From positions 18,138-82,137 of the IMG/VR virus record IMGVR_UViG_645058824_000001: a DNA stretch of 64,000 nt. One strand, written 5' to 3'. Below, in pieces: positions 1-64,000 of the stretch. A model generated the notes under the pieces. It made no database searches. It saw only the letters and a list, made by a program, of their open reading frames with translations, and was not told the DNA's origin. Numbering within the stretch: position 1 is the first letter of the stretch; every line of letters starts with the position of its first letter. A program made the translations under genes and the position numbers. Source of the stretch: a virus. Taxonomy: Duplodnaviria > Caudoviricetes.

Positions 1-1197
1 CGCCCCCGCCATCTGCAGCGCCTTCTGTGCCCCCTGAGAGGCCGCCTGCCCGCCCTGCAGTGTCGCGTTCGTCGCCGCATCCTGCGCCGCCTTCTGCGCC
101 TGCAAGACTTTCCCGATCTGCATAAACGCAGGCGCGGCGACCGCGGCGATCCCGCCGATGCCCACGGCCGCAGCCGTCGCCGCCGCCGCGATCGCACCCA
201 AACCAGCAGCCGCCACCGGCAGCACCGGCAGCAACGCCGGCCCGAGCGCGATCGCCGACGTGATCAGCAGCTGCATGCCGGACACGCGGACGTTGAGGTT
301 CGCCGTCCGCCCATCCAGCCCGCTCACCATCGCCTGCACCGCGGCCAGTTGTGCCGCCGCCGCGCCGGTGTCCACACGGACTGCGATGTCCGCGTCCGAG
401 GCAGACAGCACCTGAAGGCGCGCCTGGATCGCTTCAATGCGGGCCGTCGCGGTCGCGGCGTCCATGTCGACGCCGATCCGCACATCCCGCAGAGCCGTCA
501 GCTGCGCCCGCAGCCGGGCAATCTCCACCTCGGCCGCAGACGAGTCCGCGGTCAGGTTGATGTTCGGGAGGCTCGCCTCCGCGGCCTGTACTTGGGCGCG
601 TAGCCGCTGCCCGAAGGTTCCGTCAGTCTCCACCCGGATGCGGGCAGGGTCGCGGCTGATGTCGTCGATCTGCTGCTGCAGCAGCTGAAGCTGTGCGATC
701 GCTGCCGCAGTGTCGGCGCGGACGGCCACGTTGGGGTGGGCGGCGCCGATCCGACGCAACCGCTCCTCGATATCCGCGGCCTGGGCGCGGGCGGTGGCCG
801 CGTCAATGTCGATTCCGACGGTCTTCCCGGCCAGGGATTCCAGGCGGGCCCGCAGCCGGGCCAGATCGGCGTCGACGCCCGTGTCACTGAGACGAACGTC
901 CAGCTTGGGCATCGACCGGAACGCGGCCTCCAGGCGGGCGCGCAGCGACCTGGCGAACGCACCGCCAGCCTGCTCCCCGCCCCGAGTCGCGGCAGGGCGG
1001 GCCGCACGAGCTCCGTCCTGGATGCCGTCCCGCACCGCGGGGGTGATGTTCGCGACGATCCGCTGGCCGATGATCCGGCCGACCTCGTCACCGATCGTCG
1101 ACGCAGGCGGCACCAGCGCAGCCCGAAGCTGCGACTGGATACCGCGTGCGTTCGGGACGACATCAACCTCGACGGAGCCAACGGAGATAGCAGGCAC
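1..1197 (-). CDS. Tape measure protein, N-terminal part (runs off the window edge)
   Basis: Not in the ORF track. GTG at 1197 after GAGGAGG; frame open to base 1; reads MPAISVGSVEVDVVPNARGIQSQLRAAL..., Ala-rich and helical; follows the tail chaperones. Confidence 0.9.
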   Translation of the reverse strand, partial: MPAISVGSVEVDVVPNARGIQSQLRAALVPPASTIGDEVGRIIGQRIVANITPAVRDGIQDGARAARPAATRGGEQAGGAFARSLRARLEAAFRSMPKLDVRLSDTGVDADLARLRARLESLAGKTVGIDIDAATARAQAADIEERLRRIGAAHPNVAVRADTAAAIAQLQLLQQQIDDISRDPARIRVETDGTFGQRLRAQVQAAEASLPNINLTADSSAAEVEIARLRAQLTALRDVRIGVDMDAATATARIEAIQARLQVLSASDADIAVRVDTGAAAAQLAAVQAMVSGLDGRTANLNVRVSGMQLLITSAIALGPALLPVLPVAAAGLGAIAAAATAAAVGIGGIAAVAAPAFMQIGKVLQAQKAAQDAATNATLQGGQAASQGAQKALQMAGA

Positions 1198-1218
1198 TGA
1201 GAGCCTCCTCCCAGCGCC

Positions 1219-1674
1219 CTATGCGGCGCCCCCTTGCAGCAGCTCAAACAGCCGGTTTGCGGACTTGTCGGTGAGCTGCGCCCTCGTCTTCTTCGGGCCC
1301 GCACCGGGCCGGCGCATCGGCTCCGGCGGATCCGGCCGCTGCGACTTCTTCTCGGTGTTGACGCAGATCAGCACCCACTCCAGGCGGCGCACCGCGTCGT
1401 ACAGGGCGGCGGTGAGCTGCTCCTGCTGCGACCAACGGCCCTTCTCCGGCTCACCCTTGTCCGCCTGCTCCGCAAGCTGGAGCGGGGTGAGCTCGTTCCG
1501 GAGGGCGGTCATCGTGTGCGACTCGGGCGGCAGATGCTCGATGATCACGCGCAGCCACCGCCACGACCGGCGCCCCGACAGCACATCAGCGATGTCGTAG
1601 TGCCGGTCGATCAGGTCCGCCTCTAGCGCCTCCGGGTGCTTCCGCCAGAGCGCGATCGTGCCCTGGACTTTCCC
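1219..1674 (-). CDS. Tail assembly chaperone, -1 frameshifted extension (gpGT-like)
   Basis: Frame ...GKVQGTIALWRKHPEALEADL...LFELLQGGAA is entered at the slippery site and lies between the chaperone and tape measure genes. Confidence 0.8.
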   Translation of the reverse strand, partial: GKVQGTIALWRKHPEALEADLIDRHYDIADVLSGRRSWRWLRVIIEHLPPESHTMTALRNELTPLQLAEQADKGEPEKGRWSQQEQLTAALYDAVRRLEWVLICVNTEKKSQRPDPPEPMRRPGAGPKKTRAQLTDKSANRLFELLQGGAA

Positions 1675-2054
1675 AGCGGCTCCCCCGACCGGTCGCCAGC
1701 CTCCGCGACGAACGCCTCGAACTCCGCGTTCGTCGGATCGACCTCGACGAAAAAGTCGTAGTCCTCCGGGTGCAGCACCTTCTCGGCGAAGGCGTACAGC
1801 TGCCCGTTGGCCAGGAGGCTCTGCCACGAGATGCGCCACATCGACGGCGGGAGAACCTGCACCTCTTCGCCGCACAGCGTGGCGGTGACGTAGCCCTCGG
1901 CCTCGATCTCCTGCGCCTCAGCGGCGGACACTTCGGTGTCCTCGGTCTCCGGCTCGACGTCCGGCTCCTCGCGGCGCGTGGGCCGGGTCGCGGCGCGCGA
2001 GGCGCTGCGGGGCTTCCTGCTCGTGCTGTTGGTCGTGCTGCGCGTACTGGCCAC
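1623..2054 (-). CDS. Tail assembly chaperone (gpG-like)
   Basis: Follows the major tail gene; ends ...EPLGKS over GGGAAAG. Confidence 0.85.
   Translation of the reverse strand: MASTRSTTNSTSRKPRSASRAATRPTRREEPDVEPETEDTEVSAAEAQEIEAEGYVTATLCGEEVQVLPPSMWRISWQSLLANGQLYAFAEKVLHPEDYDFFVEVDPTNAEFEAFVAEAGDRSGEPLGKSRARSRSGGSTRRR
1668..1674 (-). other. Programmed -1 frameshift heptamer GGGAAAG
   Basis: CTG GGA AAG in frame 0, GGG AAA GTC in the -1 frame; same heptamer as lambda G/GT. Confidence 0.85.
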
Positions 2055-2157
2055 GGCGCGGGCTCCTCACTCTCGTGGCGCGGGCAAAGGTAGAGGTGGA
2101 CGGGCCGGGCCCGCGCCAACGGTGACACCAGTGGTGTCGACGGCCCGTCCACCCGTC

Positions 2158-2745
2158 TCAGGACCCCGTGTAGTCCGAGGTCTCCGGCACCCGGTCGAAG
2201 TGGTACACGGTGTTGCCCGCCTCGTCGGGGTACGCGGTGATCGTCCACTCGTAGGCGATCGCTTCGTCCTGCTTGTTGGTCACGTCACTGCGCTCGGTGA
2301 TCTCGCCCTGCGGGACGTAGAAGCCCCGCTGGAAGTTGTCGCCGTCCAGGACGACGAACCACCAAGCGCGACGGTCCGGGGCCGGGGACGCGGTCTCCGC
2401 GTAGGTCGTCAGACCGGCGGTCGGCTGCAGGTCCGCGACGTCCAGCCGGTACTGCAGCGACTGCACCGTGGTACGGGCCGTCTCCCACGCCGTCAGCGAG
2501 AACGTCCGCAGCGACGACGTGATCGTGGTGCGGATCGGCGCCGTGAACCCCCACGGGGTGAAGCTCTCGGAGTCTTCGTCGAAGCCCTGGACCAGGCCGT
2601 CGTCGCTGATCGCACCGAGCGGCGCCCACGGGGCCAGCGGCTGGATCTCCGGGTCCCCCGGCGAAGTCGTGCCCAGCGGAGCGACCCACGCCCCGCCGTT
2701 CGCTCCGATGCCCAGCAAGTCCGCTGCGCGGGTGATCTGAACCAT
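2158..2745 (-). CDS. Major tail (tube) protein
   Basis: LGAISDDGLVQGFDEDSESFTPWG...LQYR, typical of actinophage tail tube proteins; position; GGAG before the ATG at 2745. Confidence 0.85.
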   Translation of the reverse strand: MVQITRAADLLGIGANGGAWVAPLGTTSPGDPEIQPLAPWAPLGAISDDGLVQGFDEDSESFTPWGFTAPIRTTITSSLRTFSLTAWETARTTVQSLQYRLDVADLQPTAGLTTYAETASPAPDRRAWWFVVLDGDNFQRGFYVPQGEITERSDVTNKQDEAIAYEWTITAYPDEAGNTVYHFDRVPETSDYTGS

Positions 2746-2820
2746 GATGTCTCCAGACATGCGTGAAGCCCGCGCACGGGCGGGAACTGATGGGGCACGG
2801 CGCGGGCCCAAAACCGGTCG

Positions 2821-3201
2821 TCAGGAGACCGGGTGGAAATAGATCTCGTAGGTAGCGCCCATACGGCGCAGGGAGGGATTCTCGTAAGGCCGCCAGGCGG
2901 GCGCCGAGATCGTCGCCACCCGACCGAAGACGGCCTTAGCGGTCTGGACACCGCGCAGGCGCTCGACCAATTCGTGACGTGTCCGACGAGCCAGCAGCGA
3001 AGCGCCGGCCCGGTCTGCGGCATAGCTGTCGACTGTGACGAGGGCGCGGTCCAGGCGGATGCCGTCGTCCTCGCCGCCGATCCGCTGCACTTGGTTGACC
3101 GGCAGCACCTCAAGCAACTTGGCTGGCAGGTCGGTGACGTGCCGCACGTTGAGGGCCGCGTTGAGGCGTGCGATCAGCTCGACCTCGATGTCCGGCCACA
3201 T
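2821..3201 (-). CDS. Tail terminator / completion protein
   Basis: MWPDIEVELIA...QVQRIGG...VDSYA; just upstream of the major tail gene. Confidence 0.75.
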   Translation of the reverse strand: MWPDIEVELIARLNAALNVRHVTDLPAKLLEVLPVNQVQRIGGEDDGIRLDRALVTVDSYAADRAGASLLARRTRHELVERLRGVQTAKAVFGRVATISAPAWRPYENPSLRRMGATYEIYFHPVS

Positions 3202-3527
3202 CAGTTCGACCCACCCGTCTGTGCCGCCCGCAGCAGGACATGGTGGGCGGGGACGCGTTCGGTTCCGTACTCCACCCAGCGGGCGTAGTAGGCGGTGTTG
3301 CGGACGTAGGCCACGGCACGATCCCGGCGACGGCCGCCACGGGCAGTGCTGTCCGTCTCCCAGCTCGCCTTGTAGTGGCCCGGGTCAGGGCTGTTCTCGT
3401 CGACGGGTGACGTTGCTTGGGCGATCGTCTTGATGCGTTCGGCCCGGCGCAGCATCTCCGCCTGCATGCCCGGCATCCGCAGCATCTGCCCGATGCCCTT
3501 CCGCTTCACCCTGAATCTGGCAGCCAT
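3201..3527 (-). CDS. HK97 gp10-like neck/tail protein
   Basis: SPVD...GHYKASW...NTAYYARWVEYGT motif. Confidence 0.8.
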   Translation of the reverse strand: MAARFRVKRKGIGQMLRMPGMQAEMLRRAERIKTIAQATSPVDENSPDPGHYKASWETDSTARGGRRRDRAVAYVRNTAYYARWVEYGTERVPAHHVLLRAAQTGGSN

Positions 3528-3539
3528 GACTCCTGCCTC

Positions 3540-3890
3540 CTATCCAGTGACGAGCTCGAGAGCGGCAACGACAGGACCGGCCGAGCCAGTGAACGGGGAC
3601 CGGAACGAGCCCGGCAGCCCCTCGACCTCGTACAGCTCCCCACCTACGCGGACCCGGTCGGTTGCCCGGATGTCGGTGCCGTAGGGGGCGTACAGGATGA
3701 GGCCTGTGATGACGGTGTCGCGTGCATCGGTGAGCTCGGTGGATGCCCCTGCGCCTCCCCGGGGGGCGATGGCGCAGCCGGGCACCGGGATCTCGACGGG
3801 AGGACCCGGTTTGTCGTTGCCGTACTCGTCCTGTGTCGACGGGCCGGGACGGACGATGGTGACGGCGTCACCGTGCGGCAGCTCGCGCAC
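3540..3890 (-). CDS. Head-to-tail stopper
   Basis: GTG after GGAGGAGG; VTIVRPG...DEYGN...DIRATDRVRVGGELYEVEG. Confidence 0.8.
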   Translation of the reverse strand: MRELPHGDAVTIVRPGPSTQDEYGNDKPGPPVEIPVPGCAIAPRGGAGASTELTDARDTVITGLILYAPYGTDIRATDRVRVGGELYEVEGLPGSFRSPFTGSAGPVVAALELVTG

Positions 3891-4887
3891 CGGCCACCTC
3901 CTCCACCGCGGTGCACCACGCGTCCAGATCCTGAGCGGGATCGAGTTCGGCGCTGCGAGCCCGTGCACGCTTGGAGGCGAGCCGGTACTCGGCCGCGTCC
4001 GTCAGGAGCCGTTGCAGAGCCGTCACCCAGGCCTCGGTGTCGTTGCGGTCGACGAAGATGCCGGCCTCACCGAGGGATTCGCACAGGCCGCGGGTTGGGT
4101 GAGCCAGCACCGGAATGCCGGACGCCATGGCCTCCACGCCGGTGCGACCCCACGATTCGTACCGTGACGGCATGAGCAGCACGCGGGTTCGGCGGTAGAC
4201 CTTGGCGGCCATCTCGTCACCGGGCACATGGCCGACGATCTCCACGTTCGGCAGGTCCGGCAGGAGCTGCTCTCCGTAGGCGCCTTCCACCGCGAGGAAC
4301 TGCTGATCGGGCATCCGCTGCGCCAGTTCGGCGAGTAGCCGACCGCCCTTGTCCTCGTTGCAGTTGATGAGCGTCACGGCCTGGCCCGGTTTCGTCGCGT
4401 ACCGCTTCGCGTGCACCGGCGGGCGCACGACCAGGGTTCGTTGCGGCTTGACGCCAGCCGGGAACTCGGCGAAGAACAGGTCTGCTTCGCTGCTCATCCA
4501 CTGCGAGTTGTAGACGGCCAGAGCGGTCGCCCCGGACGCCACGTCCCGCAGGGTCGGACGGTGGTCGTTGTGGCAGACCACCACCATCGGCTTCCCGAAC
4601 CCGCGGGCGAGCGCCGCCGTAGTGGGCACGCACTCCAGGTGAGAAACGAGGACGTCCGCCCGGCGAGCCTGGGACGGGAAGTCCAGGCGAGCCGTCGACG
4701 GCACCACCCGGATGCCGTCGTACTCGTAGACGTCGACCGCCCTGGCCCGCCGCGACAGCCACACCTCCACGTCGTGCCCCCGCGCTGCCAGGGCCTGGAG
4801 CATGCAGGCGAGCATGTGCTCGGCACCGGCGTTGTGTTCGGGAGGCATCGCGTGGACGCGGGCCACGATCCGCAGGGGCTTGCTCAT
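3868..4887 (-). CDS. GT-B (GT4-like) glycosyltransferase 2
   Basis: HAMPPEHNAGAEHML...VLLMPSRYESWGRTGVEAMASGIPVLAH (E-x7-E motif); ATGA overlap with the adaptor stop. Confidence 0.9.
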   Translation of the reverse strand: MSKPLRIVARVHAMPPEHNAGAEHMLACMLQALAARGHDVEVWLSRRARAVDVYEYDGIRVVPSTARLDFPSQARRADVLVSHLECVPTTAALARGFGKPMVVVCHNDHRPTLRDVASGATALAVYNSQWMSSEADLFFAEFPAGVKPQRTLVVRPPVHAKRYATKPGQAVTLINCNEDKGGRLLAELAQRMPDQQFLAVEGAYGEQLLPDLPNVEIVGHVPGDEMAAKVYRRTRVLLMPSRYESWGRTGVEAMASGIPVLAHPTRGLCESLGEAGIFVDRNDTEAWVTALQRLLTDAAEYRLASKRARARSAELDPAQDLDAWCTAVEEVAGARAAAR

Positions 4888-5516
4888 CGCCACCTCGCCA
4901 TCGTCATCCCGGCCTTGCGCCGGTAGCCGGCGAGTTCGAGCATGCGCCGGTCGTCGTCGGTCATCGTGACCGCGGTCCCGACCCCTGACCCGTCTGTGCG
5001 GTAGCTGTAGGGGCCGATCGTCTCTCCGGTGACGCCTCCTGCCATGGTGGGCGAGGTCAGGGTGCGCAGTGCCATGCGGGCCACCACGGCGACGACGTCA
5101 GCGGGTACCTCGGCTGCGCCGTGGCTGTAGGTCACCCGGTAGGTGCCGGGGTAGGACTCGTATTCCTCGTCGGCCCAGAGTTCCGGCAGGTTGATGGCGG
5201 GGCTCTCCGGCGCCGTGCGAATGGTGTCGATGCCGTCCCAACGCCAGCCGACCACGGGCAGGTCGGGAGCGCCGCCCGCGCCCACGGCCACAACAGCGGT
5301 GACACCCAGGACGGGCGTCTGAGGGAGACGGATCTCTCCTTGCTGGGCGCGCACGACGACGGTGTCGTCGTCGGTGCGGCTGAAGGTTCGGCCCGTGTAG
5401 GACCGGACGAGCGCCGAGGCGTCCGCGAGTAGCGCTTGGGCTCTGGTTTCTTCCTGCGCCGTCAGGGGGCGTCCGAGCCGGTCTTGGAGATCGGTGACGC
5501 TAGCGAGGGGTTCCAC
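4884..5516 (-). CDS. Head-to-tail adaptor
   Basis: LASVTDLQDRLGRPLT...RAQALLADASALVRSY...ETIGPYSY. Confidence 0.85.
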   Translation of the reverse strand: MEPLASVTDLQDRLGRPLTAQEETRAQALLADASALVRSYTGRTFSRTDDDTVVVRAQQGEIRLPQTPVLGVTAVVAVGAGGAPDLPVVGWRWDGIDTIRTAPESPAINLPELWADEEYESYPGTYRVTYSHGAAEVPADVVAVVARMALRTLTSPTMAGGVTGETIGPYSYRTDGSGVGTAVTMTDDDRRMLELAGYRRKAGMTMARWR

Positions 5517-6513
5517 GCTTGACCACTCCCTCCATGGCCGTGCACCAGGCGTCGAGCTCGGTTGCTGGATCGAGCGCTGTGGCGCGGCCCGTCGATGCCT
5601 TCGATGCCTGCTTGTAGACGGAAGGTGCGGACAGCCGTCGGATGGCGTCCTCCCACGCGTCCAGGTCGTCGCGGTCGCAGAAGGTTCCCGCCTCGGCGAG
5701 TGCCTCCGTGAGGCCGGGCGTCGGATGCGCGATCACGGGGATCCCAGAGCACATGGCCTCTGCCGCGACACGGCCATAGGACTCGTACACCGACGGCACG
5801 AGAAGGAGCTTGGTGCGGGCGTACACGTCTTTCGCCATGCGGTTGCCGGGCGTGTGCGGCATGATCTCCACGTTCGGCAGGTCATCGCGGATGATCTGCT
5901 GCCCGTAGCCGCCGACCACGCCCAGGAACTTGCGGCGCGGCATCCGCTCCGCCAGAGCGTAGAAGACCTCCGCGCCCTTCTCCGCTGTGAGGTTGATCAG
6001 TGTGATCCGGTCCCCGGGAGTCGCCCGGTAGTCGTCCACGGCCACCGGAGGGTGCACCGTGATACCCCACGGCATCGGACGATCTCCCCGGTGAACCCGC
6101 CACCAGGCTTCCGCGTCCGCCCTCATCCACGCCGTGTTGTACACCACCAGCGTGGGTGAGCCCTTCACCAGCCACGCCTTCGACTTCTCGAAGGTGTTGT
6201 GCAGCAGGTGCACGACCGGGATGCGGTGCAGCTCTCCCAGCACGGACGCCCGGGGTGTGTTCTCCAGATGGGTCACGATCGCCTGCGCGCGGCTGGCGCC
6301 CCGCAGCCACGGCCCGGGGTCGCTCTTGCCGCGGTACGGGTGCACGCGAACACCGTCGATCTCGTAGGCGTTCTCCGCCGCCGCAGGCTGCGACAGCAGG
6401 ACATCCACGTCGTGGCCGCGCGCAGCGAGTTCCCGCAGCAGGCTGTGAGCCGCCCACTCAGCTCCAGCGTTGTGCGCTGGAGGGTAGGCGTGCAGCATCG
6501 CCAAGACCCGCAC
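5500..6513 (-). CDS. GT-B (GT4-like) glycosyltransferase 1
   Basis: True start is GTG 6513 within the over-called 807-aa ORF; HAYPPAHNAGAEW...LLVPSVYESYGRVAAEAMCSGIPVIAH; clear paralogue of 3868..4887. Confidence 0.9.
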   Translation of the reverse strand: MRVLAMLHAYPPAHNAGAEWAAHSLLRELAARGHDVDVLLSQPAAAENAYEIDGVRVHPYRGKSDPGPWLRGASRAQAIVTHLENTPRASVLGELHRIPVVHLLHNTFEKSKAWLVKGSPTLVVYNTAWMRADAEAWWRVHRGDRPMPWGITVHPPVAVDDYRATPGDRITLINLTAEKGAEVFYALAERMPRRKFLGVVGGYGQQIIRDDLPNVEIMPHTPGNRMAKDVYARTKLLLVPSVYESYGRVAAEAMCSGIPVIAHPTPGLTEALAEAGTFCDRDDLDAWEDAIRRLSAPSVYKQASKASTGRATALDPATELDAWCTAMEGVVKRGTPR

Positions 6514-6569
6514 AAGGACTCCGATCTGCGCCTGGCCGACAGCCGGATGGGCTGCCGGCCAGGCCCGGG

Positions 6570-7517
6570 TCAGGACGCGGCCGTGGTCGTCTGCACCGCG
6601 GCGAACGGGGACCGGGTCGCCGCGGTGGTGTTGAGGCGGGTCGCCGGGTTGGCCGTGGCGAACGCCACCCGCATCACCACGCGCATGGCGACGGAGTCCT
6701 GCTGCATCAGGTTGAGGACGACCTTGCCGTCGTCGTCGGAGATGACGCCCTCGGTGAACAGCTTGAAGCTGATGTCCTGGCGCACGCCGACGATCGCCTT
6801 CGACCAGTCGCCCATCAGCAGCTCGGCCTCGGACATGTCCCAGGCGCCGTTGGTGAGCTCCGACATCGGGTAGCCGTACAGCGTGCCGCCCAGGCCGCCC
6901 TGCAGGTTCGGCTGGTAGATCGGCACACCCTGCTCGGACCGCATGGTGTTGAGCTTCCACGTCAGGCCGGGCCGGCTGATGAACCCGTTGACGGCGAAGC
7001 CGTCCGCGGCGACCTTCCCGGCGGCCTCCGCGACGTCGACGGCGAAGTCGACGCCGGTGCCGGAGATGACGGTGTTGCCCGCCGCGACCGCGGACTGGTA
7101 GACGGCGGCCGGCCACGTGGACGGCTTGTCCAGGCCGAAGAGACCCGCGGCGTCGAGCTTGGCGCCGATGGCCTCCACGAGCCGGGGGCGGACCTCGTTC
7201 CAGATGGGCATCTGGGCGTCGTCGAGGTACGCCTCGGGGATCGGGACGATCGCGGCGATCTCCTCGGCGACGAGGTCGACGTTCTTCCAGTCCTGCGCCG
7301 TCGTCTGCTTCAGGCCGGTGTCGCCGCCCACGAAGTACGCCAGCGGCAGCACGTCGAGGACGGGCTGGCGCTGCGTCTTGGACGACATCGGCACCCGGCG
7401 GGCGCGCTGCAGCAGCGCCGAAGCGCCCGGCAGCTCCTGGATGATCTCCGCGGACACCGGCTCCGGAACGAGCGGGTCGTTGCTGGCGTCCCGGCTGATG
7501 AGCGAGTTGAAAGGCAC
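6570..7517 (-). CDS. Major capsid protein (HK97 fold)
   Basis: LVPEPVSAEIIQEL...LVAEEIAAIVPIPE...NLMQQDSVAMRVVMRVAF; follows the scaffold gene. Confidence 0.92.
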   Translation of the reverse strand: MPFNSLISRDASNDPLVPEPVSAEIIQELPGASALLQRARRVPMSSKTQRQPVLDVLPLAYFVGGDTGLKQTTAQDWKNVDLVAEEIAAIVPIPEAYLDDAQMPIWNEVRPRLVEAIGAKLDAAGLFGLDKPSTWPAAVYQSAVAAGNTVISGTGVDFAVDVAEAAGKVAADGFAVNGFISRPGLTWKLNTMRSEQGVPIYQPNLQGGLGGTLYGYPMSELTNGAWDMSEAELLMGDWSKAIVGVRQDISFKLFTEGVISDDDGKVVLNLMQQDSVAMRVVMRVAFATANPATRLNTTAATRSPFAAVQTTTAAS

Positions 7518-7586
7518 GGGGTCTCCCTTCGAGAATGCAGCGACCCCGGCCCCGTGCGGGTGATTCCGGTGCTGCGGTGAACGTGG

Positions 7587-8174
7587 TTAGCGGCCGGCCA
7601 GGCGCCGGATCCATTCGTCCGGGCTGGCCGTGGCCGACCCGGACGCCGTTGCGGCACCCGGGGTGAGGGCCTCGACGGGCCGCTGCGAGGCGGGAGCGGC
7701 AGCCGGCGCAGATGCCTTGAGTCGCTCGGCGAGCACCTCCGCGCGGGCGTTGATCTCGTCTGCGCTGCCGGAGCCGAGCAGGTCGATCAGGTCCGGCGGG
7801 ATGTTGTGCGTGGCCGCGGCCATCAGGCGGGCGTTCGTGGCCTGCAGGTCGTTGAGCTGGCGCTCCGCCGCTTCCTTGGCGTCGAGGAGCTTCTGCTGCT
7901 CGGTCTTCTGCGACTCCTGCCACTGCTGGTACTCAGTCAGCTGCGGTTCGGCCTCGCGGTACTTCGTGCGCCAGCTCGCCGACTCCCTGCGGAGCTTCTC
8001 GATCTCCTTGCGGGCCGCCTCGGGGTCCGCCCACGGGTCCGCGCCCTGGGACTGCTGGTTTGCCGAGGTGTCCTGCGTTCCACCGCCGGGCTGTACGTCC
8101 GGCTGCTGCGCGATGTCGGTGGTGCTGACGTCAGACTGTCCTGCAGCCTGCGTGGTGTCGGCCGTGTCCTGCAC
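7587..8174 (-). CDS. Capsid scaffolding protein
   Basis: GTG after GAGGAGG; acidic coiled coil (KEIEKLRRESASWRTK); precedes the capsid gene. Confidence 0.85.
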   Translation of the reverse strand: MQDTADTTQAAGQSDVSTTDIAQQPDVQPGGGTQDTSANQQSQGADPWADPEAARKEIEKLRRESASWRTKYREAEPQLTEYQQWQESQKTEQQKLLDAKEAAERQLNDLQATNARLMAAATHNIPPDLIDLLGSGSADEINARAEVLAERLKASAPAAAPASQRPVEALTPGAATASGSATASPDEWIRRLAGR

Positions 8175-8287
8175 GGTCCCTCCTCGTTCTGAGCATGAGA
8201 AAGGGCCGTGTCCAGCACGGCCCCCGGATCCCGCAGAAGCGGGCGATATTCGGTTAGCTGACGCCACCAGGACGCCAGAGCTTGAGA

Positions 8288-9064
8288 TCAGGGGCGGTCG
8301 GGCGCGGTGTAGGCGGCCCTGCCCTCGGACTCCCACCAGCGGCGGAACGCGTTGACGGCGTGCTTGCCGCCGTGGCCTCGCGTGGTCCGCAGCCAGTCGT
8401 CATAAAGCTGTTCGGCGACGCCGATGAACGGCTCGTCGTGCGTGAACGCAGGCCACGCCTGGCACCCGCAGTGATCGTGGTACCGGTTGCCGCCCTGCCG
8501 TGGATCGCCTGCGGTCTTCGCCGACTTGTACACCGGCCCCCGCGAGGCGAGCATCGCGCACCACGCGCACGGGTCCGCGTCCGTGACCCGCGCCCAGCCG
8601 GCCGCCTGCTCGTCAGCCTCGATCGACCGCTGCATGACCTGCCGGCCACCCTCCAGCGCAAGGTACTGGGTGCTGCCGACCATGCGAACAGCGGCAGCAT
8701 CCATGGCCTGCTGAGGCGTCTTACCCGCGGCAATGGCCTTCTTGAACTCGACCGGCCCCGTCACATCGAGGGCACGTTCCAGACGGTGGACGAACAGCGG
8801 CAACGGATCCTCTGGAGTGAAGTCGCCGTCATCGATACCCGCGTCGCGGCGGGCATCCATGTACGCGGAGCGGGCCAGGACAGCCGACTGCTCCCGAGCC
8901 TCCTGCACCACGGGCTTGAGAGCCGCCTGCACAGCCGGCCACGACGCGTCAACCTTCGCCGGGTTCATCAACTCCCGCCAGATCTGCAGCACCTGCCGGG
9001 CCAGGCGCGCAGCAGCGAGAGCCTGCACACGCCGGTATCGCTGCGGCGCCTCCGGGCCCGCCAT
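8288..9064 (-). CDS. MuF-like minor capsid / head morphogenesis protein
   Basis: WARVTDADPCAWCAMLASRG...YHDHCGC; between portal and scaffold. Confidence 0.75.
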   Translation of the reverse strand: MAGPEAPQRYRRVQALAAARLARQVLQIWRELMNPAKVDASWPAVQAALKPVVQEAREQSAVLARSAYMDARRDAGIDDGDFTPEDPLPLFVHRLERALDVTGPVEFKKAIAAGKTPQQAMDAAAVRMVGSTQYLALEGGRQVMQRSIEADEQAAGWARVTDADPCAWCAMLASRGPVYKSAKTAGDPRQGGNRYHDHCGCQAWPAFTHDEPFIGVAEQLYDDWLRTTRGHGGKHAVNAFRRWWESEGRAAYTAPDRP

Positions 9065-10467
9065 CAGAGCACCACGTCCGCCACCGGCTCCGCAGCGGCG
9101 GCAGCAGGGGCGGGCTCCAGTTGACTCATCTGTTTCTCGATGATGCCGTTCAGGCGGCCCAGCGAATCACCCTGCTCAGCCGTCGTCTTCCAGCGTTCGA
9201 CATCGGTCTGCGTGACCCCGGGGATCTTCTCCCACAGCTCCTGCGGAGGAACCCCGAGCATCGTGACGAGCTTGCCCAGCGCGTCCACGGTCTGGGCGAG
9301 CGAGCGTGCCGACGTGTCCCGCCACACGACCTGAGCCTGGGTGTCCTCCCAGGCACCCTGATCGCCTGCCGCCAGTCCCGCCAGGCGCAGGGCCTGCTCC
9401 CAGCCCTCACCGAACAGCGATTCGCGTTCGTCGATCTTCCGGTCGAGACCGTCGCGGGCGGCTGCCAGAGCCTCCGCCGACAGGTTCACCATCTGCCCGA
9501 GCAGGTGATACGGCGGCACCTGCGACAGGGTCGATATATGCCGGATCGTCGCCTCACGACTGTCGAGATAGCCCTTGAGGTCGGTCTGGCTGAACTCGCC
9601 GAACTTCGTGTCCGCGTCCTCGGCGACGAACAGGCCGTCCACGCGGGAGCGGAACGGTTCGATCGGGTTGCCGTCGTCGTCCTGCGGCGGCGCCATGCCC
9701 GTGACCCACCGCTGCCGGAACGCCGCGTACTGCTGCGCCATCAGCAGGTTGAACGTGGTCATGTTCAACTGATCCTGGGCGTCGATCAGCGGCTCGACCT
9801 CGCCGATCACGCCGTCGCCGTCGAGGTCGTCCGTGTTGACGAAGCGGACCACCGGGCACACACCCAGGTCGTGGCGCATCACGCCGTTCTCGCCCAACTT
9901 CAGCCCGGAGCCGTCGACGTTACCCACCAGCGTGTAGCGAGCCTGATCGTCGTACACGCGCACAACGCGCCGCTGGCCCTTCGCCGTGTTCTCGAGGCGG
10001 TCCTCGATCGCGTAGATCGGCCACTCGTCATTGACCGGATCCGCATACAGCGCGGTCAGACGCCGCGGCGAGAACGGGGTGATCACCGGCACTGGCTTGC
10101 CCGGCATCACCACCACATAGGCGGCGCCGTAGGTAAGCGCGGCCCGGTGCACACCGTGCTGCCGCGCGTCCAACCGGTTCGCCTGCCACACCTGCCACGG
10201 CGAAGCGTTGTCGTCCGCGCCCTTCGGCCGGTAGCCGTCGACGTACATGTTCTGCGAGACGACCGTGACGACCAGCGGCAGGATCTTCACCTTCGCCCGC
10301 TCGATCAACCACCGGTACTCCGCCCGAGCACCCGCAGGAACATAGACGCTCGCGTGCTTGCCCGCCATGTAGTCGGCGATCCGCTGCAGCCGCGGCTGCT
10401 CCACCTCGCGCAGCTTCAGCAGCCGGCGCGCCGTGGAAACCGCCTCGTCTTCGCCCATCAACGGCAT
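9064..10467 (-). CDS. Portal protein (SPP1 gp6-like)
   Basis: Follows terL; HRAALTYG, GEVEPLIDAQDQLN, QYAAFRQRW, LSAEAL motifs. Confidence 0.92.
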   Translation of the reverse strand: MPLMGEDEAVSTARRLLKLREVEQPRLQRIADYMAGKHASVYVPAGARAEYRWLIERAKVKILPLVVTVVSQNMYVDGYRPKGADDNASPWQVWQANRLDARQHGVHRAALTYGAAYVVVMPGKPVPVITPFSPRRLTALYADPVNDEWPIYAIEDRLENTAKGQRRVVRVYDDQARYTLVGNVDGSGLKLGENGVMRHDLGVCPVVRFVNTDDLDGDGVIGEVEPLIDAQDQLNMTTFNLLMAQQYAAFRQRWVTGMAPPQDDDGNPIEPFRSRVDGLFVAEDADTKFGEFSQTDLKGYLDSREATIRHISTLSQVPPYHLLGQMVNLSAEALAAARDGLDRKIDERESLFGEGWEQALRLAGLAAGDQGAWEDTQAQVVWRDTSARSLAQTVDALGKLVTMLGVPPQELWEKIPGVTQTDVERWKTTAEQGDSLGRLNGIIEKQMSQLEPAPAAAAAEPVADVVL

Positions 10468-10486
10468 GACGCGCCTCCTCCCCCGC

Positions 10487-12136
10487 TCACGCGAATCCGT
10501 GGACGCGTCCAGTGCGCCGCCGCTTCTTCTGCCGCTTCGCCCAGTCCGGCGACGCCAACAAAGCGCGGCGCGCCATGTCCGCCAGCTGCATGCCTGCGAA
10601 GCCGTCCACCTTCTTCGGGGACTCCCGCGACTCCTTGCCGAACGACACACCCCACTTGTTGGGTCGTCGCCGCGCGTTCCCCACGTGTCGTTTCAGCACC
10701 GGATCGCCCGTGTGCAGGATCTTCCGGTCGATGATTGCCTGCACTAGTGCTTCGGTAGCCTTCGTCAGTTCCTGCTGGTGGCCACGCATGTCGTACCCGA
10801 TCAGCGATCGTGCCGACGCCTTCACCAACAGCTCGTCGCGGTACGTCTCGCCCCACTCGTCGATGTACGACTCCCACAGCTTGACGTCCGCGAAGAACGC
10901 CCGGACCTGGAAGCGACCGAAGGCGTGCGCGACCAGATCGGAGACCTGCTTGCGGTCGACTTCCCAGTTCTTGCCCAGCGGTCCTTCGGGTCGCTCCCAG
11001 ATCCCCAGCGGCTGAACCAGCCGGTCCGAGATCCGCATCGCGATCAGTACGGTCGCGTCGTCGGACTTGCCGCCGTCGAAGCCGAGCGTGATCTCGTCCC
11101 CGTCCTGCAGGCGCTCATCCGACAGGCACTTCGCCCACTCCCCCGGGTCAAGAAGCGCATCCTCGGCGGCCACCGGCTGGTTCAGCCAGTACCGGCGCGA
11201 GTCAGAAGGCGACGACTGCGGATCCCAGATCTCGGCGATGATGCCGTCCAGGTCCATCCAGGCCGCCGCCGGCCCGTATGCCTCCTTCAACCCGGCAAGC
11301 AGAGCATCGCGGTCGGCGAGATCAATACCGTCGGTGGCCTGCCGATGGTCGAAGAGGAGGCCTGCCGCGTCCGCATCCCGGATCCGCCCCTCGCGGATGG
11401 CCTTGTAGTAGGTATGAGTTGCCTCGGCGACCGAGTCCTGCCCAGGCTCGTACATCGTCGACGTCTCGAGGCACCACGGTTCGGCTTCCTTGCGCTTACG
11501 CAGGTTCCGCCGCACCGTGCCGTGCATACGCCGCAGCTCCGGCAGCACATACAAGTGGGTCTCGTCGAAGACCGCAAAGGTCTCCTTACCACCGTCCTTC
11601 GCCGCGGACGACGCCGTCGACGGGGTGATCTCACCCCGCTGGTGGTGCAGGATGATCCGGCTCGAGGACTGCGCCGACTTGCCGATGTCGATGCCGGGGA
11701 AGTCGTCGCCATGGTGCTCAATGAGGTACTCGAGCATCGTGGAGACGTTGTCGTAGGTGTTGCCGGACTGGCCCTCTTCCGTGGCCAGGCAGCGAATGAA
11801 CGGCGACTTCACCGGCCTGCCGACCGGCTCCCCGCTGGCGTCCCAGCCGTCGAACCGCACCGGGAACAAAGCCTCCGCGCACACCAGCATCCCGGCGATC
11901 TCCGACTTCGCCCGGCCCTTGGCCCGCGACAGGAACGCCCGCCGGTACACCCGCCGACCCGTCTCCGGATCAAGCCGGTACGCCTTCACGATGAACGCAT
12001 AGAACTCATCGTCCAGTTCGATCGGCTCGCCGACAACGTCGCCAGGACCGTGGCACAGGTACTCCTCGATGTGCTCGACGATCTGATGCCCAAGCGAAGG
12101 GAACTCGCCTTCGTACTGGGGGCCACGCCACGGCAT
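10487..12136 (-). CDS. terL: Terminase large subunit
   Basis: LSRAKGRAKSE (Walker A-like), AVFDETH (Walker B), LGFDGGKSDDAT nuclease, KVDG. Confidence 0.95.
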   Translation of the reverse strand: MPWRGPQYEGEFPSLGHQIVEHIEEYLCHGPGDVVGEPIELDDEFYAFIVKAYRLDPETGRRVYRRAFLSRAKGRAKSEIAGMLVCAEALFPVRFDGWDASGEPVGRPVKSPFIRCLATEEGQSGNTYDNVSTMLEYLIEHHGDDFPGIDIGKSAQSSSRIILHHQRGEITPSTASSAAKDGGKETFAVFDETHLYVLPELRRMHGTVRRNLRKRKEAEPWCLETSTMYEPGQDSVAEATHTYYKAIREGRIRDADAAGLLFDHRQATDGIDLADRDALLAGLKEAYGPAAAWMDLDGIIAEIWDPQSSPSDSRRYWLNQPVAAEDALLDPGEWAKCLSDERLQDGDEITLGFDGGKSDDATVLIAMRISDRLVQPLGIWERPEGPLGKNWEVDRKQVSDLVAHAFGRFQVRAFFADVKLWESYIDEWGETYRDELLVKASARSLIGYDMRGHQQELTKATEALVQAIIDRKILHTGDPVLKRHVGNARRRPNKWGVSFGKESRESPKKVDGFAGMQLADMARRALLASPDWAKRQKKRRRTGRVHGFA

Positions 12137-12144
12137 GACACCCC

Positions 12145-12603
12145 CTACGCACTGTCCTCGCTCACGATCCGCAGGTTCTTCCGTCGATCCGACGTCGACC
12201 GCGGCGTCTCCGCCGGAGCCGGCTTGTCCGCCGGAGTCTCGATCTTCAGCTTCAGTCGCATCCGATCCTCCGGAGTCGCCCCATACTTGGCGGCCCGCAA
12301 CCGCACCTCGGACGCGAACTCCCAGCGCCCCTTGGTCCACATCACGTGGTGCAGCAGCGCCGTGTCGAGCAGGAAGTCCCAGTCGGTCTCGATGAACACC
12401 TGCGCCTGCGCCGACCTGCGCCACGTCTCCCACCACTGCCGGGTCCGCGGATGCCAATCCTCGTCGTCCGGGAGAACACCCTCAGGGAGCAGCGGACCGC
12501 GCAGCTCCCCGTCATCCTCCACCCGGTTCAGCTCCGCATCCCGGGCCTTCGAATCCCGGGCACGCGACCGCGTCGCCTTCGGCGCCATACCGCGACCAGC
12601 CAT
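12145..12603 (-). CDS. terS: Terminase small subunit
   Basis: WHPRTRQWWETWRRS...DWDFLLDTALLH...GATPEDRMRL; directly upstream of terL. Confidence 0.85.
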   Translation of the reverse strand: MAGRGMAPKATRSRARDSKARDAELNRVEDDGELRGPLLPEGVLPDDEDWHPRTRQWWETWRRSAQAQVFIETDWDFLLDTALLHHVMWTKGRWEFASEVRLRAAKYGATPEDRMRLKLKIETPADKPAPAETPRSTSDRRKNLRIVSEDSA

Positions 12604-12616
12604 CAGGGGCACCCCC

Positions 12617-13219
12617 TCACAGCAAGTCAGCGATCACCTGAGACAGATCGGCCAGCGAAGACGGAGCACCCTCGAACGGCTCACCCGTCACAGTGATGTA
12701 GCGGCCACGGTCGTACACCTCGACAGAGGCCTCCCCGCGCCGGATCCGGCGCCCCCGCTCCACCGTTCCGTAGCCCCAGATGTGCAGGCCTGTACCGGAC
12801 GGCGACACCTCGATGTACGTGCGCGGCACCCGGTCAACGATCTCCCGCGCCCAACCCGCCAGCACGCCACCAATGAGAGCGTGATCCAGGTCGATGCACA
12901 CCAGACGGTCCACCGGGCTCAAGACGAAGCCGACACCCACGCCAGCCGTCGACCGCTTCGCCGCGCTGTACGAGCTCCAGGTCTCCGGATCAGTCGACGA
13001 AGCCGCAGACCGCTTCGGGCTGCGGGCCGACAGCGGCACCTTGCGATCGCTGTACCGAACCCACTGAGAGCGCCGCGTCATCGCGGCCGGCACCGGATCC
13101 GACTGCCGCTGCCGAGCTCGGTGAGCAGCCATGCGGCAGCGGCCCGAGCAGAACCGCGCGTTGTGCGCATGCCGCGCACCAAGGTGCTCCCGGCAGTGCT
13201 CGCAGCGCTTCGTCTTCAT
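12617..13219 (-). CDS. Zn-finger + Prim-Pol (AEP) domain protein
   Basis: N-terminal CxxC...FCSGRC; CIDLD, EVSPSGTGLHIW and RYITVTG motifs. Confidence 0.8.
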   Translation of the reverse strand: MKTKRCEHCREHLGARHAHNARFCSGRCRMAAHRARQRQSDPVPAAMTRRSQWVRYSDRKVPLSARSPKRSAASSTDPETWSSYSAAKRSTAGVGVGFVLSPVDRLVCIDLDHALIGGVLAGWAREIVDRVPRTYIEVSPSGTGLHIWGYGTVERGRRIRRGEASVEVYDRGRYITVTGEPFEGAPSSLADLSQVIADLL

Positions 13220-13258
13220 GCACCCAGTCTACGGGCATGTGTGACGGCAATCTGCACT

Positions 13259-13480
13259 CTGACCTGCACTGATACAGGTCCGTGACGTGCGGGGAGCCGC
13301 AGAGGCCGGCAGTGCTCGAACGGCAAACGTGCAGGTCAGAGCATGATCATCAGATCCCCAGAGTCGCGCGCACTCCGGGAAGCTAACGTGCCCGATCCTC
13401 AGATCCGGATGATCTTGGAGGTACCCCCCAGGGTGATCTTGAAGGCATGATCACCCTGAGATCGATCAAGGTCGGCTCGA
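13259..13480. other. Probable cos / packaging-initiation region
   Basis: Non-coding gap between the HNH gene and the terminase block; about ten GATC motifs; 10-bp inverted repeat CAGGGTGATC/GATCACCCTG (13429-13458); 11-bp inverted repeat 13259/13330. Confidence 0.55.
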
Positions 13481-13481
13481 C

Positions 13482-13793
13482 TCAGTTGATCAAGCCGGGG
13501 TGGGCCTCGGCCGGCCGGCGTCGGGGAGGCTTGGCATGTGCCACGGCCGATGCCTCACGACCGGTCTTCTGATCATGGTGCCACTGGCACAGCGCCCACA
13601 GGTTCGCGTCGCTATGATCGTCCACGCCCAGGGCGGCGCCCTGCTTGTGGTCCACCTGATTGGCCGGCTCGCCGCACAGGCCGCCCGCAGCGAGTGGCCA
13701 CTGACAGACGTAGCCGTCCCGCTTGAGGATGCGGCGGCGGATGCGATGCCAGCCCTTCGGCAAGGGTGCTGAGCGCCGGCCTTGGCTGGGCAT
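13482..13793 (-). CDS. Small terminase-associated HNH endonuclease (HK97 gp74-like)
   Basis: RRRILKRDGYVCQW...QVDH...NLWALCQWHHDQKT; next to the putative cos. Confidence 0.85.
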   Translation of the reverse strand: MPSQGRRSAPLPKGWHRIRRRILKRDGYVCQWPLAAGGLCGEPANQVDHKQGAALGVDDHSDANLWALCQWHHDQKTGREASAVAHAKPPRRRPAEAHPGLIN

Positions 13794-14043
13794 CAGTCCT
13801 TGTCCTTGCCGCCGTGGGCGTTGGGTCCGGGGCGTTCTCCGGTGGCCCGCTTGTGCAGGTTGGAGCACAGGCCATCGAGCATCCGGCCCGGCTTCACGTA
13901 CTTCCCGAGCTGGACCCGGCAGCGGTCGAAGTCCCCCGGGGAACCCCAAGCTATCTTGACCCTAAAGCGGCCCCCGGACCGTGCGCCCAGTACTCCATGA
14001 GGCGCTCGGTCGAGACGGGGGCCTTGCCAGTCTTGTCGACCAT
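13793..14043 (-). CDS. Small conserved phage protein interrupted by an 8-nt out-of-frame segment that starts with TTA (recoded gene or pseudogene)
   Basis: Frame 1 MVDKTGKAPVSTERLMEYWAHGPGAA then TTA GGG TCA AGA TAG; frame 2 KIAWGSPGDFDRCRVQLGKYV...GLCSNLHKRATG to a TGA overlapping the HNH start; GGAGG RBS. Confidence 0.65.
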
Positions 14044-14056
14044 GGGGATCACCTCC

Positions 14057-14932
14057 TCATCTCTTGATGGCGCGCAGGCGCTCGTACAGGTCTCGGTCCT
14101 TCTGCGTAGCCCTGTTGCACTTGCTGGTGTTGCAGATCAGATGGGCTAAGGCGAGGTTCGCCCATACGTGCCCGGGATACTCCGGGTCGCTGATCGGGAT
14201 GATGTGGTCCAGGCTCGCCATCATGGGGTGGTGACCGTTCAGTTCCCGGTCGACGGGCAGGCTGCATATGTGGCAGATCCATCCGTCACGCTCGAAGACG
14301 TCTCGTAGACGGACCGGCTCCGCTGGCGCTTGAGCCGCACGGTTTCGACGGAGGTGCTTCCCGATGAGCCGTCGGCACCGCTCCGAGCAGTAGATCGCGG
14401 CGCGATGGGTGTCTCGGGGAATGCCTCGTGCGCACACTTCGCACTGCCGCTCTACATCAACGTACTCAGGATGACGGCGGTGGTAGATGCGACAGCGCAC
14501 CGAGCATGTGATCATCCGTGTATCAGCGGCGCTGAACGCCGAAGCGCATACAACGCAGATGGCTGTCCATGGCTGTCCTAGCTGTCGCGCTCGCGCGGCG
14601 AGACCGCTGCACCGAAGCGTGCAGTACTTCTCTCGCCCGGTCTTAGCGGAGAACGCCGCACCGCACTGGGGGCAGAGTGCAGGACGGGCCCGATTGGCTT
14701 GGTGCTGCTTCTCCTGGGCTTCGTAGCACTCTCGGCAGTAGCGGGCGTTGCCGTGCCGGTCGGAGATGTCTGTTCCGCAGCCGAGGCACTCTCGTGTAGT
14801 CGGCACGGCGGTGCCTGCCCTGCGGGCCTTGCGAAGCCGGGTACTGCACTTGGGGGAGCACGTAACGGCGTCTGATCGAACGCTGGTGAACGAACTGCCG
14901 CAGGCAGCGCACGCTCGCGTATGGTTGGTCAT
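14057..14932 (-). CDS. Free-standing HNH endonuclease with multiple CxxC...CS zinc-finger repeats
   Basis: About five CxxC/CSxxC units, then VFERDGWICHIC...SLDHIIP...NLALAHLICN. Confidence 0.85.
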   Translation of the reverse strand: MTNHTRACAACGSSFTSVRSDAVTCSPKCSTRLRKARRAGTAVPTTRECLGCGTDISDRHGNARYCRECYEAQEKQHQANRARPALCPQCGAAFSAKTGREKYCTLRCSGLAARARQLGQPWTAICVVCASAFSAADTRMITCSVRCRIYHRRHPEYVDVERQCEVCARGIPRDTHRAAIYCSERCRRLIGKHLRRNRAAQAPAEPVRLRDVFERDGWICHICSLPVDRELNGHHPMMASLDHIIPISDPEYPGHVWANLALAHLICNTSKCNRATQKDRDLYERLRAIKR

Positions 14933-14991
14933 GTCGGTCTGCTCTCATCAGATCGGCCACGCCCCGGGAGTGTTGGTAGCACTCGCCGGGG
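14933..14991 (-). promoter_or_regulatory. Two tandem hairpins upstream of the HNH gene; the second occludes the RBS region
   Basis: CCCCGGCGAGTG-CTACCAA-CACTCCCGGGG, then GGCCGATCTG-ATGAGAG-CAGACCGAC ATG. Confidence 0.55.
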
Positions 14992-14993
14992 TC

Positions 14994-15218
14994 CTACTTG
15001 TTCAACGCTGGTGTGTTGTCTGCTGGTTCCTCTTCGGGCAGGGGTTCGTCGTCGCGTTGGATGCTGGCGCCTTGTCCGGAGGGGATGGCGAGGCAGTCGC
15101 CTTGGCTGTCGGTGAAGATGGCCCAGCCGGCTTCGAAGCGGAGGGTGAGGTCGTCGCCTGAGAGTCGGAGGTCGTCGCGTCGTTGTTCCCGCGGGTGGAT
15201 GACGAGGTAGGCGGGCAC
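14994..15218 (-). CDS. Hypothetical protein
   Basis: GTG after GAGGAG; GC3-rich ORF in the operon. Confidence 0.65.
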   Translation of the reverse strand: MPAYLVIHPREQRRDDLRLSGDDLTLRFEAGWAIFTDSQGDCLAIPSGQGASIQRDDEPLPEEEPADNTPALNK

Positions 15219-15220
15219 GT

Positions 15221-15424
15221 CTACTCCTCTCCGCTGCGTTCGGTGTCGCTGCCGACCGCCCATCCGCCGAACCCGGCGCGCCGGTCGGGCGGGGTGTTGG
15301 CGACGACCCCGTAGAGTCGGACGGCTGCGTCTTCGGCGCGTGCGAGGGGGTCGTCGTCGGCGCCGTGGACTTCGACGGTGATCTCGCGGACGCCGTCGCC
15401 CAGCTTCACCGTCACGTCAGGCAT
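15221..15424 (-). CDS. Hypothetical protein
   Basis: Tightly packed ORF. Confidence 0.65.
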   Translation of the reverse strand: MPDVTVKLGDGVREITVEVHGADDDPLARAEDAAVRLYGVVANTPPDRRAGFGGWAVGSDTERSGEE

Positions 15425-15965
15425 CGGGGTTGATCGCGTCGTGCAGCTCGGCGAGCCGGGCGTCCCACCAGCGGGACAGGCTCACGCCGAGCGGCGGGGG
15501 TCCGGCCTTCACCCACTGCTCGTAGAGGTCGATGACGCGGGTGACGTCCTCCTCGGCGGACCGATGCAGGGCGGCGAAGACGCGGGTGGTCTTCTCCTTC
15601 TCGGCCGCTTCCGGGGCGGGCCACGTCAGGTTGCCGTCGGCGTGGCGACCCGTGTGTCCGGCGGGCAGCTTGCAGCGTTCGTTGCCGAGGGCGTTCGGGG
15701 CACTGCTGCCTGCCTGGCAGGGAGTCACGGGCTCGTAGGTGGCGGCGAAGATGTCGGGCTTGACCGGGTACAGCTCGCCTTGGACTCCCCGCACGATCCA
15801 GTCGCCGAGGTTGGCGCGCATCGTGCCTTCCAGGGTTTCGATCAGCAGGCAGCCGATGTCGAAGCGGATGCCGTCGCCGAACTCGGCACGGATCTGGTCG
15901 GCGGACGCGGCGTCGGTGAACTGCACGGCTTCGATCTCGACGGGGCGCTTACGGTAGCGGGCCAT
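15417..15965 (-). CDS. Conserved phage protein (YRKRPV-IEAVQF / TLEG...GDWIVRGVQGELYPVKPDIF family)
   Basis: Recognisable motif. Confidence 0.75.
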   Translation of the reverse strand: MARYRKRPVEIEAVQFTDAASADQIRAEFGDGIRFDIGCLLIETLEGTMRANLGDWIVRGVQGELYPVKPDIFAATYEPVTPCQAGSSAPNALGNERCKLPAGHTGRHADGNLTWPAPEAAEKEKTTRVFAALHRSAEEDVTRVIDLYEQWVKAGPPPLGVSLSRWWDARLAELHDAINPDA

Positions 15966-16147
15966 CAGCGGGTCACCGCCTTGGCGTCCTGGTGGTGGAC
16001 GCTGCGGACGTTGGCGACGGGCGCGAGGGCGACGGCCTGCTTGTCGAGGTAGAAGGTGTAGTCGCGGGCGTCGGGGTCGTACTCGACGCCGTCGGCGGTG
16101 ACGTGCTCCGTCGTTCCGTTGAGGTAGTTGATCGTGTACTGGGCCAT
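15965..16147 (-). CDS. Hypothetical protein
   Basis: Coupled ORF. Confidence 0.65.
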   Translation of the reverse strand: MAQYTINYLNGTTEHVTADGVEYDPDARDYTFYLDKQAVALAPVANVRSVHHQDAKAVTR

Positions 16148-16164
16148 GGCGCGGGCTCCTGTGG

Positions 16165-16692
16165 TCAGGGTTTCCAGTTGGGGCCGCGGAGTGCGGCGGG
16201 GACGTCTCGGGTGTGGGTGCGTGGGGCGAGGATGTCGGCGAGTCCGAGGCGTCCGGTGGCGGGCTTGGGTTCGGGCGGTGTGGGCCGGTCGAGGCTGGCG
16301 AGGATGTCGGGCGTGATGCCGTGCGCGTGCGCGAGGTCCAGCAGCTCGGGGCAGTCGTTGAGGTTGGTCGTCAGGTCTTGATCGCAGGCTTCGCAGTAGT
16401 TGGACTGCGGCCAGGCCCGGTGTCGGGCGAGGATCCGCCGGTCCGCCTCACAACGACGCAGCACGGTGGTCACGGACTGCACGGGCGCGGGAACCCTGTC
16501 TCGCGGTTCGACGCCGTACTGGGCGATGTCGAGCTGCAGCCCTTCGGCGGTGTGGGTGATGCCGGTGACGGTGCCGGTGATGGCGGGTCCGCCGTCGTGC
16601 GGCTCGATGATGACCTGCCGGTACTCCAGCTCGGCACGGGCGGAAGCTTCGACGCGGTCGACTTGCTGGGTGATCCAGGCGTGGAGATCCAT
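16165..16692 (-). CDS. DUF6221-like protein
   Basis: MDLHAWITQQV...LRRCEADRRILARH...CPELLDLA. Confidence 0.65.
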   Translation of the reverse strand: MDLHAWITQQVDRVEASARAELEYRQVIIEPHDGGPAITGTVTGITHTAEGLQLDIAQYGVEPRDRVPAPVQSVTTVLRRCEADRRILARHRAWPQSNYCEACDQDLTTNLNDCPELLDLAHAHGITPDILASLDRPTPPEPKPATGRLGLADILAPRTHTRDVPAALRGPNWKP

Positions 16693-16713
16693 GGCGCGGG
16701 CTCCAGCGTGGGG

Positions 16714-16902
16714 TCAGTGTTCGTGGACGCGCCTGACCAGGAACCCTGACCAGGTGCGGATCTCGTAGTCGTCACCGTCGCAGTTCTTGATCAGGCAGAC
16801 GGTGCGGTCCTCGCGAATGCCACGTTCCGGCTCAGGTTCCGTCTGGCCGATGCCGAGTTCACGTTCGAGCTGGGCGATCCGCTGATAGTCCGGAGAGGGC
16901 AT
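16714..16902 (-). CDS. Hypothetical protein
   Basis: RBS-preceded ORF. Confidence 0.6.
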   Translation of the reverse strand: MPSPDYQRIAQLERELGIGQTEPEPERGIREDRTVCLIKNCDGDDYEIRTWSGFLVRRVHEH

Positions 16903-16926
16903 GGCGCGGGCCTTCCGTGGGGTCAG

Positions 16927-17124
16927 TCAGTGCTGCCGCTGGTGCCGTTCGGCTTCAGCGATCAGCTCGGGCAGGGATGGGCTGTAGTCCTTGGGCCACC
17001 AGCGGACGTCACCGCGTCCAGCAGTCTGGGAGCACTGGTCGCAGGTGAGGGCGACGATCGGAGCGTCGACGGACGGTTCGTCGGCGCAGACCCGGTAGCC
17101 GTCGAGCCCTTCGACTCCGCTCAC
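16927..17124 (-). CDS. Hypothetical protein
   Basis: GTGA overlap with the methyltransferase stop. Confidence 0.55.
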   Translation of the reverse strand: MSGVEGLDGYRVCADEPSVDAPIVALTCDQCSQTAGRGDVRWWPKDYSPSLPELIAEAERHQRQH

Positions 17125-17684
17125 GTCCGCGTCCACCACCAGCACCCGAGCGTTCCGCCACGGAACGTCTCGACCTTCCCGCCGAGACTCGCCATGACGG
17201 CGTCCATGTCGTCCGCATCCCACTGGTGCAGGTGCGCTTCGTGCGGGTTGCCGTCCACCTCACCCTGCGGGCTGTCGACGATCGGCACGGACACGAGGAT
17301 GTGGTTGGCGCCGGGCGCGTCGTCCGGGCCCTCGACGATCCGCTCCAGCAGGGCGACCGCATCCTCGCGGGGCAGGTGCTCGAGGACGTCGCCTGCGACG
17401 ACGAGGTCGCGGTGGAAGAGGTGGGCGGGAGCCTCACGCGCGTCCATCACGTGGATCTCGTCGTACATCTTGCGAGTCTTCGTGGAGTTGAGGCGGTACT
17501 TCTTGATGTACGGCCGGTGCACCTCGATGCCGGTCCACCACACGCCGGGCTCGTCGGGCTCGTGCGGCCGGAACAGCTTGGCGTAGGTGCCTTCGCCGGG
17601 ACCGATGTCGCACACGGTCTTCGGCAGGTGGCGCTTAAAGCGTTCGAGGGACCAGTCCTTGCCCTCGGCGTCACTGGTCGGCAT
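17121..17684 (-). CDS. Class I SAM-dependent methyltransferase (small-molecule/glycan type)
   Basis: VCDIGPGEG motif I, GIE motif II, DLVVAGDVLEHL. Confidence 0.85.
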   Translation of the reverse strand: MPTSDAEGKDWSLERFKRHLPKTVCDIGPGEGTYAKLFRPHEPDEPGVWWTGIEVHRPYIKKYRLNSTKTRKMYDEIHVMDAREAPAHLFHRDLVVAGDVLEHLPREDAVALLERIVEGPDDAPGANHILVSVPIVDSPQGEVDGNPHEAHLHQWDADDMDAVMASLGGKVETFRGGTLGCWWWTRT

Positions 17685-17694
17685 GGCGGTCTCC

Positions 17695-19242
17695 TCAGAA
17701 ACGTCTGATCAGGCGAAGGCTGGTGGCATACAGGCCGGTCCCGTCGAGGGCGGACGACCCGCCGAGATCGCCGAACGTCGGCCCGTTCGGCGTCTTCCTG
17801 CTGTTGATGAAGCGTGGGTGGCCGGCCTGGTCGACGCCGAGGTAGATCCCGTTGTGGTCCAACTGCCCGGCCACCGGGTCGGATGTGTCGGCGTCGAAGT
17901 GCGGCACGTCCCCGATCTGCATCGCCGCCATCGACGGCACACTCCCAGTGGCCTGGGCGACGATGATTCCCGGACCGTTCGGCCCGATGTTCTTCGTCTG
18001 CCGGGGCAGGTTGAGGCCGTCGAAGTTCGCATCACGCACCATGGGAATGCCCATGTGGAAGCCGTAGATCATGCGGACGAAGCCGCTGCAGTCCAGGCTG
18101 CGGAGCTCGCTCGCCTTCGCCGCCTGCGTCTCCCCGTTCGGAAAGACCCAGTCGACGCCGATGTAGTCGTGAAAGTCGGCGCCCTCAATCCGGGTCCCGT
18201 CCACGTCGTCCGGCCCGTACAGCGACTCCCCCGCCACCTGCCGACCAGCCAGAGCCGGACTCGTCACAGCCGGGGCACCGGTGATGTACATCATCGCGTA
18301 AGCCAGCACGTCGGGACTGGAGTCGACCGCCCACCGGCGGATCTGATCCGCCAGCGCCGGAGTCCACGTGCCGTCGAACGGCTGAGCAAGGACCCGCACC
18401 CACGTGTTGTGCGTGATGACCGGCGGGTCCGGCCACGTACCGGAGTACAGCTGAATGTCGTGCACCCGGAAGTTGAACGGGACAGAGGTGTTGCCGGTGG
18501 CGGCGATACCGCGGACGCCGATCCGGCCGGCGCCGAGGGTGGCGTCGACCACCTCGTGCACCCATGTGGTCGGCTCCGCGGTGCCGTCCTTCCACGCACG
18601 GGTGCGGATCGTCGTCCCCGTGCGCTGGGCGCGGATGTGCCAGACGTCGCCGACCGCGTAGCCGGTGCCAAGCTGGACGGCCGCGCCGGGCGTGGTGGTG
18701 CCGCTGTCGGTCTGGCACTCCAGGACGAGCTGCACGGCGCCGCTGGTGAGAACGGACAGACGGGCCCGGTACTGGCTTGTCGAGGACGTGTATGCGAACG
18801 ACAGGGCGAGGCTGACCGCGTTGCCGGTGGGCATCTTGTCCAGCGACCACGACAGGCGCGCGTCCAGGTCGGTGATGTTGTCCTGCACTGAGGTGTGCCG
18901 GGATGCGTTCACCGCCGTCATGTTGATGATGCCCGCGCTGCCCGACACCGAATAGTTGGCGTCGACGCCGTTGGAGTTGGACCAGGTGCCGCCCGCGGGC
19001 GAGACACCCCAGCCGTTGCTCGTGATTCGGTCGAAGCCGTCGACGAACGGCCGCTTCTGCTCCGTGAACGTCCGCTGCGGCCCCCGCATCGTGACGGTGC
19101 GCGCCCCGACCGTCAGCGTCGCCAGGACGCCCTGCGTGTCGGAGACTTGCAGCCGGTTCGGCCCGGTGAGGGCCTGGGTGGTGAGCGTGGCGGGCGGCGG
19201 CTGGTACAGCATCAGCCCGTCATCGACGGTGAGGACCGCCAT
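17695..19242 (-). CDS. Virion-type protein: beta-sandwich/lectin-like region plus C-terminal NlpC/P60 peptidase
   Basis: SLDCSGFVRMIYG and LDHNGIYLG catalytic motifs; Thr/Gly-rich beta domain. Confidence 0.8.
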   Translation of the reverse strand: MAVLTVDDGLMLYQPPPATLTTQALTGPNRLQVSDTQGVLATLTVGARTVTMRGPQRTFTEQKRPFVDGFDRITSNGWGVSPAGGTWSNSNGVDANYSVSGSAGIINMTAVNASRHTSVQDNITDLDARLSWSLDKMPTGNAVSLALSFAYTSSTSQYRARLSVLTSGAVQLVLECQTDSGTTTPGAAVQLGTGYAVGDVWHIRAQRTGTTIRTRAWKDGTAEPTTWVHEVVDATLGAGRIGVRGIAATGNTSVPFNFRVHDIQLYSGTWPDPPVITHNTWVRVLAQPFDGTWTPALADQIRRWAVDSSPDVLAYAMMYITGAPAVTSPALAGRQVAGESLYGPDDVDGTRIEGADFHDYIGVDWVFPNGETQAAKASELRSLDCSGFVRMIYGFHMGIPMVRDANFDGLNLPRQTKNIGPNGPGIIVAQATGSVPSMAAMQIGDVPHFDADTSDPVAGQLDHNGIYLGVDQAGHPRFINSRKTPNGPTFGDLGGSSALDGTGLYATSLRLIRRF

Positions 19243-20042
19243 CACGCCCCCTGGAAGTCGACCTGGATCGTGACCGCTGTCGGCGCCCCGGTGACGGAGC
19301 GGATCGCGACGGTGAGGCTGTCTCCCGCGGCGAAGCTGGCGTTCTGCACGGACGGCCCCGACAGCCACGTCGACGCGGTGGAGAGGCTCAGGTTCGTGGC
19401 GAGGAGATCGGACGCGTTCCGTTGCGCGTTGATCGTCGCCCCGGTACCGCCAACCCGATACCCGCGCACCCCGACCACCGTGCAGGCTTTCGGAGCCCGC
19501 CACACGACGTAGGAGACCGCACCCGCCGGCGCGGTGATGACCAGGCTCTTGCTCAGCGTCGTCGCTGCGGCCGGCAGGGTCAGGCTCGGAGCCGTCACCC
19601 CACCATCGGCCGCGACCGCGAATGTACCGGGCCCGTTGATCGGCCCGGTGACCGTGCCGCCTGCCTTCGGGAAGAACTTCCCGTCCGCGTAGGCACGGTC
19701 TCCGTGCGGGTCCGTGGCCTGCGCGTGAGCGGTGACCTTCGCGGTGGCGTCGGCTTCAGCGGCGGCCCGATCACCGTGCGGGTCCGACGCGACGACGTGC
19801 GCCTGCAGCGCCTCCTCGGCATGTGCCCGATCCCCGTGCGGATCCTGCGCGGCGACATGCTCGTCGACCACGGCCTGGGCTGCGGCCTGGACTCCGTCGA
19901 TCGTCGCCAGGCCGGACACGTCGCCGGTCTTCCCGTTCACGGAGGACACGAGGCCGGCGGACACGTGCACCGTCCGGGCCTGCTGCCCTGTCGTCACCTC
20001 GATCTCGTCGGTGAGCGCCTCACCCGTGACTTGGAGCCTCAC
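19242..20042 (-). CDS. Tail fibre-like protein with three HxxxxDPHGDRA repeats
   Basis: VSSVNGKTGDV motif; three DPHGDRA repeats. Confidence 0.7.
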   Translation of the reverse strand: MRLQVTGEALTDEIEVTTGQQARTVHVSAGLVSSVNGKTGDVSGLATIDGVQAAAQAVVDEHVAAQDPHGDRAHAEEALQAHVVASDPHGDRAAAEADATAKVTAHAQATDPHGDRAYADGKFFPKAGGTVTGPINGPGTFAVAADGGVTAPSLTLPAAATTLSKSLVITAPAGAVSYVVWRAPKACTVVGVRGYRVGGTGATINAQRNASDLLATNLSLSTASTWLSGPSVQNASFAAGDSLTVAIRSVTGAPTAVTIQVDFQGA

Positions 20043-21154
20043 CGGGTCACCTCCAGCGAGACGACCGCCCGCCCCTGCAGCAGCCGCACCACCGTACCGG
20101 CCTTGACGACCTCAAGATCCCACACGCCGTTCCGGGTGAGGGTCTCGGTGACGGACGCCGGGATGGCGAGGCGGATCGTGTCCCCGATGACCGTCAGATA
20201 GTCACCCAGGTCGAGAAGGAGATCGCCGTGCTCGGAGGCGGGCGCGGACCGGATCTGCGCCCGCACCGACCAGCCGTCCCACGTGAAACCCGACACGTCA
20301 GCGACACGATAGTTCTGCACGAACGTGGCGCCCTGCTCCAAGTGCAGATCGAGATGCCCTGCGGCCAACCCTGCCACCTCCGGAATCTCCGAGCTTGCCG
20401 CGTCCGCAGCGAGTGCTGCTTGCCCGGCGAGGGAGGCCGCGGCGTGCGCGGCCAGGGTGGGCGAGGCAACCAGGACGGTGTCCGCGGTGAGTGCGGCGGT
20501 AGCGTGCGCGGCCACCACAGCGGACACCGTCATCGCGGTCTCCGCAGTCAGGGCGGCATTCGCGTCGTGCACGGCCCCATCGGCGAGCGTGTTCACGTTG
20601 TCGTAGGCCGCGTAGTCCTCGACCCCGGCATCCCGGTACGCCCACAGGTCGAGGGCCGTGTCGTCGATGCTCGCCGCGATCCATGCCGGGGAGGCGAGCG
20701 TGCGCCGGTTCGTCCACGTGGTGCCGTCGGGGCTGGTGTCCCAGTAGACGTTGGTCCCGTCTTCCCGCAACCGCAGCCACAGGTGAGCGACCGGGTCGTA
20801 GGGGATCTCGACCGCGGCAGGGTCCCAGTAGTCGACGTTCGACATCATGCGCAGCATGCCGGTGACCGCGTTGTACTCGAAACCGAGGTTCGTGCCCGGC
20901 GTCGCACAGATGATCAGGAAATCGCAGGTGACGTTCGTACCGGTCGACGCGGCGGGGACTTTGGCCAACTTCAGGTAGACGGTGGCACCGGCGAACGTCC
21001 ACGCCCGGCCCGTCTGATAGCCCGCGTACAGGCCCACCTTGCAAGGGACGCGGGCTTCGCCGCCTGCCTCGTGGGCGCCCTCGTAGCTGTTACCCCACTC
21101 GGGGCCTATCTCCGAGTCGTTGAAGTTATCGACCAGATCCGAGAGGGAGGGCAT
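20039..21154 (-). CDS. Minor tail / fibre-associated protein (beta-rich N-terminus, BppU-like C-terminus)
   Basis: WLRLREDGTNVYWDTSPDG; C-terminal LEQGATF...AQIR...GVWDLEV. Confidence 0.65.
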   Translation of the reverse strand: MPSLSDLVDNFNDSEIGPEWGNSYEGAHEAGGEARVPCKVGLYAGYQTGRAWTFAGATVYLKLAKVPAASTGTNVTCDFLIICATPGTNLGFEYNAVTGMLRMMSNVDYWDPAAVEIPYDPVAHLWLRLREDGTNVYWDTSPDGTTWTNRRTLASPAWIAASIDDTALDLWAYRDAGVEDYAAYDNVNTLADGAVHDANAALTAETAMTVSAVVAAHATAALTADTVLVASPTLAAHAAASLAGQAALAADAASSEIPEVAGLAAGHLDLHLEQGATFVQNYRVADVSGFTWDGWSVRAQIRSAPASEHGDLLLDLGDYLTVIGDTIRLAIPASVTETLTRNGVWDLEVVKAGTVVRLLQGRAVVSLEVTR

Positions 21155-21677
21155 TTTGCATCCCCCTCTTCGCCGCTTGGTGCGCCTTCTGCCTTGCGTT
21201 CCTGCACTTGCGACAGAACCGGCTCCCCTTGTAGACGATCGTGTTCGCCTCGTCGTATGGGTGTCCGTGAGGGCAGTGAGTCTTGCCAGCGTTTACCTTC
21301 GGCTTATCGCCGCGCCTGATGTTGACCTGGCGCGTTACGGGGTCAAGGTGCCAGGGATTGACGCAGTGCCGCACCCGACAAAGATGATCTAGGTCCAGCC
21401 CTTCAGGTATGGCACCGATAAAGAACTCGTACATCACACGGTGGGCTGGCCGACTGCGCCCATCCCAACGGATCATCCCGTAGCCGGTTCCAGCTTTGGC
21501 GCCGATCCAGGGCCAGCACCCGCTAGCGTCTTCGCTGACGAACTTGAACAGTCGATCCTCGGGCGTGATCGGCTTGAGTGTGCCGTTCTTCCGCAGTCGC
21601 GAGTAACACGCTTCGCAGTAACCGCGGTGCTTGGCTGGCTTGTTGCAGCCGTCAAAGGCGCATGCAACACTCGTCAT
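21126..21677 (-). CDS. Free-standing HNH homing endonuclease
   Basis: CWPWIG...GYG...AHRVMYE...LDHLCRVRHCVNPWHL; THCPHGHPY; lower GC3. Confidence 0.9.
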   Translation of the reverse strand: MTSVACAFDGCNKPAKHRGYCEACYSRLRKNGTLKPITPEDRLFKFVSEDASGCWPWIGAKAGTGYGMIRWDGRSRPAHRVMYEFFIGAIPEGLDLDHLCRVRHCVNPWHLDPVTRQVNIRRGDKPKVNAGKTHCPHGHPYDEANTIVYKGSRFCRKCRNARQKAHQAAKRGMQNALPLGSGR

Positions 21678-21801
21678 ATCGGCGCTCCCAATCAGCGTCG
21701 GTCACCCCCGGGACGGTTGCCGCCGTCGCCGGGTTTACTTCACTCAATTCTACGAGTAACTGCCGCCCGATTCCGAGAAATTGTGGAGTCAGTTAAGTCA
21801 C

Positions 21802-22188
21802 CTAAGACAGTGACTGAGAGAGCGCCCCGGCGGAAAGCCTGAAATCGTCGCCGGCTGCGACGGTGCGGGATGCGGTGAGCGGTTCGTGCCAGAGCCGGAC
21901 CGGAGTTGCAGCGCTATCCCAGATCTCGATGCCTACGACTGTGACGGCGGGCATCCCGGTCCAGACGAGGTCCGCCGAGTTACTGGTGGCACCCGCGACT
22001 GCTGCGGCAACTACCAAGGTCTGGCGGGCATAGGAGCCGCCGACCACTTCGGTGCCGTTGGTGGCGTCGTCGCCGTTGATCGTCATGAGAGCGACCTTGA
22101 GCGGAGGAGTGGGGCGCGCCGGTGTTCCGACTCCGTTGATCCAGTCGAGCATCAGGTTCTCGGCTGTGTTGGTCAGGGACCCGGGCAT
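21802..22188 (-). CDS. Phage tail-fibre-associated protein
   Basis: ENLMLDW...EVVGGSYARQ...SRTVAAGDDFRL family motif. Confidence 0.7.
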   Translation of the reverse strand: MPGSLTNTAENLMLDWINGVGTPARPTPPLKVALMTINGDDATNGTEVVGGSYARQTLVVAAAVAGATSNSADLVWTGMPAVTVVGIEIWDSAATPVRLWHEPLTASRTVAAGDDFRLSAGALSQSLS

Positions 22189-22396
22189 GCGGCCCTCCTT
22201 CATGCTGAGGCGCCGCGGGGCGCGGGTTGGGTGTCCCGCCGCCCGGGACGGGTTGGGCGGCGGGACTGGGGGCGGCGACCGGTCCGCCCCGCACGGGGGT
22301 TGTTGTCCGCCCGGCCCCCACTAGACCGGGCGGACAAGGGGGCCGAGCGCGTGGCGCTACGAGGCCCGGCCTGCGCCGACCACCAGACGCAGGAGC

Positions 22397-22642
22397 TCAG
22401 GCGGCCCGGGGGGACCGCTGGGGCATCGGCCGGTACGACTCTGCGCGCGCCTGCACCTCGGGCAGTGCGTACATCGTCTTGTACTCGTGCCCTTGACCGG
22501 AGTATTCGCCGGGCCGGCCCTTGAAGCGGCGGATCTTCCCGCGGCGGGCCCATTGCCGTATGACAGAGCCGGGTACTCCGGTGGCGGCGACGGCTTCGTG
22601 CTCGAAGACGAGGTCTTCCGGGTACAGCTCGGTGACGTGCAC
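22397..22642 (-). CDS. Small HTH DNA-binding protein (possible late regulator)
   Basis: EAVAATGVPGSVIRQWARRGKI; sits before the late block. Confidence 0.65.
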   Translation of the reverse strand: MHVTELYPEDLVFEHEAVAATGVPGSVIRQWARRGKIRRFKGRPGEYSGQGHEYKTMYALPEVQARAESYRPMPQRSPRAA

Positions 22643-22664
22643 CGCTCACCCCCAGGCATGCAGA

Positions 22665-22690
22665 AAGCCCCCGGCGGAAGCTGGGGGCTT
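22665..22690 (-). terminator. Hairpin followed by a U-rich tail
   Basis: AAGCCCCCAGC-TTCC-GCCGGGGGCTTTCT on the minus strand. Confidence 0.55.
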
Positions 22691-22775
22691 AAGGAGTCTG
22701 CGGACACACTTGTGTTCCGGTGATGGCACTGTGACATACAACCGATCGGTAACGCAAGTGATCGTTGAGTGTTCG

Positions 22776-23426
22776 TTAGGCGGCGGCTCGGTCCGCAAGG
22801 GGCAGGTCGAGGACTTCGCTGCGTGCGTATTGGGTGGCGCAGCCGCGGCAGCGGACGCCGGGCGTGGACACGGTAATGCGGAGAACGGTCCCGCACGGGC
22901 AGGCGACGGCGATGGGCCGCTCGGGACGCTCGCCGGTGATCTGCCGCTCGCACTGCCGGGTCACGGACGTGATCTCGTGAAGGAAGTCGGCGAACGCGGG
23001 GTGTTCGGTGGCGGCCCATTCGAGGTTGATACGGAGGGCTTTGACGGCCTGGTCGCACTGCTGCTGTAGGTCGCCTTCCCACCTCGGGTGCCGCCAGCCG
23101 AGTTGTTCGTGCCAGTCGACGAGCCAGGTTTGCAGGATGGTGACGACGCCTCCGCGGGCCATGAGGGAGAGAGGTTCGAGACGGACGGGGAGGGGCGCGG
23201 TGCGGGACATGGTGACGACAGGGGCGTCGCTTCCCCGCCCGGGGGCGAGGCGGGTGGCGAGTTGGGCGTAGAGACCGCCGGGGCCGGGGAGTTGCCGCAG
23301 GGCGTGGTCGGCGCGGTCTTGGCAGAGCCGGCAGGCGACGCGCCCGAGTTCGTCGTGGCGGAGTTGTCTGCCGCAGAGGCAGGCGGGCCACTGGTAGCCG
23401 TCGTCGGGGGCGGGGTGGTCGTGCAT
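22776..23426 (-). CDS. Zn-binding phage protein (possible late transcription factor)
   Basis: CLC, CxxC, CPCG, CRGC; last early-region gene. Confidence 0.6.
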   Translation of the reverse strand: MHDHPAPDDGYQWPACLCGRQLRHDELGRVACRLCQDRADHALRQLPGPGGLYAQLATRLAPGRGSDAPVVTMSRTAPLPVRLEPLSLMARGGVVTILQTWLVDWHEQLGWRHPRWEGDLQQQCDQAVKALRINLEWAATEHPAFADFLHEITSVTRQCERQITGERPERPIAVACPCGTVLRITVSTPGVRCRGCATQYARSEVLDLPLADRAAA

Positions 23427-23569
23427 CGTGCGGCTCCTCGTGTGGTGCGGGAAGCGGGTGACGCTCAGGCCAATGCTGCACTAGCGGGTTGACAACGCCG
23501 GGCCAATGAACCCCCAGACACGCCTGCAGGCCCGTCACCGGATCGGCGCGGGCCCACAGGGCGGGATGG

Positions 23570-23854
23570 TCATCGGCGGTCTGCGGTCGCCCATCGCGTC
23601 CAGTCGGCGAGCCCGCGGGCGGCGGCTTTCTCTCGGGTGTCCTCGCGCCGGCTGCCGCCGGACGGGCCGAGAGCAGCGAGCCACCACGTCCACCCGTTCC
23701 GGCCCGTGGCGCTGGTGCCGCCGTAGGACGGGGCGACCACCACCAGCACCTCCCCGCTGTCGGTGACGACGTGCCAGCGGTGTGACTCGCGCCAGTCCGG
23801 GGCCTTCACCAGCACTGCGGCGTCGATGATGGCGCGGGCGCGACGGGCCGACAT
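23570..23854 (-). CDS. Hypothetical protein
   Basis: MSARRARAIIDAAVLVKAP... ORF. Confidence 0.6.
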   Translation of the reverse strand: MSARRARAIIDAAVLVKAPDWRESHRWHVVTDSGEVLVVVAPSYGGTSATGRNGWTWWLAALGPSGGSRREDTREKAAARGLADWTRWATADRR

Positions 23855-23865
23855 CGGGCGGGCGG

Positions 23866-24165
23866 TCACGGTGCCAGTCCTGCGAGCCGCTGGAGCATGG
23901 CCGTCTGGTCGCCGTGGCTGGTGACGAAGGCTCCGGTGGGCCCGTAGGCGGTGGTGCGTGTCGGCATGTGCCGCTGGCTGTGCCCGTCGGACGGGATCAG
24001 GAGAGATCCCCGGAATGCGGCGTCGTCCGGCTGGCTGCCCTTGTACAGACAGAGTCGCAGAACACCGAGGGAGTCGACACCGAGAACGAGCACGTGCCCG
24101 ACCGGTGTGGTGGAGTCCATCCCGGACCAGCGGATGTCCAGGCCGGCAAGTTTGATGGCGGTCAC
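23866..24165 (-). CDS. Hypothetical protein
   Basis: TAGGAG RBS. Confidence 0.65.
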   Translation of the reverse strand: MTAIKLAGLDIRWSGMDSTTPVGHVLVLGVDSLGVLRLCLYKGSQPDDAAFRGSLLIPSDGHSQRHMPTRTTAYGPTGAFVTSHGDQTAMLQRLAGLAP

Positions 24166-24256
24166 AGGGTGCTCCTAGCGGGTGTTGAGGCCGGGCAGGT
24201 CTGCCCAGCGGGGGGGTGGCCGCCCTCGACGGGAGGGCGGCCACCAGACAGCGGGG

Positions 24257-24748
24257 TCAGTCCTCCCAGCCGCGGGCGACATCCAGGGCGCGACGGATCG
24301 CGGAGGCGAGCGGCATCCGCTCCGAGTCCGGCAGCGTGATCGCCGCCCACTCGACGTCACCGTCGCCCGACGCGTCCCTCAGGACCACGACGGTGAACCC
24401 GCCACTGCCGTACTTGTCCGGGCCCATCGCGAGCCCGGACAAGCTCTCCAGCCACCACCCGACCCGGGGCATCTCGGTCCCGTCGGGCCAGTGCGGCTGG
24501 TGCTCCCACGACCCGGTGATCGGACCGGCTTCGAGCTTCTCGATCAGGGCGGGCAGGTCGGTGGTGGTGATCGCGGTCTCGACGGAGCGCGTCTTGCCTT
24601 GGGTGATGCGGAGGTACACCTCGGCGCGTCCCTTGTCCTCGCGGAGGCCGGCGGGGATGACGGTGAGCGTCACGTCGTCGACGGTGTGCTCCCACGGCTG
24701 TGGGGTGATCTCGGCGACGAGGCGGCCGAGCGCGTCACGGAAGTCCAT
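24257..24748 (-). CDS. Hypothetical protein
   Basis: TAGGAG RBS; GC3 bias. Confidence 0.65.
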   Translation of the reverse strand: MDFRDALGRLVAEITPQPWEHTVDDVTLTVIPAGLREDKGRAEVYLRITQGKTRSVETAITTTDLPALIEKLEAGPITGSWEHQPHWPDGTEMPRVGWWLESLSGLAMGPDKYGSGGFTVVVLRDASGDGDVEWAAITLPDSERMPLASAIRRALDVARGWED

Positions 24749-24765
24749 CGGGTTCTCCTAGCGGT

Positions 24766-25179
24766 TCAGGCGAGTTCGCGGGGCACGATGAGCAGCAGAC
24801 TGTCGGGCCGGTAGGTGGTGCAGCCGTCGACGGTCCACCAGCCGGAGTCGGCGCCGATCTGCCGGAGGCGCCCGTTGTGGGCGCACAGGTAGCAGTGGCG
24901 GGGGTCGAACGGGCGGGCGTCCACGGTCTGCGGCCGGCTGGCGTGGGAGAAGTACGACACCCACTGCGCCCGGTCCAGCGGGTTGAGGAGGTGGTCGTAG
25001 TGGGGCTGGATGGTGCCGATCACCGTGTCCCCGGCCCGCACTTCGGCGACCGGGGTGACGCGGACGTGGAGCGGGTCGAAGGCGTCGACGGGCGGGATGA
25101 TCGTGCGCCAGCCAGGAGACATGTCCTCACTGGGCGCGCGGACGATCACGCGGTGGAAGTCGACGGAGACGGCAGCCAT
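24766..25179 (-). CDS. Hypothetical protein
   Basis: GGAG RBS; GC3 bias. Confidence 0.65.
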   Translation of the reverse strand: MAAVSVDFHRVIVRAPSEDMSPGWRTIIPPVDAFDPLHVRVTPVAEVRAGDTVIGTIQPHYDHLLNPLDRAQWVSYFSHASRPQTVDARPFDPRHCYLCAHNGRLRQIGADSGWWTVDGCTTYRPDSLLLIVPRELA

Positions 25180-25469
25180 GTCAGGGCTCCTGGGGGGCGA
25201 GGGGGTGGGGTCAGCTGTTTCGGAGTCGGGTGGCGGCGATGCTGTACGCGTCGGCGAGGATGCTGCGGGCAGCCGGGCCGCCGATCTGGGCGGTGAGGCC
25301 GTCGAGGAGGCCAGCGTGTCCGCCGGTCAGGATGCGGTCGGCGAGAGCATCCAGGGACGCCGGAAGCAGGGCGGCGGGGCGGCTGGTGCGAAGCATTCGG
25401 GGTCCCCCTGGGTGCGGATGTGCGGTGGATCGGCGGGCCCGGCCGCGTCTGGCCGGGCCCTTGGGTGGG

Positions 25470-25691
25470 TCAGTCGGCGAGTCGAGCGGCCAGCGCACGC
25501 AGGTCGCCCATGGTGAGGCCGGTGCGGACGCCGTCGTCGTAGATGCCGTTCGTGGCCTCGACCATCAGGCGGTTGTCCGGCTCGTCGGCGTACACCTTCA
25601 GCACGTGGGCCAGTGCCTCCTCTGCGGTGGCGGGGGCGTCGCCGTACTGCTCCATCGCCTCGCGGCGGATGCGGTCCATGGCTCGGGACAT
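25470..25691 (-). CDS. Hypothetical protein
   Basis: GAGGAGG RBS; divergent from the RHH gene. Confidence 0.65.
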   Translation of the reverse strand: MSRAMDRIRREAMEQYGDAPATAEEALAHVLKVYADEPDNRLMVEATNGIYDDGVRTGLTMGDLRALAARLAD

Positions 25692-25708
25692 TGGGGCCTC
25701 CTCGGTTC

Positions 25709-25743
25709 GTGTATATGCACCGTACCCTCTGGTGCATATACAC
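25709..25743. promoter_or_regulatory. Palindromic operator
   Basis: Perfect 13-bp inverted repeat GTGTATATGCACC-N9-GGTGCATATACAC; extra half-site near 25767. Confidence 0.7.
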
Positions 25744-25792
25744 GGCAAGCTCTACGATGGAACTCATGCATATACATCCCTACGATGAGCCC

Positions 25793-26041
25793 ATGGCCAA
25801 GCAGAACACTGAGCGGCACACCCCACTCCGGCCGCTACGGATCCCCGACGACGAGTGGGAAGCCCTCGGGAAAGCAGTCGGCGAACGCAACCGCACCCGC
25901 CTCCTGCGCGAGTACATCCGCTGGCACCTCCGCTGGCCCGGCAACACCCAGCCCACCCGTGCACCCGAACAGATCGGCGGCCCCGGTATCAGCAAAAAGA
26001 CGACAGAGCAGGCCAACGATCAGGAGGAGCAGGATGGATGA
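25793..26041 (+). CDS. Ribbon-helix-helix DNA-binding protein
   Basis: TPLRPLRIPDDEWEAL...RTRLLREYIRW. Confidence 0.7.
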   Translation: MAKQNTERHTPLRPLRIPDDEWEALGKAVGERNRTRLLREYIRWHLRWPGNTQPTRAPEQIGGPGISKKTTEQANDQEEQDG

Positions 26042-26411
26042 CCTGGTGCGATGGCTGGACGAACAGCTCACCGAGGACGAGCGGATCGTGCGGGCGGCGA
26101 CGCCTGGACCGTGGGTGGCGAACAAACACGAGTACGGCGCTGAGGTTTACACCGAGGGTGGCGAAGGTGTGGCCCTCGACCACGACGCTGGCGGAGTCGG
26201 CTGGGACGACGCGGACTTCATCGCGGAGCATGATCCGACGCGGGCGCTGCGCGAGATCGACGCCAAACGGCGGCTGCTGGAGTGGCTAGAGCAGAAGAAT
26301 CAGTGGGCGCTCGATAACAACCTGTGGTCCTGGGACGACGAGGAAGCGCTGCGCTTGCTGGCTCTGCCCTACGCGGCCCGGCCCGGCTACAAGGAGTCGT
26401 GGCGCCCGTAG
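26034..26411 (+). CDS. DUF6221-like protein
   Basis: MDDLVRWLDEQL...HDPTRALREIDAKRRLL...LALPYAARPGYKESW. Confidence 0.75.
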   Translation: MDDLVRWLDEQLTEDERIVRAATPGPWVANKHEYGAEVYTEGGEGVALDHDAGGVGWDDADFIAEHDPTRALREIDAKRRLLEWLEQKNQWALDNNLWSWDDEEALRLLALPYAARPGYKESWRP

Positions 26412-26503
26412 CCCACCACTCGAAGCGCCCTGCTGGATGACTCTGGTGGGGCGCTTCGCCGATTCCGCCCCTACTCCCCCACCAGCCGCGTCACACTGCC
26501 GTT

Positions 26504-26698
26504 ATGGCGATCCGGGCGAGTATCCAGGCGGACACCGAGGACGAGTGCGTCGAGGGCCTGACCCAGCTGGTCGATGCGGGCTTCGTGCCGGTGATGATGC
26601 CCCGGTACATGACGGACGGCCGCTGGATGGCCCGCGCCGTACCCACACGGAAAGCACCGACCGCGGAAAGCGGCCGGGGCGCTGTTGCTGCTGGTTGA
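26504..26698 (+). CDS. Hypothetical protein
   Basis: Short ORF with phage-like composition. Confidence 0.5.
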   Translation: MAIRASIQADTEDECVEGLTQLVDAGFVPVMMPRYMTDGRWMARAVPTRKAPTAESGRGAVAAG

Positions 26699-27091
26699 TC
26701 AGGCGGCCATCCAGAGTGCGGCGACCGCGAGAGCGATGACGTGCACGGCCTGGTCGACGTGCGCCGCACCGCCGTGCTTGATGAACTCCTCCTGCCCGGT
26801 GTTCTCCATCCACCAGCGGATCGGCCACCTGCGGTCGATGAACGCGTGGGTTCCGCCGATCCAGGCGAGCGCTGTGACGCTCGGCCAGACGCCGGCGCTC
26901 TGGTCGAGGAGCACGGCTGCGAGCGCGAGGGCCACTCCGCATGCCGCGACGTGCGTTCCGGCGTGCACGAGGTTGGCCCGCCATCCGGCAGCCGAGCTGT
27001 CCGCCTTGTGCGCGGCCTGGTGGTCGGTCTGCAGCGGGTAGTCCGCGGCGAGGTGGGCGACGTACAGCAGGGCGAACAGCTCTGCGAACAT
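26699..27091 (-). CDS. DUF3307 membrane protein
   Basis: AHLAADYPLQ...THAFID...DQAVH. Confidence 0.8.
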   Translation of the reverse strand: MFAELFALLYVAHLAADYPLQTDHQAAHKADSSAAGWRANLVHAGTHVAACGVALALAAVLLDQSAGVWPSVTALAWIGGTHAFIDRRWPIRWWMENTGQEEFIKHGGAAHVDQAVHVIALAVAALWMAA

Positions 27092-27166
27092 GAGGGCTCC
27101 GGGTTCCGTGTCGGGGTTCGGGCGGGGGCGGCCGTGCGCCTGGCAGTGGACGGCCGCCCCGGCTGG

Positions 27167-27376
27167 TTAGCGGCTGGTCTGGTCGCCGTAGACGTTCTCG
27201 GCGTAGTCACCGGCGTGGTAGTCGCCCGCGATGTGGTCGCCGCCGACGGAGATGTTCGTGGTGGTCTGGCTGCCGTACCGGGTGCCGGTGTTGATGTTCT
27301 GGCGGGTGGCGTCGACGGCACCGTTGACGATCTCGTCGGTGACCTGCTGCGCGAGCTGCTTGGGGCTGAGTCCCAT
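27167..27376 (-). CDS. Hypothetical protein
   Basis: GGAGG RBS. Confidence 0.55.
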   Translation of the reverse strand: MGLSPKQLAQQVTDEIVNGAVDATRQNINTGTRYGSQTTTNISVGGDHIAGDYHAGDYAENVYGDQTSR

Positions 27377-27485
27377 GGTTTCCTCCAGGTGGGTTCGGGT
27401 TGGTGGTTCTACTGTCTCGGGGCTGTGAGTTGGTGTCGGCTCTGAGAGTGCAGACGGGGCGTGACGGGCGTCACTCCCGGCTAGT

Positions 27486-27734
27486 TCAGGCGGCGGTGAC
27501 GGTCAGGTCATGCCCGGCATGGGCGAGCGCGTCTTCGAGTGCGGCCTGCGCGCCCGACTCCTCCCACGCCGCGGCCACATCCGACCGGGCGAACACCAGC
27601 CGCAGCACGCCGTCCCGCTCCTGGACGACGGCGTGGTCGAGGAGCATGGCGGTCACCATGCGGCGGCGACGCGTCCCCGCCAACACCTCCGGCCACCACA
27701 CGGGCGCCGTCTTGCTGCAGGTCATCGACTCCAT
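27486..27734 (-). CDS. Hypothetical protein
   Basis: MESMTCSKTAPVWW... ORF after RBS. Confidence 0.55.
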   Translation of the reverse strand: MESMTCSKTAPVWWPEVLAGTRRRRMVTAMLLDHAVVQERDGVLRLVFARSDVAAAWEESGAQAALEDALAHAGHDLTVTAA

Positions 27735-27745
27735 CAGGGTCTCCC

Positions 27746-28198
27746 TCACTTCCGGTTGATGGTCTTGGCCCACACGCTGCGGTTCTCGGTGTTGCGCTGG
27801 TCCTGGTAGACGGGGCCCGCGTAGTGGTGGTGGTGCTCCTCGGGCAGTGCCGCCTTGGCCTTCCCCGCGAGCCGGGCGAGGGCGAGGACCAGGGCGGTCG
27901 GCGCGCCGAACACGATGGCGCAGACGACGGGGTTGGCGAACTGGGAGTAGTACATGACGACGGCCGCAGTACCGCCGACCATCGCGGTGCTGGCTCCCCC
28001 GGCCAGCATGAGCACGCTGGCGTCGGTCGCACCCTGGCTCATCGGCGGCCGGCCGGGCTGCGGAACGGGCGGAGCGGATCCGACAACGGGAATCGGGCTG
28101 TCGTCTCTGAAGCTGGTGGGCTGGTAGGCGGCGTGGATGAGGCGGGCGGCTTCCTTCTCGGCAACCTCCTCGCTCATCGGCATGGCAGGCTCGGTCAT
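27746..28198 (-). CDS. Two-TM membrane protein (Spd-like)
   Basis: Two hydrophobic helices; downstream of traB. Confidence 0.6.
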   Translation of the reverse strand: MTEPAMPMSEEVAEKEAARLIHAAYQPTSFRDDSPIPVVGSAPPVPQPGRPPMSQGATDASVLMLAGGASTAMVGGTAAVVMYYSQFANPVVCAIVFGAPTALVLALARLAGKAKAALPEEHHHHYAGPVYQDQRNTENRSVWAKTINRK

Positions 28199-28207
28199 GC
28201 GGGTCTC

Positions 28208-28825
28208 CTAGTCGATTTCGCCGGTGCCGGAGCACACGGAGCAGCGGACGGTCGTGGTGTCGTGCAGGCGGGACTCGATGACGTGGGCGCCCTCGCCGCG
28301 GCAGGCCGGGCACGGGTTGATCGGCTCGGGGGTGTAGTCGGGGTCGGGTTCGTAGCCGCCGGTTTGTGCGGTCCAGGCGGCCTCGAGCGCCCCGGCCTTC
28401 GCGGCGGCGACACCGCGGCGCGCGGCCTGCTTGACCGGCTGGGTGACGGCGCGAACGGCCCGCCGCCGCTGCCTCCGCAGCGCCGGCTTGACCAGGCGCC
28501 GCCAGTAGACGCGGACCGCGGCCTTCACGTCCTCCGGCGTCACCTCCGGGTACAGCTCCCCGGCGAGGACCGCACCACCGATGGTGATCTCGAACAAGTC
28601 GGCATCCTCCGGCCGTTGACGGCCCGTCGACGCCTCCTTGATCCGCTTCAGGTCGCCGACGGTGATGAGCGGGTCTTCCCAGCTGTGGGACTGCCAGCAG
28701 TTGCCGTGTACCGGCATGGCGTCGATGAAGCTGCCGCCGTCGAGGGTGAACGCCTCCGACAGGCACTCGGGGCAGACGTAGGGAGCGCCGTCGATCGTCA
28801 TCTGCTGGATTTTCAGGGTGAGCAT
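28208..28825 (-). CDS. Zn-finger protein (CxxC; CxxCxGxG repeats)
   Basis: CPEC, CPACRGEG, CSVCSGTG. Confidence 0.65.
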   Translation of the reverse strand: MLTLKIQQMTIDGAPYVCPECLSEAFTLDGGSFIDAMPVHGNCWQSHSWEDPLITVGDLKRIKEASTGRQRPEDADLFEITIGGAVLAGELYPEVTPEDVKAAVRVYWRRLVKPALRRQRRRAVRAVTQPVKQAARRGVAAAKAGALEAAWTAQTGGYEPDPDYTPEPINPCPACRGEGAHVIESRLHDTTTVRCSVCSGTGEID

Positions 28826-28859
28826 TCGAACCTCCTCTCTCTGATCGTTCAGGGGCACG

Positions 28860-29034
28860 GACCCTGCCCGGACCCTGTCTTCGGCTGTCGTTTGTGCAGG
28901 TCAGACCCTGCGCGGACCCTGCCCGGCATGACGTCGGCGGTGGCGGACCCTGCCCCGCCCAGGCAGGGTCGGGGCAGGGTCGTCAGCGCCGTGACCTGCA
29001 TGTCTTCCAACGGGGGCAGGGTCGGGGCAGGGTG
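28860..29034. repeat. clt-like locus: nine GACCCTG(C) 8-mers (TraB recognition sequence-like)
   Basis: GACCCTGC/T at 28860, 28871, 28904, 28915, 28946; inverted copies at 28963, 28974, 29016, 29027; pairs 11 bp apart; right after the traB stop. Confidence 0.7.
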
Positions 29035-29045
29035 TAAACCTGGAT

Positions 29046-31142
29046 CTATCGGGCGGCGGTGAGATCGGCGAGCCGGAACCCGCGAGCTTCCTTACCCTCC
29101 GCCGTCGCGACCTTCACCGCCTTGATGTCGAGGCCCTCAGCCGCCATCGAAGCGGCCAGGAGCTTCCCCACCCGCGCGCTGTACTGCGCATCGGTCTCAT
29201 CGACCCGGTAGCCGTACCGCTCGTCGACCGTCGCGAGGTACGCGAACACCTCGGCCCGCGTCGCCTCTCCCCTGCCGGTGGCCTCGGCGGCGTCGATCAG
29301 GTGGTCCAGCAGGGTCAGGACGGCCGGAGTCGACCCGATGCGCCCCTTGCCGCTCTCGCCGCCGGCCGCCGAGGAAACGCCGGTCTCGGCGAGCAGGTAC
29401 TCCTCGATCGGGTCCTTCCACTGGCCGGGGAGCCGACCGGCGGCCTTGCGGATCTCGTAGGCCTCTTCTGCCGCCCGCCGCTTGTCGTCGGGCTTGACCA
29501 GGTAAGAGCGGACCTGGATGACGCCGGTCTCCGGGGTAGACAGCCAGGCCCGGCCCGGCTGGGTCAGCGGGATCTTCGAGGCGTCGTGGCCCTGACCGGT
29601 CATGCCGTCGCCAAGAATGGTGTTCGAGGCAGTGCCCGACTCGGTGTTCATGGCGGCGCGGGAGGTGTGGTTCTGGCGGAGCCGGCCGCGGACGACGTCG
29701 ACCTCGGGCACCTGGGTGAGGCTGATCAGGGTGATGCCGAGGGCGGCGCCGACGGCGGCGATCTGCGACAGGTTCTCGGTGATCTCGTCGGCGTAGGGGC
29801 TGGTGCCCTTCGGGGTGTAGGTGGCCAGCTCGTCGACGATGAAGACCTCACGGCCGCCGAGCAGCTGCATGCACTCCTCGTAGTTCTCGTCGTCGATCTT
29901 CTCGTAGCCGTGCTCGTCGAGCAGGTCGGAGCGGCGGTCCATCTCGGCGACGATCGCACGGGTGGCAAGGGCCAGCCGCTGGGCGTTGCGCTTGGTGAAC
30001 GTGCCCATGATCCGCGCATAGGCGTTGTGCTCGGCGGTGCCCTTGCCGTCGAAGATCCGCACGTTGACCCACGGGTCCTTCGCCACGCCGATCAGGATGT
30101 TCGCCAGCAGCATGCCCTTACCGCGGCGGGTGGCGCCGCCCACGATGAGGCTGCTGTCCCGGATCCACAGGGTGATGGGCTCGCCGCGCTTACCGAACGC
30201 GACCTTGATGCCATCGCGGAAGGTGTTGATCGGCCCTTCGTGGTCGAGGAGCGGGGAGCGCCGCACGATGGCGAAGGGGTCGCTGCTGGCCACCCATACC
30301 TTCAGCCGGGACTCAATGTCGCCGACTTCCAGGTCGAGCCAGTCCTGGTGGACGGCGAGCGCGGACGCGATCTGCTGCTTCCTGGCCACCGCGACTGCGG
30401 CGGGAATCCCGGACGGCAGGTCGACTTCGTAGGCGATGCCTGGGCCTTCGGTGTGGGGGATGCCGACGCCGCGGATCTCGGCGGCCCGCTTCTCGGGGAC
30501 GGCTCCGGCTTCGACGAGGACCCGGCGCATGGTGTCTTCGCCAAGGTGGCTGGTGCGGGTCGGCGCCTGGATCGGGACGACCGCGGGTTCCTCGGGCCGG
30601 CCGAACCATGCGCCGGTGAAGACGAACGCGAGGGCGAGGAGGATCTGCACCCACAGTCCGCCGACCGCGGCGGCGATCGTGCCGCCGCCGACGATGATCA
30701 GACCGCTGATGCCGGTGCGGATCCAGTGCCGCTTCTTGTGCGCCTTGAACTCGGCGCGGCGGACCTGGAGCACGGCACGGGCTCGCGCCTCGTCGGCCGG
30801 CTTGCCCTTGGCGGCCCGGAGCATCTGCTTGGCGGACGCGATCTCCTGCCGGTAGTCGTCGTGCCGGGCTTCCCACCAGCGGAGGCAGAGGCGGCGGTAG
30901 CCGCGCACGGACCAGCCGAGGTAGTACGGCGTGTGCGTGACCTGGTACACGGTCCAGTCGATCGCGTTGTCGCGGGCGTACACGACCCACTGCCGCAGCT
31001 GCTCGCCGGAGAGCATCCAGCCGGGGCGGGGGCGCTTCTCGAACTCGTAGACGCGGGCCGGCTCGGGGTCCTTGGTGAGCGTGGCGGTGATCTGCTCCCA
31101 CTCCGGATCCGGGGTGCTGCTGGGGGTCGTCTCGATGCTCAC
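29046..31142 (-). CDS. traB: FtsK/SpoIIIE-family conjugative DNA translocase (TraB-like)
   Basis: N-terminal TM helices; GGATRRGKG Walker A; FIVDELA Walker B; GAALGITLISLTQVP; C-terminal wHTH-like tail ending RGFRLADL. Confidence 0.85.
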   Translation of the reverse strand: MSIETTPSSTPDPEWEQITATLTKDPEPARVYEFEKRPRPGWMLSGEQLRQWVVYARDNAIDWTVYQVTHTPYYLGWSVRGYRRLCLRWWEARHDDYRQEIASAKQMLRAAKGKPADEARARAVLQVRRAEFKAHKKRHWIRTGISGLIIVGGGTIAAAVGGLWVQILLALAFVFTGAWFGRPEEPAVVPIQAPTRTSHLGEDTMRRVLVEAGAVPEKRAAEIRGVGIPHTEGPGIAYEVDLPSGIPAAVAVARKQQIASALAVHQDWLDLEVGDIESRLKVWVASSDPFAIVRRSPLLDHEGPINTFRDGIKVAFGKRGEPITLWIRDSSLIVGGATRRGKGMLLANILIGVAKDPWVNVRIFDGKGTAEHNAYARIMGTFTKRNAQRLALATRAIVAEMDRRSDLLDEHGYEKIDDENYEECMQLLGGREVFIVDELATYTPKGTSPYADEITENLSQIAAVGAALGITLISLTQVPEVDVVRGRLRQNHTSRAAMNTESGTASNTILGDGMTGQGHDASKIPLTQPGRAWLSTPETGVIQVRSYLVKPDDKRRAAEEAYEIRKAAGRLPGQWKDPIEEYLLAETGVSSAAGGESGKGRIGSTPAVLTLLDHLIDAAEATGRGEATRAEVFAYLATVDERYGYRVDETDAQYSARVGKLLAASMAAEGLDIKAVKVATAEGKEARGFRLADLTAAR

Positions 31143-31160
31143 TGCGAGTCCTTCGGAGGG

Positions 31161-32312
31161 TCAGTGGTGGTGGCCGTTGGCGGTCGTGATCTTGCGGGCG
31201 GTGTCGGCGGCAGCGAGGCCGGCCAGCGGGTGGTACTTCACGGTTCCGGGGCGGCGCTTCGGCGGCGTCCCGCCATTGCTGCGGCGACCGTCTTCGCCCT
31301 CCTTCCGGGCGACCTTCTGAGGGGTCTTTGCGGGCTTCCCGACGGTGGGGGGCATTTGGGAATCCACCTGCGAAGATCCAGGCCCGGAGATGAGCACTGA
31401 GGGGGCCGGGTGGAGCATCTGGAGGAGGCGCCCGCGAGTGCTTATCGGGGACCCGTTCGCGTCGTCCATCGCGGCGGCGAGGGCCTGCCGGGAGGCGAGC
31501 TGCTGGGCGTGCATGGCCGGGGTCATGCCGGGGGTGCTGGTGCCGTAGAAGATCTCCCACGCGGCGGCGAACGCTTCCTCGAACTTGAGCGTCCCGAACG
31601 GTGCGGCGGACACCAGACGCTTCGCCAGCTTCACGACGTCCTTGTGGTCCCGGTACCGCTTCCGGTTGTGCTTCGCGCGGGCTTTCTCATCGGCTCGCTT
31701 CTTCGAGTCGCCCGTGGACGCGGACAGCGTGAGGACCCACTGCCGGACCTCGAAGAAGAGAGGGCCGAGCATCGTCACCGCGGCGAGCCCGATCCCGGCG
31801 GCGGTCGCGTTGGTCTCGCTGACCCCGTGCTCGGTCAGGCTGAGCCCGTACTTGTAGTTGATGTTGGCGGCGAACCCGGCGGCGGAAAGCGACAGGCCGC
31901 GCAGGAGCCAGCGCACCCAGGCGGGCAGCTTCTTCTCGTCGGCGTAGGCGACGCCGGCTGCCATCACCCAGGCTGCGCCCTCGACGGCGGGGCCGACCGG
32001 GAACAGCATCCAGTGGATGGCGAAGAAGTGCAGGATCTGCGCGGGCAGGGAGGCGAGCGCGGACAGGGCGACCAGGATCAGGGTGCCCTTGCGGTACACG
32101 TTGCCGGGGGTGAGGGTCTTCTCGCGGCGAGCGGCGCGGGCCTGGCGCCGGGCGGTCTTGTCGCGCCGCGCCTGCGCTTTGACCTCGCGGTCCTCCTCGC
32201 GGTCCTTGCGGCGTTCCTCGCGACGCAGCTCGGCGTCGAACGCCTTGTTCTTCCGGCGCTCCTCGGCCTCAGCGGCCAGGTTGCGCCGACGCTCATCGTG
32301 CCAACTGGCCAC
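31161..32312 (-). CDS. Coiled-coil + 4-TM spread protein (SpdB/DUF2637-like)
   Basis: Basic coiled coil, four TM segments, Pro/Lys-rich tail; upstream of traB. Confidence 0.6.
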   Translation of the reverse strand: MASWHDERRRNLAAEAEERRKNKAFDAELRREERRKDREEDREVKAQARRDKTARRQARAARREKTLTPGNVYRKGTLILVALSALASLPAQILHFFAIHWMLFPVGPAVEGAAWVMAAGVAYADEKKLPAWVRWLLRGLSLSAAGFAANINYKYGLSLTEHGVSETNATAAGIGLAAVTMLGPLFFEVRQWVLTLSASTGDSKKRADEKARAKHNRKRYRDHKDVVKLAKRLVSAAPFGTLKFEEAFAAAWEIFYGTSTPGMTPAMHAQQLASRQALAAAMDDANGSPISTRGRLLQMLHPAPSVLISGPGSSQVDSQMPPTVGKPAKTPQKVARKEGEDGRRSNGGTPPKRRPGTVKYHPLAGLAAADTARKITTANGHHH

Positions 32313-32336
32313 GGCGATCGGTTTCCTCTCTCGGTT

Positions 32337-32525
32337 TCAGCTGGCGGTGACGCGGGCGCGTCGGTACAGGTGGACGTCTTCGCCCTGGCGGGCGGACGGG
32401 TGGGGGGTGAGGCCGTTGAACCGGTGCTCGCCAGGCCCGGTGGACTGCCAGGCGCGGCCCGGTCCGGGACCTCGGCTGTCGTCGGTGCGGCCGGCGCCGC
32501 CGACCTGCTCGTTACGCCAAGCCAT
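32337..32525 (-). CDS. Small hypothetical protein in the transfer module
   Basis: Coupled ORF. Confidence 0.55.
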   Translation of the reverse strand: MAWRNEQVGGAGRTDDSRGPGPGRAWQSTGPGEHRFNGLTPHPSARQGEDVHLYRRARVTAS

Positions 32526-32722
32526 CAGGCGACCTTGGCGGGCGTCGGCCGGTGCTTGAGCCAGGCGACGACGGCGGCGAGGAGGAGCACGGACGGCGGG
32601 ATGGTCGCGATCACGGCGCCCAGCCCGGCGAGCGTCAACGTGACGGGGGCGAGGGCGGCCGGCCACAGGCCGACGGTCAGCAGGTACAGGGCGAGCAGCG
32701 CCCAGGCGGTGTAGCGGAGCAT
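32525..32722 (-). CDS. Small hydrophobic membrane protein (Spd-like)
   Basis: 65 aa, two TM helices. Confidence 0.6.
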   Translation of the reverse strand: MLRYTAWALLALYLLTVGLWPAALAPVTLTLAGLGAVIATIPPSVLLLAAVVAWLKHRPTPAKVA

Positions 32723-32834
32723 GACGACCTCTCGGGGGTCGGGACGGATGGTGGGGGTGGTGGTGCTGGGCCGGTTCTCCTCACCGCCCGCACGGGGTCG
32801 GGCGGATCGGACAGCCGGTCAGCGGGTCAGCGGG

Positions 32835-33011
32835 TCAGCGGCCGAACAGTCCGCGCTTGCGGTCGCCGTAGAGGCCGCTGTCCGGGTTGGTGGTGTGGCT
32901 CTCGTGGACGCGGGCACCGCTGCTGGTCTTCACGGCCTTGTCGTCTTCGGTGGTGGCGTGGCCGCACGCCTGGCAGGGCTTGCCGGTCTCGTTCTTGCTG
33001 AACAGGCCCAT
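32835..33011 (-). CDS. Hypothetical protein
   Basis: GAGGAG RBS; CxxC. Confidence 0.55.
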   Translation of the reverse strand: MGLFSKNETGKPCQACGHATTEDDKAVKTSSGARVHESHTTNPDSGLYGDRKRGLFGR

Positions 33012-33051
33012 GACGGGCTCCTCTCGGTTGGGTGGTCGGTCGGGCAATCGG

Positions 33052-33234
33052 TCAGCGGCGGCCGAAGCCCCAGCTGATCCACGCGCTGACCTCGTCGGTG
33101 CGGTCGGTGACGCGGCCGGACTCCAGCGCGTCGGCGCGGGCCTCCATCTCCTTGGCCTTCGTCTCCTGGCCTCGGTTGCGCAGCGTCCTCGCCGCCTCAC
33201 GGTTCTTCGCGGCCTGCCTCTTCATGCGGTCCAT
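33052..33234 (-). CDS. Hypothetical protein
   Basis: RBS-preceded ORF. Confidence 0.55.
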   Translation of the reverse strand: MDRMKRQAAKNREAARTLRNRGQETKAKEMEARADALESGRVTDRTDEVSAWISWGFGRR

Positions 33235-33365
33235 GGGGGTCCTTCCGGATCAGGTGGATGGCTGGCGGTGCGTGCCCCGGCCTGCCTTTGCGGCTACGCC
33301 CGTGGTGGCCGGGCCGGGGCTGGTGCCGGGCGCGGCGGGGGTTCCCGCGCCCGGCAGTCGGGAGG

Positions 33366-33551
33366 TCAGGCGGTGCGTTCGACTACGAACCCGGTCCCGT
33401 TCGGGTGGGTGTGGCCACGGACTTCCTCCACCTGGGCGCCGTCGACGCTCTGCCAGAACTCGGCGTTGGTGGCCGTGATGATCGTGTTGCCGTTCGGAGT
33501 GATGACGCGGTGCGCGATCTCCTCACCGGTCTTGCTGTCGCGACGGAACAT
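33366..33551 (-). CDS. Hypothetical protein
   Basis: RBS-preceded ORF. Confidence 0.55.
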   Translation of the reverse strand: MFRRDSKTGEEIAHRVITPNGNTIITATNAEFWQSVDGAQVEEVRGHTHPNGTGFVVERTA

Positions 33552-33577
33552 GCGGTGTCCTCTCGGGCGGACGAAGG

Positions 33578-33847
33578 TCAGGCGGCGGCCGGGACGTCGT
33601 CGCGGGTGGCGAGCTCGACCCGCAAGCGAACGGCCTCCTGCCGCAGCGCCTCGTTCTCGGCGCGCAGCGTGTCCACGGAGCCCTGGAGACGCTCGGCGTG
33701 GTTGGCCATCGTCCGCAGCATCTCCACGAGCCGGACGATCAGCCGGACAGCAGTCCGGTGCGGCAGATCCGGGTCGGTGTAGTCGGCGTCGGCCGTGTCG
33801 TCGATGATCCGTCGCGCGTCACGCACGAACATGGCGGTCAGATCCAT
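33578..33847 (-). CDS. Hypothetical coiled-coil protein
   Basis: ORF composition. Confidence 0.6.
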   Translation of the reverse strand: MDLTAMFVRDARRIIDDTADADYTDPDLPHRTAVRLIVRLVEMLRTMANHAERLQGSVDTLRAENEALRQEAVRLRVELATRDDVPAAA

Positions 33848-33885
33848 GAGAGTCCCTTCGGTGGTTGGTTGTTTGGGCAGCGAAG

Positions 33886-34116
33886 TCAGGCGGCGGCCGG
33901 CTCGTTGAAGCCGTCGAGCTCGGCCAGCAGCTCCGGGTCGGCGGCGAGACGGATCTCCGCGACGCGGGCCCGGTCGCCGCGGGAGACGGCGGCGGCGTAC
34001 TCGGCGAACAGGTCGGTGATCGACAGCACCTGGATCGCGGAGACGAGCGTCGCGGCGCGGTCCTCTCGGACGAGAACGGTGCGGGCGTGGTCGGCAGAGA
34101 ACAGGTACGGAGACAT
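33886..34116 (-). CDS. Hypothetical protein
   Basis: ORF composition. Confidence 0.6.
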   Translation of the reverse strand: MSPYLFSADHARTVLVREDRAATLVSAIQVLSITDLFAEYAAAVSRGDRARVAEIRLAADPELLAELDGFNEPAAA

Positions 34117-34311
34117 GACAGGTGAGCCCTTCCGGGTCAGAGATCAGGTGGGTGGGGGGTGATACGAGGTTGGTGGCCGCGGGTGGCGGGCCGGAGGGGA
34201 GCCAGGAACGTCCGCCACCCGCGGCGGATCAGGGGGTCTAGCGGGGCCGGTTCTCGGACTGCTTGTTCTTCTCGCGCAGCTTCCGAAGCATCCGCTCGTA
34301 GTCCTCGGGGC

Positions 34312-34635
34312 TCACGACGCCACCCCCGTCGGATACGGGTGCGGGCCCCTCGGGCGACGAGGCAGCTCGTCCTTCGTTTTCTCGTGGGCGGCCACGAGGT
34401 GCAGGTGCCGGGCGGCCGGCTCGGGCCGGACGGTGACGAACGTCGTCCGCAGACGGGTGTTCGTCTCCGGGTCGATCACCGCGACCATCAGCCGCGGCGA
34501 CTCCCCGCCGTCCCAGTCGCCCACCTGGGCGACGATCCGATCCGCCGTCTCCCGCACCGCCGTCAGACGGGCCAGGTCCGGGGTCGGCTCCGGCCGGCGC
34601 GGGCCACGCGTCGGCATCTCGTCGGAAGTCATCAC
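34312..34635 (-). CDS. Hypothetical protein
   Basis: Coupled ORF. Confidence 0.55.
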   Translation of the reverse strand: MMTSDEMPTRGPRRPEPTPDLARLTAVRETADRIVAQVGDWDGGESPRLMVAVIDPETNTRLRTTFVTVRPEPAARHLHLVAAHEKTKDELPRRPRGPHPYPTGVAS

Positions 34636-34799
34636 TGGACCTCCCCGCGCATCACAGCCATGAGGAAGTCGTCCAGGACGATCGGGGCGACGTCGGAGCG
34701 GGTCGAGTCGTGGAGCTCCAGTCGACCGCCGCTGTCGAGTGCCTCGCGGATGGCCTCGCCGTTCGGGGCGGCCATGTCGATACGGGTCGGCTCGGTCAT
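34632..34799 (-). CDS. Hypothetical protein (MTEPTRIDMAAPNG..., below the ORF-track cutoff)
   Basis: Overlaps neighbouring starts and stops on both sides. Confidence 0.55.
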   Translation of the reverse strand: MTEPTRIDMAAPNGEAIREALDSGGRLELHDSTRSDVAPIVLDDFLMAVMRGEVQ

Positions 34800-35098
34800 C
34801 ACGCCTCCCCGATGAGGTCGAGGCGACCGGCGGCGGCGAGCACCTCGCGGGCGGCGGCCATGACGTCCTCCGCCGCGGCCAGCGAGTCCGCGTCGAGGTC
34901 GGTCATCTTGTCGGCCTCGGCGAGCGCGGCGAGCTGCACGGCCTTCACTGCGGCCGTCTCGTACTGGGCGACCGCACGGACCAGCGGGAACTCGGCCTGC
35001 AGCCGGTCCAGCAGAGCGGCAGCATCGGCGGGAAGCGGGGCGGTGTCGCCCTCGCGGTCGGTGCGCTCCAGCGCACCGATAAGATCGGTGGTAGCCAA
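34799..35098 (-). CDS. Hypothetical protein
   Basis: TAGGAG RBS. Confidence 0.6.
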   Translation of the reverse strand: MATTDLIGALERTDREGDTAPLPADAAALLDRLQAEFPLVRAVAQYETAAVKAVQLAALAEADKMTDLDADSLAAAEDVMAAAREVLAAAGRLDLIGEA

Positions 35099-35353
35099 CT
35101 TGGTCTCCTAGTCAGAACCTGTTGGTTAGGGCCGGGGCCTCGAGGTAGGAGTCGAGGACTTCCGGCCCGTCTTCATTTGTGCGCCGTCCGCGGACTGGGT
35201 CCGGTAGGAGTGGACAGCGGGACCGGCTTCAAGGTTGCGCCTTGAAGTGCGGTTGGTACGACCGTAGAGGGCCCGCCGAAGCGAGTCAAGCGGACAACTC
35301 AACTCTTCTAGTCGAGTCTTGAGCAGGCGTCGGATGGCCCGTACCCTCACGAC

Positions 35354-35608
35354 ATGGCCGACTCCCCCGACGCTCCTTTCACCCCCTACGACGAGCAGCT
35401 GCGCGCGATCCCAGACCTCAACGAGCGCTGGGCCGCCTACCTCGGTCTCGCGGAATTCCTCGAGACCGAACTGGAGCGTTGGCGGCGCCGGCAGCGGAAG
35501 GAGATCGCGCTGGGCTTCCGGGAGCAGGGGAAGACCTGGAAAGAGATCGGCGAAGCCATGGGGGGCGTCTCTTTGCAACGCGCCCACCAGTACAGCAAGG
35601 GCGAGTGA
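35354..35608 (+). CDS. Small HTH protein
   Basis: GKTWKEIGEAMGGVSLQRAHQY. Confidence 0.7.
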   Translation: MADSPDAPFTPYDEQLRAIPDLNERWAAYLGLAEFLETELERWRRRQRKEIALGFREQGKTWKEIGEAMGGVSLQRAHQYSKGE

Positions 35609-35751
35609 GTCCATGGGATCGAGTCTCCGCGCGCACGCCCACGCAGACCATGAAGATCCCGTGCAGCGCCATGCAGTGATCTGAAGCGGAATCTGCAGGC
35701 CCATGCAGACCCGCTACGACAGGGCCCACAAAGGCGGCCGAGGAGCCGATA

Positions 35752-36393
35752 GTGGACGACGTTCGACAGCAGTGGACCGGGCAGAAAGCCGCCTGGCTCC
35801 AGGACGCATTCGAAATGACACAGGAGCAGTTCGCGGGACGGCTCGGGGTGTCGGTGCGCAGCGTCGCAGCTTGGCGCGCCAACCCGACGATGGTGCCCCA
35901 GCCGGAAACGCAGCGGATCCTGGACACGGCCTACGGGAGGGCAGGTGATGCGGTGCGCCGCCGGTTCATCCACTTGTCGCGGATAGCTACGCCCCAGCCG
36001 GAGGCGCAGGCGCTGCGGGTGGCAATCGCTGTGGTCCGCCGCGGCGGTGACGTGCTCCTCGTGTGCAGGCAGGACGGCGACGACATCTCCTGGCAGTTCC
36101 CGGCCGGCATCGTGAAGCCGGGTGGGAGCGCGGCGAAGGTCGCGGTGCGGGAGACCCTGGACGAGACCGGCGTGCACTGCATGGTCCGCGAGCACCTGGG
36201 TGAACGGCTGCATCCTGTGACGCGCACCGTGTGCGACTACTTCGTCTGCGACTACGTGCACGGTGAGGCAGTCAACGGGGACTCCTCGGAGAACGTCGCC
36301 GTCGCCTGGGCTCCGATAGGGGAGCTTGCCCGCTACATCCCCACCGACCGCATCTACCCGCCGATCCTGACCGCCTTGGAGGCGATCGTATGA
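35752..36393 (+). CDS. Xre-HTH fused to a degenerate Nudix domain
   Basis: [20 protein letters not shown]; [28 protein letters not shown]. Confidence 0.8.
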
Positions 36394-36794
36394 CCGAGAC
36401 GACCAAGCCCGACGTGTCCGCCGCGATCATCACCGACGGGGAGCACGTCCTGATGGTGCGGCGCCGCGTGAAGGAGGGCGAGCTGTCGTGGCAGTTCCCG
36501 GCCGGCGGTGTCGAGGACGGCGAGACGGCGGAGGAGGCGGCGGTGCGGGAGACGCTCGAGGAGACCGGCCTGACCGTGAAGGCCGTGCGCTACATCGGCG
36601 ACCGGGTGCACCCGAAGAGCGGCAAGTTCATGGCGTACACGGCGTGCGAGGTCGTCTCGGGTACGGCGACGGTGGCCGACGAGGAGGAGCTCGACCAGGT
36701 GGCGTGGGTGCGGCACGAGGAGATCCCCGGCCTGGTCCCCTACGGCCTGTTCGGTCCGGTGCAGGCCTACCTCGACGACGTCCTGCCGCACTGA
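36390..36794 (+). CDS. Nudix hydrolase
   Basis: Intact Nudix box [23 protein letters not shown]. Confidence 0.9.
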
Positions 36795-37152
36795 AATCGG
36801 CCACTTGGATCATTTCCGGCCATCTTCAGGCGAGCCTTACTCCAGTCGGCGCGAAATGACGACGCTCCTTAACGCGTACTTTTCGAAATTCCCAGTTCAC
36901 CACTGCCGCAGGTGAGCAGGCCGAGGTGTCGACCTTCCCACTCAACTGAGTACGCGCTCCGTTCCCCCATATGGGTGACGACATAAGAAAGTCGCAGGTG
37001 AAATGAGGTGCAGCGGCCCTCGGGAGCCTGCTCTAGAGTCTTCTCCAGAACGACGAACGGCCGAGCGGTTCGCACCCGCCCGGCCGTTTCAACCAGCGAG
37101 TTCGCACCTCGCTGATCAATCAACCCGCTCCTAGCAGAGAGAAGGTTTCGTC

Positions 37153-37623
37153 ATGACTGTATCGCAGGGGTGCGTTACCCCTCAGCGCGAGATGCCGGCC
37201 CCACGCTCCTGGTCGTTCGTCGACCGTCGCACCGGTGAGCGCGTGCAGTACACCTGTATGGACGGCTGCACGATCGACCACTCCCGCGAGATGGGACGCG
37301 CGATCTTCCGCGAGGACGTGTGGTGCTGGTTCTGGGACCGGCCGTTGACGCTGCCGGTCAACACGAGTGGCGAGCCTGAGACGTTCCAGGTCCTCAATAC
37401 GGTCATCAAGGTCGAGCCGTGGTCGTCGAAGTTCGCTGAGCGGCTGCCCTATGCGGTGATCGAGCTGCTGGACGACCACTTCATCGAGGGCCTGGATCCG
37501 GACGGCCTGGAGACCGTCATCAACACGCTCGCGGCCCGGGTCGAGGGGATGCGGGCCACGCACCGCCGTCTGGTCGAGGTGCGTGAGGAGTACCGGGCGC
37601 GAAGGCGCAGCGCGACCGGCTGA
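37153..37623 (+). CDS. DUF6907-like protein
   Basis: YTCMDGCTIDH...DVWC. Confidence 0.6.
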   Translation: MTVSQGCVTPQREMPAPRSWSFVDRRTGERVQYTCMDGCTIDHSREMGRAIFREDVWCWFWDRPLTLPVNTSGEPETFQVLNTVIKVEPWSSKFAERLPYAVIELLDDHFIEGLDPDGLETVINTLAARVEGMRATHRRLVEVREEYRARRRSATG

Positions 37624-37717
37624 GCCCCGTCGGTGCCGGCGCCGCTCGAGGTGTTGCGGGCCTGACGACGGACGACGCCCCCGGCCTTCGAACGAGAAGC
37701 GGGGGCGTCGGCATTCT

Positions 37718-38080
37718 TCAGCGTTTCCCGAGCCACTTCCTGACGGACATCCGGTCGATGCCGGCCTGCTGGGCGAATCCGGCTTCGGTGGCGTCGCCAT
37801 TGTTGATGCGGGTGACGCCGATCTGCCGCAGGGCCACGAGTGCCTTACGCTCGGCGATTCGAGCGGCGGCGCGCTGGTTGGCGAGTTCGGCGATGAGGTC
37901 TTCCGGGGCCTCGACCATGAGGCGGTAGGCGGCAGTGAGGGCGGCTTCGCGGTCGTCGCGGTCGTCCTCGCCGGGGTACTGCTCTTCGATTTCGTTGGCG
38001 GTGCGGAGGAGTTCGTCGATCTGGTCGTCGCTGAGGCCGTGGTCGTTGCCGAGCCAGGCTTCGAGTTCGTACTGCTGCAT
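37718..38080 (-). CDS. Hypothetical protein with a C-terminal HTH-like segment
   Basis: TEAGFAQQAGIDRMSVRKWLGK. Confidence 0.65.
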   Translation of the reverse strand: MQQYELEAWLGNDHGLSDDQIDELLRTANEIEEQYPGEDDRDDREAALTAAYRLMVEAPEDLIAELANQRAAARIAERKALVALRQIGVTRINNGDATEAGFAQQAGIDRMSVRKWLGKR

Positions 38081-38083
38081 GGG

Positions 38084-38416
38084 TCAGTTCTCCAGGGTGT
38101 CGCAGGCGTGGCAGTCGCAGGGGTAGGGGGCGACGGTGGGGCCGCCGACGGCCTCGGCGAACGCGTTGCCCTCCGGGGTGCGGTGGCCCTCGGGGGCGTG
38201 GAAGATGTCCATCTGGTCGGTGGCGGCCTCGTAGAGGGCGCGGGCGTGGCCCTCGCCGCGGTGGTCCTCGTCGACCCAGATGTTCATGATCTCGTGGCGG
38301 TCGGTGGAGACGTAGAGCTCGGCGATGAGTTGGCCGTCGGCGTCGTGGGTTTCCCAGATGTGGTTGCTGCTGCCGTCGCCGTAGTAGTCGCCGGTGCGGG
38401 TGGTGATCGTCAGCAT
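38084..38416 (-). CDS. GNAT-family N-acetyltransferase
   Basis: IWVDEDHRGEGHARAL (acetyl-CoA motif A). Confidence 0.75.
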   Translation of the reverse strand: MLTITTRTGDYYGDGSSNHIWETHDADGQLIAELYVSTDRHEIMNIWVDEDHRGEGHARALYEAATDQMDIFHAPEGHRTPEGNAFAEAVGGPTVAPYPCDCHACDTLEN

Positions 38417-38445
38417 GGAAGTCCCCTCCGGAGCGCCCCTCGCTC

Positions 38446-38491
38446 CATCTGTAGACCAGACTACAGATGCCCTGTAGTCCTGTCTACAGAT
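38446..38491. promoter_or_regulatory. Palindromic operators
   Basis: CATCTGTAG-N6-CTACAGATG followed by CTGTAG-N6-CTACAG. Confidence 0.65.
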
Positions 38492-38553
38492 CGGCGCACA
38501 TGAGGACACACCGACGCCCCCGGCCGTAGACCGCGACCGGGGGCGTCGCGTTG

Positions 38554-39363
38554 TCAGCTGCTGGTGTCGTCGGGTGCGGCTCGGTCGTCAATGACGATGC
38601 GGACCGCGTCGGCGCCGTCGCCGCGGTGGGGCCGGGTGACGATCTCCTGCACGGTCTCGGTGAGCCGCTCATGGAGGTGCGCGGCGATGGCGCGGGTGCC
38701 GGCCTCGGGGGCGGTGCGGCTGACGCGGTGAAGACTGGTCAGGGCGGCGACGAGGCTCGGCCCGGACACCTTGGCCAGGACGACCCCTTCGGCACCCCGG
38801 ACCTCGGCCGGGAGGTGGAAGTGCTGGTCGGCGCCGACGTGCTTGACCAAGAATTCCCAGGTGTCGCGGTGGGCGTGGAGGGTAGCGGCGGAGATACCGG
38901 CAGCGGCCCGGAGGGTGTCGACGTCGGGCTCATCCAGCGGGTCCGGACGTTCGGGCTCGGGTTCGGGGTCAGGTTCGGGCACCGCCTCGGGGACGGGTGT
39001 CGGCTCGGGTTCCGGGGCGGGCGGGCTGGCCGGCTCTGCCGCGGGCGCGGGCGGGCTGGCGGCCTGCTCCTGGAGTCGGCTGTCGAGCTGGCCGATGGCG
39101 CTGCGGATCGTGACGAGCTCCCCGCCGATGCTCGCGACGGGCCCGGTGACGATGTCGTTGGTGCGGCTCATGGCGTCCCGGGCGACGGCCCGGATCTCCG
39201 CGAGGCCGGTCGTGATCGCCGCGGTGGCGTCCTGGCGGATCTGATTGATGGTGTTCTGCTGGTCGTTGACCTGCTGCTTGACGGCGGCAAGGTCGGTGGC
39301 GAGTTTCCCGAGCTGCTCGATGATCTGCTGAAGCTGGGCCCGGTCTCCGCTACCAAATGGCAC
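38554..39363 (-). CDS. Coiled-coil + Pro/Glu-linker hypothetical protein
   Basis: GTG start at 39363; heptad N-terminus; PEPEP linker. Confidence 0.65.
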   Translation of the reverse strand: MPFGSGDRAQLQQIIEQLGKLATDLAAVKQQVNDQQNTINQIRQDATAAITTGLAEIRAVARDAMSRTNDIVTGPVASIGGELVTIRSAIGQLDSRLQEQAASPPAPAAEPASPPAPEPEPTPVPEAVPEPDPEPEPERPDPLDEPDVDTLRAAAGISAATLHAHRDTWEFLVKHVGADQHFHLPAEVRGAEGVVLAKVSGPSLVAALTSLHRVSRTAPEAGTRAIAAHLHERLTETVQEIVTRPHRGDGADAVRIVIDDRAAPDDTSS

Positions 39364-39526
39364 GCTTTCCCCCTTGCAGTCACTAGTGACCTTGAAAGGG
39401 TGGAGTGGGGATGACTTGTCGACAAGGAGGCAAACCGGCCAGCGGCACCGGAAACGCGCGCTTGACGACACGACGACACCCCCGCCCGGGATAGGCGGGG
39501 GGCATCACACTGTCAGCTAGAGAGCG

Positions 39527-39934
39527 TCAGAGCCGGTCGAGCGGTCCCCGGAACTGCTGAAGGCGTAACCCTTCCTCGGGGGTCTGCCAGCTGTTCGCGG
39601 CGTACTGGGCGGCCTTCTCGCGCCAGGGTAGGGAGCGAGGCCCCCAGTTCTTGTTGCCGTCGTGGCAGGACATCACCGAGTTACAGCGGTCGCATACGAG
39701 TCCGCGCACGTAGCAGGCGGGGCGACCACTGAAGTGGTCGATGACCAGGCGCCGGTTTGGCGTCTCCGCCTCTGGGGTGCCGCAGATCTCGCAGCAGTCG
39801 CGTGCGCGTGCGCGTAGGGCGTCGTACTCGTCGCAGGTCAGCCGGAAGCGGCTGTAGTGCCAGCAGATCGCGCCGCGCGGGTGGTGGCGGTTCTGGTCCT
39901 TGGAGGCGAACTCCACCCCGTTGATGTCGATCAC
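39527..39934 (-). CDS. Endonuclease VII-like nuclease (contains a TTA codon)
   Basis: CEICG...LVIDH...VRGLVCDRCN; TTA at 39566-39568. Confidence 0.8.
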   Translation of the reverse strand: MIDINGVEFASKDQNRHHPRGAICWHYSRFRLTCDEYDALRARARDCCEICGTPEAETPNRRLVIDHFSGRPACYVRGLVCDRCNSVMSCHDGNKNWGPRSLPWREKAAQYAANSWQTPEEGLRLQQFRGPLDRL

Positions 39935-40206
39935 TCGGAGCTCCCCTTCCTGGGGGAGCGACTGTGCCCGCGGGCGATGCCACTGACGCGTTCGGGCTTC
40001 ACGCCGAGGCGAGGGGCCATGTCGGTGTAGCTCATACCGTCGCGCTCATGGAGGGTGCGGACGACGTGCTGCCGGCGTTCCCGTAGCCACTTCTGGAGGT
40101 CCGGGATGGCGGCAAGGGCCTGGGTGAGGGCGACGGCTTGGTCAATGCTCTCGCCGCCGGCCGCGAGGTCGGCGAGCTGCTCGAACGGTGCGGGTGGCTT
40201 GGTCAT
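39931..40206 (-). CDS. HTH protein
   Basis: GMSYTDMAPRLGVKPERVSGIARG. Confidence 0.75.
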   Translation of the reverse strand: MTKPPAPFEQLADLAAGGESIDQAVALTQALAAIPDLQKWLRERRQHVVRTLHERDGMSYTDMAPRLGVKPERVSGIARGHSRSPRKGSSE

Positions 40207-40217
40207 GGGGCGAGGGT

Positions 40218-40278
40218 AGTGGGTACCCGCCAAACAATCCAGTGGGTACCCACTTGTCGAATTGATGGGTACCCACTA
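40218..40278. promoter_or_regulatory. Three copies of the palindrome (G)TGGGTACCC(AC)
   Basis: Between divergent genes. Confidence 0.7.
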
Positions 40279-40314
40279 ATCTGGAGTTGTCAGGACGCCA
40301 ACTAGGGAGATGCA

Positions 40315-40620
40315 GTGAGCGTGATGACCGAGAACAAGGCGCCGGCCATGAGCGAGACATTCGAGCCGGTGGACTTCAGCAACGTGCACGAGGGCGACCG
40401 CGTCTCGTTCCTCACCAACGAGAACGGCTACGGCGGACGCGGCTGGTACGAGCGCACCGGGACAGTCGTCAAGGTCACCGAGAAGACTGTCCGGGTCGAG
40501 TGCGACGACGCATCGACACGCGTCAAGCGGGACATCGCGGTCCTGCGCCGGGCCGACTGGTACCCGCGCTCCGTCCGCAAGTTCACCGCGAAGCCGGGCG
40601 CCGACCGCTTCACCCACTGA
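40315..40620 (+). CDS. Hypothetical (SH3-like) protein
   Basis: VHEGDRVSF...RTGTVVKVTEKTVRVE. Confidence 0.6.
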   Translation: MSVMTENKAPAMSETFEPVDFSNVHEGDRVSFLTNENGYGGRGWYERTGTVVKVTEKTVRVECDDASTRVKRDIAVLRRADWYPRSVRKFTAKPGADRFTH

Positions 40621-40830
40621 GCTGAGGCAGCTACCCAACGCTGCCAATGTCGCGCGGGGCGACCGCCTCGGATCCTGCCCGGAACGAACACGAAAACCGG
40701 CGATGCCCCGGCCGAGGGAAGCGGCCGGGGCATCGCCCGTACCGTACCTGAATGAAGAGATGACGCCGAAGCCCCGCCATTGCGCGGGGCTTCGGCGACG
40801 CCTCAGCCGTCGCGTCCGCCCGGCTACCGG

Positions 40831-41283
40831 TCACGACTCCTTGGTCTGGCCGGTGCTGGCGGCGTCGCGGATGGCGGCGGCGAGGTTGTCGGGGTTGTCC
40901 TGGACGGGATGCCCGGCGGCGATCTGGGCGGCGAGAGTCTCCACCCGGGCGAGGGCGGCTTCGGCGGCATCCCGTTGCCGTCCGGCTTCGTGCATGAGCT
41001 GGATGGCACGCACTGCGGTCCAGGTGGCGGTGTCTGTGCCGGTGGGGATCGGGCCGAGGATGGTCTCCAGGACGGCGCGGGCGACGGCACGGCGGGCAGA
41101 CAACGGCAGCCACGCCCCCGCGGCGCGCAACGCGGGCTGGACGGCGTTGAAGGCGTGCGCCTCGAGCTGGGACCAGGCCGCGGGGACGGCCGACCCGCCG
41201 TCGGGGGCGAGGGCGGCGGCCCGGTCTTGCTGCTGCTTCCGCGCCCACCCAATAGGACCGCGGGGCTCGGGCTGGTCGGTCAT
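40831..41283 (-). CDS. Hypothetical protein
   Basis: ATGA-coupled ORF. Confidence 0.6.
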   Translation of the reverse strand: MTDQPEPRGPIGWARKQQQDRAAALAPDGGSAVPAAWSQLEAHAFNAVQPALRAAGAWLPLSARRAVARAVLETILGPIPTGTDTATWTAVRAIQLMHEAGRQRDAAEAALARVETLAAQIAAGHPVQDNPDNLAAAIRDAASTGQTKES

Positions 41284-41624
41284 GCGGCTTCCTTCCGTTG
41301 CTGACGACGGCTGTTGCGGTAGGCGCGCTCCCCCGCCTTGCACAGGTCGCAGGGCTCTTCGCCGCGATACAGGTGAGCGGCGTAGCCGGCGTGGTCGCCG
41401 TGGCGTTCCCGGCGGAGGATCCCGGCCTGGTAGGCGAGGTGCACGGCGTGGGCTTGGCTACGGGCACCCAGCTTCTTGATCGCACTGTGGGCGTAGTTCT
41501 TGACGGTGGCGTGGGCGAGGATGAGGTCGGCGGCGATCTCGGCGTAGCTGGCGCCTTCGGCTATCGCTTTGAGGACTTGGATCTCGCGTTCGACGAGGGG
41601 CATCCCTGGGCGGGCGGCTCTCAC
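41280..41624 (-). CDS. LuxR-type HTH regulator with a C-terminal His/Cys motif
   Basis: EREIQVLKAIAEGASYAEIAADL...TVKNY. Confidence 0.85.
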   Translation of the reverse strand: MRAARPGMPLVEREIQVLKAIAEGASYAEIAADLILAHATVKNYAHSAIKKLGARSQAHAVHLAYQAGILRRERHGDHAGYAAHLYRGEEPCDLCKAGERAYRNSRRQQRKEAA

Positions 41625-41818
41625 GGCTTGCCACCTCGCCTCCGGGGTGCGGCGAGCCTGCCTTCGCGGATGGCTTTCTGCCTGAGGGCGTCTTCGATGA
41701 CGGTGGCGGGGACGAGGCCGGGGAAGCAGTCGGCGAGCAAGCGTTCGGTGGTGGCGCTGATGTAGCGGCGGCGGCCCGGCTTCGCGGGCAGACGCTCGGC
41801 CGGCTTCGCAGGGTTCAC
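41621..41818 (-). CDS. Hypothetical protein
   Basis: Coupled ORF. Confidence 0.55.
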   Translation of the reverse strand: MNPAKPAERLPAKPGRRRYISATTERLLADCFPGLVPATVIEDALRQKAIREGRLAAPRRRGGKP

Positions 41819-42036
41819 CGGGCACCCCCGTTGATTCGGCGGGCGAGGGCGAGCACCGCATCGTCGAGGCGGGTGCTGGGGTGGCTGTCGGGGCGCTGCC
41901 GCCAGTCGTCCCCGTACTCGACGAGGAGTTGGGCGACGCCGGGGAACAGCACGTGGAGTGGGGTGCCACGCCAGTTCGCATCGTCCATGGCGTCCAAGCG
42001 CCGGGCGGCGGCGGAGAGTTCCTGATCGGGTGTCAC
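41815..42036 (-). CDS. Hypothetical protein
   Basis: Coupled ORF. Confidence 0.55.
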   Translation of the reverse strand: MTPDQELSAAARRLDAMDDANWRGTPLHVLFPGVAQLLVEYGDDWRQRPDSHPSTRLDDAVLALARRINGGAR

Positions 42037-42100
42037 AGTGCGGGCCTTTCGGGGAGAACCGCCACCCCCGGACCGGGGCGGCGGGTGGTTCAGGGGCGGG

Positions 42101-42511
42101 TCAGCGGGCGGGCTGGAAGGTCCACCAGCCGTCGTAGCCGTCGGGGATGGCCGGGTAGCCGGCGAGCATCGGGCGGAGAATCTCGAGGTGCTGCTCCTGG
42201 TCGGCGAGGGTGCCGGTGCCCCAGTACGAGGTGCCGTCCCAACGGCCGTGGGTGTCGCCGCCGTACCGGCCGTCGTCGTGCTGCTCCAGGAACTGGCGGG
42301 CGTCGGCGGGCTCGGGGTGCTGGAGGTCCCAGAGTTCGCCGATGCAGGCGACGGTGATGCCCTTACGGCGGCGGAACCAGACGGCGTCGATGCGGCCGTC
42401 GAAGTAGTACTCGTTCCGGCCCTGCGGGGTTTCGGTGCGGCTGCCGCGCAGGCTGCCGAGGTTGACGGCGTAGGGCTTGCGGGAGATCAGGAAACGATCC
42501 TCACGGATCAC
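42101..42511 (-). CDS. Hypothetical protein
   Basis: GTG after GGAGG. Confidence 0.6.
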   Translation of the reverse strand: MIREDRFLISRKPYAVNLGSLRGSRTETPQGRNEYYFDGRIDAVWFRRRKGITVACIGELWDLQHPEPADARQFLEQHDDGRYGGDTHGRWDGTSYWGTGTLADQEQHLEILRPMLAGYPAIPDGYDGWWTFQPAR

Positions 42512-42582
42512 GGTTCCTCCGGTGGGTAGTCGGTGGTGCACGGGGCCGCGCCCGAGGTTGAGCGGGAGCGGCCCCGGCAGGT

Positions 42583-42843
42583 TCAGGGGCGGGTGATGTG
42601 GAGGCGGCGTCGTCCGCCGCCGGGCTGCTGGTCGGGCACGACGTGGAAGCCCGCGGCCTGCAGCTCGAGGGCGTACCGCTCGAGGCCGTCCTTCTCGCCG
42701 GGCCCGTCGTGGAAGACGTTGACCTGACGGCGGCCCGCTTGTGCGGTACGCCAGCCGGGGTCCCAGTCGCCGTCGATGAACTCGGACTGCGGGTACGGGG
42801 CGAGGACGGCGTCGACGTCGCGGGCGCGGATCACGCGCGGCAT
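42583..42843 (-). CDS. Hypothetical protein
   Basis: Coupled to the MazG stop. Confidence 0.6.
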   Translation of the reverse strand: MPRVIRARDVDAVLAPYPQSEFIDGDWDPGWRTAQAGRRQVNVFHDGPGEKDGLERYALELQAAGFHVVPDQQPGGGRRRLHITRP

Positions 42844-43175
42844 CAGGCGGTCACCGTCTCGGGGGTGCGCGGCCTGCTCGCGATCTTCGCGAGCTTGGCC
42901 CGCAGGTGCTCTTCCGGGTCGTCGCTGATGGACGCGAGGGCGACGGCGGCGGTGACGATGACGTCGCAGAGTTCGTCGGCGACGTCGGTCGTGGTGTGGG
43001 TGACGCCCTTGCGCGGGTTCTGGCCGCGCACGCCGATCCACGCTTGGGCGGCCTCGCCGACCTCCTCGGACAGTTTGAGGATGCGGAGGCTGATCTCGTC
43101 GGGGCTGTAGCCGTTCTCGGCGTTGAGCCAGGCGACGAGGTCGCGGATGGTGGACCACTGCTCGGGGCTGATCAT
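42843..43175 (-). CDS. MazG-like nucleotide pyrophosphohydrolase
   Basis: LKLSEEVGEAAQA...VADELCDV. Confidence 0.85.
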   Translation of the reverse strand: MISPEQWSTIRDLVAWLNAENGYSPDEISLRILKLSEEVGEAAQAWIGVRGQNPRKGVTHTTTDVADELCDVIVTAAVALASISDDPEEHLRAKLAKIASRPRTPETVTA

Positions 43176-43351
43176 GAGTGTCCTTTCGGGTGTTCGGTGG
43201 GATTGATGGGTTCGAGAGGCCGCGTGCGCCTCCCTGGGACTCGTAGACGGGCGCGGATGTCGCGACGCACCGACTTCCGGGGTTGAGGCCGCGAGAGGGG
43301 CCGTCAAAGGCTTTCTCGGGGCCGAGTTGGCGGTGTGGGGATCTGCCGCCA

Positions 43352-43570
43352 CTACTCGACCGCCGGTTCTGTCACCGTTTGAGGGACTTCAACCCCCATC
43401 CGGAACGCGGCCAACTCCACCGCCTCCCGGATCGACAGCCCGCCATCCGACTCCGCCCACATCTGCGCCGCCCGCCGGGCAAGCTCATCCGCGATCGCCT
43501 GCGCCTCCGGCGACATCGACGGACGCCCCTTCCGGGAACGACGGCCAGGCGTGAAGTCGTGGTCGGTCAC
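43352..43570 (-). CDS. Hypothetical protein
   Basis: Coupled ORF. Confidence 0.55.
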   Translation of the reverse strand: MTDHDFTPGRRSRKGRPSMSPEAQAIADELARRAAQMWAESDGGLSIREAVELAAFRMGVEVPQTVTEPAVE

Positions 43571-44250
43571 GACGCGGCCCCGTCCTGGGGCGCCTCGTCG
43601 GCGTCGCACTCGTCGCCGCAGAATGCGTGCTCGCCCTCGGCGTGAGCCTGCGCCCGCTGCTCGCTGAATGGCGGGCAGTCACAGTCGGGCCCGGCTGCCG
43701 CGCCACAACCCGAGCAGACGCCCCAATCGGCGGGCCGCTGGAGGGTGTCGACCATCGCCTGCACCGACGCGCGGGCGAGCCTCATGCTGGGCGTCTCAGC
43801 GGTGGTCTCTTGGCGTGCGGCGGCGTGCAGCAGGTCCGCCACATCCTCCGCACCCAGCGCCCGCGTCTCGTGGCCCTCCGTGCGGAGACGGGCCGCGGTG
43901 GCGGTGGCAGTACGGGCGGCATCGGCGTACACGGCGGACCGGCCGGCGGGCGGGCGGGCTTCCAGGCAGCGCGCGTCAGAGCCGGGGCTGTGGATCCATC
44001 CGGGCTCGCCGGGCCCTGTCCAGCGCTCGATGGGGTCGCCGCAGACGCAGCGGAGTGCGGACCGGTCGGCGGGCGGCTCCACGACAGCGGGCACCCCCAA
44101 CGCGGCCCGCAGGGCGGCCAGCCCTTCCGCCGTGAGGCCCACGTCCACAGCCCACGTCTGCGTGTCCAGGTACGTGATCTCTGGCAGGTGCAGGATGACG
44201 CCGTCACGGTCGGGGTCCGGCGTGACGGTCGGGGTCTCGGGGTTGGTCAT
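43567..44250 (-). CDS. Hypothetical protein (Cys/His motifs)
   Basis: GGAG RBS. Confidence 0.55.
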   Translation of the reverse strand: MTNPETPTVTPDPDRDGVILHLPEITYLDTQTWAVDVGLTAEGLAALRAALGVPAVVEPPADRSALRCVCGDPIERWTGPGEPGWIHSPGSDARCLEARPPAGRSAVYADAARTATATAARLRTEGHETRALGAEDVADLLHAAARQETTAETPSMRLARASVQAMVDTLQRPADWGVCSGCGAAAGPDCDCPPFSEQRAQAHAEGEHAFCGDECDADEAPQDGAAS

Positions 44251-44333
44251 CGGGTGTCTCCAGGGGTGAGGCCGGGTGAGAAGATGGGCGGGCCGGCTGC
44301 CCCTGATACGACCAGGGGCAGCCGTGCACGTGG

Positions 44334-44717
44334 TCAGGCAGTCAGCCACTCGCCCCACCGGCAGCCGGTGCACAGCCAGGCGTCGCCCTCCCGCAGGTCC
44401 GTGCAGTAGCCGGGCTCGAACTCGACGCGTCCGCCGCACTCCGGGCACTCCTCGGGCTTCCCGTCCGGTTCGGCGTCGTCCTCAACGTCGGCGGCCTGGG
44501 GCTCGGCGTCGTTCACCGGGTAGTCCCGCACCAGCCGGTAGCCGGCCGCCCGGTACTTGCCCAGCAGCGCGTCGACCGCCTTCCGGCCGCCCTCGCTGTC
44601 CTCGCCGTCGCCGCCGGTGACGCGGACGGTGTAGCCGTCCGTCCACAGCTCGACGGTGACCTCGTCGGCGTCGTCGCGGGCCAGGTTCCAGGTGTGCTGT
44701 ACGTGCTCGTCGCTCAT
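44334..44717 (-). CDS. Hypothetical protein with a C-terminal Zn ribbon
   Basis: CPECGG...CTGC. Confidence 0.65.
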   Translation of the reverse strand: MSDEHVQHTWNLARDDADEVTVELWTDGYTVRVTGGDGEDSEGGRKAVDALLGKYRAAGYRLVRDYPVNDAEPQAADVEDDAEPDGKPEECPECGGRVEFEPGYCTDLREGDAWLCTGCRWGEWLTA

Positions 44718-44905
44718 GGTTTTCTCCTTCGATGGGGTGTACGGGACAGGGCCAGCCGGGTTCTTACTCGCGGGTCAGGTGCGCGCCCTCACCCACAACC
44801 GGGCCCCCGATCGCGGGCGGTCGGTCATGGGGTCCTCCGGGTGGCGCGGGTAGGATTCGGCGCAGGCTCGGGGCGCGATAACGGCGCGCCCCGAGCCGTC
44901 GGTGT

Positions 44906-45298
44906 TCACGGGGTGGGGTGGGTGCGGCGGTACACGCTCAGCGCCGTCATCCCGTTGACCATGACCTTGGGCGCGTGCTCCTTCGCGAGCCGCAGCGCCG
45001 TGTCAAGGTCGAAGCGGTGCGCGGCCAGCCACTCGTCCTCCCGCTCGGACGGCACGGACTCCCACGACCACACGCCCTCGGCGTTCATGCACAGCCGGTG
45101 CCGGACCACAGCCCAGCGGTTGTCGCCCCGGTACTCGACGTTGATCGTGAACAGCAGGCGATTCACGTCGCCCTCCGGCAGCAGCGACACCTCGTAGCGG
45201 GTCGCCTGCACGATCGGCTCGGGTTGGCCGGGCTGGACGTGGCCGAGGCCTTCGCGGATCTCCCGCATCGTCATCGCGCGCTTGGGCTGGTCGGTCAT
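44906..45298 (-). CDS. Hypothetical protein
   Basis: GAGGAG RBS. Confidence 0.6.
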   Translation of the reverse strand: MTDQPKRAMTMREIREGLGHVQPGQPEPIVQATRYEVSLLPEGDVNRLLFTINVEYRGDNRWAVVRHRLCMNAEGVWSWESVPSEREDEWLAAHRFDLDTALRLAKEHAPKVMVNGMTALSVYRRTHPTP

Positions 45299-45726
45299 CG
45301 GGTCTCCTCGGTGGTGGGGCGGGCGTAGCGGTTGGTCCAGCCGACGGTGGCGTCGGCGCAGTGGTCGCCGTCGTGGCCGGGCTCCAGGTCGCAGACGTCG
45401 GCGTCGTACTCGTCGCCGCAGATCTCCGGGTCCAGGTCGGTCGGGGTGAGTCGGGCGGGGCAGAAGCGGGCGCCCGCGCTGAGACCGGTCTCGCCGCCGC
45501 TCAGGTCGAGGTACACGAACTCCCCGACGGTCAGGTCCCGGTCGGTGCGGAAGAAGCAGTCGGCCATCTCCGGGTGGCCCTTCGCGGCGAGGACGGGCCG
45601 CAGGTACGGGATCGCGTACTCCGCAACCTGCCGGGCCGCGGCGTTCCGGTCGGCGAAGTCCACAGTGATCGGCGGGACGGGCCACGCCGGGCCGAACTCG
45701 ATGCGGTAGACGGTGGGCTGGGTCAT
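45295..45726 (-). CDS. Hypothetical protein
   Basis: AAGGAG RBS. Confidence 0.6.
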   Translation of the reverse strand: MTQPTVYRIEFGPAWPVPPITVDFADRNAAARQVAEYAIPYLRPVLAAKGHPEMADCFFRTDRDLTVGEFVYLDLSGGETGLSAGARFCPARLTPTDLDPEICGDEYDADVCDLEPGHDGDHCADATVGWTNRYARPTTEETR

Positions 45727-45751
45727 GGATTTCTCCTTGGGGTTGGGCTGG

Positions 45752-45982
45752 TCACAAGGACCAGAGGCTGGGCTGCATGGGTCGGAGTTCGAGGGCGGTT
45801 TGGTCGGGGTGCACTTCGGGTGGTGTGTCCGGGCGGGGCACGGGACGCGGCCGGCGAGCACCAGACGAGACGGCGGTGATGCCGAGGCGTTCCGCGCACC
45901 GCTTCCCGTAGCGGCGAGCGATCGACACCGGATCCGTAAGCAACCGCCCACAACCGCCCTCACACAGCCGGGGCTTCGACAT
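45752..45982 (-). CDS. DUF6011-like protein
   Basis: CGRLLTDPVSIARRYGKRC. Confidence 0.7.
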   Translation of the reverse strand: MSKPRLCEGGCGRLLTDPVSIARRYGKRCAERLGITAVSSGARRPRPVPRPDTPPEVHPDQTALELRPMQPSLWSL

Positions 45983-47145
45983 CAGGCGGCCTCCGCGGTC
46001 GGCTCTGCGGCGGGCATCGGGATGCCGGTCGCGGCGGACACGACGTGCGCGGCCAGCAGCGGCGGCACAGCGTTGCCAACCTGCTCGAAGGCCTTCGTCT
46101 TCGTGCCCTGGAACGGGTAGTCGGGCCGGAACGACTGGAGGACCGCGGCTTCGGTGACGGCGATGCGGACGGTGTCGGGGCTGGCGAACTGGGACTCACC
46201 GCCGGCGTCGCGGTTACGGTGGCCGGGCGGGGAGATCCGGTTCGTGGCGCACACCGTGGTGGCCGGGCGCTTGAGGACCCACTGACCGCCGGCCTTGGAC
46301 GTGAAGGCCGGGGCCGGTGCGATGTACGGGTCGGCGGTCTGCCAGCTGCCGTCGGCGCGCTGGTCGCGGTTCGTGTGCAGCACCCACGAGCGGGTCTTCT
46401 CAGTGAGCGCCCACGACGGCCGGTCGGCGGGGAACTCGTTCCCGCCAGCGGTCTTCCGGTCCCCGCGGGTGTTCACCGTGAGGCCCTCCGTCCAGCCGAG
46501 GGCCTCGGCCATGGACACCCACGGCTTCAGGCACTCGCCGAACAGGTCCCACTCCGGCGCCTTCGCGTGCGTCGGGTCCGGGGCGGTCACCTTGCGGGTG
46601 CGGGAGGCGATGAGGATGGCCCGCTGCCTCGTCTGCGGCACCCCGTAGTCCGCGGCGTTCAGGACCCCGGTCCAGGTGCTGTAGCCCCAGCCGCGGAGGA
46701 CGTCGGCGTACTGCTTCCACAGCGGCAGCACGTCGGGGACCTCCTCCATGCACACCCACTCGGGCCGCAGGTCGTGCAGCCACCGCATCGGCTCCGCCGC
46801 CAGCAGGGACCGCTCGTCCTTGCACTGGGCAAGCAGCTCGGCGCGGGTGTCCCGGCCGGCGGCGAGATCGCGGACGGCCTGGTGCACCAGCGGCTGGTCC
46901 TTGAGGCCGCCGCGCTTTCCGGCACGCGACCAGGCCTGGCAGGGCGGGGAGGCGATCAGGCCCTTGATGCGGCCGGCGAACGGCACGGTCGGGTAGGCGG
47001 CGACGTCGCACTGGATGGTGGCGTGGCCGGCGGCGTGCGCCGTCTTGCAAGCCGCGGTGTCCCACTCCAGGCCGACGTCCGACAGGCCGAGCAGGCGCAG
47101 GCCCTCGGACCAGCCGCGCGGCCCGCTGAAGAGATCCACGATCAT
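45982..47145 (-). CDS. DNA (cytosine-5) methyltransferase
   Basis: DLFSGPRG (I), SPPCQ (IV), EEV (VI), NAADYGVPQTRQR (VIII), QVGNAV (X). Confidence 0.9.
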   Translation of the reverse strand: MIVDLFSGPRGWSEGLRLLGLSDVGLEWDTAACKTAHAAGHATIQCDVAAYPTVPFAGRIKGLIASPPCQAWSRAGKRGGLKDQPLVHQAVRDLAAGRDTRAELLAQCKDERSLLAAEPMRWLHDLRPEWVCMEEVPDVLPLWKQYADVLRGWGYSTWTGVLNAADYGVPQTRQRAILIASRTRKVTAPDPTHAKAPEWDLFGECLKPWVSMAEALGWTEGLTVNTRGDRKTAGGNEFPADRPSWALTEKTRSWVLHTNRDQRADGSWQTADPYIAPAPAFTSKAGGQWVLKRPATTVCATNRISPPGHRNRDAGGESQFASPDTVRIAVTEAAVLQSFRPDYPFQGTKTKAFEQVGNAVPPLLAAHVVSAATGIPMPAAEPTAEAA

Positions 47146-47333
47146 GCGGCACCGCCCTGCTTGCGCAGCCTGGCGATGATCTGCAGGAGTTCGCGCTCCA
47201 GCCGGTCCTGGTCGGCCTGGTCCGGGTAGTACCGGTCCAGCTCCCACATGTTCAGTGCGGCACCCAGCCCTTCGGCCGCAAGCCGGTGCGCGTGACGGCG
47301 GATCTCCTGGCTGCGGGTCTTCTCGTCGCTCAC
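47142..47333 (-). CDS. Hypothetical protein
   Basis: Coupled ORF. Confidence 0.55.
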   Translation of the reverse strand: MSDEKTRSQEIRRHAHRLAAEGLGAALNMWELDRYYPDQADQDRLERELLQIIARLRKQGGAA

Positions 47334-47605
47334 GCGGCGCTCCCTTCCTGGGGTTGGTGGGTGGTGCCGGGGTTGCCGCCGCACTTGGCGCACGTGCACA
47401 CGGCCGGCGGCGGAGTCGGACCAGAAGCGGCCGTACCGAGCGGCCAACCGCCGACGTGCGCGATCCGGTAGCCCGGATCCGGGACCGCGGACAGGGCCGG
47501 CTTGGCGGGCTTGACCGGGGTGCGGCCGACGAGGGACAGCAGGTAGTCCTTCAGGTCGCCCTGCTCGCGGAGAGCGGCGATGTCTTCTGCGGTGAGTTCG
47601 GCCAT
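47330..47605 (-). CDS. Hypothetical protein
   Basis: Follows dnaB. Confidence 0.6.
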   Translation of the reverse strand: MAELTAEDIAALREQGDLKDYLLSLVGRTPVKPAKPALSAVPDPGYRIAHVGGWPLGTAASGPTPPPAVCTCAKCGGNPGTTHQPQEGSAA

Positions 47606-47606
47606 G

Positions 47607-48971
47607 TCAGCTCTCCGCCATGTCCACGAACCGGGCATAGTGGCCTTGGAAGGCGACGGTGATGGTGGCCATCGGCCCGCCCCGGTGCTTACCGACGATC
47701 ACGTCGGCCTCGCCTGCTCGAGGGCTCTCCCGCTCGTACACATCCGGCCGGTGCAGCAGGATCACGATGTCGGCATCCTGCTCGATCGCCCCGGACTCCC
47801 GCAGGTCCGACACCATCGGCACCTTGTCCTGGCGCTGCTCGGGGCCGCGGTTCAGCTGGGCGAGCACGATGATCGTGATGCCGAACTCCTTGGCCATCAC
47901 CTTCAGCGCGCGGGAGATCATCGATACGGCGACCTGCCGGGACTCGGCCGGCGGCGCCTGCATCAGTTGCAGGTAGTCGACGATGACGACCTTCAGGCCG
48001 ATCGTGCGGACCAGGTTGCGGATCGCGGCCCGCAGGCTCGGCAGGGTCAGGTAGGCGTTGTCGTCGATCTTCAGCGGGGCCGCGGCCATCTCCGGGAGCC
48101 TCGCCGCGGCCCGCGCCACCGCCGTGTCGTCGACGATGCCCTGCTTCACGTGGTGCAGGGCGATCTTCACTTCGCCGCACAGGATCGTCGTGGCGAGCTC
48201 TTTGTTGCTCATCTCGAGCGACCAGATCGCCGTCGGGATGCCGTTCTTCAGCGCCGCAGCACGGGCGAACCCGGCGGCCAGTGTCGTCTTGCCCATCGCC
48301 GGGCGCGCCGCGACGACGACCAACTGGCCGGGCGCCCAACCGCCGGAGAGCGTCTTGTCCAGGTCGATGAAGCCGGTCGGCACCCGGTCCTCGATGGACG
48401 GCTTCGTCGTCGCCTGCTCGATCACGTCCGGCAGCAGGTCACCCAAGTCGACCATCTGCGACTGGCCGGCAGGCTTCGCCAGGTTGTCGATCTCCGTCTG
48501 GATCGCGGCCAGGTCCGTGCCCGGGTCGAACGCCGGATTGCTGAACCGGACGTGCATGTTGGCGCTCAACGCCCGGCCGCGGGCAGCGATCGCACCACGG
48601 GTGACCTCGTTCGCCCAGTACGCGGCAGCGCCCGGGTTGGCAGCCATGTACAGGTCGCCGAGTTCGTTCTCCGTGAACGGTCGCGCGATCATGCGGCCTT
48701 CGGCGTGCCACACCTGAAGCCTGCGGGCGACGGCCTGCCAGCGGATCGCCGACGCGGACAGGGTGGCGGCGAGGTCTTCGACGGCGTACCAGATCATCCG
48801 GTAGCGCTCGTCGCCGATGTCGGCGGGGTCGAAGCCCTTGCTGGCCATGTCGTCGACGCAAGCGGGGTCGGCCATGGCGGTGGCGGCGAGGATGCGTTCG
48901 GCTTCCACGTTGCCGGCCGGGTTGAGCGCGGCGGCCTCGTCGGGGCCCCACACGTCGATGTCGGTAGTCAC
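47607..48971 (-). CDS. dnaB: DnaB-like replicative helicase
   Basis: AARPAMGKT, SLEMS, IVDYLQLM, LAQLNR, DLRESGAIEQDAD, KHRGGP. Confidence 0.95.
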   Translation of the reverse strand: MTTDIDVWGPDEAAALNPAGNVEAERILAATAMADPACVDDMASKGFDPADIGDERYRMIWYAVEDLAATLSASAIRWQAVARRLQVWHAEGRMIARPFTENELGDLYMAANPGAAAYWANEVTRGAIAARGRALSANMHVRFSNPAFDPGTDLAAIQTEIDNLAKPAGQSQMVDLGDLLPDVIEQATTKPSIEDRVPTGFIDLDKTLSGGWAPGQLVVVAARPAMGKTTLAAGFARAAALKNGIPTAIWSLEMSNKELATTILCGEVKIALHHVKQGIVDDTAVARAAARLPEMAAAPLKIDDNAYLTLPSLRAAIRNLVRTIGLKVVIVDYLQLMQAPPAESRQVAVSMISRALKVMAKEFGITIIVLAQLNRGPEQRQDKVPMVSDLRESGAIEQDADIVILLHRPDVYERESPRAGEADVIVGKHRGGPMATITVAFQGHYARFVDMAES

Positions 48972-49366
48972 TGGTTCTCCAGGGGAAGTTCGGTCTGCTG
49001 GCCGGTGCGGGCGCCCTTGATGGCGGCGCAGCGGCGGCACGGCTCGTCGAAGTGGATGGGGCCGGAGCCCATGGCCCACGCCTTCTGGGCCTTGACGTGG
49101 TCGGCGAGGGTGCCGTGGGCGGCCATGTCGTCGATGGCCTCGTCGGTCAGCAGCGGCTCGTCGAGCGGGACGTGGCAGCCGCAGGGGCAGCCGGGCTCGC
49201 CGGGGAGACCGAGGGCGACGAGGTGCGCCCAGCAGGCGTGGTGCTTGTGCTGGCGGCAGGCCGGGCAGATCGTCGTCTTCTCGCCGAACGGGACAACGAC
49301 CTTCCCGGGCCGAAGCTCGGACTCCTGCGCGCGGTAGCCGCGACTGCGGCCGGCCCCGCGGGTCAC
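48968..49366 (-). CDS. Hypothetical Cys/His protein
   Basis: Coupled ORF. Confidence 0.55.
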   Translation of the reverse strand: MTRGAGRSRGYRAQESELRPGKVVVPFGEKTTICPACRQHKHHACWAHLVALGLPGEPGCPCGCHVPLDEPLLTDEAIDDMAAHGTLADHVKAQKAWAMGSGPIHFDEPCRRCAAIKGARTGQQTELPLENQ

Positions 49367-49983
49367 GCGGCTGCCCCCTGCCGCCGGTCGGGGCCCTCGA
49401 GGAGGACGATGCTGTCGCCGCACATCTCGGTGAGGCGGGAAGCGACTCGCGGCCCGGTCACCTCGGACAGCTGATTGGGCAGCACGTCGCAGGTGATGAT
49501 CACGGGGCGGCGGCGGATGTACCGCTCGTCGAAGATCTCGAACAGCCGCTCCTGCGTCCACGACGACGGCCGGGCTGCGGCCAGGTCGTCGATGAACAGC
49601 AGGTCGACCTTCTGCAGCTTCTTCGACAGGGCCCGCCCCTCCCCCTCGGGGGCGTCCGGACGAAGCGCATCGAACAGTGCCGTCGACCGGAACGTCTTGA
49701 TGACCGGGGAGCCCTGCCACGGCTGGCCCGGCCCGTACTGCGCCTCGAGCCAACGGCGGCACGTCTTCCATGCGGTGTGCGTCTTGCCGACACCGATCGC
49801 TCCGGTGAGGAACAGGCTGTACCCGCCCCAGCCGGCGATCCAGTCGTGGACCTGCTGCGGCAGCTCGATCGGCCGGCGGTAGATGTCCGGGGTTTCGTCG
49901 TCGAACCGGTTGAGCGCGATCGAAGCGCGCTCCAGCAGGAACGACTCGCGCGGGCTGAGCTCGTCAGGCGAACTTGAGGGCAT
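49363..49983 (-). CDS. DnaC/IstB-like helicase loader ATPase
   Basis: GAIGVGKTH, LLFIDDL, IFDERY...RVASRL. Confidence 0.9.
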   Translation of the reverse strand: MPSSSPDELSPRESFLLERASIALNRFDDETPDIYRRPIELPQQVHDWIAGWGGYSLFLTGAIGVGKTHTAWKTCRRWLEAQYGPGQPWQGSPVIKTFRSTALFDALRPDAPEGEGRALSKKLQKVDLLFIDDLAAARPSSWTQERLFEIFDERYIRRRPVIITCDVLPNQLSEVTGPRVASRLTEMCGDSIVLLEGPDRRQGAAA

Positions 49984-51028
49984 CCTTCTTCTCCTCTGCG
50001 GTCATGTCGCGGGGTGCGGTGGACGGGCCCTGGTGGGCCGGCTTGGTGTTCATGGCTTGGTTCACGAAGGTGGGGATCGCCGACGGGGCGTAGGCCTTGG
50101 TCATCCAGAGGGCGAGGCCGCCGCGGATGTCGTCGGGGGCGATGCCTTCGTCGAGGAGCTTCTTGATCTGTGCGGAGACCTGGCCGATGACGGCCTTCGG
50201 GGGGCGCTTGTTCATCCGGTCCAGCCACTCGCCGACGATCGTCTGCGCTGTGATCGGCTTGCCCTCGTTGCTCGCACCGTCAGGTGCGCCGACGGAGTCG
50301 GCATCGACGATGCCGAACTGCTGCTGCTCCCCGACCTCAGCCGAAACATTGGTGGGGGCAGGGGCAGGGGAAGGGGAAGGGGAATGCGCGTGTGACGCGG
50401 GCGCGCGCCCGCGCGTAGAGGCTTTCGGACCCCCCTCGATAGGGGGTTGCGAAGGGGTATCGGAGGGGGTTCCCGAAGGGGGTGCGGAGGGGGTTCCGTA
50501 CCCCCTTCCGTTCGGGTCAGTGGGAGGGTTGCCGAACGCCTTCCGCAGGGTCTCGATGTGCTCGACAACCTGCTGCCGGTTCGACGGGCCTTGGGTGCCG
50601 TCGCGCCTCTTCGTCGGCTCGTCGCTGAGCTCCTCGAGCGGGACACGATCCATCTCGGCGAGGAGTGCGTGCCGCAGCCGCCACGAGGAGATCTCGAGCG
50701 CGCCGGACACCATGGCGCCCATGACCTTCGGCTGCTTCCACACGCCGTCGTTGCGGACGAAGGAACGGATGAGGAGTTCCTCGGTGTCCTCGTCCATGAC
50801 GATGAAGCGGGCGTCCTCGAGGCCCTGGAGGAGCTTCTCCAGTTCGGCCGAGGTGAGGCCGCGGGCCTTGCGGGACCAGCGGCGCAGCGTTAGGTCGAGC
50901 AGGCCGGCGTGATTCAGGTTCGGCTGCGAGATCAGGAACAGGTAGAGCCGCTGGTGCCGCTCGTCGAGGGCGAGGAAGTCGCCGTCGTCCCAGATGCTCG
51001 TCAGGATGCGTCCGTGTCCGCGAGCCAT
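49964..51028 (-). CDS. Phage replication initiator (N-terminal wHTH, Pro-rich linker)
   Basis: ILTSIWDD...QRLYLFLISQP; upstream of loader and helicase. Confidence 0.75.
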   Translation of the reverse strand: MARGHGRILTSIWDDGDFLALDERHQRLYLFLISQPNLNHAGLLDLTLRRWSRKARGLTSAELEKLLQGLEDARFIVMDEDTEELLIRSFVRNDGVWKQPKVMGAMVSGALEISSWRLRHALLAEMDRVPLEELSDEPTKRRDGTQGPSNRQQVVEHIETLRKAFGNPPTDPNGRGYGTPSAPPSGTPSDTPSQPPIEGGPKASTRGRAPASHAHSPSPSPAPAPTNVSAEVGEQQQFGIVDADSVGAPDGASNEGKPITAQTIVGEWLDRMNKRPPKAVIGQVSAQIKKLLDEGIAPDDIRGGLALWMTKAYAPSAIPTFVNQAMNTKPAHQGPSTAPRDMTAEEKKDALKFA

Positions 51029-51105
51029 GAGTGGTTGTCCTTCGAGGTGAGTGCTGATAGGGGGCTCGGTAGAGGGGGCGAGCCCTCAGGGCGGCTTCCG
51101 TCGCT

Positions 51106-51672
51106 CTACGTGGGCTTCGAGAGGAGTTCGATCAGCCGTGCCCTCTGCCTGTCGGTGAGGTGACGCCGCAGCTTGGCGGCGGCTTCTGTCATCGACCGGT
51201 CCAGCCGGACGACGAGCGTCTTTCGTGGCGCGACCGGCATGTACGCCCGGTCCTTGACGTGGTAGGTCCGGCGTGACGCGATGTACCGGTCGGCCTGCTC
51301 GAACTCTTCCGGCGTGGGCTGCTCGAACGCGGCAAGGTGGTAGGCCCGCGCCTTGTCCGCCCACGGCAGCGAGGCGGGCCCCCATGCCGCAGACCTGTCG
51401 TGCCGCGCCATGACCGAGTTGCAGCGATCGCAGATCAGTCCGCGGACGAAGAAGAGGCCAGCGCCTTCGAAGTGATCGATGACGAGAGCCCTGCGCGGGG
51501 TCTCCTCCTCGGGTGTTCCGCACAGTTCGCACCGGCCAGCTGCACGGGCAAGCAGCCTGTCGAAGTCGTCGCAGGTCATCCCGTACTTCTGGAAGTGGTT
51601 GCAGGTGTTTCCTGGCGTGGCGTGGCGTGTCTCGGTACGCCTGTTGGGTACAGGCGAGATCTCCGCTGTCAT
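51106..51672 (-). CDS. Endonuclease VII-like nuclease (paralogue of 39527..39934)
   Basis: YGMTCDDF...CELCG...LVIDH...VRGLICDRCN. Confidence 0.8.
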   Translation of the reverse strand: MTAEISPVPNRRTETRHATPGNTCNHFQKYGMTCDDFDRLLARAAGRCELCGTPEEETPRRALVIDHFEGAGLFFVRGLICDRCNSVMARHDRSAAWGPASLPWADKARAYHLAAFEQPTPEEFEQADRYIASRRTYHVKDRAYMPVAPRKTLVVRLDRSMTEAAAKLRRHLTDRQRARLIELLSKPT

Positions 51673-51753
51673 GAGTATGAGAATAGCGTTCGCGGTCCGC
51701 GTTCACAATGCGCGGTGGCGTAGCGCGGTGACACAGAGTTGTGCCACCATGTG

Positions 51754-52015
51754 CGACATGGACCTGGACGAGCTGGACGAGAGGATCGTGGCCGCGACGA
51801 AGAGGCGGATCCGCGCCGAGAACGCCTTCCACGCAGCCGACGCCGAACTGCGCGAGCTGCTGATCGAAGGCCGCGCGGCCGGCAAGGGACCGTCCCACAT
51901 GGCCAAGCTCACCGGCTTCACCCGCGAGTGGGTCGCGAAGATCGCGCCCGGCACCGATTCGAAGAAGCGTGTCGTCCGTGTTCCTCGCCGTAAGCCGGCC
52001 GACTCCGACGACTGA
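51754..52015 (+). CDS. Small HTH protein
   Basis: GPSHMAKLTGFTREWVAKIA. Confidence 0.7.
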
Positions 52016-52228
52016 CATCCGTCCCCTCCTCTCTCTCCTCCGGGGCCCCGCGGTTGCGGGGCCCTTTGTCGTGCGGGTAGATCTTTGGTTGGCGCTGTTC
52101 TTGATCACGACGTGCGTCGGATTTGCATCGCGGTCGACGTGCGCTAATCCCGTGTCTCGTCGTGCTGGTCGGGGGCCGGCCGCGGCGTGAGAGCCGTCAG
52201 CCGGGTGCGACGGAGATCACACGGCCGG

Positions 52229-52477
52229 TCACGCGGCTTCCTCGAGCTGCTGTTCATGGCGGCGTTCGCGTCGGGTTTTGCCGGCCCACATGCCGTCGAT
52301 GCCGAGGCCGCGTTCCTCGAGCCAGTCGGCGTGGGCTTCGCAGGCGGCGAGGACGGGGCATCGCTGGCAGATGCGGCGGGCTTTGGTGTAGCCGCCGCCT
52401 GTGGGGACGTCGGTCCACAGGTGGGGGTCGGTCTGTGCGCAGAGAGCCTCGTCGAGCCAGGAACGGTCGGCGCTCAT
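52229..52477 (-). CDS. WhiB-family Fe-S transcription factor
   Basis: C-x23-CxxC-x5-C plus GMWAG turn. Confidence 0.85.
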   Translation of the reverse strand: MSADRSWLDEALCAQTDPHLWTDVPTGGGYTKARRICQRCPVLAACEAHADWLEERGLGIDGMWAGKTRRERRHEQQLEEAA

Positions 52478-53313
52478 GCGGCGGCCTGCAGGTTGGCTTG
52501 GGCTGTGACGCGTCCTCGAGCGCGGACGACGGTCCGCTTGTGGCAGCCGAGTTCGTCGGCGATCTCCTGGGCGGTGCGGCCGGCCTTGGTGAGTTCGGCG
52601 ACGCGTGCCGGGTCGGCGTACACCTTCGGCCTGGCGCTCTCTTGCGCCCGGGACTTGCGGCTGGGCTCCGGCTTGCAGTCGGGGTTGTCGATGTCGTCCC
52701 AGTCGAGCGGCCCGTGCCATCCGAGGGCCGCGGCCCGCTTCCTGGCCTTGGTGCTGCTGCCAGCGACGGTGGACAACTTGGCGTATGCGCGGCGGACGCC
52801 GAGGTCTGTGGTGGCTTCGACGGTCTCGTAGCGGCCGTTGGCGACGTGGCTGATGGTGGAGGGGTCGAGGTTCGCGGCGGCGCCGATGGTGGCCGGGTTG
52901 TGGCCGATGGCGTAGAGGGCGCGGAGGCGCCGGATGGCCATGAAGGCTGGCCGATCGGCCCGGGTGTCGAACTCGGCGGGCTTGACGGCGAGGATGCGCA
53001 GGGCCCGGTCGCGCCTGCACTTCTTGCTGATGCCTCGGGCCAGGTAGGTGACGGTGTTGTTGGCGACTCCTGCTTGGCGTGCGATGCATGCGTAGCTCAT
53101 GCCGGATGCGTGCAGGGTCCTGATGTGCTCGACGACGGGCTCTGCCGGGTGGAGGGCGTCTTCGCCGCGCAGGCGGGCGAGGGCGCGAACCTTGCCGGCG
53201 CGGGCTTGTGCCTGGGTGCACTTGGGGCAGCGACACCCAGGCCAGGAGCCGTCGACCGGCCCGCGGTAGCGGTACTCAGTTCCGTGCGGCGGGATCCTCT
53301 TTGCGGTGGTCAC
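52474..53313 (-). CDS. Multi-HTH DNA-binding protein
   Basis: GMSYACIARQAGV; GRTAQEIADELGCHKRTV. Confidence 0.7.
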   Translation of the reverse strand: MTTAKRIPPHGTEYRYRGPVDGSWPGCRCPKCTQAQARAGKVRALARLRGEDALHPAEPVVEHIRTLHASGMSYACIARQAGVANNTVTYLARGISKKCRRDRALRILAVKPAEFDTRADRPAFMAIRRLRALYAIGHNPATIGAAANLDPSTISHVANGRYETVEATTDLGVRRAYAKLSTVAGSSTKARKRAAALGWHGPLDWDDIDNPDCKPEPSRKSRAQESARPKVYADPARVAELTKAGRTAQEIADELGCHKRTVVRARGRVTAQANLQAAA

Positions 53314-53413
53314 GGCTTGGTCTCCTCTCGGCGTGCGGGCCGGGTGATGAGGGCGAAGGCGACTGCGGCGAGGCCAGTGGTGAGGCCGAGGCAGGCGAGG
53401 AAGAGGGCGGCGA

Positions 53414-53785
53414 TCATGCGGCCCGCCTTTCGGCTGCGCGTGCGGCGCGCTGGGCGGCTATGCGGTGGCCCTTGGCGGTGAGGGTCCAGACGGCGATGCG
53501 GTGGGCGTGGGTGTTGGCCTGGGTGGACGGCACCATGCGGTCGGTGTGCTGGATGATCCCGGCGGTGCGGAGGCTGTTGATGGCGGCGCCGAGGTAGCCG
53601 TGCCCCAACTCGGGGAGCACGTCGCGGAGGTCGTTGCAGGACCATTCGGCGTGCCGCTGGCCGAAGTGGAAGACGGCCTGCTCGACGATGTGCTGGTCCC
53701 ACACGGACTGGTCGGCTATCTCCTCGAGGAGGAAGTCCTTCTCGGCGGAGGCGAGACGCTCGGCGGGGGTGAGCTTGCGGGCCAT
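53414..53785 (-). CDS. Hypothetical (wHTH-like) protein
   Basis: AAGGAG RBS. Confidence 0.6.
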   Translation of the reverse strand: MARKLTPAERLASAEKDFLLEEIADQSVWDQHIVEQAVFHFGQRHAEWSCNDLRDVLPELGHGYLGAAINSLRTAGIIQHTDRMVPSTQANTHAHRIAVWTLTAKGHRIAAQRAARAAERRAA

Positions 53786-53871
53786 GGCGGGCTCCTTGAG
53801 GCTGTGGTGTGCTGGGTGGTGCCGGGGGCCGGGCCCTCTTGGGAGTGGGCCGGGCCCCCGGCAGCGAGCGG

Positions 53872-54648
53872 CTACTGCTCGGTGGGGGTGTCGGCCGCCG
53901 GTTCGGCGGCGAGCCAGGCGAGGAGCGGGGCGGCGATGTCACGGGCGCCGTTGGGCTTCTCGATGACCTTGCGGTTCAGGCCGGGGCAGCGGGACTTGAG
54001 GACTTCGAGCCGGTTGTCGATGTCCATCGAGACGGCGATGTCGAACTCGTACTCGATGCCCTTGCGCTGCTCGGGCCTGGTGCCGACCCGCTGCGGCTTG
54101 CCGTTCTCCAGCACCCACTCGGTGTAGGAGCGCATCGAGGCGACGACGTGGCCGGGGTAGGCGAGGATCGCGGCGACCATGTCGTTCTGGAGCGGGGTGC
54201 CGTCCTTCCATCCGGCGAACTTGTTGCCGCCGTACCTGCTGCTGGCCTTCTCGACCTGGTCGAGGGTGCCGTCGGTGCCCTTCCAGAAGTGGCTGAGGCT
54301 GTCGACGAACACGGTCGGGTAACCGGCCTGCGCGGCGGCGTCGAGGACGCGGATGAGGTCGCGGGGGTCGTAGCGGTCCATCGGGCAGGTGTCGAACTGG
54401 ATGCCGCCGATTCCGGCGTAGAGGCTGGCGGCGCCCTTCTCGGTGTCGATGACGGCGAACTTCTTGCCCTCGGAGAGGCCGTGGGCGATACCGAGGCCGG
54501 TCCAGGTCTTGCCGGAGCCGGACATGCCCTGGATGGACAGTCGGGCCTTGCGGCCGGCCTTGCTGGCGGGGCGGAACGCGATCTGCGGGGTGGAGCCGTT
54601 CTGCGTGGCGCGCGGGGCGGTCTGAATGGGCTTTCCGAGCTGGGACAT
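53872..54648 (-). CDS. Sak4-like AAA ATPase (ssDNA annealing)
   Basis: GMSGSGKT, VIDTE, FVDSLSHFW, EYEFD; next to the exonuclease. Confidence 0.8.
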   Translation of the reverse strand: MSQLGKPIQTAPRATQNGSTPQIAFRPASKAGRKARLSIQGMSGSGKTWTGLGIAHGLSEGKKFAVIDTEKGAASLYAGIGGIQFDTCPMDRYDPRDLIRVLDAAAQAGYPTVFVDSLSHFWKGTDGTLDQVEKASSRYGGNKFAGWKDGTPLQNDMVAAILAYPGHVVASMRSYTEWVLENGKPQRVGTRPEQRKGIEYEFDIAVSMDIDNRLEVLKSRCPGLNRKVIEKPNGARDIAAPLLAWLAAEPAADTPTEQ

Positions 54649-54658
54649 GCGGGTTCTC

Positions 54659-55501
54659 CTAGCGGTACTGGCGCTCGACCCAGGCGGGGAGCGAGATGAG
54701 CGGGGTGTTGATGTAGCCGGGCCATTCGCCGGCTTCGCGGCACAGGGCGTAGGTGTTGAGGGCGACCTCGTTGAGGTGGCGGCCGATGCCGCAGGCGGTC
54801 GAGTCGAGCTCGATCACCGAGACCAGGTAGGGCGGTTCCTTCTCCTGGAAGATGAACTTGAACGGGCAGACCAGCTCGGTCAGCCCGAACTCCAGGGCGC
54901 CGTCGCGGTAGTACTCCTGCTGCTGGTGGTAGCCGTATTCGAAGATGTGGTTGGACAGCTTCGAGGGATTCGCGGATCGACAGGACTTGTAGTCGACGAG
55001 GGTGCCGTCGTGGCGGGCCCAGTCGATGCGGATGCGGCGCCAGACTCCGCGGTCGTTCCAGATGATGGTGCGCTCTGCGGCGCCGCTGCCTGGCTTGAGG
55101 AGTTCGGCGGCCTCGGGGTGCTCTCGCAGGGCTTTCGCCATGGCGTGGACCTTGTCGAGGTCGCGCTGCTTGAGCGGGATCTTCCCGGCGGCCCGGATCT
55201 TCTTGATGCGCTCCTTGACCTCGTTGGTGTCCCAGCGGTCGCGGTCGACGAGGACGAGTTCGGGTCCGTCTTCGAGGACGACCTTGTGGGCGGCGGTGCC
55301 GAAGTCGAACTCCTTCTTGGCCGGCTCGGGGTTGTCGAGCCAGTGCTTGAAGGCGGCCGGGCACTGGGTGGCGAGCTTGCGGGCGCCGGTGGAGGAGAGG
55401 CTCCCGCCGGGGACGGGATCCGAGTGGTAGACCTCGGCCGGTATGTCGTACACGCCCGGCTCGACCTCGGCCGGCGCGTCGACCTCGACCGCGGCGGTCA
55501 C
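54659..55501 (-). CDS. RecE/Exo VIII-like PD-(D/E)xK exonuclease
   Basis: YHSDP...LSST...FGTAAH...RIDW...VDYKS...YGYHQQ. Confidence 0.85.
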   Translation of the reverse strand: MTAAVEVDAPAEVEPGVYDIPAEVYHSDPVPGGSLSSTGARKLATQCPAAFKHWLDNPEPAKKEFDFGTAAHKVVLEDGPELVLVDRDRWDTNEVKERIKKIRAAGKIPLKQRDLDKVHAMAKALREHPEAAELLKPGSGAAERTIIWNDRGVWRRIRIDWARHDGTLVDYKSCRSANPSKLSNHIFEYGYHQQQEYYRDGALEFGLTELVCPFKFIFQEKEPPYLVSVIELDSTACGIGRHLNEVALNTYALCREAGEWPGYINTPLISLPAWVERQYR

Positions 55502-56112
55502 TTCGCGCCGCCCGTGACTGCATCGAAGACGTCGCGGGCCCAGCGGGCGTCACCGAGGGCGGTGTGCGCGACGTCCTTGGCGGGCGGCTCGACGCCGACA
55601 GCGCGGGACAGGCCGTAGGAGCTGTACGGAAGCTGCGGGTAGTCGTCAGGGAAGAGGAAGTCGCCGCCGTAGGCGCCGGACGCGGCCTGCCCGTGCCGGT
55701 AGCCAGCGGCCAGGATGGCGATGTCGATGGTGCGGTAGTGCCAGGGCTTGGGGTGCCAGTAGTAGCGGCCGAAGATGTTGGCGATCATGTCGGCGTCGAA
55801 GGGCGGGTTCGAACCGATGAGGACCGTGCCGTCGAGGAGGCGGTACAGGTCGCGGGCGACGTCCTGCGGCTTGCCCCAGGTCCAGTCCTCCGTCTTGACG
55901 CGTTCGTGGTAGCGGTTGATCTCCAGCGCCTTGGGGTCGGCGTTGATGAGGTCGGGCTCCAGGTAGAACACGGACTCCTGGTCGGTTTCCCCCGGCTTGC
56001 GGAGGATGACGGCGATCTCCCATGCGTCGTGCTGGAAGGGGTCCAGGCCGGTGGTCTCGGTGTCGACGAACGCCAGTGGCGGCGACTGCTTTGTGTTGGT
56101 TTCGGTGGTCAT
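55498..56112 (-). CDS. DEDDh 3'-5' exonuclease (DnaQ-like)
   Basis: FVDTETTG, NPPFD, HTALGDA. Confidence 0.9.
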   Translation of the reverse strand: MTTETNTKQSPPLAFVDTETTGLDPFQHDAWEIAVILRKPGETDQESVFYLEPDLINADPKALEINRYHERVKTEDWTWGKPQDVARDLYRLLDGTVLIGSNPPFDADMIANIFGRYYWHPKPWHYRTIDIAILAAGYRHGQAASGAYGGDFLFPDDYPQLPYSSYGLSRAVGVEPPAKDVAHTALGDARWARDVFDAVTGGAK

Positions 56113-56241
56113 GTCCTTGACTTTCGGGTGTGCGGATGGTGGGCCGCCGCCCCGGGCGGGGGGGTGCCGCGGGGCGGCGGCCCTTCGGATGCCGCAGCGC
56201 GAGGGGAGCGCCAGCGGCCGGTATGGGAGTTGTGGTGCGGG

Positions 56242-56781
56242 CTACTTGGCCTTGAGGCCGGCCTTCACGGCGGCAGCGATCTGGGCGCTCACGGTGTCGC
56301 CGAGCTCGGCGGCGACCATGTCGCGGGCCTGCTTCACCGCGTCGGCGATCTCCGACTCGAACGCGCGCTTCACCTCGGCCCGCACCGCCTGCTGGAGGAT
56401 GCTGCCGTTCTCGCGGTGGTAGCGGTCGGCGGGCTCGGACAGCTGCTTGCGGGCCTCGTCGGCGATGATCTCGGCGAGGGTGGTCTCAGCCCCGTTGATG
56501 CGCTCCCCGTAGCTGTTGGTCTTGTAGATCGGCCGGGCGAGGGCCTCGTCGATGGACGGGCGGACCGCGGCGCGGATCTCCTCGTTGCGGATGTCCATGA
56601 CCTTCTCGCGCAGGTACGGCCACTGGTCGTCCTTGACGAGACGGGCGACGATCTGCTCCGCGACGAGGTCGGCGACGGTCTTGCCGCCCTCGGTGTAGGT
56701 GTCGCCGTCCTCGTCGAAGCTGACGACGTCCGCGACGATCGTGCTGAGGGTGATGTCGTCGACCTTGATCTCGATGTTCAA
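56242..56781 (-). CDS. Hypothetical protein
   Basis: GGAG RBS; helical. Confidence 0.65.
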   Translation of the reverse strand: MNIEIKVDDITLSTIVADVVSFDEDGDTYTEGGKTVADLVAEQIVARLVKDDQWPYLREKVMDIRNEEIRAAVRPSIDEALARPIYKTNSYGERINGAETTLAEIIADEARKQLSEPADRYHRENGSILQQAVRAEVKRAFESEIADAVKQARDMVAAELGDTVSAQIAAAVKAGLKAK

Positions 56782-56842
56782 CGGTTCTCCTGGGATCCTT
56801 GGGTGGGGTGCCCCGCCGGATTCCGCCCGGCGGGGCGTTCGG

Positions 56843-57970
56843 CTATGTGAGGCGGACGGGCATGCACACGGCCCGGTAGGTGTCGATCACTCGGCCTTCG
56901 TCGTCGACGGGCTGGATCAGCACCGGCTTGTTCGGGGTGGTGAACCAGATCTGCACCTGGCCGCTGATCGGGGCGAGCAGCGAGCCGAGGAAGCCGGGCC
57001 GGTAGCCGGCCGTGAACCCGTCCAGGTCCGTGATCTCCGCGTCGACACGGGAGGCGCCCTTGGAGCCTTCGACGCCGCCTGTCACTGTCACCTGGTCCTG
57101 GTCGAAGGACAGGCGGATGGCCTGCTCTTCCTTGTGGTTGACCAGTGCGGCCCGCTTCACGGCCTCCAGCAGCTCTGCGGCGTCGGCGCGCAGCCAGCCC
57201 GAGGCTGCCGCCGGGTTGGGGAAGAAGTTGTCGATGTTGGGGAACGGGGTGGCGACGGTGCGGCTGGTCACGGTCAGTGTGTCGTTGGCCAGGGCGGCGA
57301 CGGTGATGTTGTTGGTGAAGGAGACCCGGACCGGGCCGCCGGCCAGCTGCTTGCAGGTGGCGGCCAGGTGGGCGGCGGGCACCAGCAGGTCGTCTGCGGT
57401 CTCGCCGTCCGGGGTCCACGGGATGCGGTGCCGAACAATCCGGTACCGGTCGGAGGCGGACACTGTGAGGTGGTCGCCGTCGGCGGCAATGTGGACGCCC
57501 CGGAAGCCTTCCAGGCTGCCCGCGGCTTCCTTGTCGGGCATGGACGCCTGCGCGGCATGCACCACGGCTGCGGCCAGCAGGTCACCGTCCACCGTGCCCG
57601 CCGCCTCCGGGGCCTGCGGCAGCTCCGGATAGTCGCGGCGGTCCATCGTGGGCAGCGTGAACGTGGTGCCCGGCGCGGCGAGCGTCAGCTCCTGGTCGTC
57701 GGCGACCACGTCGACCGGCCCGGTCGGCATGGCCGCGGTGACGTCGGCGAGCAGCCGGCCCGACACGAGGACGTGCCCGGTCTCCAGGACGTCGGCGGCG
57801 AGGGTGGCGCGGGTGCTGGTCTCGTAGTCGAACCCGGACAGGGTGACCGAGTCGCCGTCGGTTTCGAGCAGGAGCCCGCCGAGGAGGGGCTGCAGCGGGT
57901 TGTTGGGGAGGCGGCGGTGGGCGCGCTTGGCGGCCTCCGCGAACAGCTTTTGGTCGATGCGGATCTTCAT
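56843..57970 (-). CDS. dnaN: DNA polymerase III beta sliding clamp homologue
   Basis: LSGFDYE, VSGRLLA, ASDRYRI, FPN, KPVLI...YRAVCMPVRL. Confidence 0.9.
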   Translation of the reverse strand: MKIRIDQKLFAEAAKRAHRRLPNNPLQPLLGGLLLETDGDSVTLSGFDYETSTRATLAADVLETGHVLVSGRLLADVTAAMPTGPVDVVADDQELTLAAPGTTFTLPTMDRRDYPELPQAPEAAGTVDGDLLAAAVVHAAQASMPDKEAAGSLEGFRGVHIAADGDHLTVSASDRYRIVRHRIPWTPDGETADDLLVPAAHLAATCKQLAGGPVRVSFTNNITVAALANDTLTVTSRTVATPFPNIDNFFPNPAAASGWLRADAAELLEAVKRAALVNHKEEQAIRLSFDQDQVTVTGGVEGSKGASRVDAEITDLDGFTAGYRPGFLGSLLAPISGQVQIWFTTPNKPVLIQPVDDEGRVIDTYRAVCMPVRLT

Positions 57971-58182
57971 CAGGCGGCCTCGGCCTGCTGCTCGACCTCG
58001 GTCTCGACGGCCGCGTCGTCGGTGTCGCCCCAGCGGGACTCGGGCTGGGCGTAGCCCTCGGTCTGCAGGGCGGTCAGGGGGAACAGGTTGAGCTGGTCCA
58101 TCGCGATCTCTCCTGTGGGATGCTGGTGTCGGATCCCCGGGCGGTGCCTTCGCTCGGGGGTTCTTCTGTCTGGCCTGGTAGG

Positions 58183-58638
58183 TCAGCTGTTGCTGGTCGA
58201 GGTGGCTTTCTCGCGTGCTTCCGCGATGCGGTCGCGGGTTTCGCGCAGCCACTTGGCGACCTCGGCCGGGTCGTCCCCTGCGTCGAGCCGGTCCGCGGCC
58301 TGTTCGGCGAGCACGTTGAGCCGGCCGATCGCGGCCCGTTCCGCGGCGCGGGTGCGCTCGCCGTGTCCGGCCCAGAACTGGTCGGCTTCCGCCTGCCGCT
58401 TTTCGTGCTCCTTGTCGCGGAGCAGGTCGGCGCGGGACAGGAGGCGGATGACGGCGAGCGCGAGGTCGGTGGTGTGGTCGGTGTGCCACAGCACCCACCG
58501 GTCCTGGTCGATGGCGTTGAGCGCGGCCTGCTCGGCGGGGGTGCGGGTGGCGTTGGCGGCGATGATGGCGGCTGCTTTCTCGGCGGCCTCACGCCGCTGC
58601 TGCTCGAAGGGGGTTGGCTTCTTCGTGGTCGTGGCCAT
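58183..58638 (-). CDS. Hypothetical protein
   Basis: GGAG RBS. Confidence 0.6.
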   Translation of the reverse strand: MATTTKKPTPFEQQRREAAEKAAAIIAANATRTPAEQAALNAIDQDRWVLWHTDHTTDLALAVIRLLSRADLLRDKEHEKRQAEADQFWAGHGERTRAAERAAIGRLNVLAEQAADRLDAGDDPAEVAKWLRETRDRIAEAREKATSTSNS

Positions 58639-59203
58639 GTCGTGCTCCTGGGGTGCTGGTGTGGTGTTGGGCGCCGCCCCGGCCGGCCTTCGCCATCCGG
58701 CCGGGGCGGCGGTCTAGGCGGCCGGGAGGGGCTGGGTGTCGTCGTCCTGCCGTGCCCAGGCGGGGGTGTGGGCGGGGTTTGGCGAGGGGTGATTCCCACA
58801 GCGGGCGCGGCGTGCAGTGGCGGCGGATCTCCTCGGCGGACAGCTCCTGCGTCTTGGCGATGACGTGCTCCGCCTTCACGCCGACGTCGACGCGGCGTTC
58901 CAGGTCGGCGATGCGCCGGTCCCGGAGGCGGATGACGTCCTCGGCCTGCTGCAGTGCCTTCTCGGCGAGGAGACGCCGCTGCTGCTCCTGCTCCCACGCC
59001 TCGTTGGTGACCGTGACGTCCTCCGCGAGGAGGGCGAAGTGGTCGTCGGCGGCGGCCTGCCGGTCCCACAGCTTGACGTTCTCGGCGCGGAGTTCGGCGA
59101 GTTCGGCCGCGTGCTGTGCTTCCAGTTCGGCGATGCGGTCATCGGCGCGGTGCTTCCGCCGCGGCTTCTCCCGGCGGCCCGGCAGCAGGTCGGTGAGGCT
59201 CAC
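58589..59203 (-). CDS. Hypothetical coiled-coil protein (3' end uncertain)
   Basis: TAGGAG RBS; heptads. Confidence 0.55.
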   Translation of the reverse strand: MSLTDLLPGRREKPRRKHRADDRIAELEAQHAAELAELRAENVKLWDRQAAADDHFALLAEDVTVTNEAWEQEQQRRLLAEKALQQAEDVIRLRDRRIADLERRVDVGVKAEHVIAKTQELSAEEIRRHCTPRPLWESPLAKPRPHPRLGTAGRRHPAPPGRLDRRPGRMAKAGRGGAQHHTSTPGARHGHDHEEANPLRAAAA

Positions 59204-59325
59204 TGCGTTCTCCTAGCGGTCGTTGCTGATGCGGTTGCCGAAGACGGCGAGGAACCCGATGCCGGCGAGGGCGATCCAGCCGGTGACGCTGATCTGGCAG
59301 GCGGCCAGCAGCGACGGCAGCGGGA

Positions 59326-59568
59326 TCACGCTGCCTCCAGTGCTCGCCGGCAGTCGGCTGCGGTGGTGGGCTGCCGTTCGGGGGCGACGGGTCCGTGGGC
59401 GAGGAGTACGGAGGCGAGCGGCAGGACGGTCCGCTGGGGGCCGTCGATGCGGGCCATGAGCGGCTCGCCCGTCTCGGACACGTCGCACGTCCACAGCCAG
59501 TGCGAGTCGTCCACGGCGACCTGTACGCGGTCCAGGTCTATGGCCGTGCCCTCGAGGAACGTCGTCAT
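59326..59568 (-). CDS. Conserved hypothetical protein
   Basis: IDLDRVQVAVDDSHWLW. Confidence 0.6.
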   Translation of the reverse strand: MTTFLEGTAIDLDRVQVAVDDSHWLWTCDVSETGEPLMARIDGPQRTVLPLASVLLAHGPVAPERQPTTAADCRRALEAA

Positions 59569-59569
59569 C

Positions 59570-59818
59570 TCACGCCACCTCCGGCAGCGTTTTGATCTGC
59601 TCCTGCCGCTGCTTCCACGCGGCGATCTGGGCGATCGCTTCCTGGAGTTGGGTGAGCGTGTCGGCCGGCGAGTTGGTGACGCTGATGGCGATCTGCTGGC
59701 TGCCCTCGCCGAACACGAGCCGGGCGAACGGCCTGCCGTCCTCGCAGCGGCCGTAGGTGGCGGCGACCGGGCCGTCACGCAGGTCGAGGGCTATCGGGCC
59801 GTACAGTTGGGCGCTCAC
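59570..59818 (-). CDS. Hypothetical protein
   Basis: Coupled ORF. Confidence 0.6.
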   Translation of the reverse strand: MSAQLYGPIALDLRDGPVAATYGRCEDGRPFARLVFGEGSQQIAISVTNSPADTLTQLQEAIAQIAAWKQRQEQIKTLPEVA

Positions 59819-60594
59819 GACGCCTCCTTCGGCGCAGGGTTGGTCTGGTTGGCGGCGGCCTTCGGTGTGGCGCCGTCGGCGAGCAGGTAGAGCAGGTTCA
59901 CCGCGTCGTCGTCGTGGCCTGCCACCTCCATTGCCTGGGCCGTCTCGTGCAGCACCTTGGCGTCGTGCTGGGCGAGGGCGTCGGCGGCGAAGTCCGGCCC
60001 GGTCTCGGTCCAGACCGTGGCCTGCGTCAGCAGGTGGAGGGCGCCGAGCGCGGCGGTGCCGGGGTCTTCGAGGTCGTAGCAGAGGGAGCCGAGAGCGACG
60101 CGGGCTTCGACGGCCGCCTTCTCCAGCTCGGTGATGCGGGCCTTCGCGGTGGCGAGTTCGGCGGTGGCCTGCTCGTACTCGGCGTCGTCGAGGGACTGCT
60201 GGTGGCGCAGGTGCTGGATCTCCGCCAGCAGGGCGGGGACGTCCTCGCCCGCGAGTTGGTCGGCCTCGGGCGGCAGGGGCACGTACTCGTAGAGGTGGGC
60301 GGCGCGGGCGTCGATCTCTGCGAGCCGCTGCTCGTCGAGCGGGGGCTGGTCACCGCCCGGCACCGGCAGGGCACCCAGGACGGCCACAGCGTCGTCGGTC
60401 GTCTTCGCGGTGCCCGGGATGACGTGCCCGGCCCGCGTCGCATACGCGACCTGCTCCGGCGTCGGCTGTACGCCGTGCACGTCAGCCCGGTGCGCGGCCA
60501 GATGCCAGTCACGGGCCTCCACGAACTCGTCGGGGATACCGTGCGCCGACCACCGGCAGGAGGGGTCGGGGCAGTAGATCGGGGAGATCTTCAC
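59815..60594 (-). CDS. Hypothetical protein (Zn motif, coiled coil)
   Basis: CPDPSC...H. Confidence 0.6.
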   Translation of the reverse strand: MKISPIYCPDPSCRWSAHGIPDEFVEARDWHLAAHRADVHGVQPTPEQVAYATRAGHVIPGTAKTTDDAVAVLGALPVPGGDQPPLDEQRLAEIDARAAHLYEYVPLPPEADQLAGEDVPALLAEIQHLRHQQSLDDAEYEQATAELATAKARITELEKAAVEARVALGSLCYDLEDPGTAALGALHLLTQATVWTETGPDFAADALAQHDAKVLHETAQAMEVAGHDDDAVNLLYLLADGATPKAAANQTNPAPKEAS

Positions 60595-60830
60595 GACGCC
60601 TCCCCGAGGGTGACGCCGAAGCGGCGGGCGAACTCGACGAACGGCAGGTGGTCCTCGGGGCGAGGAGCGAGCACGCCGGCCTCGATCAGGCTTGCGACGT
60701 GGATGACGTCGATCTCGACGTGCGGGATACCGGCGCCGTCCGTGTAGCTGATCGTGTTGATGCCGAGCTCGGCGCACAGGTGCTTGATGAAAGCGGTGGT
60801 CTCATCCGGCTTGGGGGTCAGGTCGCTCAT
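60591..60830 (-). CDS. Hypothetical protein
   Basis: ATGA-coupled to the RAMP-like gene. Confidence 0.65.
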   Translation of the reverse strand: MSDLTPKPDETTAFIKHLCAELGINTISYTDGAGIPHVEIDVIHVASLIEAGVLAPRPEDHLPFVEFARRFGVTLGEAS

Positions 60831-61498
60831 GCGCCGGCCTCCCACTTGATGACCTCGTAGCGACCGAAGCCCTGCGAGCGGGATGCGCCGACGCCCTGCT
60901 GCTCACCGGTGAGCCAGAGCATGGCCCACTCTTCGTCGGTGAACGCGTAGTCGGAGATGATCGTGAAGTCGAACTCGGCGACCTCGATGAACTCCGTGTA
61001 CTGGATGCCGGTCTGGCCGGTACGCGGGTTCTTCGGGAAGGACTGGAGGACGCCGGTCGGTTCGGCGACGCCGAGGGGGAGCTTGTCCTCGACGACCATG
61101 ATGTGTTCGGCGACGAAGCCCTGGACGCCCTTGTTGGTGGAACCCCAGCGGGCCTTGAGCTTGTCGACGGAGCGGGCGACGGAGGCGGCTTCCTTGATGG
61201 CGGCCTTGAGCTGACGGCCCTCGATGTAGAGGCCGTGCTCGTCGCGCTTGAAGCCGTTGAGGTGCTTGTTCTGGTCGACGAGCTTGGCGGCTTCGTCGGC
61301 GGTGACGCCGCGGTCGACCATGGTCTGGGCGACGGCTTCGCGGATGAGGTCGTCCTTGTCGGCGAGCTTGGTGCGGAGCCATCCTTCGGCGACCTTGGGG
61401 TCGGTGGGGACACCGCCGGCGAGGTTGCGGACGCGGATGGTTCCGTGGAAGCGGTGGGGCCATGCCTTGTTGGTGTAGTTGGCGAAGATGCTGGTCAT
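60827..61498 (-). CDS. Stand-alone Cas7/RAMP-like protein (223 aa)
   Basis: N-terminal strand with GG (FHGTIRVRNLAGG), YIEGRQLKAAIKEAA helix, C-terminal G-loop GVGASRSQGFGRYEV; AAAGGA RBS; no cas genes or CRISPR nearby. Confidence 0.75.
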   Translation of the reverse strand: MTSIFANYTNKAWPHRFHGTIRVRNLAGGVPTDPKVAEGWLRTKLADKDDLIREAVAQTMVDRGVTADEAAKLVDQNKHLNGFKRDEHGLYIEGRQLKAAIKEAASVARSVDKLKARWGSTNKGVQGFVAEHIMVVEDKLPLGVAEPTGVLQSFPKNPRTGQTGIQYTEFIEVAEFDFTIISDYAFTDEEWAMLWLTGEQQGVGASRSQGFGRYEVIKWEAGA

Positions 61499-61519
61499 GT
61501 GGTGAGTTCCTTTCAGTGA

Positions 61520-62140
61520 CCTGGGTGGTCGGTTGGGACGGGCGGGTACGAGGAGAGCGGCGTGGGACAGAGATGGGTCGTCGTTACGGCTTGGGGCCGT
61601 GTCGGTCGGTGTTGGGTAGTCGGCGCGGTCAGGGTTGGGAGGCGTCGGGACGGGTTGTCGTTCAGGCATGGGCGGGGCGGCAATGGCCGGGGAAGTCGAC
61701 TAGGAAGGGTCAGAGACGAGGCGAGTCGGGTAGTCGCGGGGGTTGAAGCGAGGAGCCATGAAGTGGGAAGTCGGTGGGGGTCGGTTGGAGGGGTGACGGC
61801 TAGTCGGTCAGTGCGGGATCGGATCGGGATGGGTAGAACCGTCGATCAGGTTCGGGCCGCTACGGCTCGACTTGGCGGGTCGTGTGAATCGGTGCGAGTT
61901 GAACTGCGGTGACATGTCGATGGGGCAGGGAAGCGTCGAACCGGTGGGAGATGAAAAGTCGGCTAGGACTCGGGCCGTACAGGGCTGTGCGGTAGGGAGT
62001 CGGGTGGTCGGCGTGATGCGCGGTGGGCCGAGGCGGCTTGAAAAGTCGACGAGGGCCGGGGCGGGCGGAGAAGGCGCGATCGCGGCTAGAATGGTCGGCT
62101 GCTTTGCGGCGAGAAGTTCGGTGTGGGGCGCGGTGTGTCG
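61520..62140 (-). repeat. Non-coding pentamer-periodic array: ~15 units of 33-52 nt (mostly 37-39), each CGAC-NN-(nnC-NN)x6-9; candidate guide-RNA array
   Basis: On the minus strand a C recurs every 5 nt; triplets are mostly CCC/GCC/CTC/TTC/ACC; CGAC marks unit starts at 62140, 62097, 62048, 62002, 61961, 61919, 61882, 61844, 61806, 61773, 61736, 61698, 61660, 61622, 61583. Confidence 0.85.
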
Positions 62141-62154
62141 GCCGGTGCTCTTCG

Positions 62155-62718
62155 TCATGCCGCTGCTCGCGGAACCGCTCGCGGACCCTGCTGGGTCACC
62201 GACCGGTACATCTCCAAGTACTGCTCCTCGGTGAACACCTCACCGACCACCCGGCCGCCGATCTTCTTCGCGACCGCCCGATGGAACGCCGCCTCCAACT
62301 TCGAGATCCGCGCCGCGTCCTCGTACTTCGCGGCCACGAACCGGCAGTCATCGGCGGTCATGTTCGCCACCGCCCGCCGCGTGTTCGCCTCATCGACCAC
62401 GTACTCGGCAGCGAACGGGCTCAACACCCTTACGTCGCCGTCCGTCGTGAAGCTACGTGCCGCCTCGGCGAACGCGCGCCGCGGGGCACCGACACGAGCC
62501 GTCTGCCGCTTGCTGTTCGACCGTCGGGCCACGACGTCCGCCAGGATTACGGGCGCCTTCAAGTGCAGCCAGCCGGCAAGCAACTCCGGGTCCTCGACTC
62601 GCAGGCGGTCGACGAGGTCGGCGGCAACCACCGACGCCACGTAGTCGCCCTCGGGTATCGCGGCCTCCACTGCCTGCTGCATCTCGGCGATGAAGTCGCG
62701 ATCTGTCACACTGGTCAC
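62155..62718 (-). CDS. Hypothetical helical protein directly upstream of the array
   Basis: GTG after AAAGGAAAGG; 187 aa. Confidence 0.75.
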   Translation of the reverse strand: MTSVTDRDFIAEMQQAVEAAIPEGDYVASVVAADLVDRLRVEDPELLAGWLHLKAPVILADVVARRSNSKRQTARVGAPRRAFAEAARSFTTDGDVRVLSPFAAEYVVDEANTRRAVANMTADDCRFVAAKYEDAARISKLEAAFHRAVAKKIGGRVVGEVFTEEQYLEMYRSVTQQGPRAVPRAAA

Positions 62719-62799
62719 GCGGCCTTTCCTTTCTTGTGGTGAGTTCAGGAGGGTCGTTCCGGCCGGTCGCCTCTGGTGGCCGGCCTTCTGCATGCCGGC

Positions 62800-63129
62800 T
62801 CAGGCGGCGATGGGCTGGAGCTGCTTCCCCGCGGGCTGCGGGCTCTCCGCGGCCGGCGCGGAAGCGCGGGCCCGGCGGGGACGCCCTCGCCGAGCGGAGG
62901 CATTGCGGTGCATCGCGGCGATGTCCGCGAGGTCGGAGTCGCTGAACACCAGCCGGCCGCTCATGCGGTGGTGGGGGAAGCCCTTGTGGTTGACGCCGTC
63001 GCGGAGCCAGCGGATACCGCTCTCGTCGTCGGGGTCGGTGGGGTCGTTCAGGCCGAGCTTCTCGGCGGCCTGCTTGACGTTGTAGAAGCCCTCAAGCTGC
63101 TTGGTGGGGGTGGGCTTTCGGGTGGACAT
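62800..63129 (-). CDS. Excisionase-like HTH protein
   Basis: FYNVKQAAEKLG...WLRDG...RLVFSDSDL. Confidence 0.7.
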   Translation of the reverse strand: MSTRKPTPTKQLEGFYNVKQAAEKLGLNDPTDPDDESGIRWLRDGVNHKGFPHHRMSGRLVFSDSDLADIAAMHRNASARRGRPRRARASAPAAESPQPAGKQLQPIAA

Positions 63130-63130
63130 G

Positions 63131-63388
63131 TCACCTCTTTCCTAGGGGGTTGTCCTGCGGGGATGGGCGCAGTAGTTGCGTGGAGTCGGCCGGCAGGCCG
63201 AGTGCTGTGCGGAGCCGCTGGTAGGGACCGGGTCTCATGCGGGTGCGGTATCCGTTTTCGAGGTGGTTGAGGTAGCGCCTGGATATGAGTGCTGCCTTGG
63301 CCAGCTCTGCGGTGCTCAGCCCTGCCTGCATGCGGAGCTTGCGGATTTCCGCCCCTATCACCTCGTAGGTGGGAGGGGGTTGTTCCAT
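63131..63388 (-). CDS. Cro-like Xre HTH regulator
   Basis: IRKLRMQAGLSTAELAKAALISRRYLNHLENG. Confidence 0.85.
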   Translation of the reverse strand: MEQPPPTYEVIGAEIRKLRMQAGLSTAELAKAALISRRYLNHLENGYRTRMRPGPYQRLRTALGLPADSTQLLRPSPQDNPLGKR

Positions 63389-63397
63389 GCCTAGAAC

Positions 63398-63569
63398 CTA
63401 GCGGGTTCTAGCGGGTTCGTCTAGCGGTTCTTAGCGGGTATTAGCGCGAGTTCGCTGCGTGACGTCATGGCCAATGGTTCACGGCCGCATGCCTGTGCGA
63501 TGACTTTGCGCAATCATGGGGGCACGTTCCGGACTGAGCGGCCCCACTCCTAGCTGGTCCTAGCGGGTC
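63398..63569. promoter_or_regulatory. Genetic-switch operators: 10-bp direct repeats (C/T)TAGCGGGT(T/C)
   Basis: Copies at 63398, 63408, 63421, 63431, 63441, 63550, 63560 between divergent cro and cI. Confidence 0.7.
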
Positions 63570-63586
63570 CTGGCAGGATGTGTCTC

Positions 63587-64000
63587 ATGGGTAACGACCT
63601 CGGACGCCTAGCGACGCTCGTAAAGGAGCGGCGCCTCGAGCTCGGGCTGGGCGTAGAGCCCGCCGCCAAGCTCACCGGCATGAGCAAGGACACGTGGAAA
63701 AAGGTCGAGGCAGCCCAGACAGTCCGGGCCACCTCGTACACCAACATCGAACGTGCCCTCCAGTGGGCGCCCGGCAGCTGCCGGCGCATCCTCGCCGGAG
63801 GCGACCCCGTTGCCACAGAGGCACTCTCCTCCGCTCCCAGCAAGTCGCTCGCCCTCATCCCCAGAGACGAACTGGAGCGTCAGGTCGGCGACGCCATCAA
63901 CCGCGCCGCCCTGGGCGTGAAGAGCGACCTGACGGCAGAACAGATCCTCGAGCTGAACGAGCGCGTGCTGGACGAGCTACGCAAACGAGGCGTGCTCTAA
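63587..64000 (+). CDS. CI-like immunity repressor (Xre HTH)
   Basis: LVKERRLELGLGVEPAAKLTGMSKDTWKKVE; divergent from cro; alternative start 63578. Confidence 0.85.
   Translation: MGNDLGRLATLVKERRLELGLGVEPAAKLTGMSKDTWKKVEAAQTVRATSYTNIERALQWAPGSCRRILAGGDPVATEALSSAPSKSLALIPRDELERQVGDAINRAALGVKSDLTAEQILELNERVLDELRKRGVL

What the first reader, a model, noticed from the sequence alone, without database searches (positions are those of the whole stretch)
60827..62140. Candidate RNA-guided system: orphan Cas7/RAMP gene fed by a 5-nt-periodic, ~38-nt-unit non-coding array
Seen in sequence: the ~650 bp between gene 62155..62718 and the RAMP-like gene is a highly ordered array, not a gene. Minus-strand units read, for example, CGAC AA CCC GT CCC GA CGC CT CCC AA CCC TG ACC GC; CGAC GG TTC TA CCC AT CCC GA TCC GA TCC CG CAC TG; CGAC CC GCC AA GTC GA GCC GT AGC GG CCC GA ACC TG. 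A C-ending triplet alternates with a free dinucleotide, with usually 7 dinucleotides per unit and ~15 units, each starting with CGAC. It is not CRISPR: there is no identical repeat, and the constant and variable parts are interleaved at 5-nt pitch. Established: Cas7/RAMP subunits polymerise along RNA with a fixed nucleotide footprint. Inference: each unit is a guide; one protomer clamps each constant triplet and displays the NN pair, giving a non-contiguous recognition code, probably used against rival phages or for gene silencing since no nuclease is linked. From memory (please verify), phage RAMP + GGY/NN repeat RNA systems called VIPR have been reported. This array uses a different (nnC) triplet and a CGAC boundary, so it may be a new variant.
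Basis: partly seen in the sequence, partly recalled or inferred. Interest (0 to 1): 0.96.

Follow-up and report, generated by a model that had tools for sequence, protein, structure and literature searches.

The report
Streptomyces phage VIPR guide-RNA system
This phage carries a divergent member of the recently described VIPR family: a small Cas7-like protein and an array of about 13 short guides built from 5-base steps, three of which match genes of a rival mobile element in Streptomyces.

Summary
VIPR was described in three 2026 preprints.

- **Protein.** Gene 60827..61498(-) models confidently as a minimal Cas7-like RAMP. It is a remote but significant homologue of the SUSP1 Vipr family (hhalign 94.8%, E 5e-8).
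- **Array.** The roughly 620 nt upstream (61526..62145) holds about 13 units. On the gene strand each reads CGAC + (N N n H C)x6-9. The C is 87-100% conserved and the NN pair carries about 0 bits. Unit length is mostly 5n+3 (33/38/43 nt).
- **Conservation.** The layout accessory gene - array - vipr recurs across about 85 related phage and prophage loci.
- **Targets.** Read with the published 1-nt-skip rule (NNxNNx), guide g12 matches 18/18, g8b 14/14 and g5 13/14 within 800 bp of one Streptomyces integrative element. Skips of 0, 2 or 3 give nothing, and 0 of 3000 shuffles give an exact hit. The phage does not match itself.
- **Open point.** The transcribed strand is not shown. I favour (about 75%) the C-rich strand, sense to vipr. 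That would make this GGY/NN with the two G lost and only the position-3 pyrimidine kept.

Class: new member of a known kind, in a non-canonical clade.

The parts
62155..62718 (-). Conserved accessory gene (vap-like), 187 aa, all-alpha, function unknown
   Evidence: A homologue lies next to vipr on the same strand in 44 of 86 loci: 42 upstream and 2 downstream. The AF2 model has pLDDT 85 and is helical. It has no PDB fold match and only weak BFVD matches to unnamed mycobacteriophage proteins. No Pfam or PHROG hit.
61526..62145 (-). vrRNA-type guide array: about 13 clean units of CGAC + (N N n H C)x6-9, plus 2-3 degenerate units at the 5' end
   Evidence: Autocorrelation, position-specific counts, unit parse. 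There are no identical repeats and no Rfam family.
61535..61580 (-). Guide g12 (GA AT TG CA CG TC GT CG GT)
   Evidence: Exact 18/18 match as NNx to L093 13005-13030(-). The match covers codons DICHRSVRV of a DUF6907 gene, with every skip base on the wobble position.
61698..61733 (-). Guide g8b (TA GA GC GT TG CT TA)
   Evidence: Exact 14/14 match to L093 12255(-), codons YDAVWLY of a 329-aa membrane protein. The same site is exact in 7 further Streptomyces genomes, with different wobble bases.
61844..61879 (-). Guide g5 (CC AA GA GT GG GA TG)
   Evidence: 13/14 match to L093 12580(-), over the ribosome-binding site and ATG of a small gene lying between the other two targets.
61499..61525 (-). 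Short leader with the vipr ribosome-binding site (GAAAGGA). No room for a promoter.
   Evidence: The sequence shows the last periodic C lies 37 nt before the ATG.
60827..61498 (-). vipr homologue, 223 aa: single RRM core, helical insert, thumb-like hairpin region, C-terminal G-loop GVGASRSQGFGRY
   Evidence: AF2 pLDDT 88, pTM 0.83. Foldseek top hits are type VII Cas7 and Csm3, E 7e-8. VIA Z 10.1 to Csm3, rmsd 4.1 A, 153 residues aligned. hhalign to the SUSP1 Vipr family gives 94.8%, E 5e-8.

Best explanation
This is a VIPR (Viral Interference Programmable Repeat) system of a divergent, mainly actinophage clade.

**Mechanism (by homology with SUSP1 VIPR).** The early leftward operon of the phage encodes an accessory protein, a guide array and the Vipr RAMP. 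The array is transcribed and cut or delimited at the CGAC punctuation into guides of about 33-43 nt. Vipr protomers polymerise along each guide, one per 5-nt step. Each protomer holds the constant triplet and presents the two variable bases. The 6-9 dinucleotides pair with double-stranded DNA that carries the same dinucleotides separated by one skipped base. In genes this means codon positions 1-2 are read and the wobble base is ignored. Binding silences transcription of the target.

**Target found here.** It is the transfer/spread-type module of a rival Streptomyces integrative element. That element carries an integrase, a TerL-like gene, an FtsK/TraB-like gene and DUF6907 genes.

**Which strand is the RNA.** I think the RNA is the C-rich strand, sense to vipr (about 75%). 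The motif n-H-C/NN would then be the canonical G-G-Y/NN frame in which the two G-reading contacts are lost and only the pyrimidine at position 3 is kept.

**Shown here:** fold, homology, array anatomy, synteny, target matches under the 1-nt skip.

**Inferred:** transcription, processing at CGAC, filament formation, silencing, RNA strand.
For: **Protein**
- Confident RAMP model.
- All top structural matches are CRISPR Cas7/Csm3/Cmr4-type subunits.
- Profile-profile match to the SUSP1 Vipr family over 128 columns including the G-loop: 94.8%, E 5e-8.
- Large family of unnamed proteins: 1601 hits and 608 clusters at 50% identity.
- Found on 79 IMG/VR viral contigs.

**Array**
- 5-nt and 38-nt periodicity.
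- Invariant C with information-free NN pairs.
- The same architecture occurs in loci with Vipr identity down to 28% and G+C from 46 to 72%.

**Code**
- With one skipped base, g12 (18/18), g8b (14/14) and g5 (13/14) fall within 800 bp on one strand of L093.
- The eight other guides of at least 7 dinucleotides were tested. Skips of 0, 2 and 3 give no hit of 0 or 1 mismatch.
- None of 3000 dinucleotide-order shuffles of those guides gives an exact hit; the mean number of 1-mismatch hits is 0.009.
- The g8b site is exact in 7 more of 401 Streptomyces genomes while its skip bases vary.
- A guide of locus L015 matches 16/16 the KVAEGWLK codons of vipr in 7 other loci, but has 2 mismatches to its own vipr.
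- No guide of at least 7 dinucleotides matches the phage's own 82-kb genome with 0 or 1 mismatch.

**Strand**
- The main array is C-sense to vipr in 66 of 70 non-redundant loci.
- 42 of 55 upstream C-sense arrays end within 103 nt of the vipr ATG (median about 37 nt), so the vipr leader must contain sense array RNA. G-sense upstream arrays keep gaps of 89 nt or more.
- The accessory gene, array and vipr are co-directional.
- In SUSP1 and in a Streptomyces type II locus the repeats are sense to vipr.
- In the alignment, SUSP1 R179, which holds Y3, corresponds to the invariant R207 here. D177 and W178, which read G1 and G2, correspond to A205 and S206 (residue roles from 10.64898/2026.04.26.720927).
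Against: - No RNA data exist for any member of this clade. Transcription, processing and strand are all unproven.
- Every repeat variant named in the founding VIPR preprint (YNNGG, NNNGG, YNNNG, NNNNG) is written with G. The complementary strand here reads G-r-n/NN, which could be their 'NNNGG/NNNNG' class transcribed antisense to vipr.
- A few loci carry arrays in the opposite orientation (L036, L039, L043, L058), so arrays can have their own promoters.
- In the L071/L069 clade a strong hairpin stands between the vipr stop and the array. It could end an antisense transcript.
- Only 3 of about 13 guides have an identified target.
- The g2 hit in L092 and the many g10 hits look like chance.
- The N-terminal third of the protein did not align to SUSP1 Vipr, so the equivalent of H17 is unknown.
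- The accessory protein has no recognisable DNA-binding fold.
Confidence: 0.88

Rival explanations
1. Same VIPR system, but the guides are the G-rich strand (5'-G r n N N-3' repeats ending in GTCG). They would be transcribed antisense to vipr from their own promoter. That would make this the 'NNNGG/NNNNG' or 'staggered' class already listed in the founding preprint.
For: - Experimentally confirmed vrRNAs are G-type, and G1 is the best-read base in SUSP1.
- On the G strand the conservation gradient G1 > position 2 > position 3 resembles the canonical one.
- A constant 3' end GGGWAGTCG would mimic a 3' tail.
- Some loci have arrays in either orientation.
- A hairpin after the vipr stop in L071/L069 scores as a minus-strand terminator, and a promoter-like site lies beyond the array.
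- Target matches cannot tell the strands apart, because the target is double-stranded DNA.
Against: - In most loci there is no room for an antisense promoter. The array abuts the vipr ribosome-binding site, or in L071 the next gene's ribosome-binding site.
- The promoter-like hit in L071 lies inside a coding region, and such hits are no more frequent than in shuffles.
- Position 3 on the G strand would be 71% purine, although the Arg that holds the pyrimidine is invariant, while the Asp and Trp that read the G bases are absent.
- The G-rich strand folds twice as strongly as the C-rich strand: -197 against -103 kcal/mol for 521 nt.
Confidence: 0.22
2. The array is not a set of RNA guides. It would instead be a DNA element (iteron, centromere or bent-DNA tract) or a proline-rich coding region, and the RAMP-like protein would act elsewhere.
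For: An ORF of 116 aa can be drawn through part of it (61808..62158). No RNA evidence is available.
Against: - A 5-nt period with two information-free positions is incompatible with coding.
- The NN strings match rival-element genes in codon register only at skip 1.
- The protein is homologous to an RNA-binding guide carrier.
- Arrays differ completely in NN content between close relatives.
Confidence: 0.03
3. A degenerate remnant of a type III/VII CRISPR-Cas locus (orphan Cas7) next to a decayed CRISPR array.
For: The closest solved structures are Cas7 of type VII and Csm3. The G-loop resembles that of Csm4 (E 0.3).
Against: - There are no direct repeats.
- No cas genes were seen among the Pfam or PHROG hits or the ORFs of the flanking genes.
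- The protein is a single RRM of minimal size.
- The module is conserved intact in about 85 viral loci.
- Sequence homology is to Vipr, not to any Cas family in Pfam.
Confidence: 0.01

Closest known systems
Type II VIPR of Escherichia phage SUSP1 (Vipr + vrRNA; bioRxiv 10.64898/2026.04.26.720920 and 10.64898/2026.04.26.720927)
   Same: - Phage-borne minimal RAMP with a G-loop.
- A two-gene module with an accessory gene.
- Non-coding RNA built of 5-nt steps: three constrained bases plus two free bases.
- Targets follow the 1-nt skip rule in codon register.
- Targets are rival mobile elements and other vipr genes.
- No self-targeting.
   Different: - Protein identity is only about 24% over the C-terminal two thirds.
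- The constant triplet is n-H-C (one invariant C), not GGY.
- The Asp and Trp that read the two G bases are Ala and Ser here.
- Guides have 6-9 steps, against 9-16.
- Guides are packed head to tail with CGAC punctuation and a phase slip, mostly 3 nt.
- There is no 3' pseudoknot tail.
- The array usually sits between the accessory gene and vipr.
Non-canonical VIPR-like arrays found by the Evo-PIN language model (GAC/NN, CAC/NN, WGT/NN, TGH/NN; bioRxiv 10.64898/2026.10.21.760802)
   Same: Period-5 arrays beside Vipr-like folds whose fixed triplet is not GGY. The GAC/CAC triplets look like those of the cyanophage-like branch of this protein family (L071).
   Different: That report gives motifs and folds only. 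As far as the held text shows, it gives no targets, no unit punctuation, no strand evidence and no mention of actinophages. I could not check whether this clade is one of its 21 clusters.
'Staggered' vrRNA arrays with 1-nt overlaps (fig. S18 of 10.64898/2026.04.26.720920)
   Same: Guides abut each other without spacers or ribozymes, and the end of one marks the start of the next. This fits the shared C at each CGAC.
   Different: Only the legend is readable here. Identity with the CGAC / 5n+3 layout could not be verified.
Cas7 backbone subunits of class 1 CRISPR effectors (Csm3, Cmr4, type VII Cas7)
   Same: The same fold, and polymerisation along a guide with periodic base flipping (established knowledge; structural matches).
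   Different: There is no CRISPR repeat-spacer array and there are no other cas genes. The footprint is 5 nt with only 2 pairing bases, not 6 nt with 5 pairing bases.

Membership tests
VIPR | Vipr protein: minimal single-RRM RAMP with G-loop and thumb, homologous to described Vipr | tested here: met
   AF2 model with pLDDT 88. RAMP matches at Foldseek E 7e-8 and VIA Z 10.1. hhalign to the SUSP1 Vipr family gives 94.8%, E 5e-8 over 128 columns.
VIPR | Adjacent non-coding tract of tandem 5-nt units, three constrained and two hypervariable positions | tested here: met
   The NN positions carry about 0 bits, and C at position 3 is 87-100% conserved.
VIPR | Constant triplet is GGY (canonical definition) | tested here: not met
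   The gene strand reads n-H-C and the complement reads G-r-n with 71% purine at position 3. Both preprints allow 'related' or non-canonical motifs, so this excludes the canonical type only.
VIPR | Targets specified by NN dinucleotides with one skipped base | tested here: met
   Three window guides converge on L093 only at skip 1, and 0 of 3000 shuffles give an exact hit. The L015 guide matches other vipr genes. This is computational evidence only.
VIPR | Encoded by a virus or provirus, outside any CRISPR-cas locus, with a small accessory gene | tested here: met
   G000 is an 82-kb virus record. There are 79 viral loci. The accessory gene is syntenic in 44 loci. No CRISPR-like repeats.
VIPR | vrRNA is expressed, co-purifies with Vipr and silences matching DNA | not testable with these tools
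   Needs small-RNA sequencing, pull-down and reporter assays.
VIPR | Structured invariable 3' tail on each vrRNA (type II feature) | tested here: not met
   Units are separated only by CGAC. There is no conserved hairpin within the array and no Rfam ribozyme.
CRISPR-Cas class 1 (Cas7) | Repeat-spacer array with identical direct repeats and further cas genes | tested here: not met
   (no such repeats). (neighbouring genes have no cas family hits).

The most novel reading that the evidence does not exclude
The guides are the C-rich sense strand and are held in register by a single pyrimidine per 5-nt step, the GG-reading contacts of canonical Vipr having been lost. The CGAC sites, where the 5-nt phase slips (mostly by 3 nt), act as built-in punctuation. 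They would measure out guides of 6-9 protomers without a 3' tail, ribozyme or Cas6-like repeat, possibly by breaking the filament or through cleavage by Vipr itself. This would be the most minimal known RNA-guided DNA-recognition module and would define how little constant sequence a RAMP filament needs.
Probability: 0.45. Interest if true: 0.6.

Novelty: new member of a known kind. Interest (0 to 1): 0.45.

Why it matters
It extends the newly described VIPR systems to temperate Streptomyces phages and gives a concrete natural conflict to study: a phage that itself carries a conjugation module aims its guides at the transfer genes of a rival integrative element.

It also gives an independent computational confirmation of the 1-nt-skip code, in a clade about 24% identical to the characterised protein.

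The residue-to-motif correspondence is a testable rule for how Vipr proteins read their constant triplet: Asp/Trp lost together with GG, Arg kept together with the pyrimidine. That rule would be useful for engineering orthogonal guides.

Culturable carriers exist. These are Streptomyces sp. NPDC088794, Streptacidiphilus carbonis NBRC 100919, Nocardiopsis tropica JCM 10877 and Microcystis phage Mae-JY09.

Tried and rejected
- **Family and RNA libraries.** Pfam and PHROGs gave nothing for vipr, the accessory gene or the neighbouring genes. Rfam gave nothing in 60500..63000.
- **Fourier scan.** A period-5 scan in 200-nt windows was too weak, because the phase slips at every unit. I replaced it with lag-5 and run-based detectors.
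- **All-against-all guide search.** 962 guides against 0.6 Mb of fetched loci showed no overall excess over shuffles. Only long exact hits were informative.
- **Single-guide hits.**
  - The 18/18 hit of g2 in L092 puts the skip base on codon position 1 of the real gene, so I treated it as chance.
Recurrent hits fell in a KVDLNWA motif that, from memory, resembles GH25-type endolysin C-termini (no domain search run); they cannot be told from chance.
  - The 13/14 hit of g6 lies in glutamine synthetase and is probably chance.
- **Promoter and terminator scans** did not exceed shuffles and did not settle the strand.
- **Accessory protein.** Fold searches of its model found no known fold.
- **Other checks.** A period-5 C run at window about 19381..19431 is ordinary coding sequence. 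The 79-aa gene after vipr is conserved only in the closest relatives.
Full report
**1. What is in the sequence**

All genes in this part of the window run on the minus strand. Gene 62155..62718 (187 aa) is followed by about 650 nt without a credible ORF, and then by gene 60827..61498 (223 aa).

The gap is 47% C and 19% G on the gene strand. Its base-identity autocorrelation peaks at lags 5, 10 and 38 (z 4.2, 3.5, 4.1 against shuffles).

I split the gap and the equivalent regions of 13 close relatives at CGAC and stacked 55 units. This gives a sharp profile:
- C at +3 (the last base of CGAC), +8, +13 ... +33 in 87-100% of units.
- The two bases after each C carry 0.0-0.1 bit. That is uniform A/C/G/T in a 69% G+C genome.
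- The two bases before each C are C- or T-biased.
- The next CGAC lies at +33, +38 or +43, so a unit is 5n+3 nt. At most boundaries the 5-nt phase slips by 3.

The window has about 13 clean units with 6-9 dinucleotides each (61535..62045) and a few degenerate ones towards 62145. Ordinary repeat finders and Rfam see nothing.

**2. The protein**

Pfam and PHROGs are silent. The protein nevertheless belongs to a large family of unnamed proteins: 1601 hits, and 608 clusters at 50% identity. Hosts include Streptomyces, Streptacidiphilus, Actinomadura and Nocardiopsis, and there are many viral contigs.

An AlphaFold model built on 44 sequences is confident (pLDDT 88, pTM 0.83). Its best structural matches are without exception CRISPR RAMP backbone subunits:
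- Foldseek: type VII Cas7, Csm3 and Cas7-11, E down to 7e-8.
- VIA-align: Z 10.1 to Csm3 9g9a_D, rmsd 4.1 A, 153 residues aligned. The top 27 rows are all CRISPR proteins.

The C-terminal GVGASRSQGFGRY is a classical G-loop.

**3. VIPR exists and this is a relative**

- bioRxiv 10.64898/2026.04.26.720920 describes phage-borne Vipr RAMPs with vrRNAs made of GGY/NN pentamers. These recognise DNA as NN-x-NN-x (the '1-nt skip rule') and silence rival mobile elements. It lists seven types, and variant repeats NNNGG, YNNNG and NNNNG, 'staggered' arrays and ribozyme-separated arrays.
- The companion paper 10.64898/2026.04.26.720927 gives the contacts. G1 is read by H17 and D177. G2 is read by R138 and W178. 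Y3 sits in a pocket with R179.

I located the SUSP1 locus in KT454805: genes 28031..28471 and 28474..29061, minus strand, with YNNGG tracts on the same strand. I built a type II Vipr alignment and compared profiles: 94.8% probability, E 5e-8, 128 columns including the G-loop. A single-sequence comparison gave E 3e-4. The window protein is thus a remote Vipr homologue.

**4. The module is conserved**

I examined seven genomic and 79 IMG/VR loci, with Vipr identity from 93% down to 28% and G+C from 46 to 72%.
- The strongest lag-5 signal lies next to the gene in most loci.
- Among 70 non-redundant loci with a clear array, 66 have it with the periodic C on the vipr sense strand.
- By clusters, there are 55 upstream and 29 downstream C-sense arrays against 9 G-sense ones, and some of the latter are false positives inside genes.
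- Position 2 of the triplet varies by clade: C/T in actinophages, T in L051, A in the cyanophage-like L071 group. It is always G-poor, and only the C is invariant. CGAC punctuation is kept throughout.
- The 187-aa upstream gene has homologues beside vipr, always co-directional, in 44 of 86 loci. The usual order is accessory gene - array - vipr. Its model is a helical protein without a known fold.
- A cultured phage, Microcystis phage Mae-JY09, has the gene followed by a C-sense array and a 12-bp hairpin at the genome end.

**5. Do the dinucleotides mean anything?**

I read each unit on the gene strand as a string of NN pairs and searched with 0-3 skipped bases.

*Across the fetched loci.* The only long exact hits were at skip 1. 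The last unit of L015 (TT AG CA CC TC GC AC TT) matches 16/16 the antisense of the KVAEGWLK codons of vipr in seven other loci, with the skip bases differing among them. L015's own vipr has two mismatches, both in the first pair. [quoted passage not shown]

*For the window.* I scanned IMG/VR with the two 9-pair guides.
- g2 gave one hit that looks like chance, because the skip base falls on codon position 1.
- g12 gave one hit, 18/18. It lies in a 14.7-kb, 70% G+C provirus record (L093), in frame with codons DICHRSVRV of a DUF6907 gene.

I then tested the other window guides on L093.
- g8b matches 14/14, on YDAVWLY of a 329-aa membrane protein.
- g5 matches 13/14, across the ribosome-binding site and ATG of the gene in between.
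- All three sites lie on one strand within 800 bp.

Conditioning on g12, I tested the eight other guides of at least 7 pairs. They give no hit of 0 or 1 mismatch at skip 0, 2 or 3. In 3000 shuffles of dinucleotide order there was no exact hit and a mean of 0.009 one-mismatch hits.

L093 carries a tyrosine integrase, an HTH regulator, a TerL-like gene, an FtsK/TraB-like gene and two DUF6907 genes. It is an integrative, satellite- or AICE-like element.
- Homologous segments occur in 18 of 401 Streptomyces genomes sampled.
- The g8b site is exact in 7 of them while its wobble bases vary.
- No guide of at least 7 pairs matches the phage's own 82-kb genome with 0 or 1 mismatch.
- Other guides remain without a convincing target.

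**6. Which strand is the RNA?**

Target matches cannot decide this, because the target is duplex DNA. Five arguments favour the C-rich sense strand.

1. The orientation bias: 66 of 70 loci.
2. Upstream C-sense arrays run to within a median of about 37 nt of the vipr ATG. 42 of 55 end within 103 nt, and in the window the distance is 37 nt. The vipr mRNA must therefore start in or before the array and contain it in sense. The few G-sense upstream arrays keep 89 nt or more.
3. The array is sandwiched between co-directional partner genes. In L071 it abuts the next gene's ribosome-binding site. This leaves no intergenic room for an antisense promoter.
4. In SUSP1 and in a canonical type II locus from Streptomyces, the repeats are sense to vipr.
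5. In the profile alignment, the Arg that holds the position-3 pyrimidine in SUSP1 (R179) is the invariant R207 here. The Asp and Trp that read G1 and G2 are Ala205 and Ser206. Read on the sense strand, the motif n-H-C/NN is exactly GGY/NN with the GG specificity gone and the pyrimidine kept. Read on the other strand, position 3 would be 71% purine.

The sense RNA is also weakly structured: -103 kcal/mol against -197 kcal/mol for the complement over 521 nt.

Four points count against the sense strand.
- Experimentally confirmed vrRNAs are G-type.
- Some loci carry inverted arrays.
- A hairpin between the vipr stop and the array in one clade could end an antisense transcript.
- Promoter and terminator scans are uninformative.

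I put the sense strand at about 75%.

**7. Comparison and novelty**

By fold, homology, locus type, 5-nt repeat logic and targeting rule, this is a VIPR system. It fails only the canonical GGY and 3'-tail criteria, which the preprints themselves relax.

An October 2026 preprint (10.64898/2026.10.21.760802) already reports 21 period-5 clusters beside Vipr-like folds with non-canonical triplets, including GAC/NN and CAC/NN. The founding paper mentions staggered arrays whose vrRNAs overlap by one nucleotide. I could not see the figures or tables, so I cannot say whether this clade already has a type number. None of the three texts mentions Streptomyces or actinobacteria.

As far as I can tell, what is added here is:
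- the CGAC / 5n+3 anatomy;
- the single-C anchor and its match to the lost Asp/Trp;
- the conserved helical accessory gene;
- a concrete natural target.

I class it as a new member of a known kind, belonging to a non-canonical clade. It is interesting mainly as a tractable case and as a test of how the constant triplet is read.

**8. Context from earlier notes of this scan**

One note on the same stretch had guessed that the dinucleotides are codon positions 1-2 of target genes. The L093 and vipr matches confirm this.

Other notes describe this phage as carrying a TraB/Spd-like conjugation module. I did not test that. If it holds, it makes a fight with an FtsK/TraB-bearing integrative element plausible.

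Noticed in passing
window 63131..63388(-) and 63578..64000(+): Divergent HTH genes (Cro/CI-like pair), followed leftward by a Xis/MerR-like gene at 62800..63129(-). The VIPR module is therefore the first cargo of the leftward early operon.
   Followed up: no
window 60591..60830(-): A 79-aa gene whose ATG overlaps the vipr stop (ATGA). It is conserved only in the closest relatives (L001, L008/L009), so it is not a family-wide accessory gene.
   Followed up: yes
L093 (IMGVR_UViG_2724678988_000002) 1..14667: A small integrative element that combines a tyrosine integrase, an HTH regulator, a TerL-like gene (35-55% identical in segments to the phage's own terminase region), an FtsK/TraB-like gene and two DUF6907 genes. 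It looks like a satellite/AICE hybrid.
   Followed up: partly
L015 2924..2966 against vipr genes of L006, L007, L020, L021, L022, L027, L064: One phage's guide matches 16/16 a conserved motif of other phages' vipr genes, but mismatches its own copy in the first dinucleotide. This looks like VIPR-against-VIPR conflict with self-avoidance.
   Followed up: partly
L036, L039, L043 (upstream) and L058 (downstream): Arrays in the opposite orientation to vipr. L036 and L039 carry one array in each orientation flanking vipr and the accessory gene.
   Followed up: partly
L071 3845..3870 and L069 3208..3250: A strong G+C hairpin between the vipr stop and the downstream array in the low-G+C (cyanophage-like) clade. 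Its role is unknown: terminator, attenuator or processing site.
   Followed up: no
L241 (Microcystis phage Mae-JY09, PP395641) 2965..4160: A cultured cyanophage has a vipr homologue (34% identity) with a C-sense CCGAC-punctuated array and a terminal 12-bp hairpin at the right genome end. The record annotates all of it as hypothetical or leaves it unannotated.
   Followed up: partly
L195, L226, L232, L233 (IMG/VR, 67-69% G+C): Window guide g10 (AA GT GA CT AA TG GC) matches exactly the KVDLNWA codons at the C-terminus of ORFs of about 310-335 aa. From memory the motif resembles GH25-type endolysins; no domain search was run. This cannot be separated from chance with the scans available.
   Followed up: partly
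L002 about 3450..3650: A run of N (withheld sequence) sits inside the array of the Streptacidiphilus carbonis locus.
   Followed up: no
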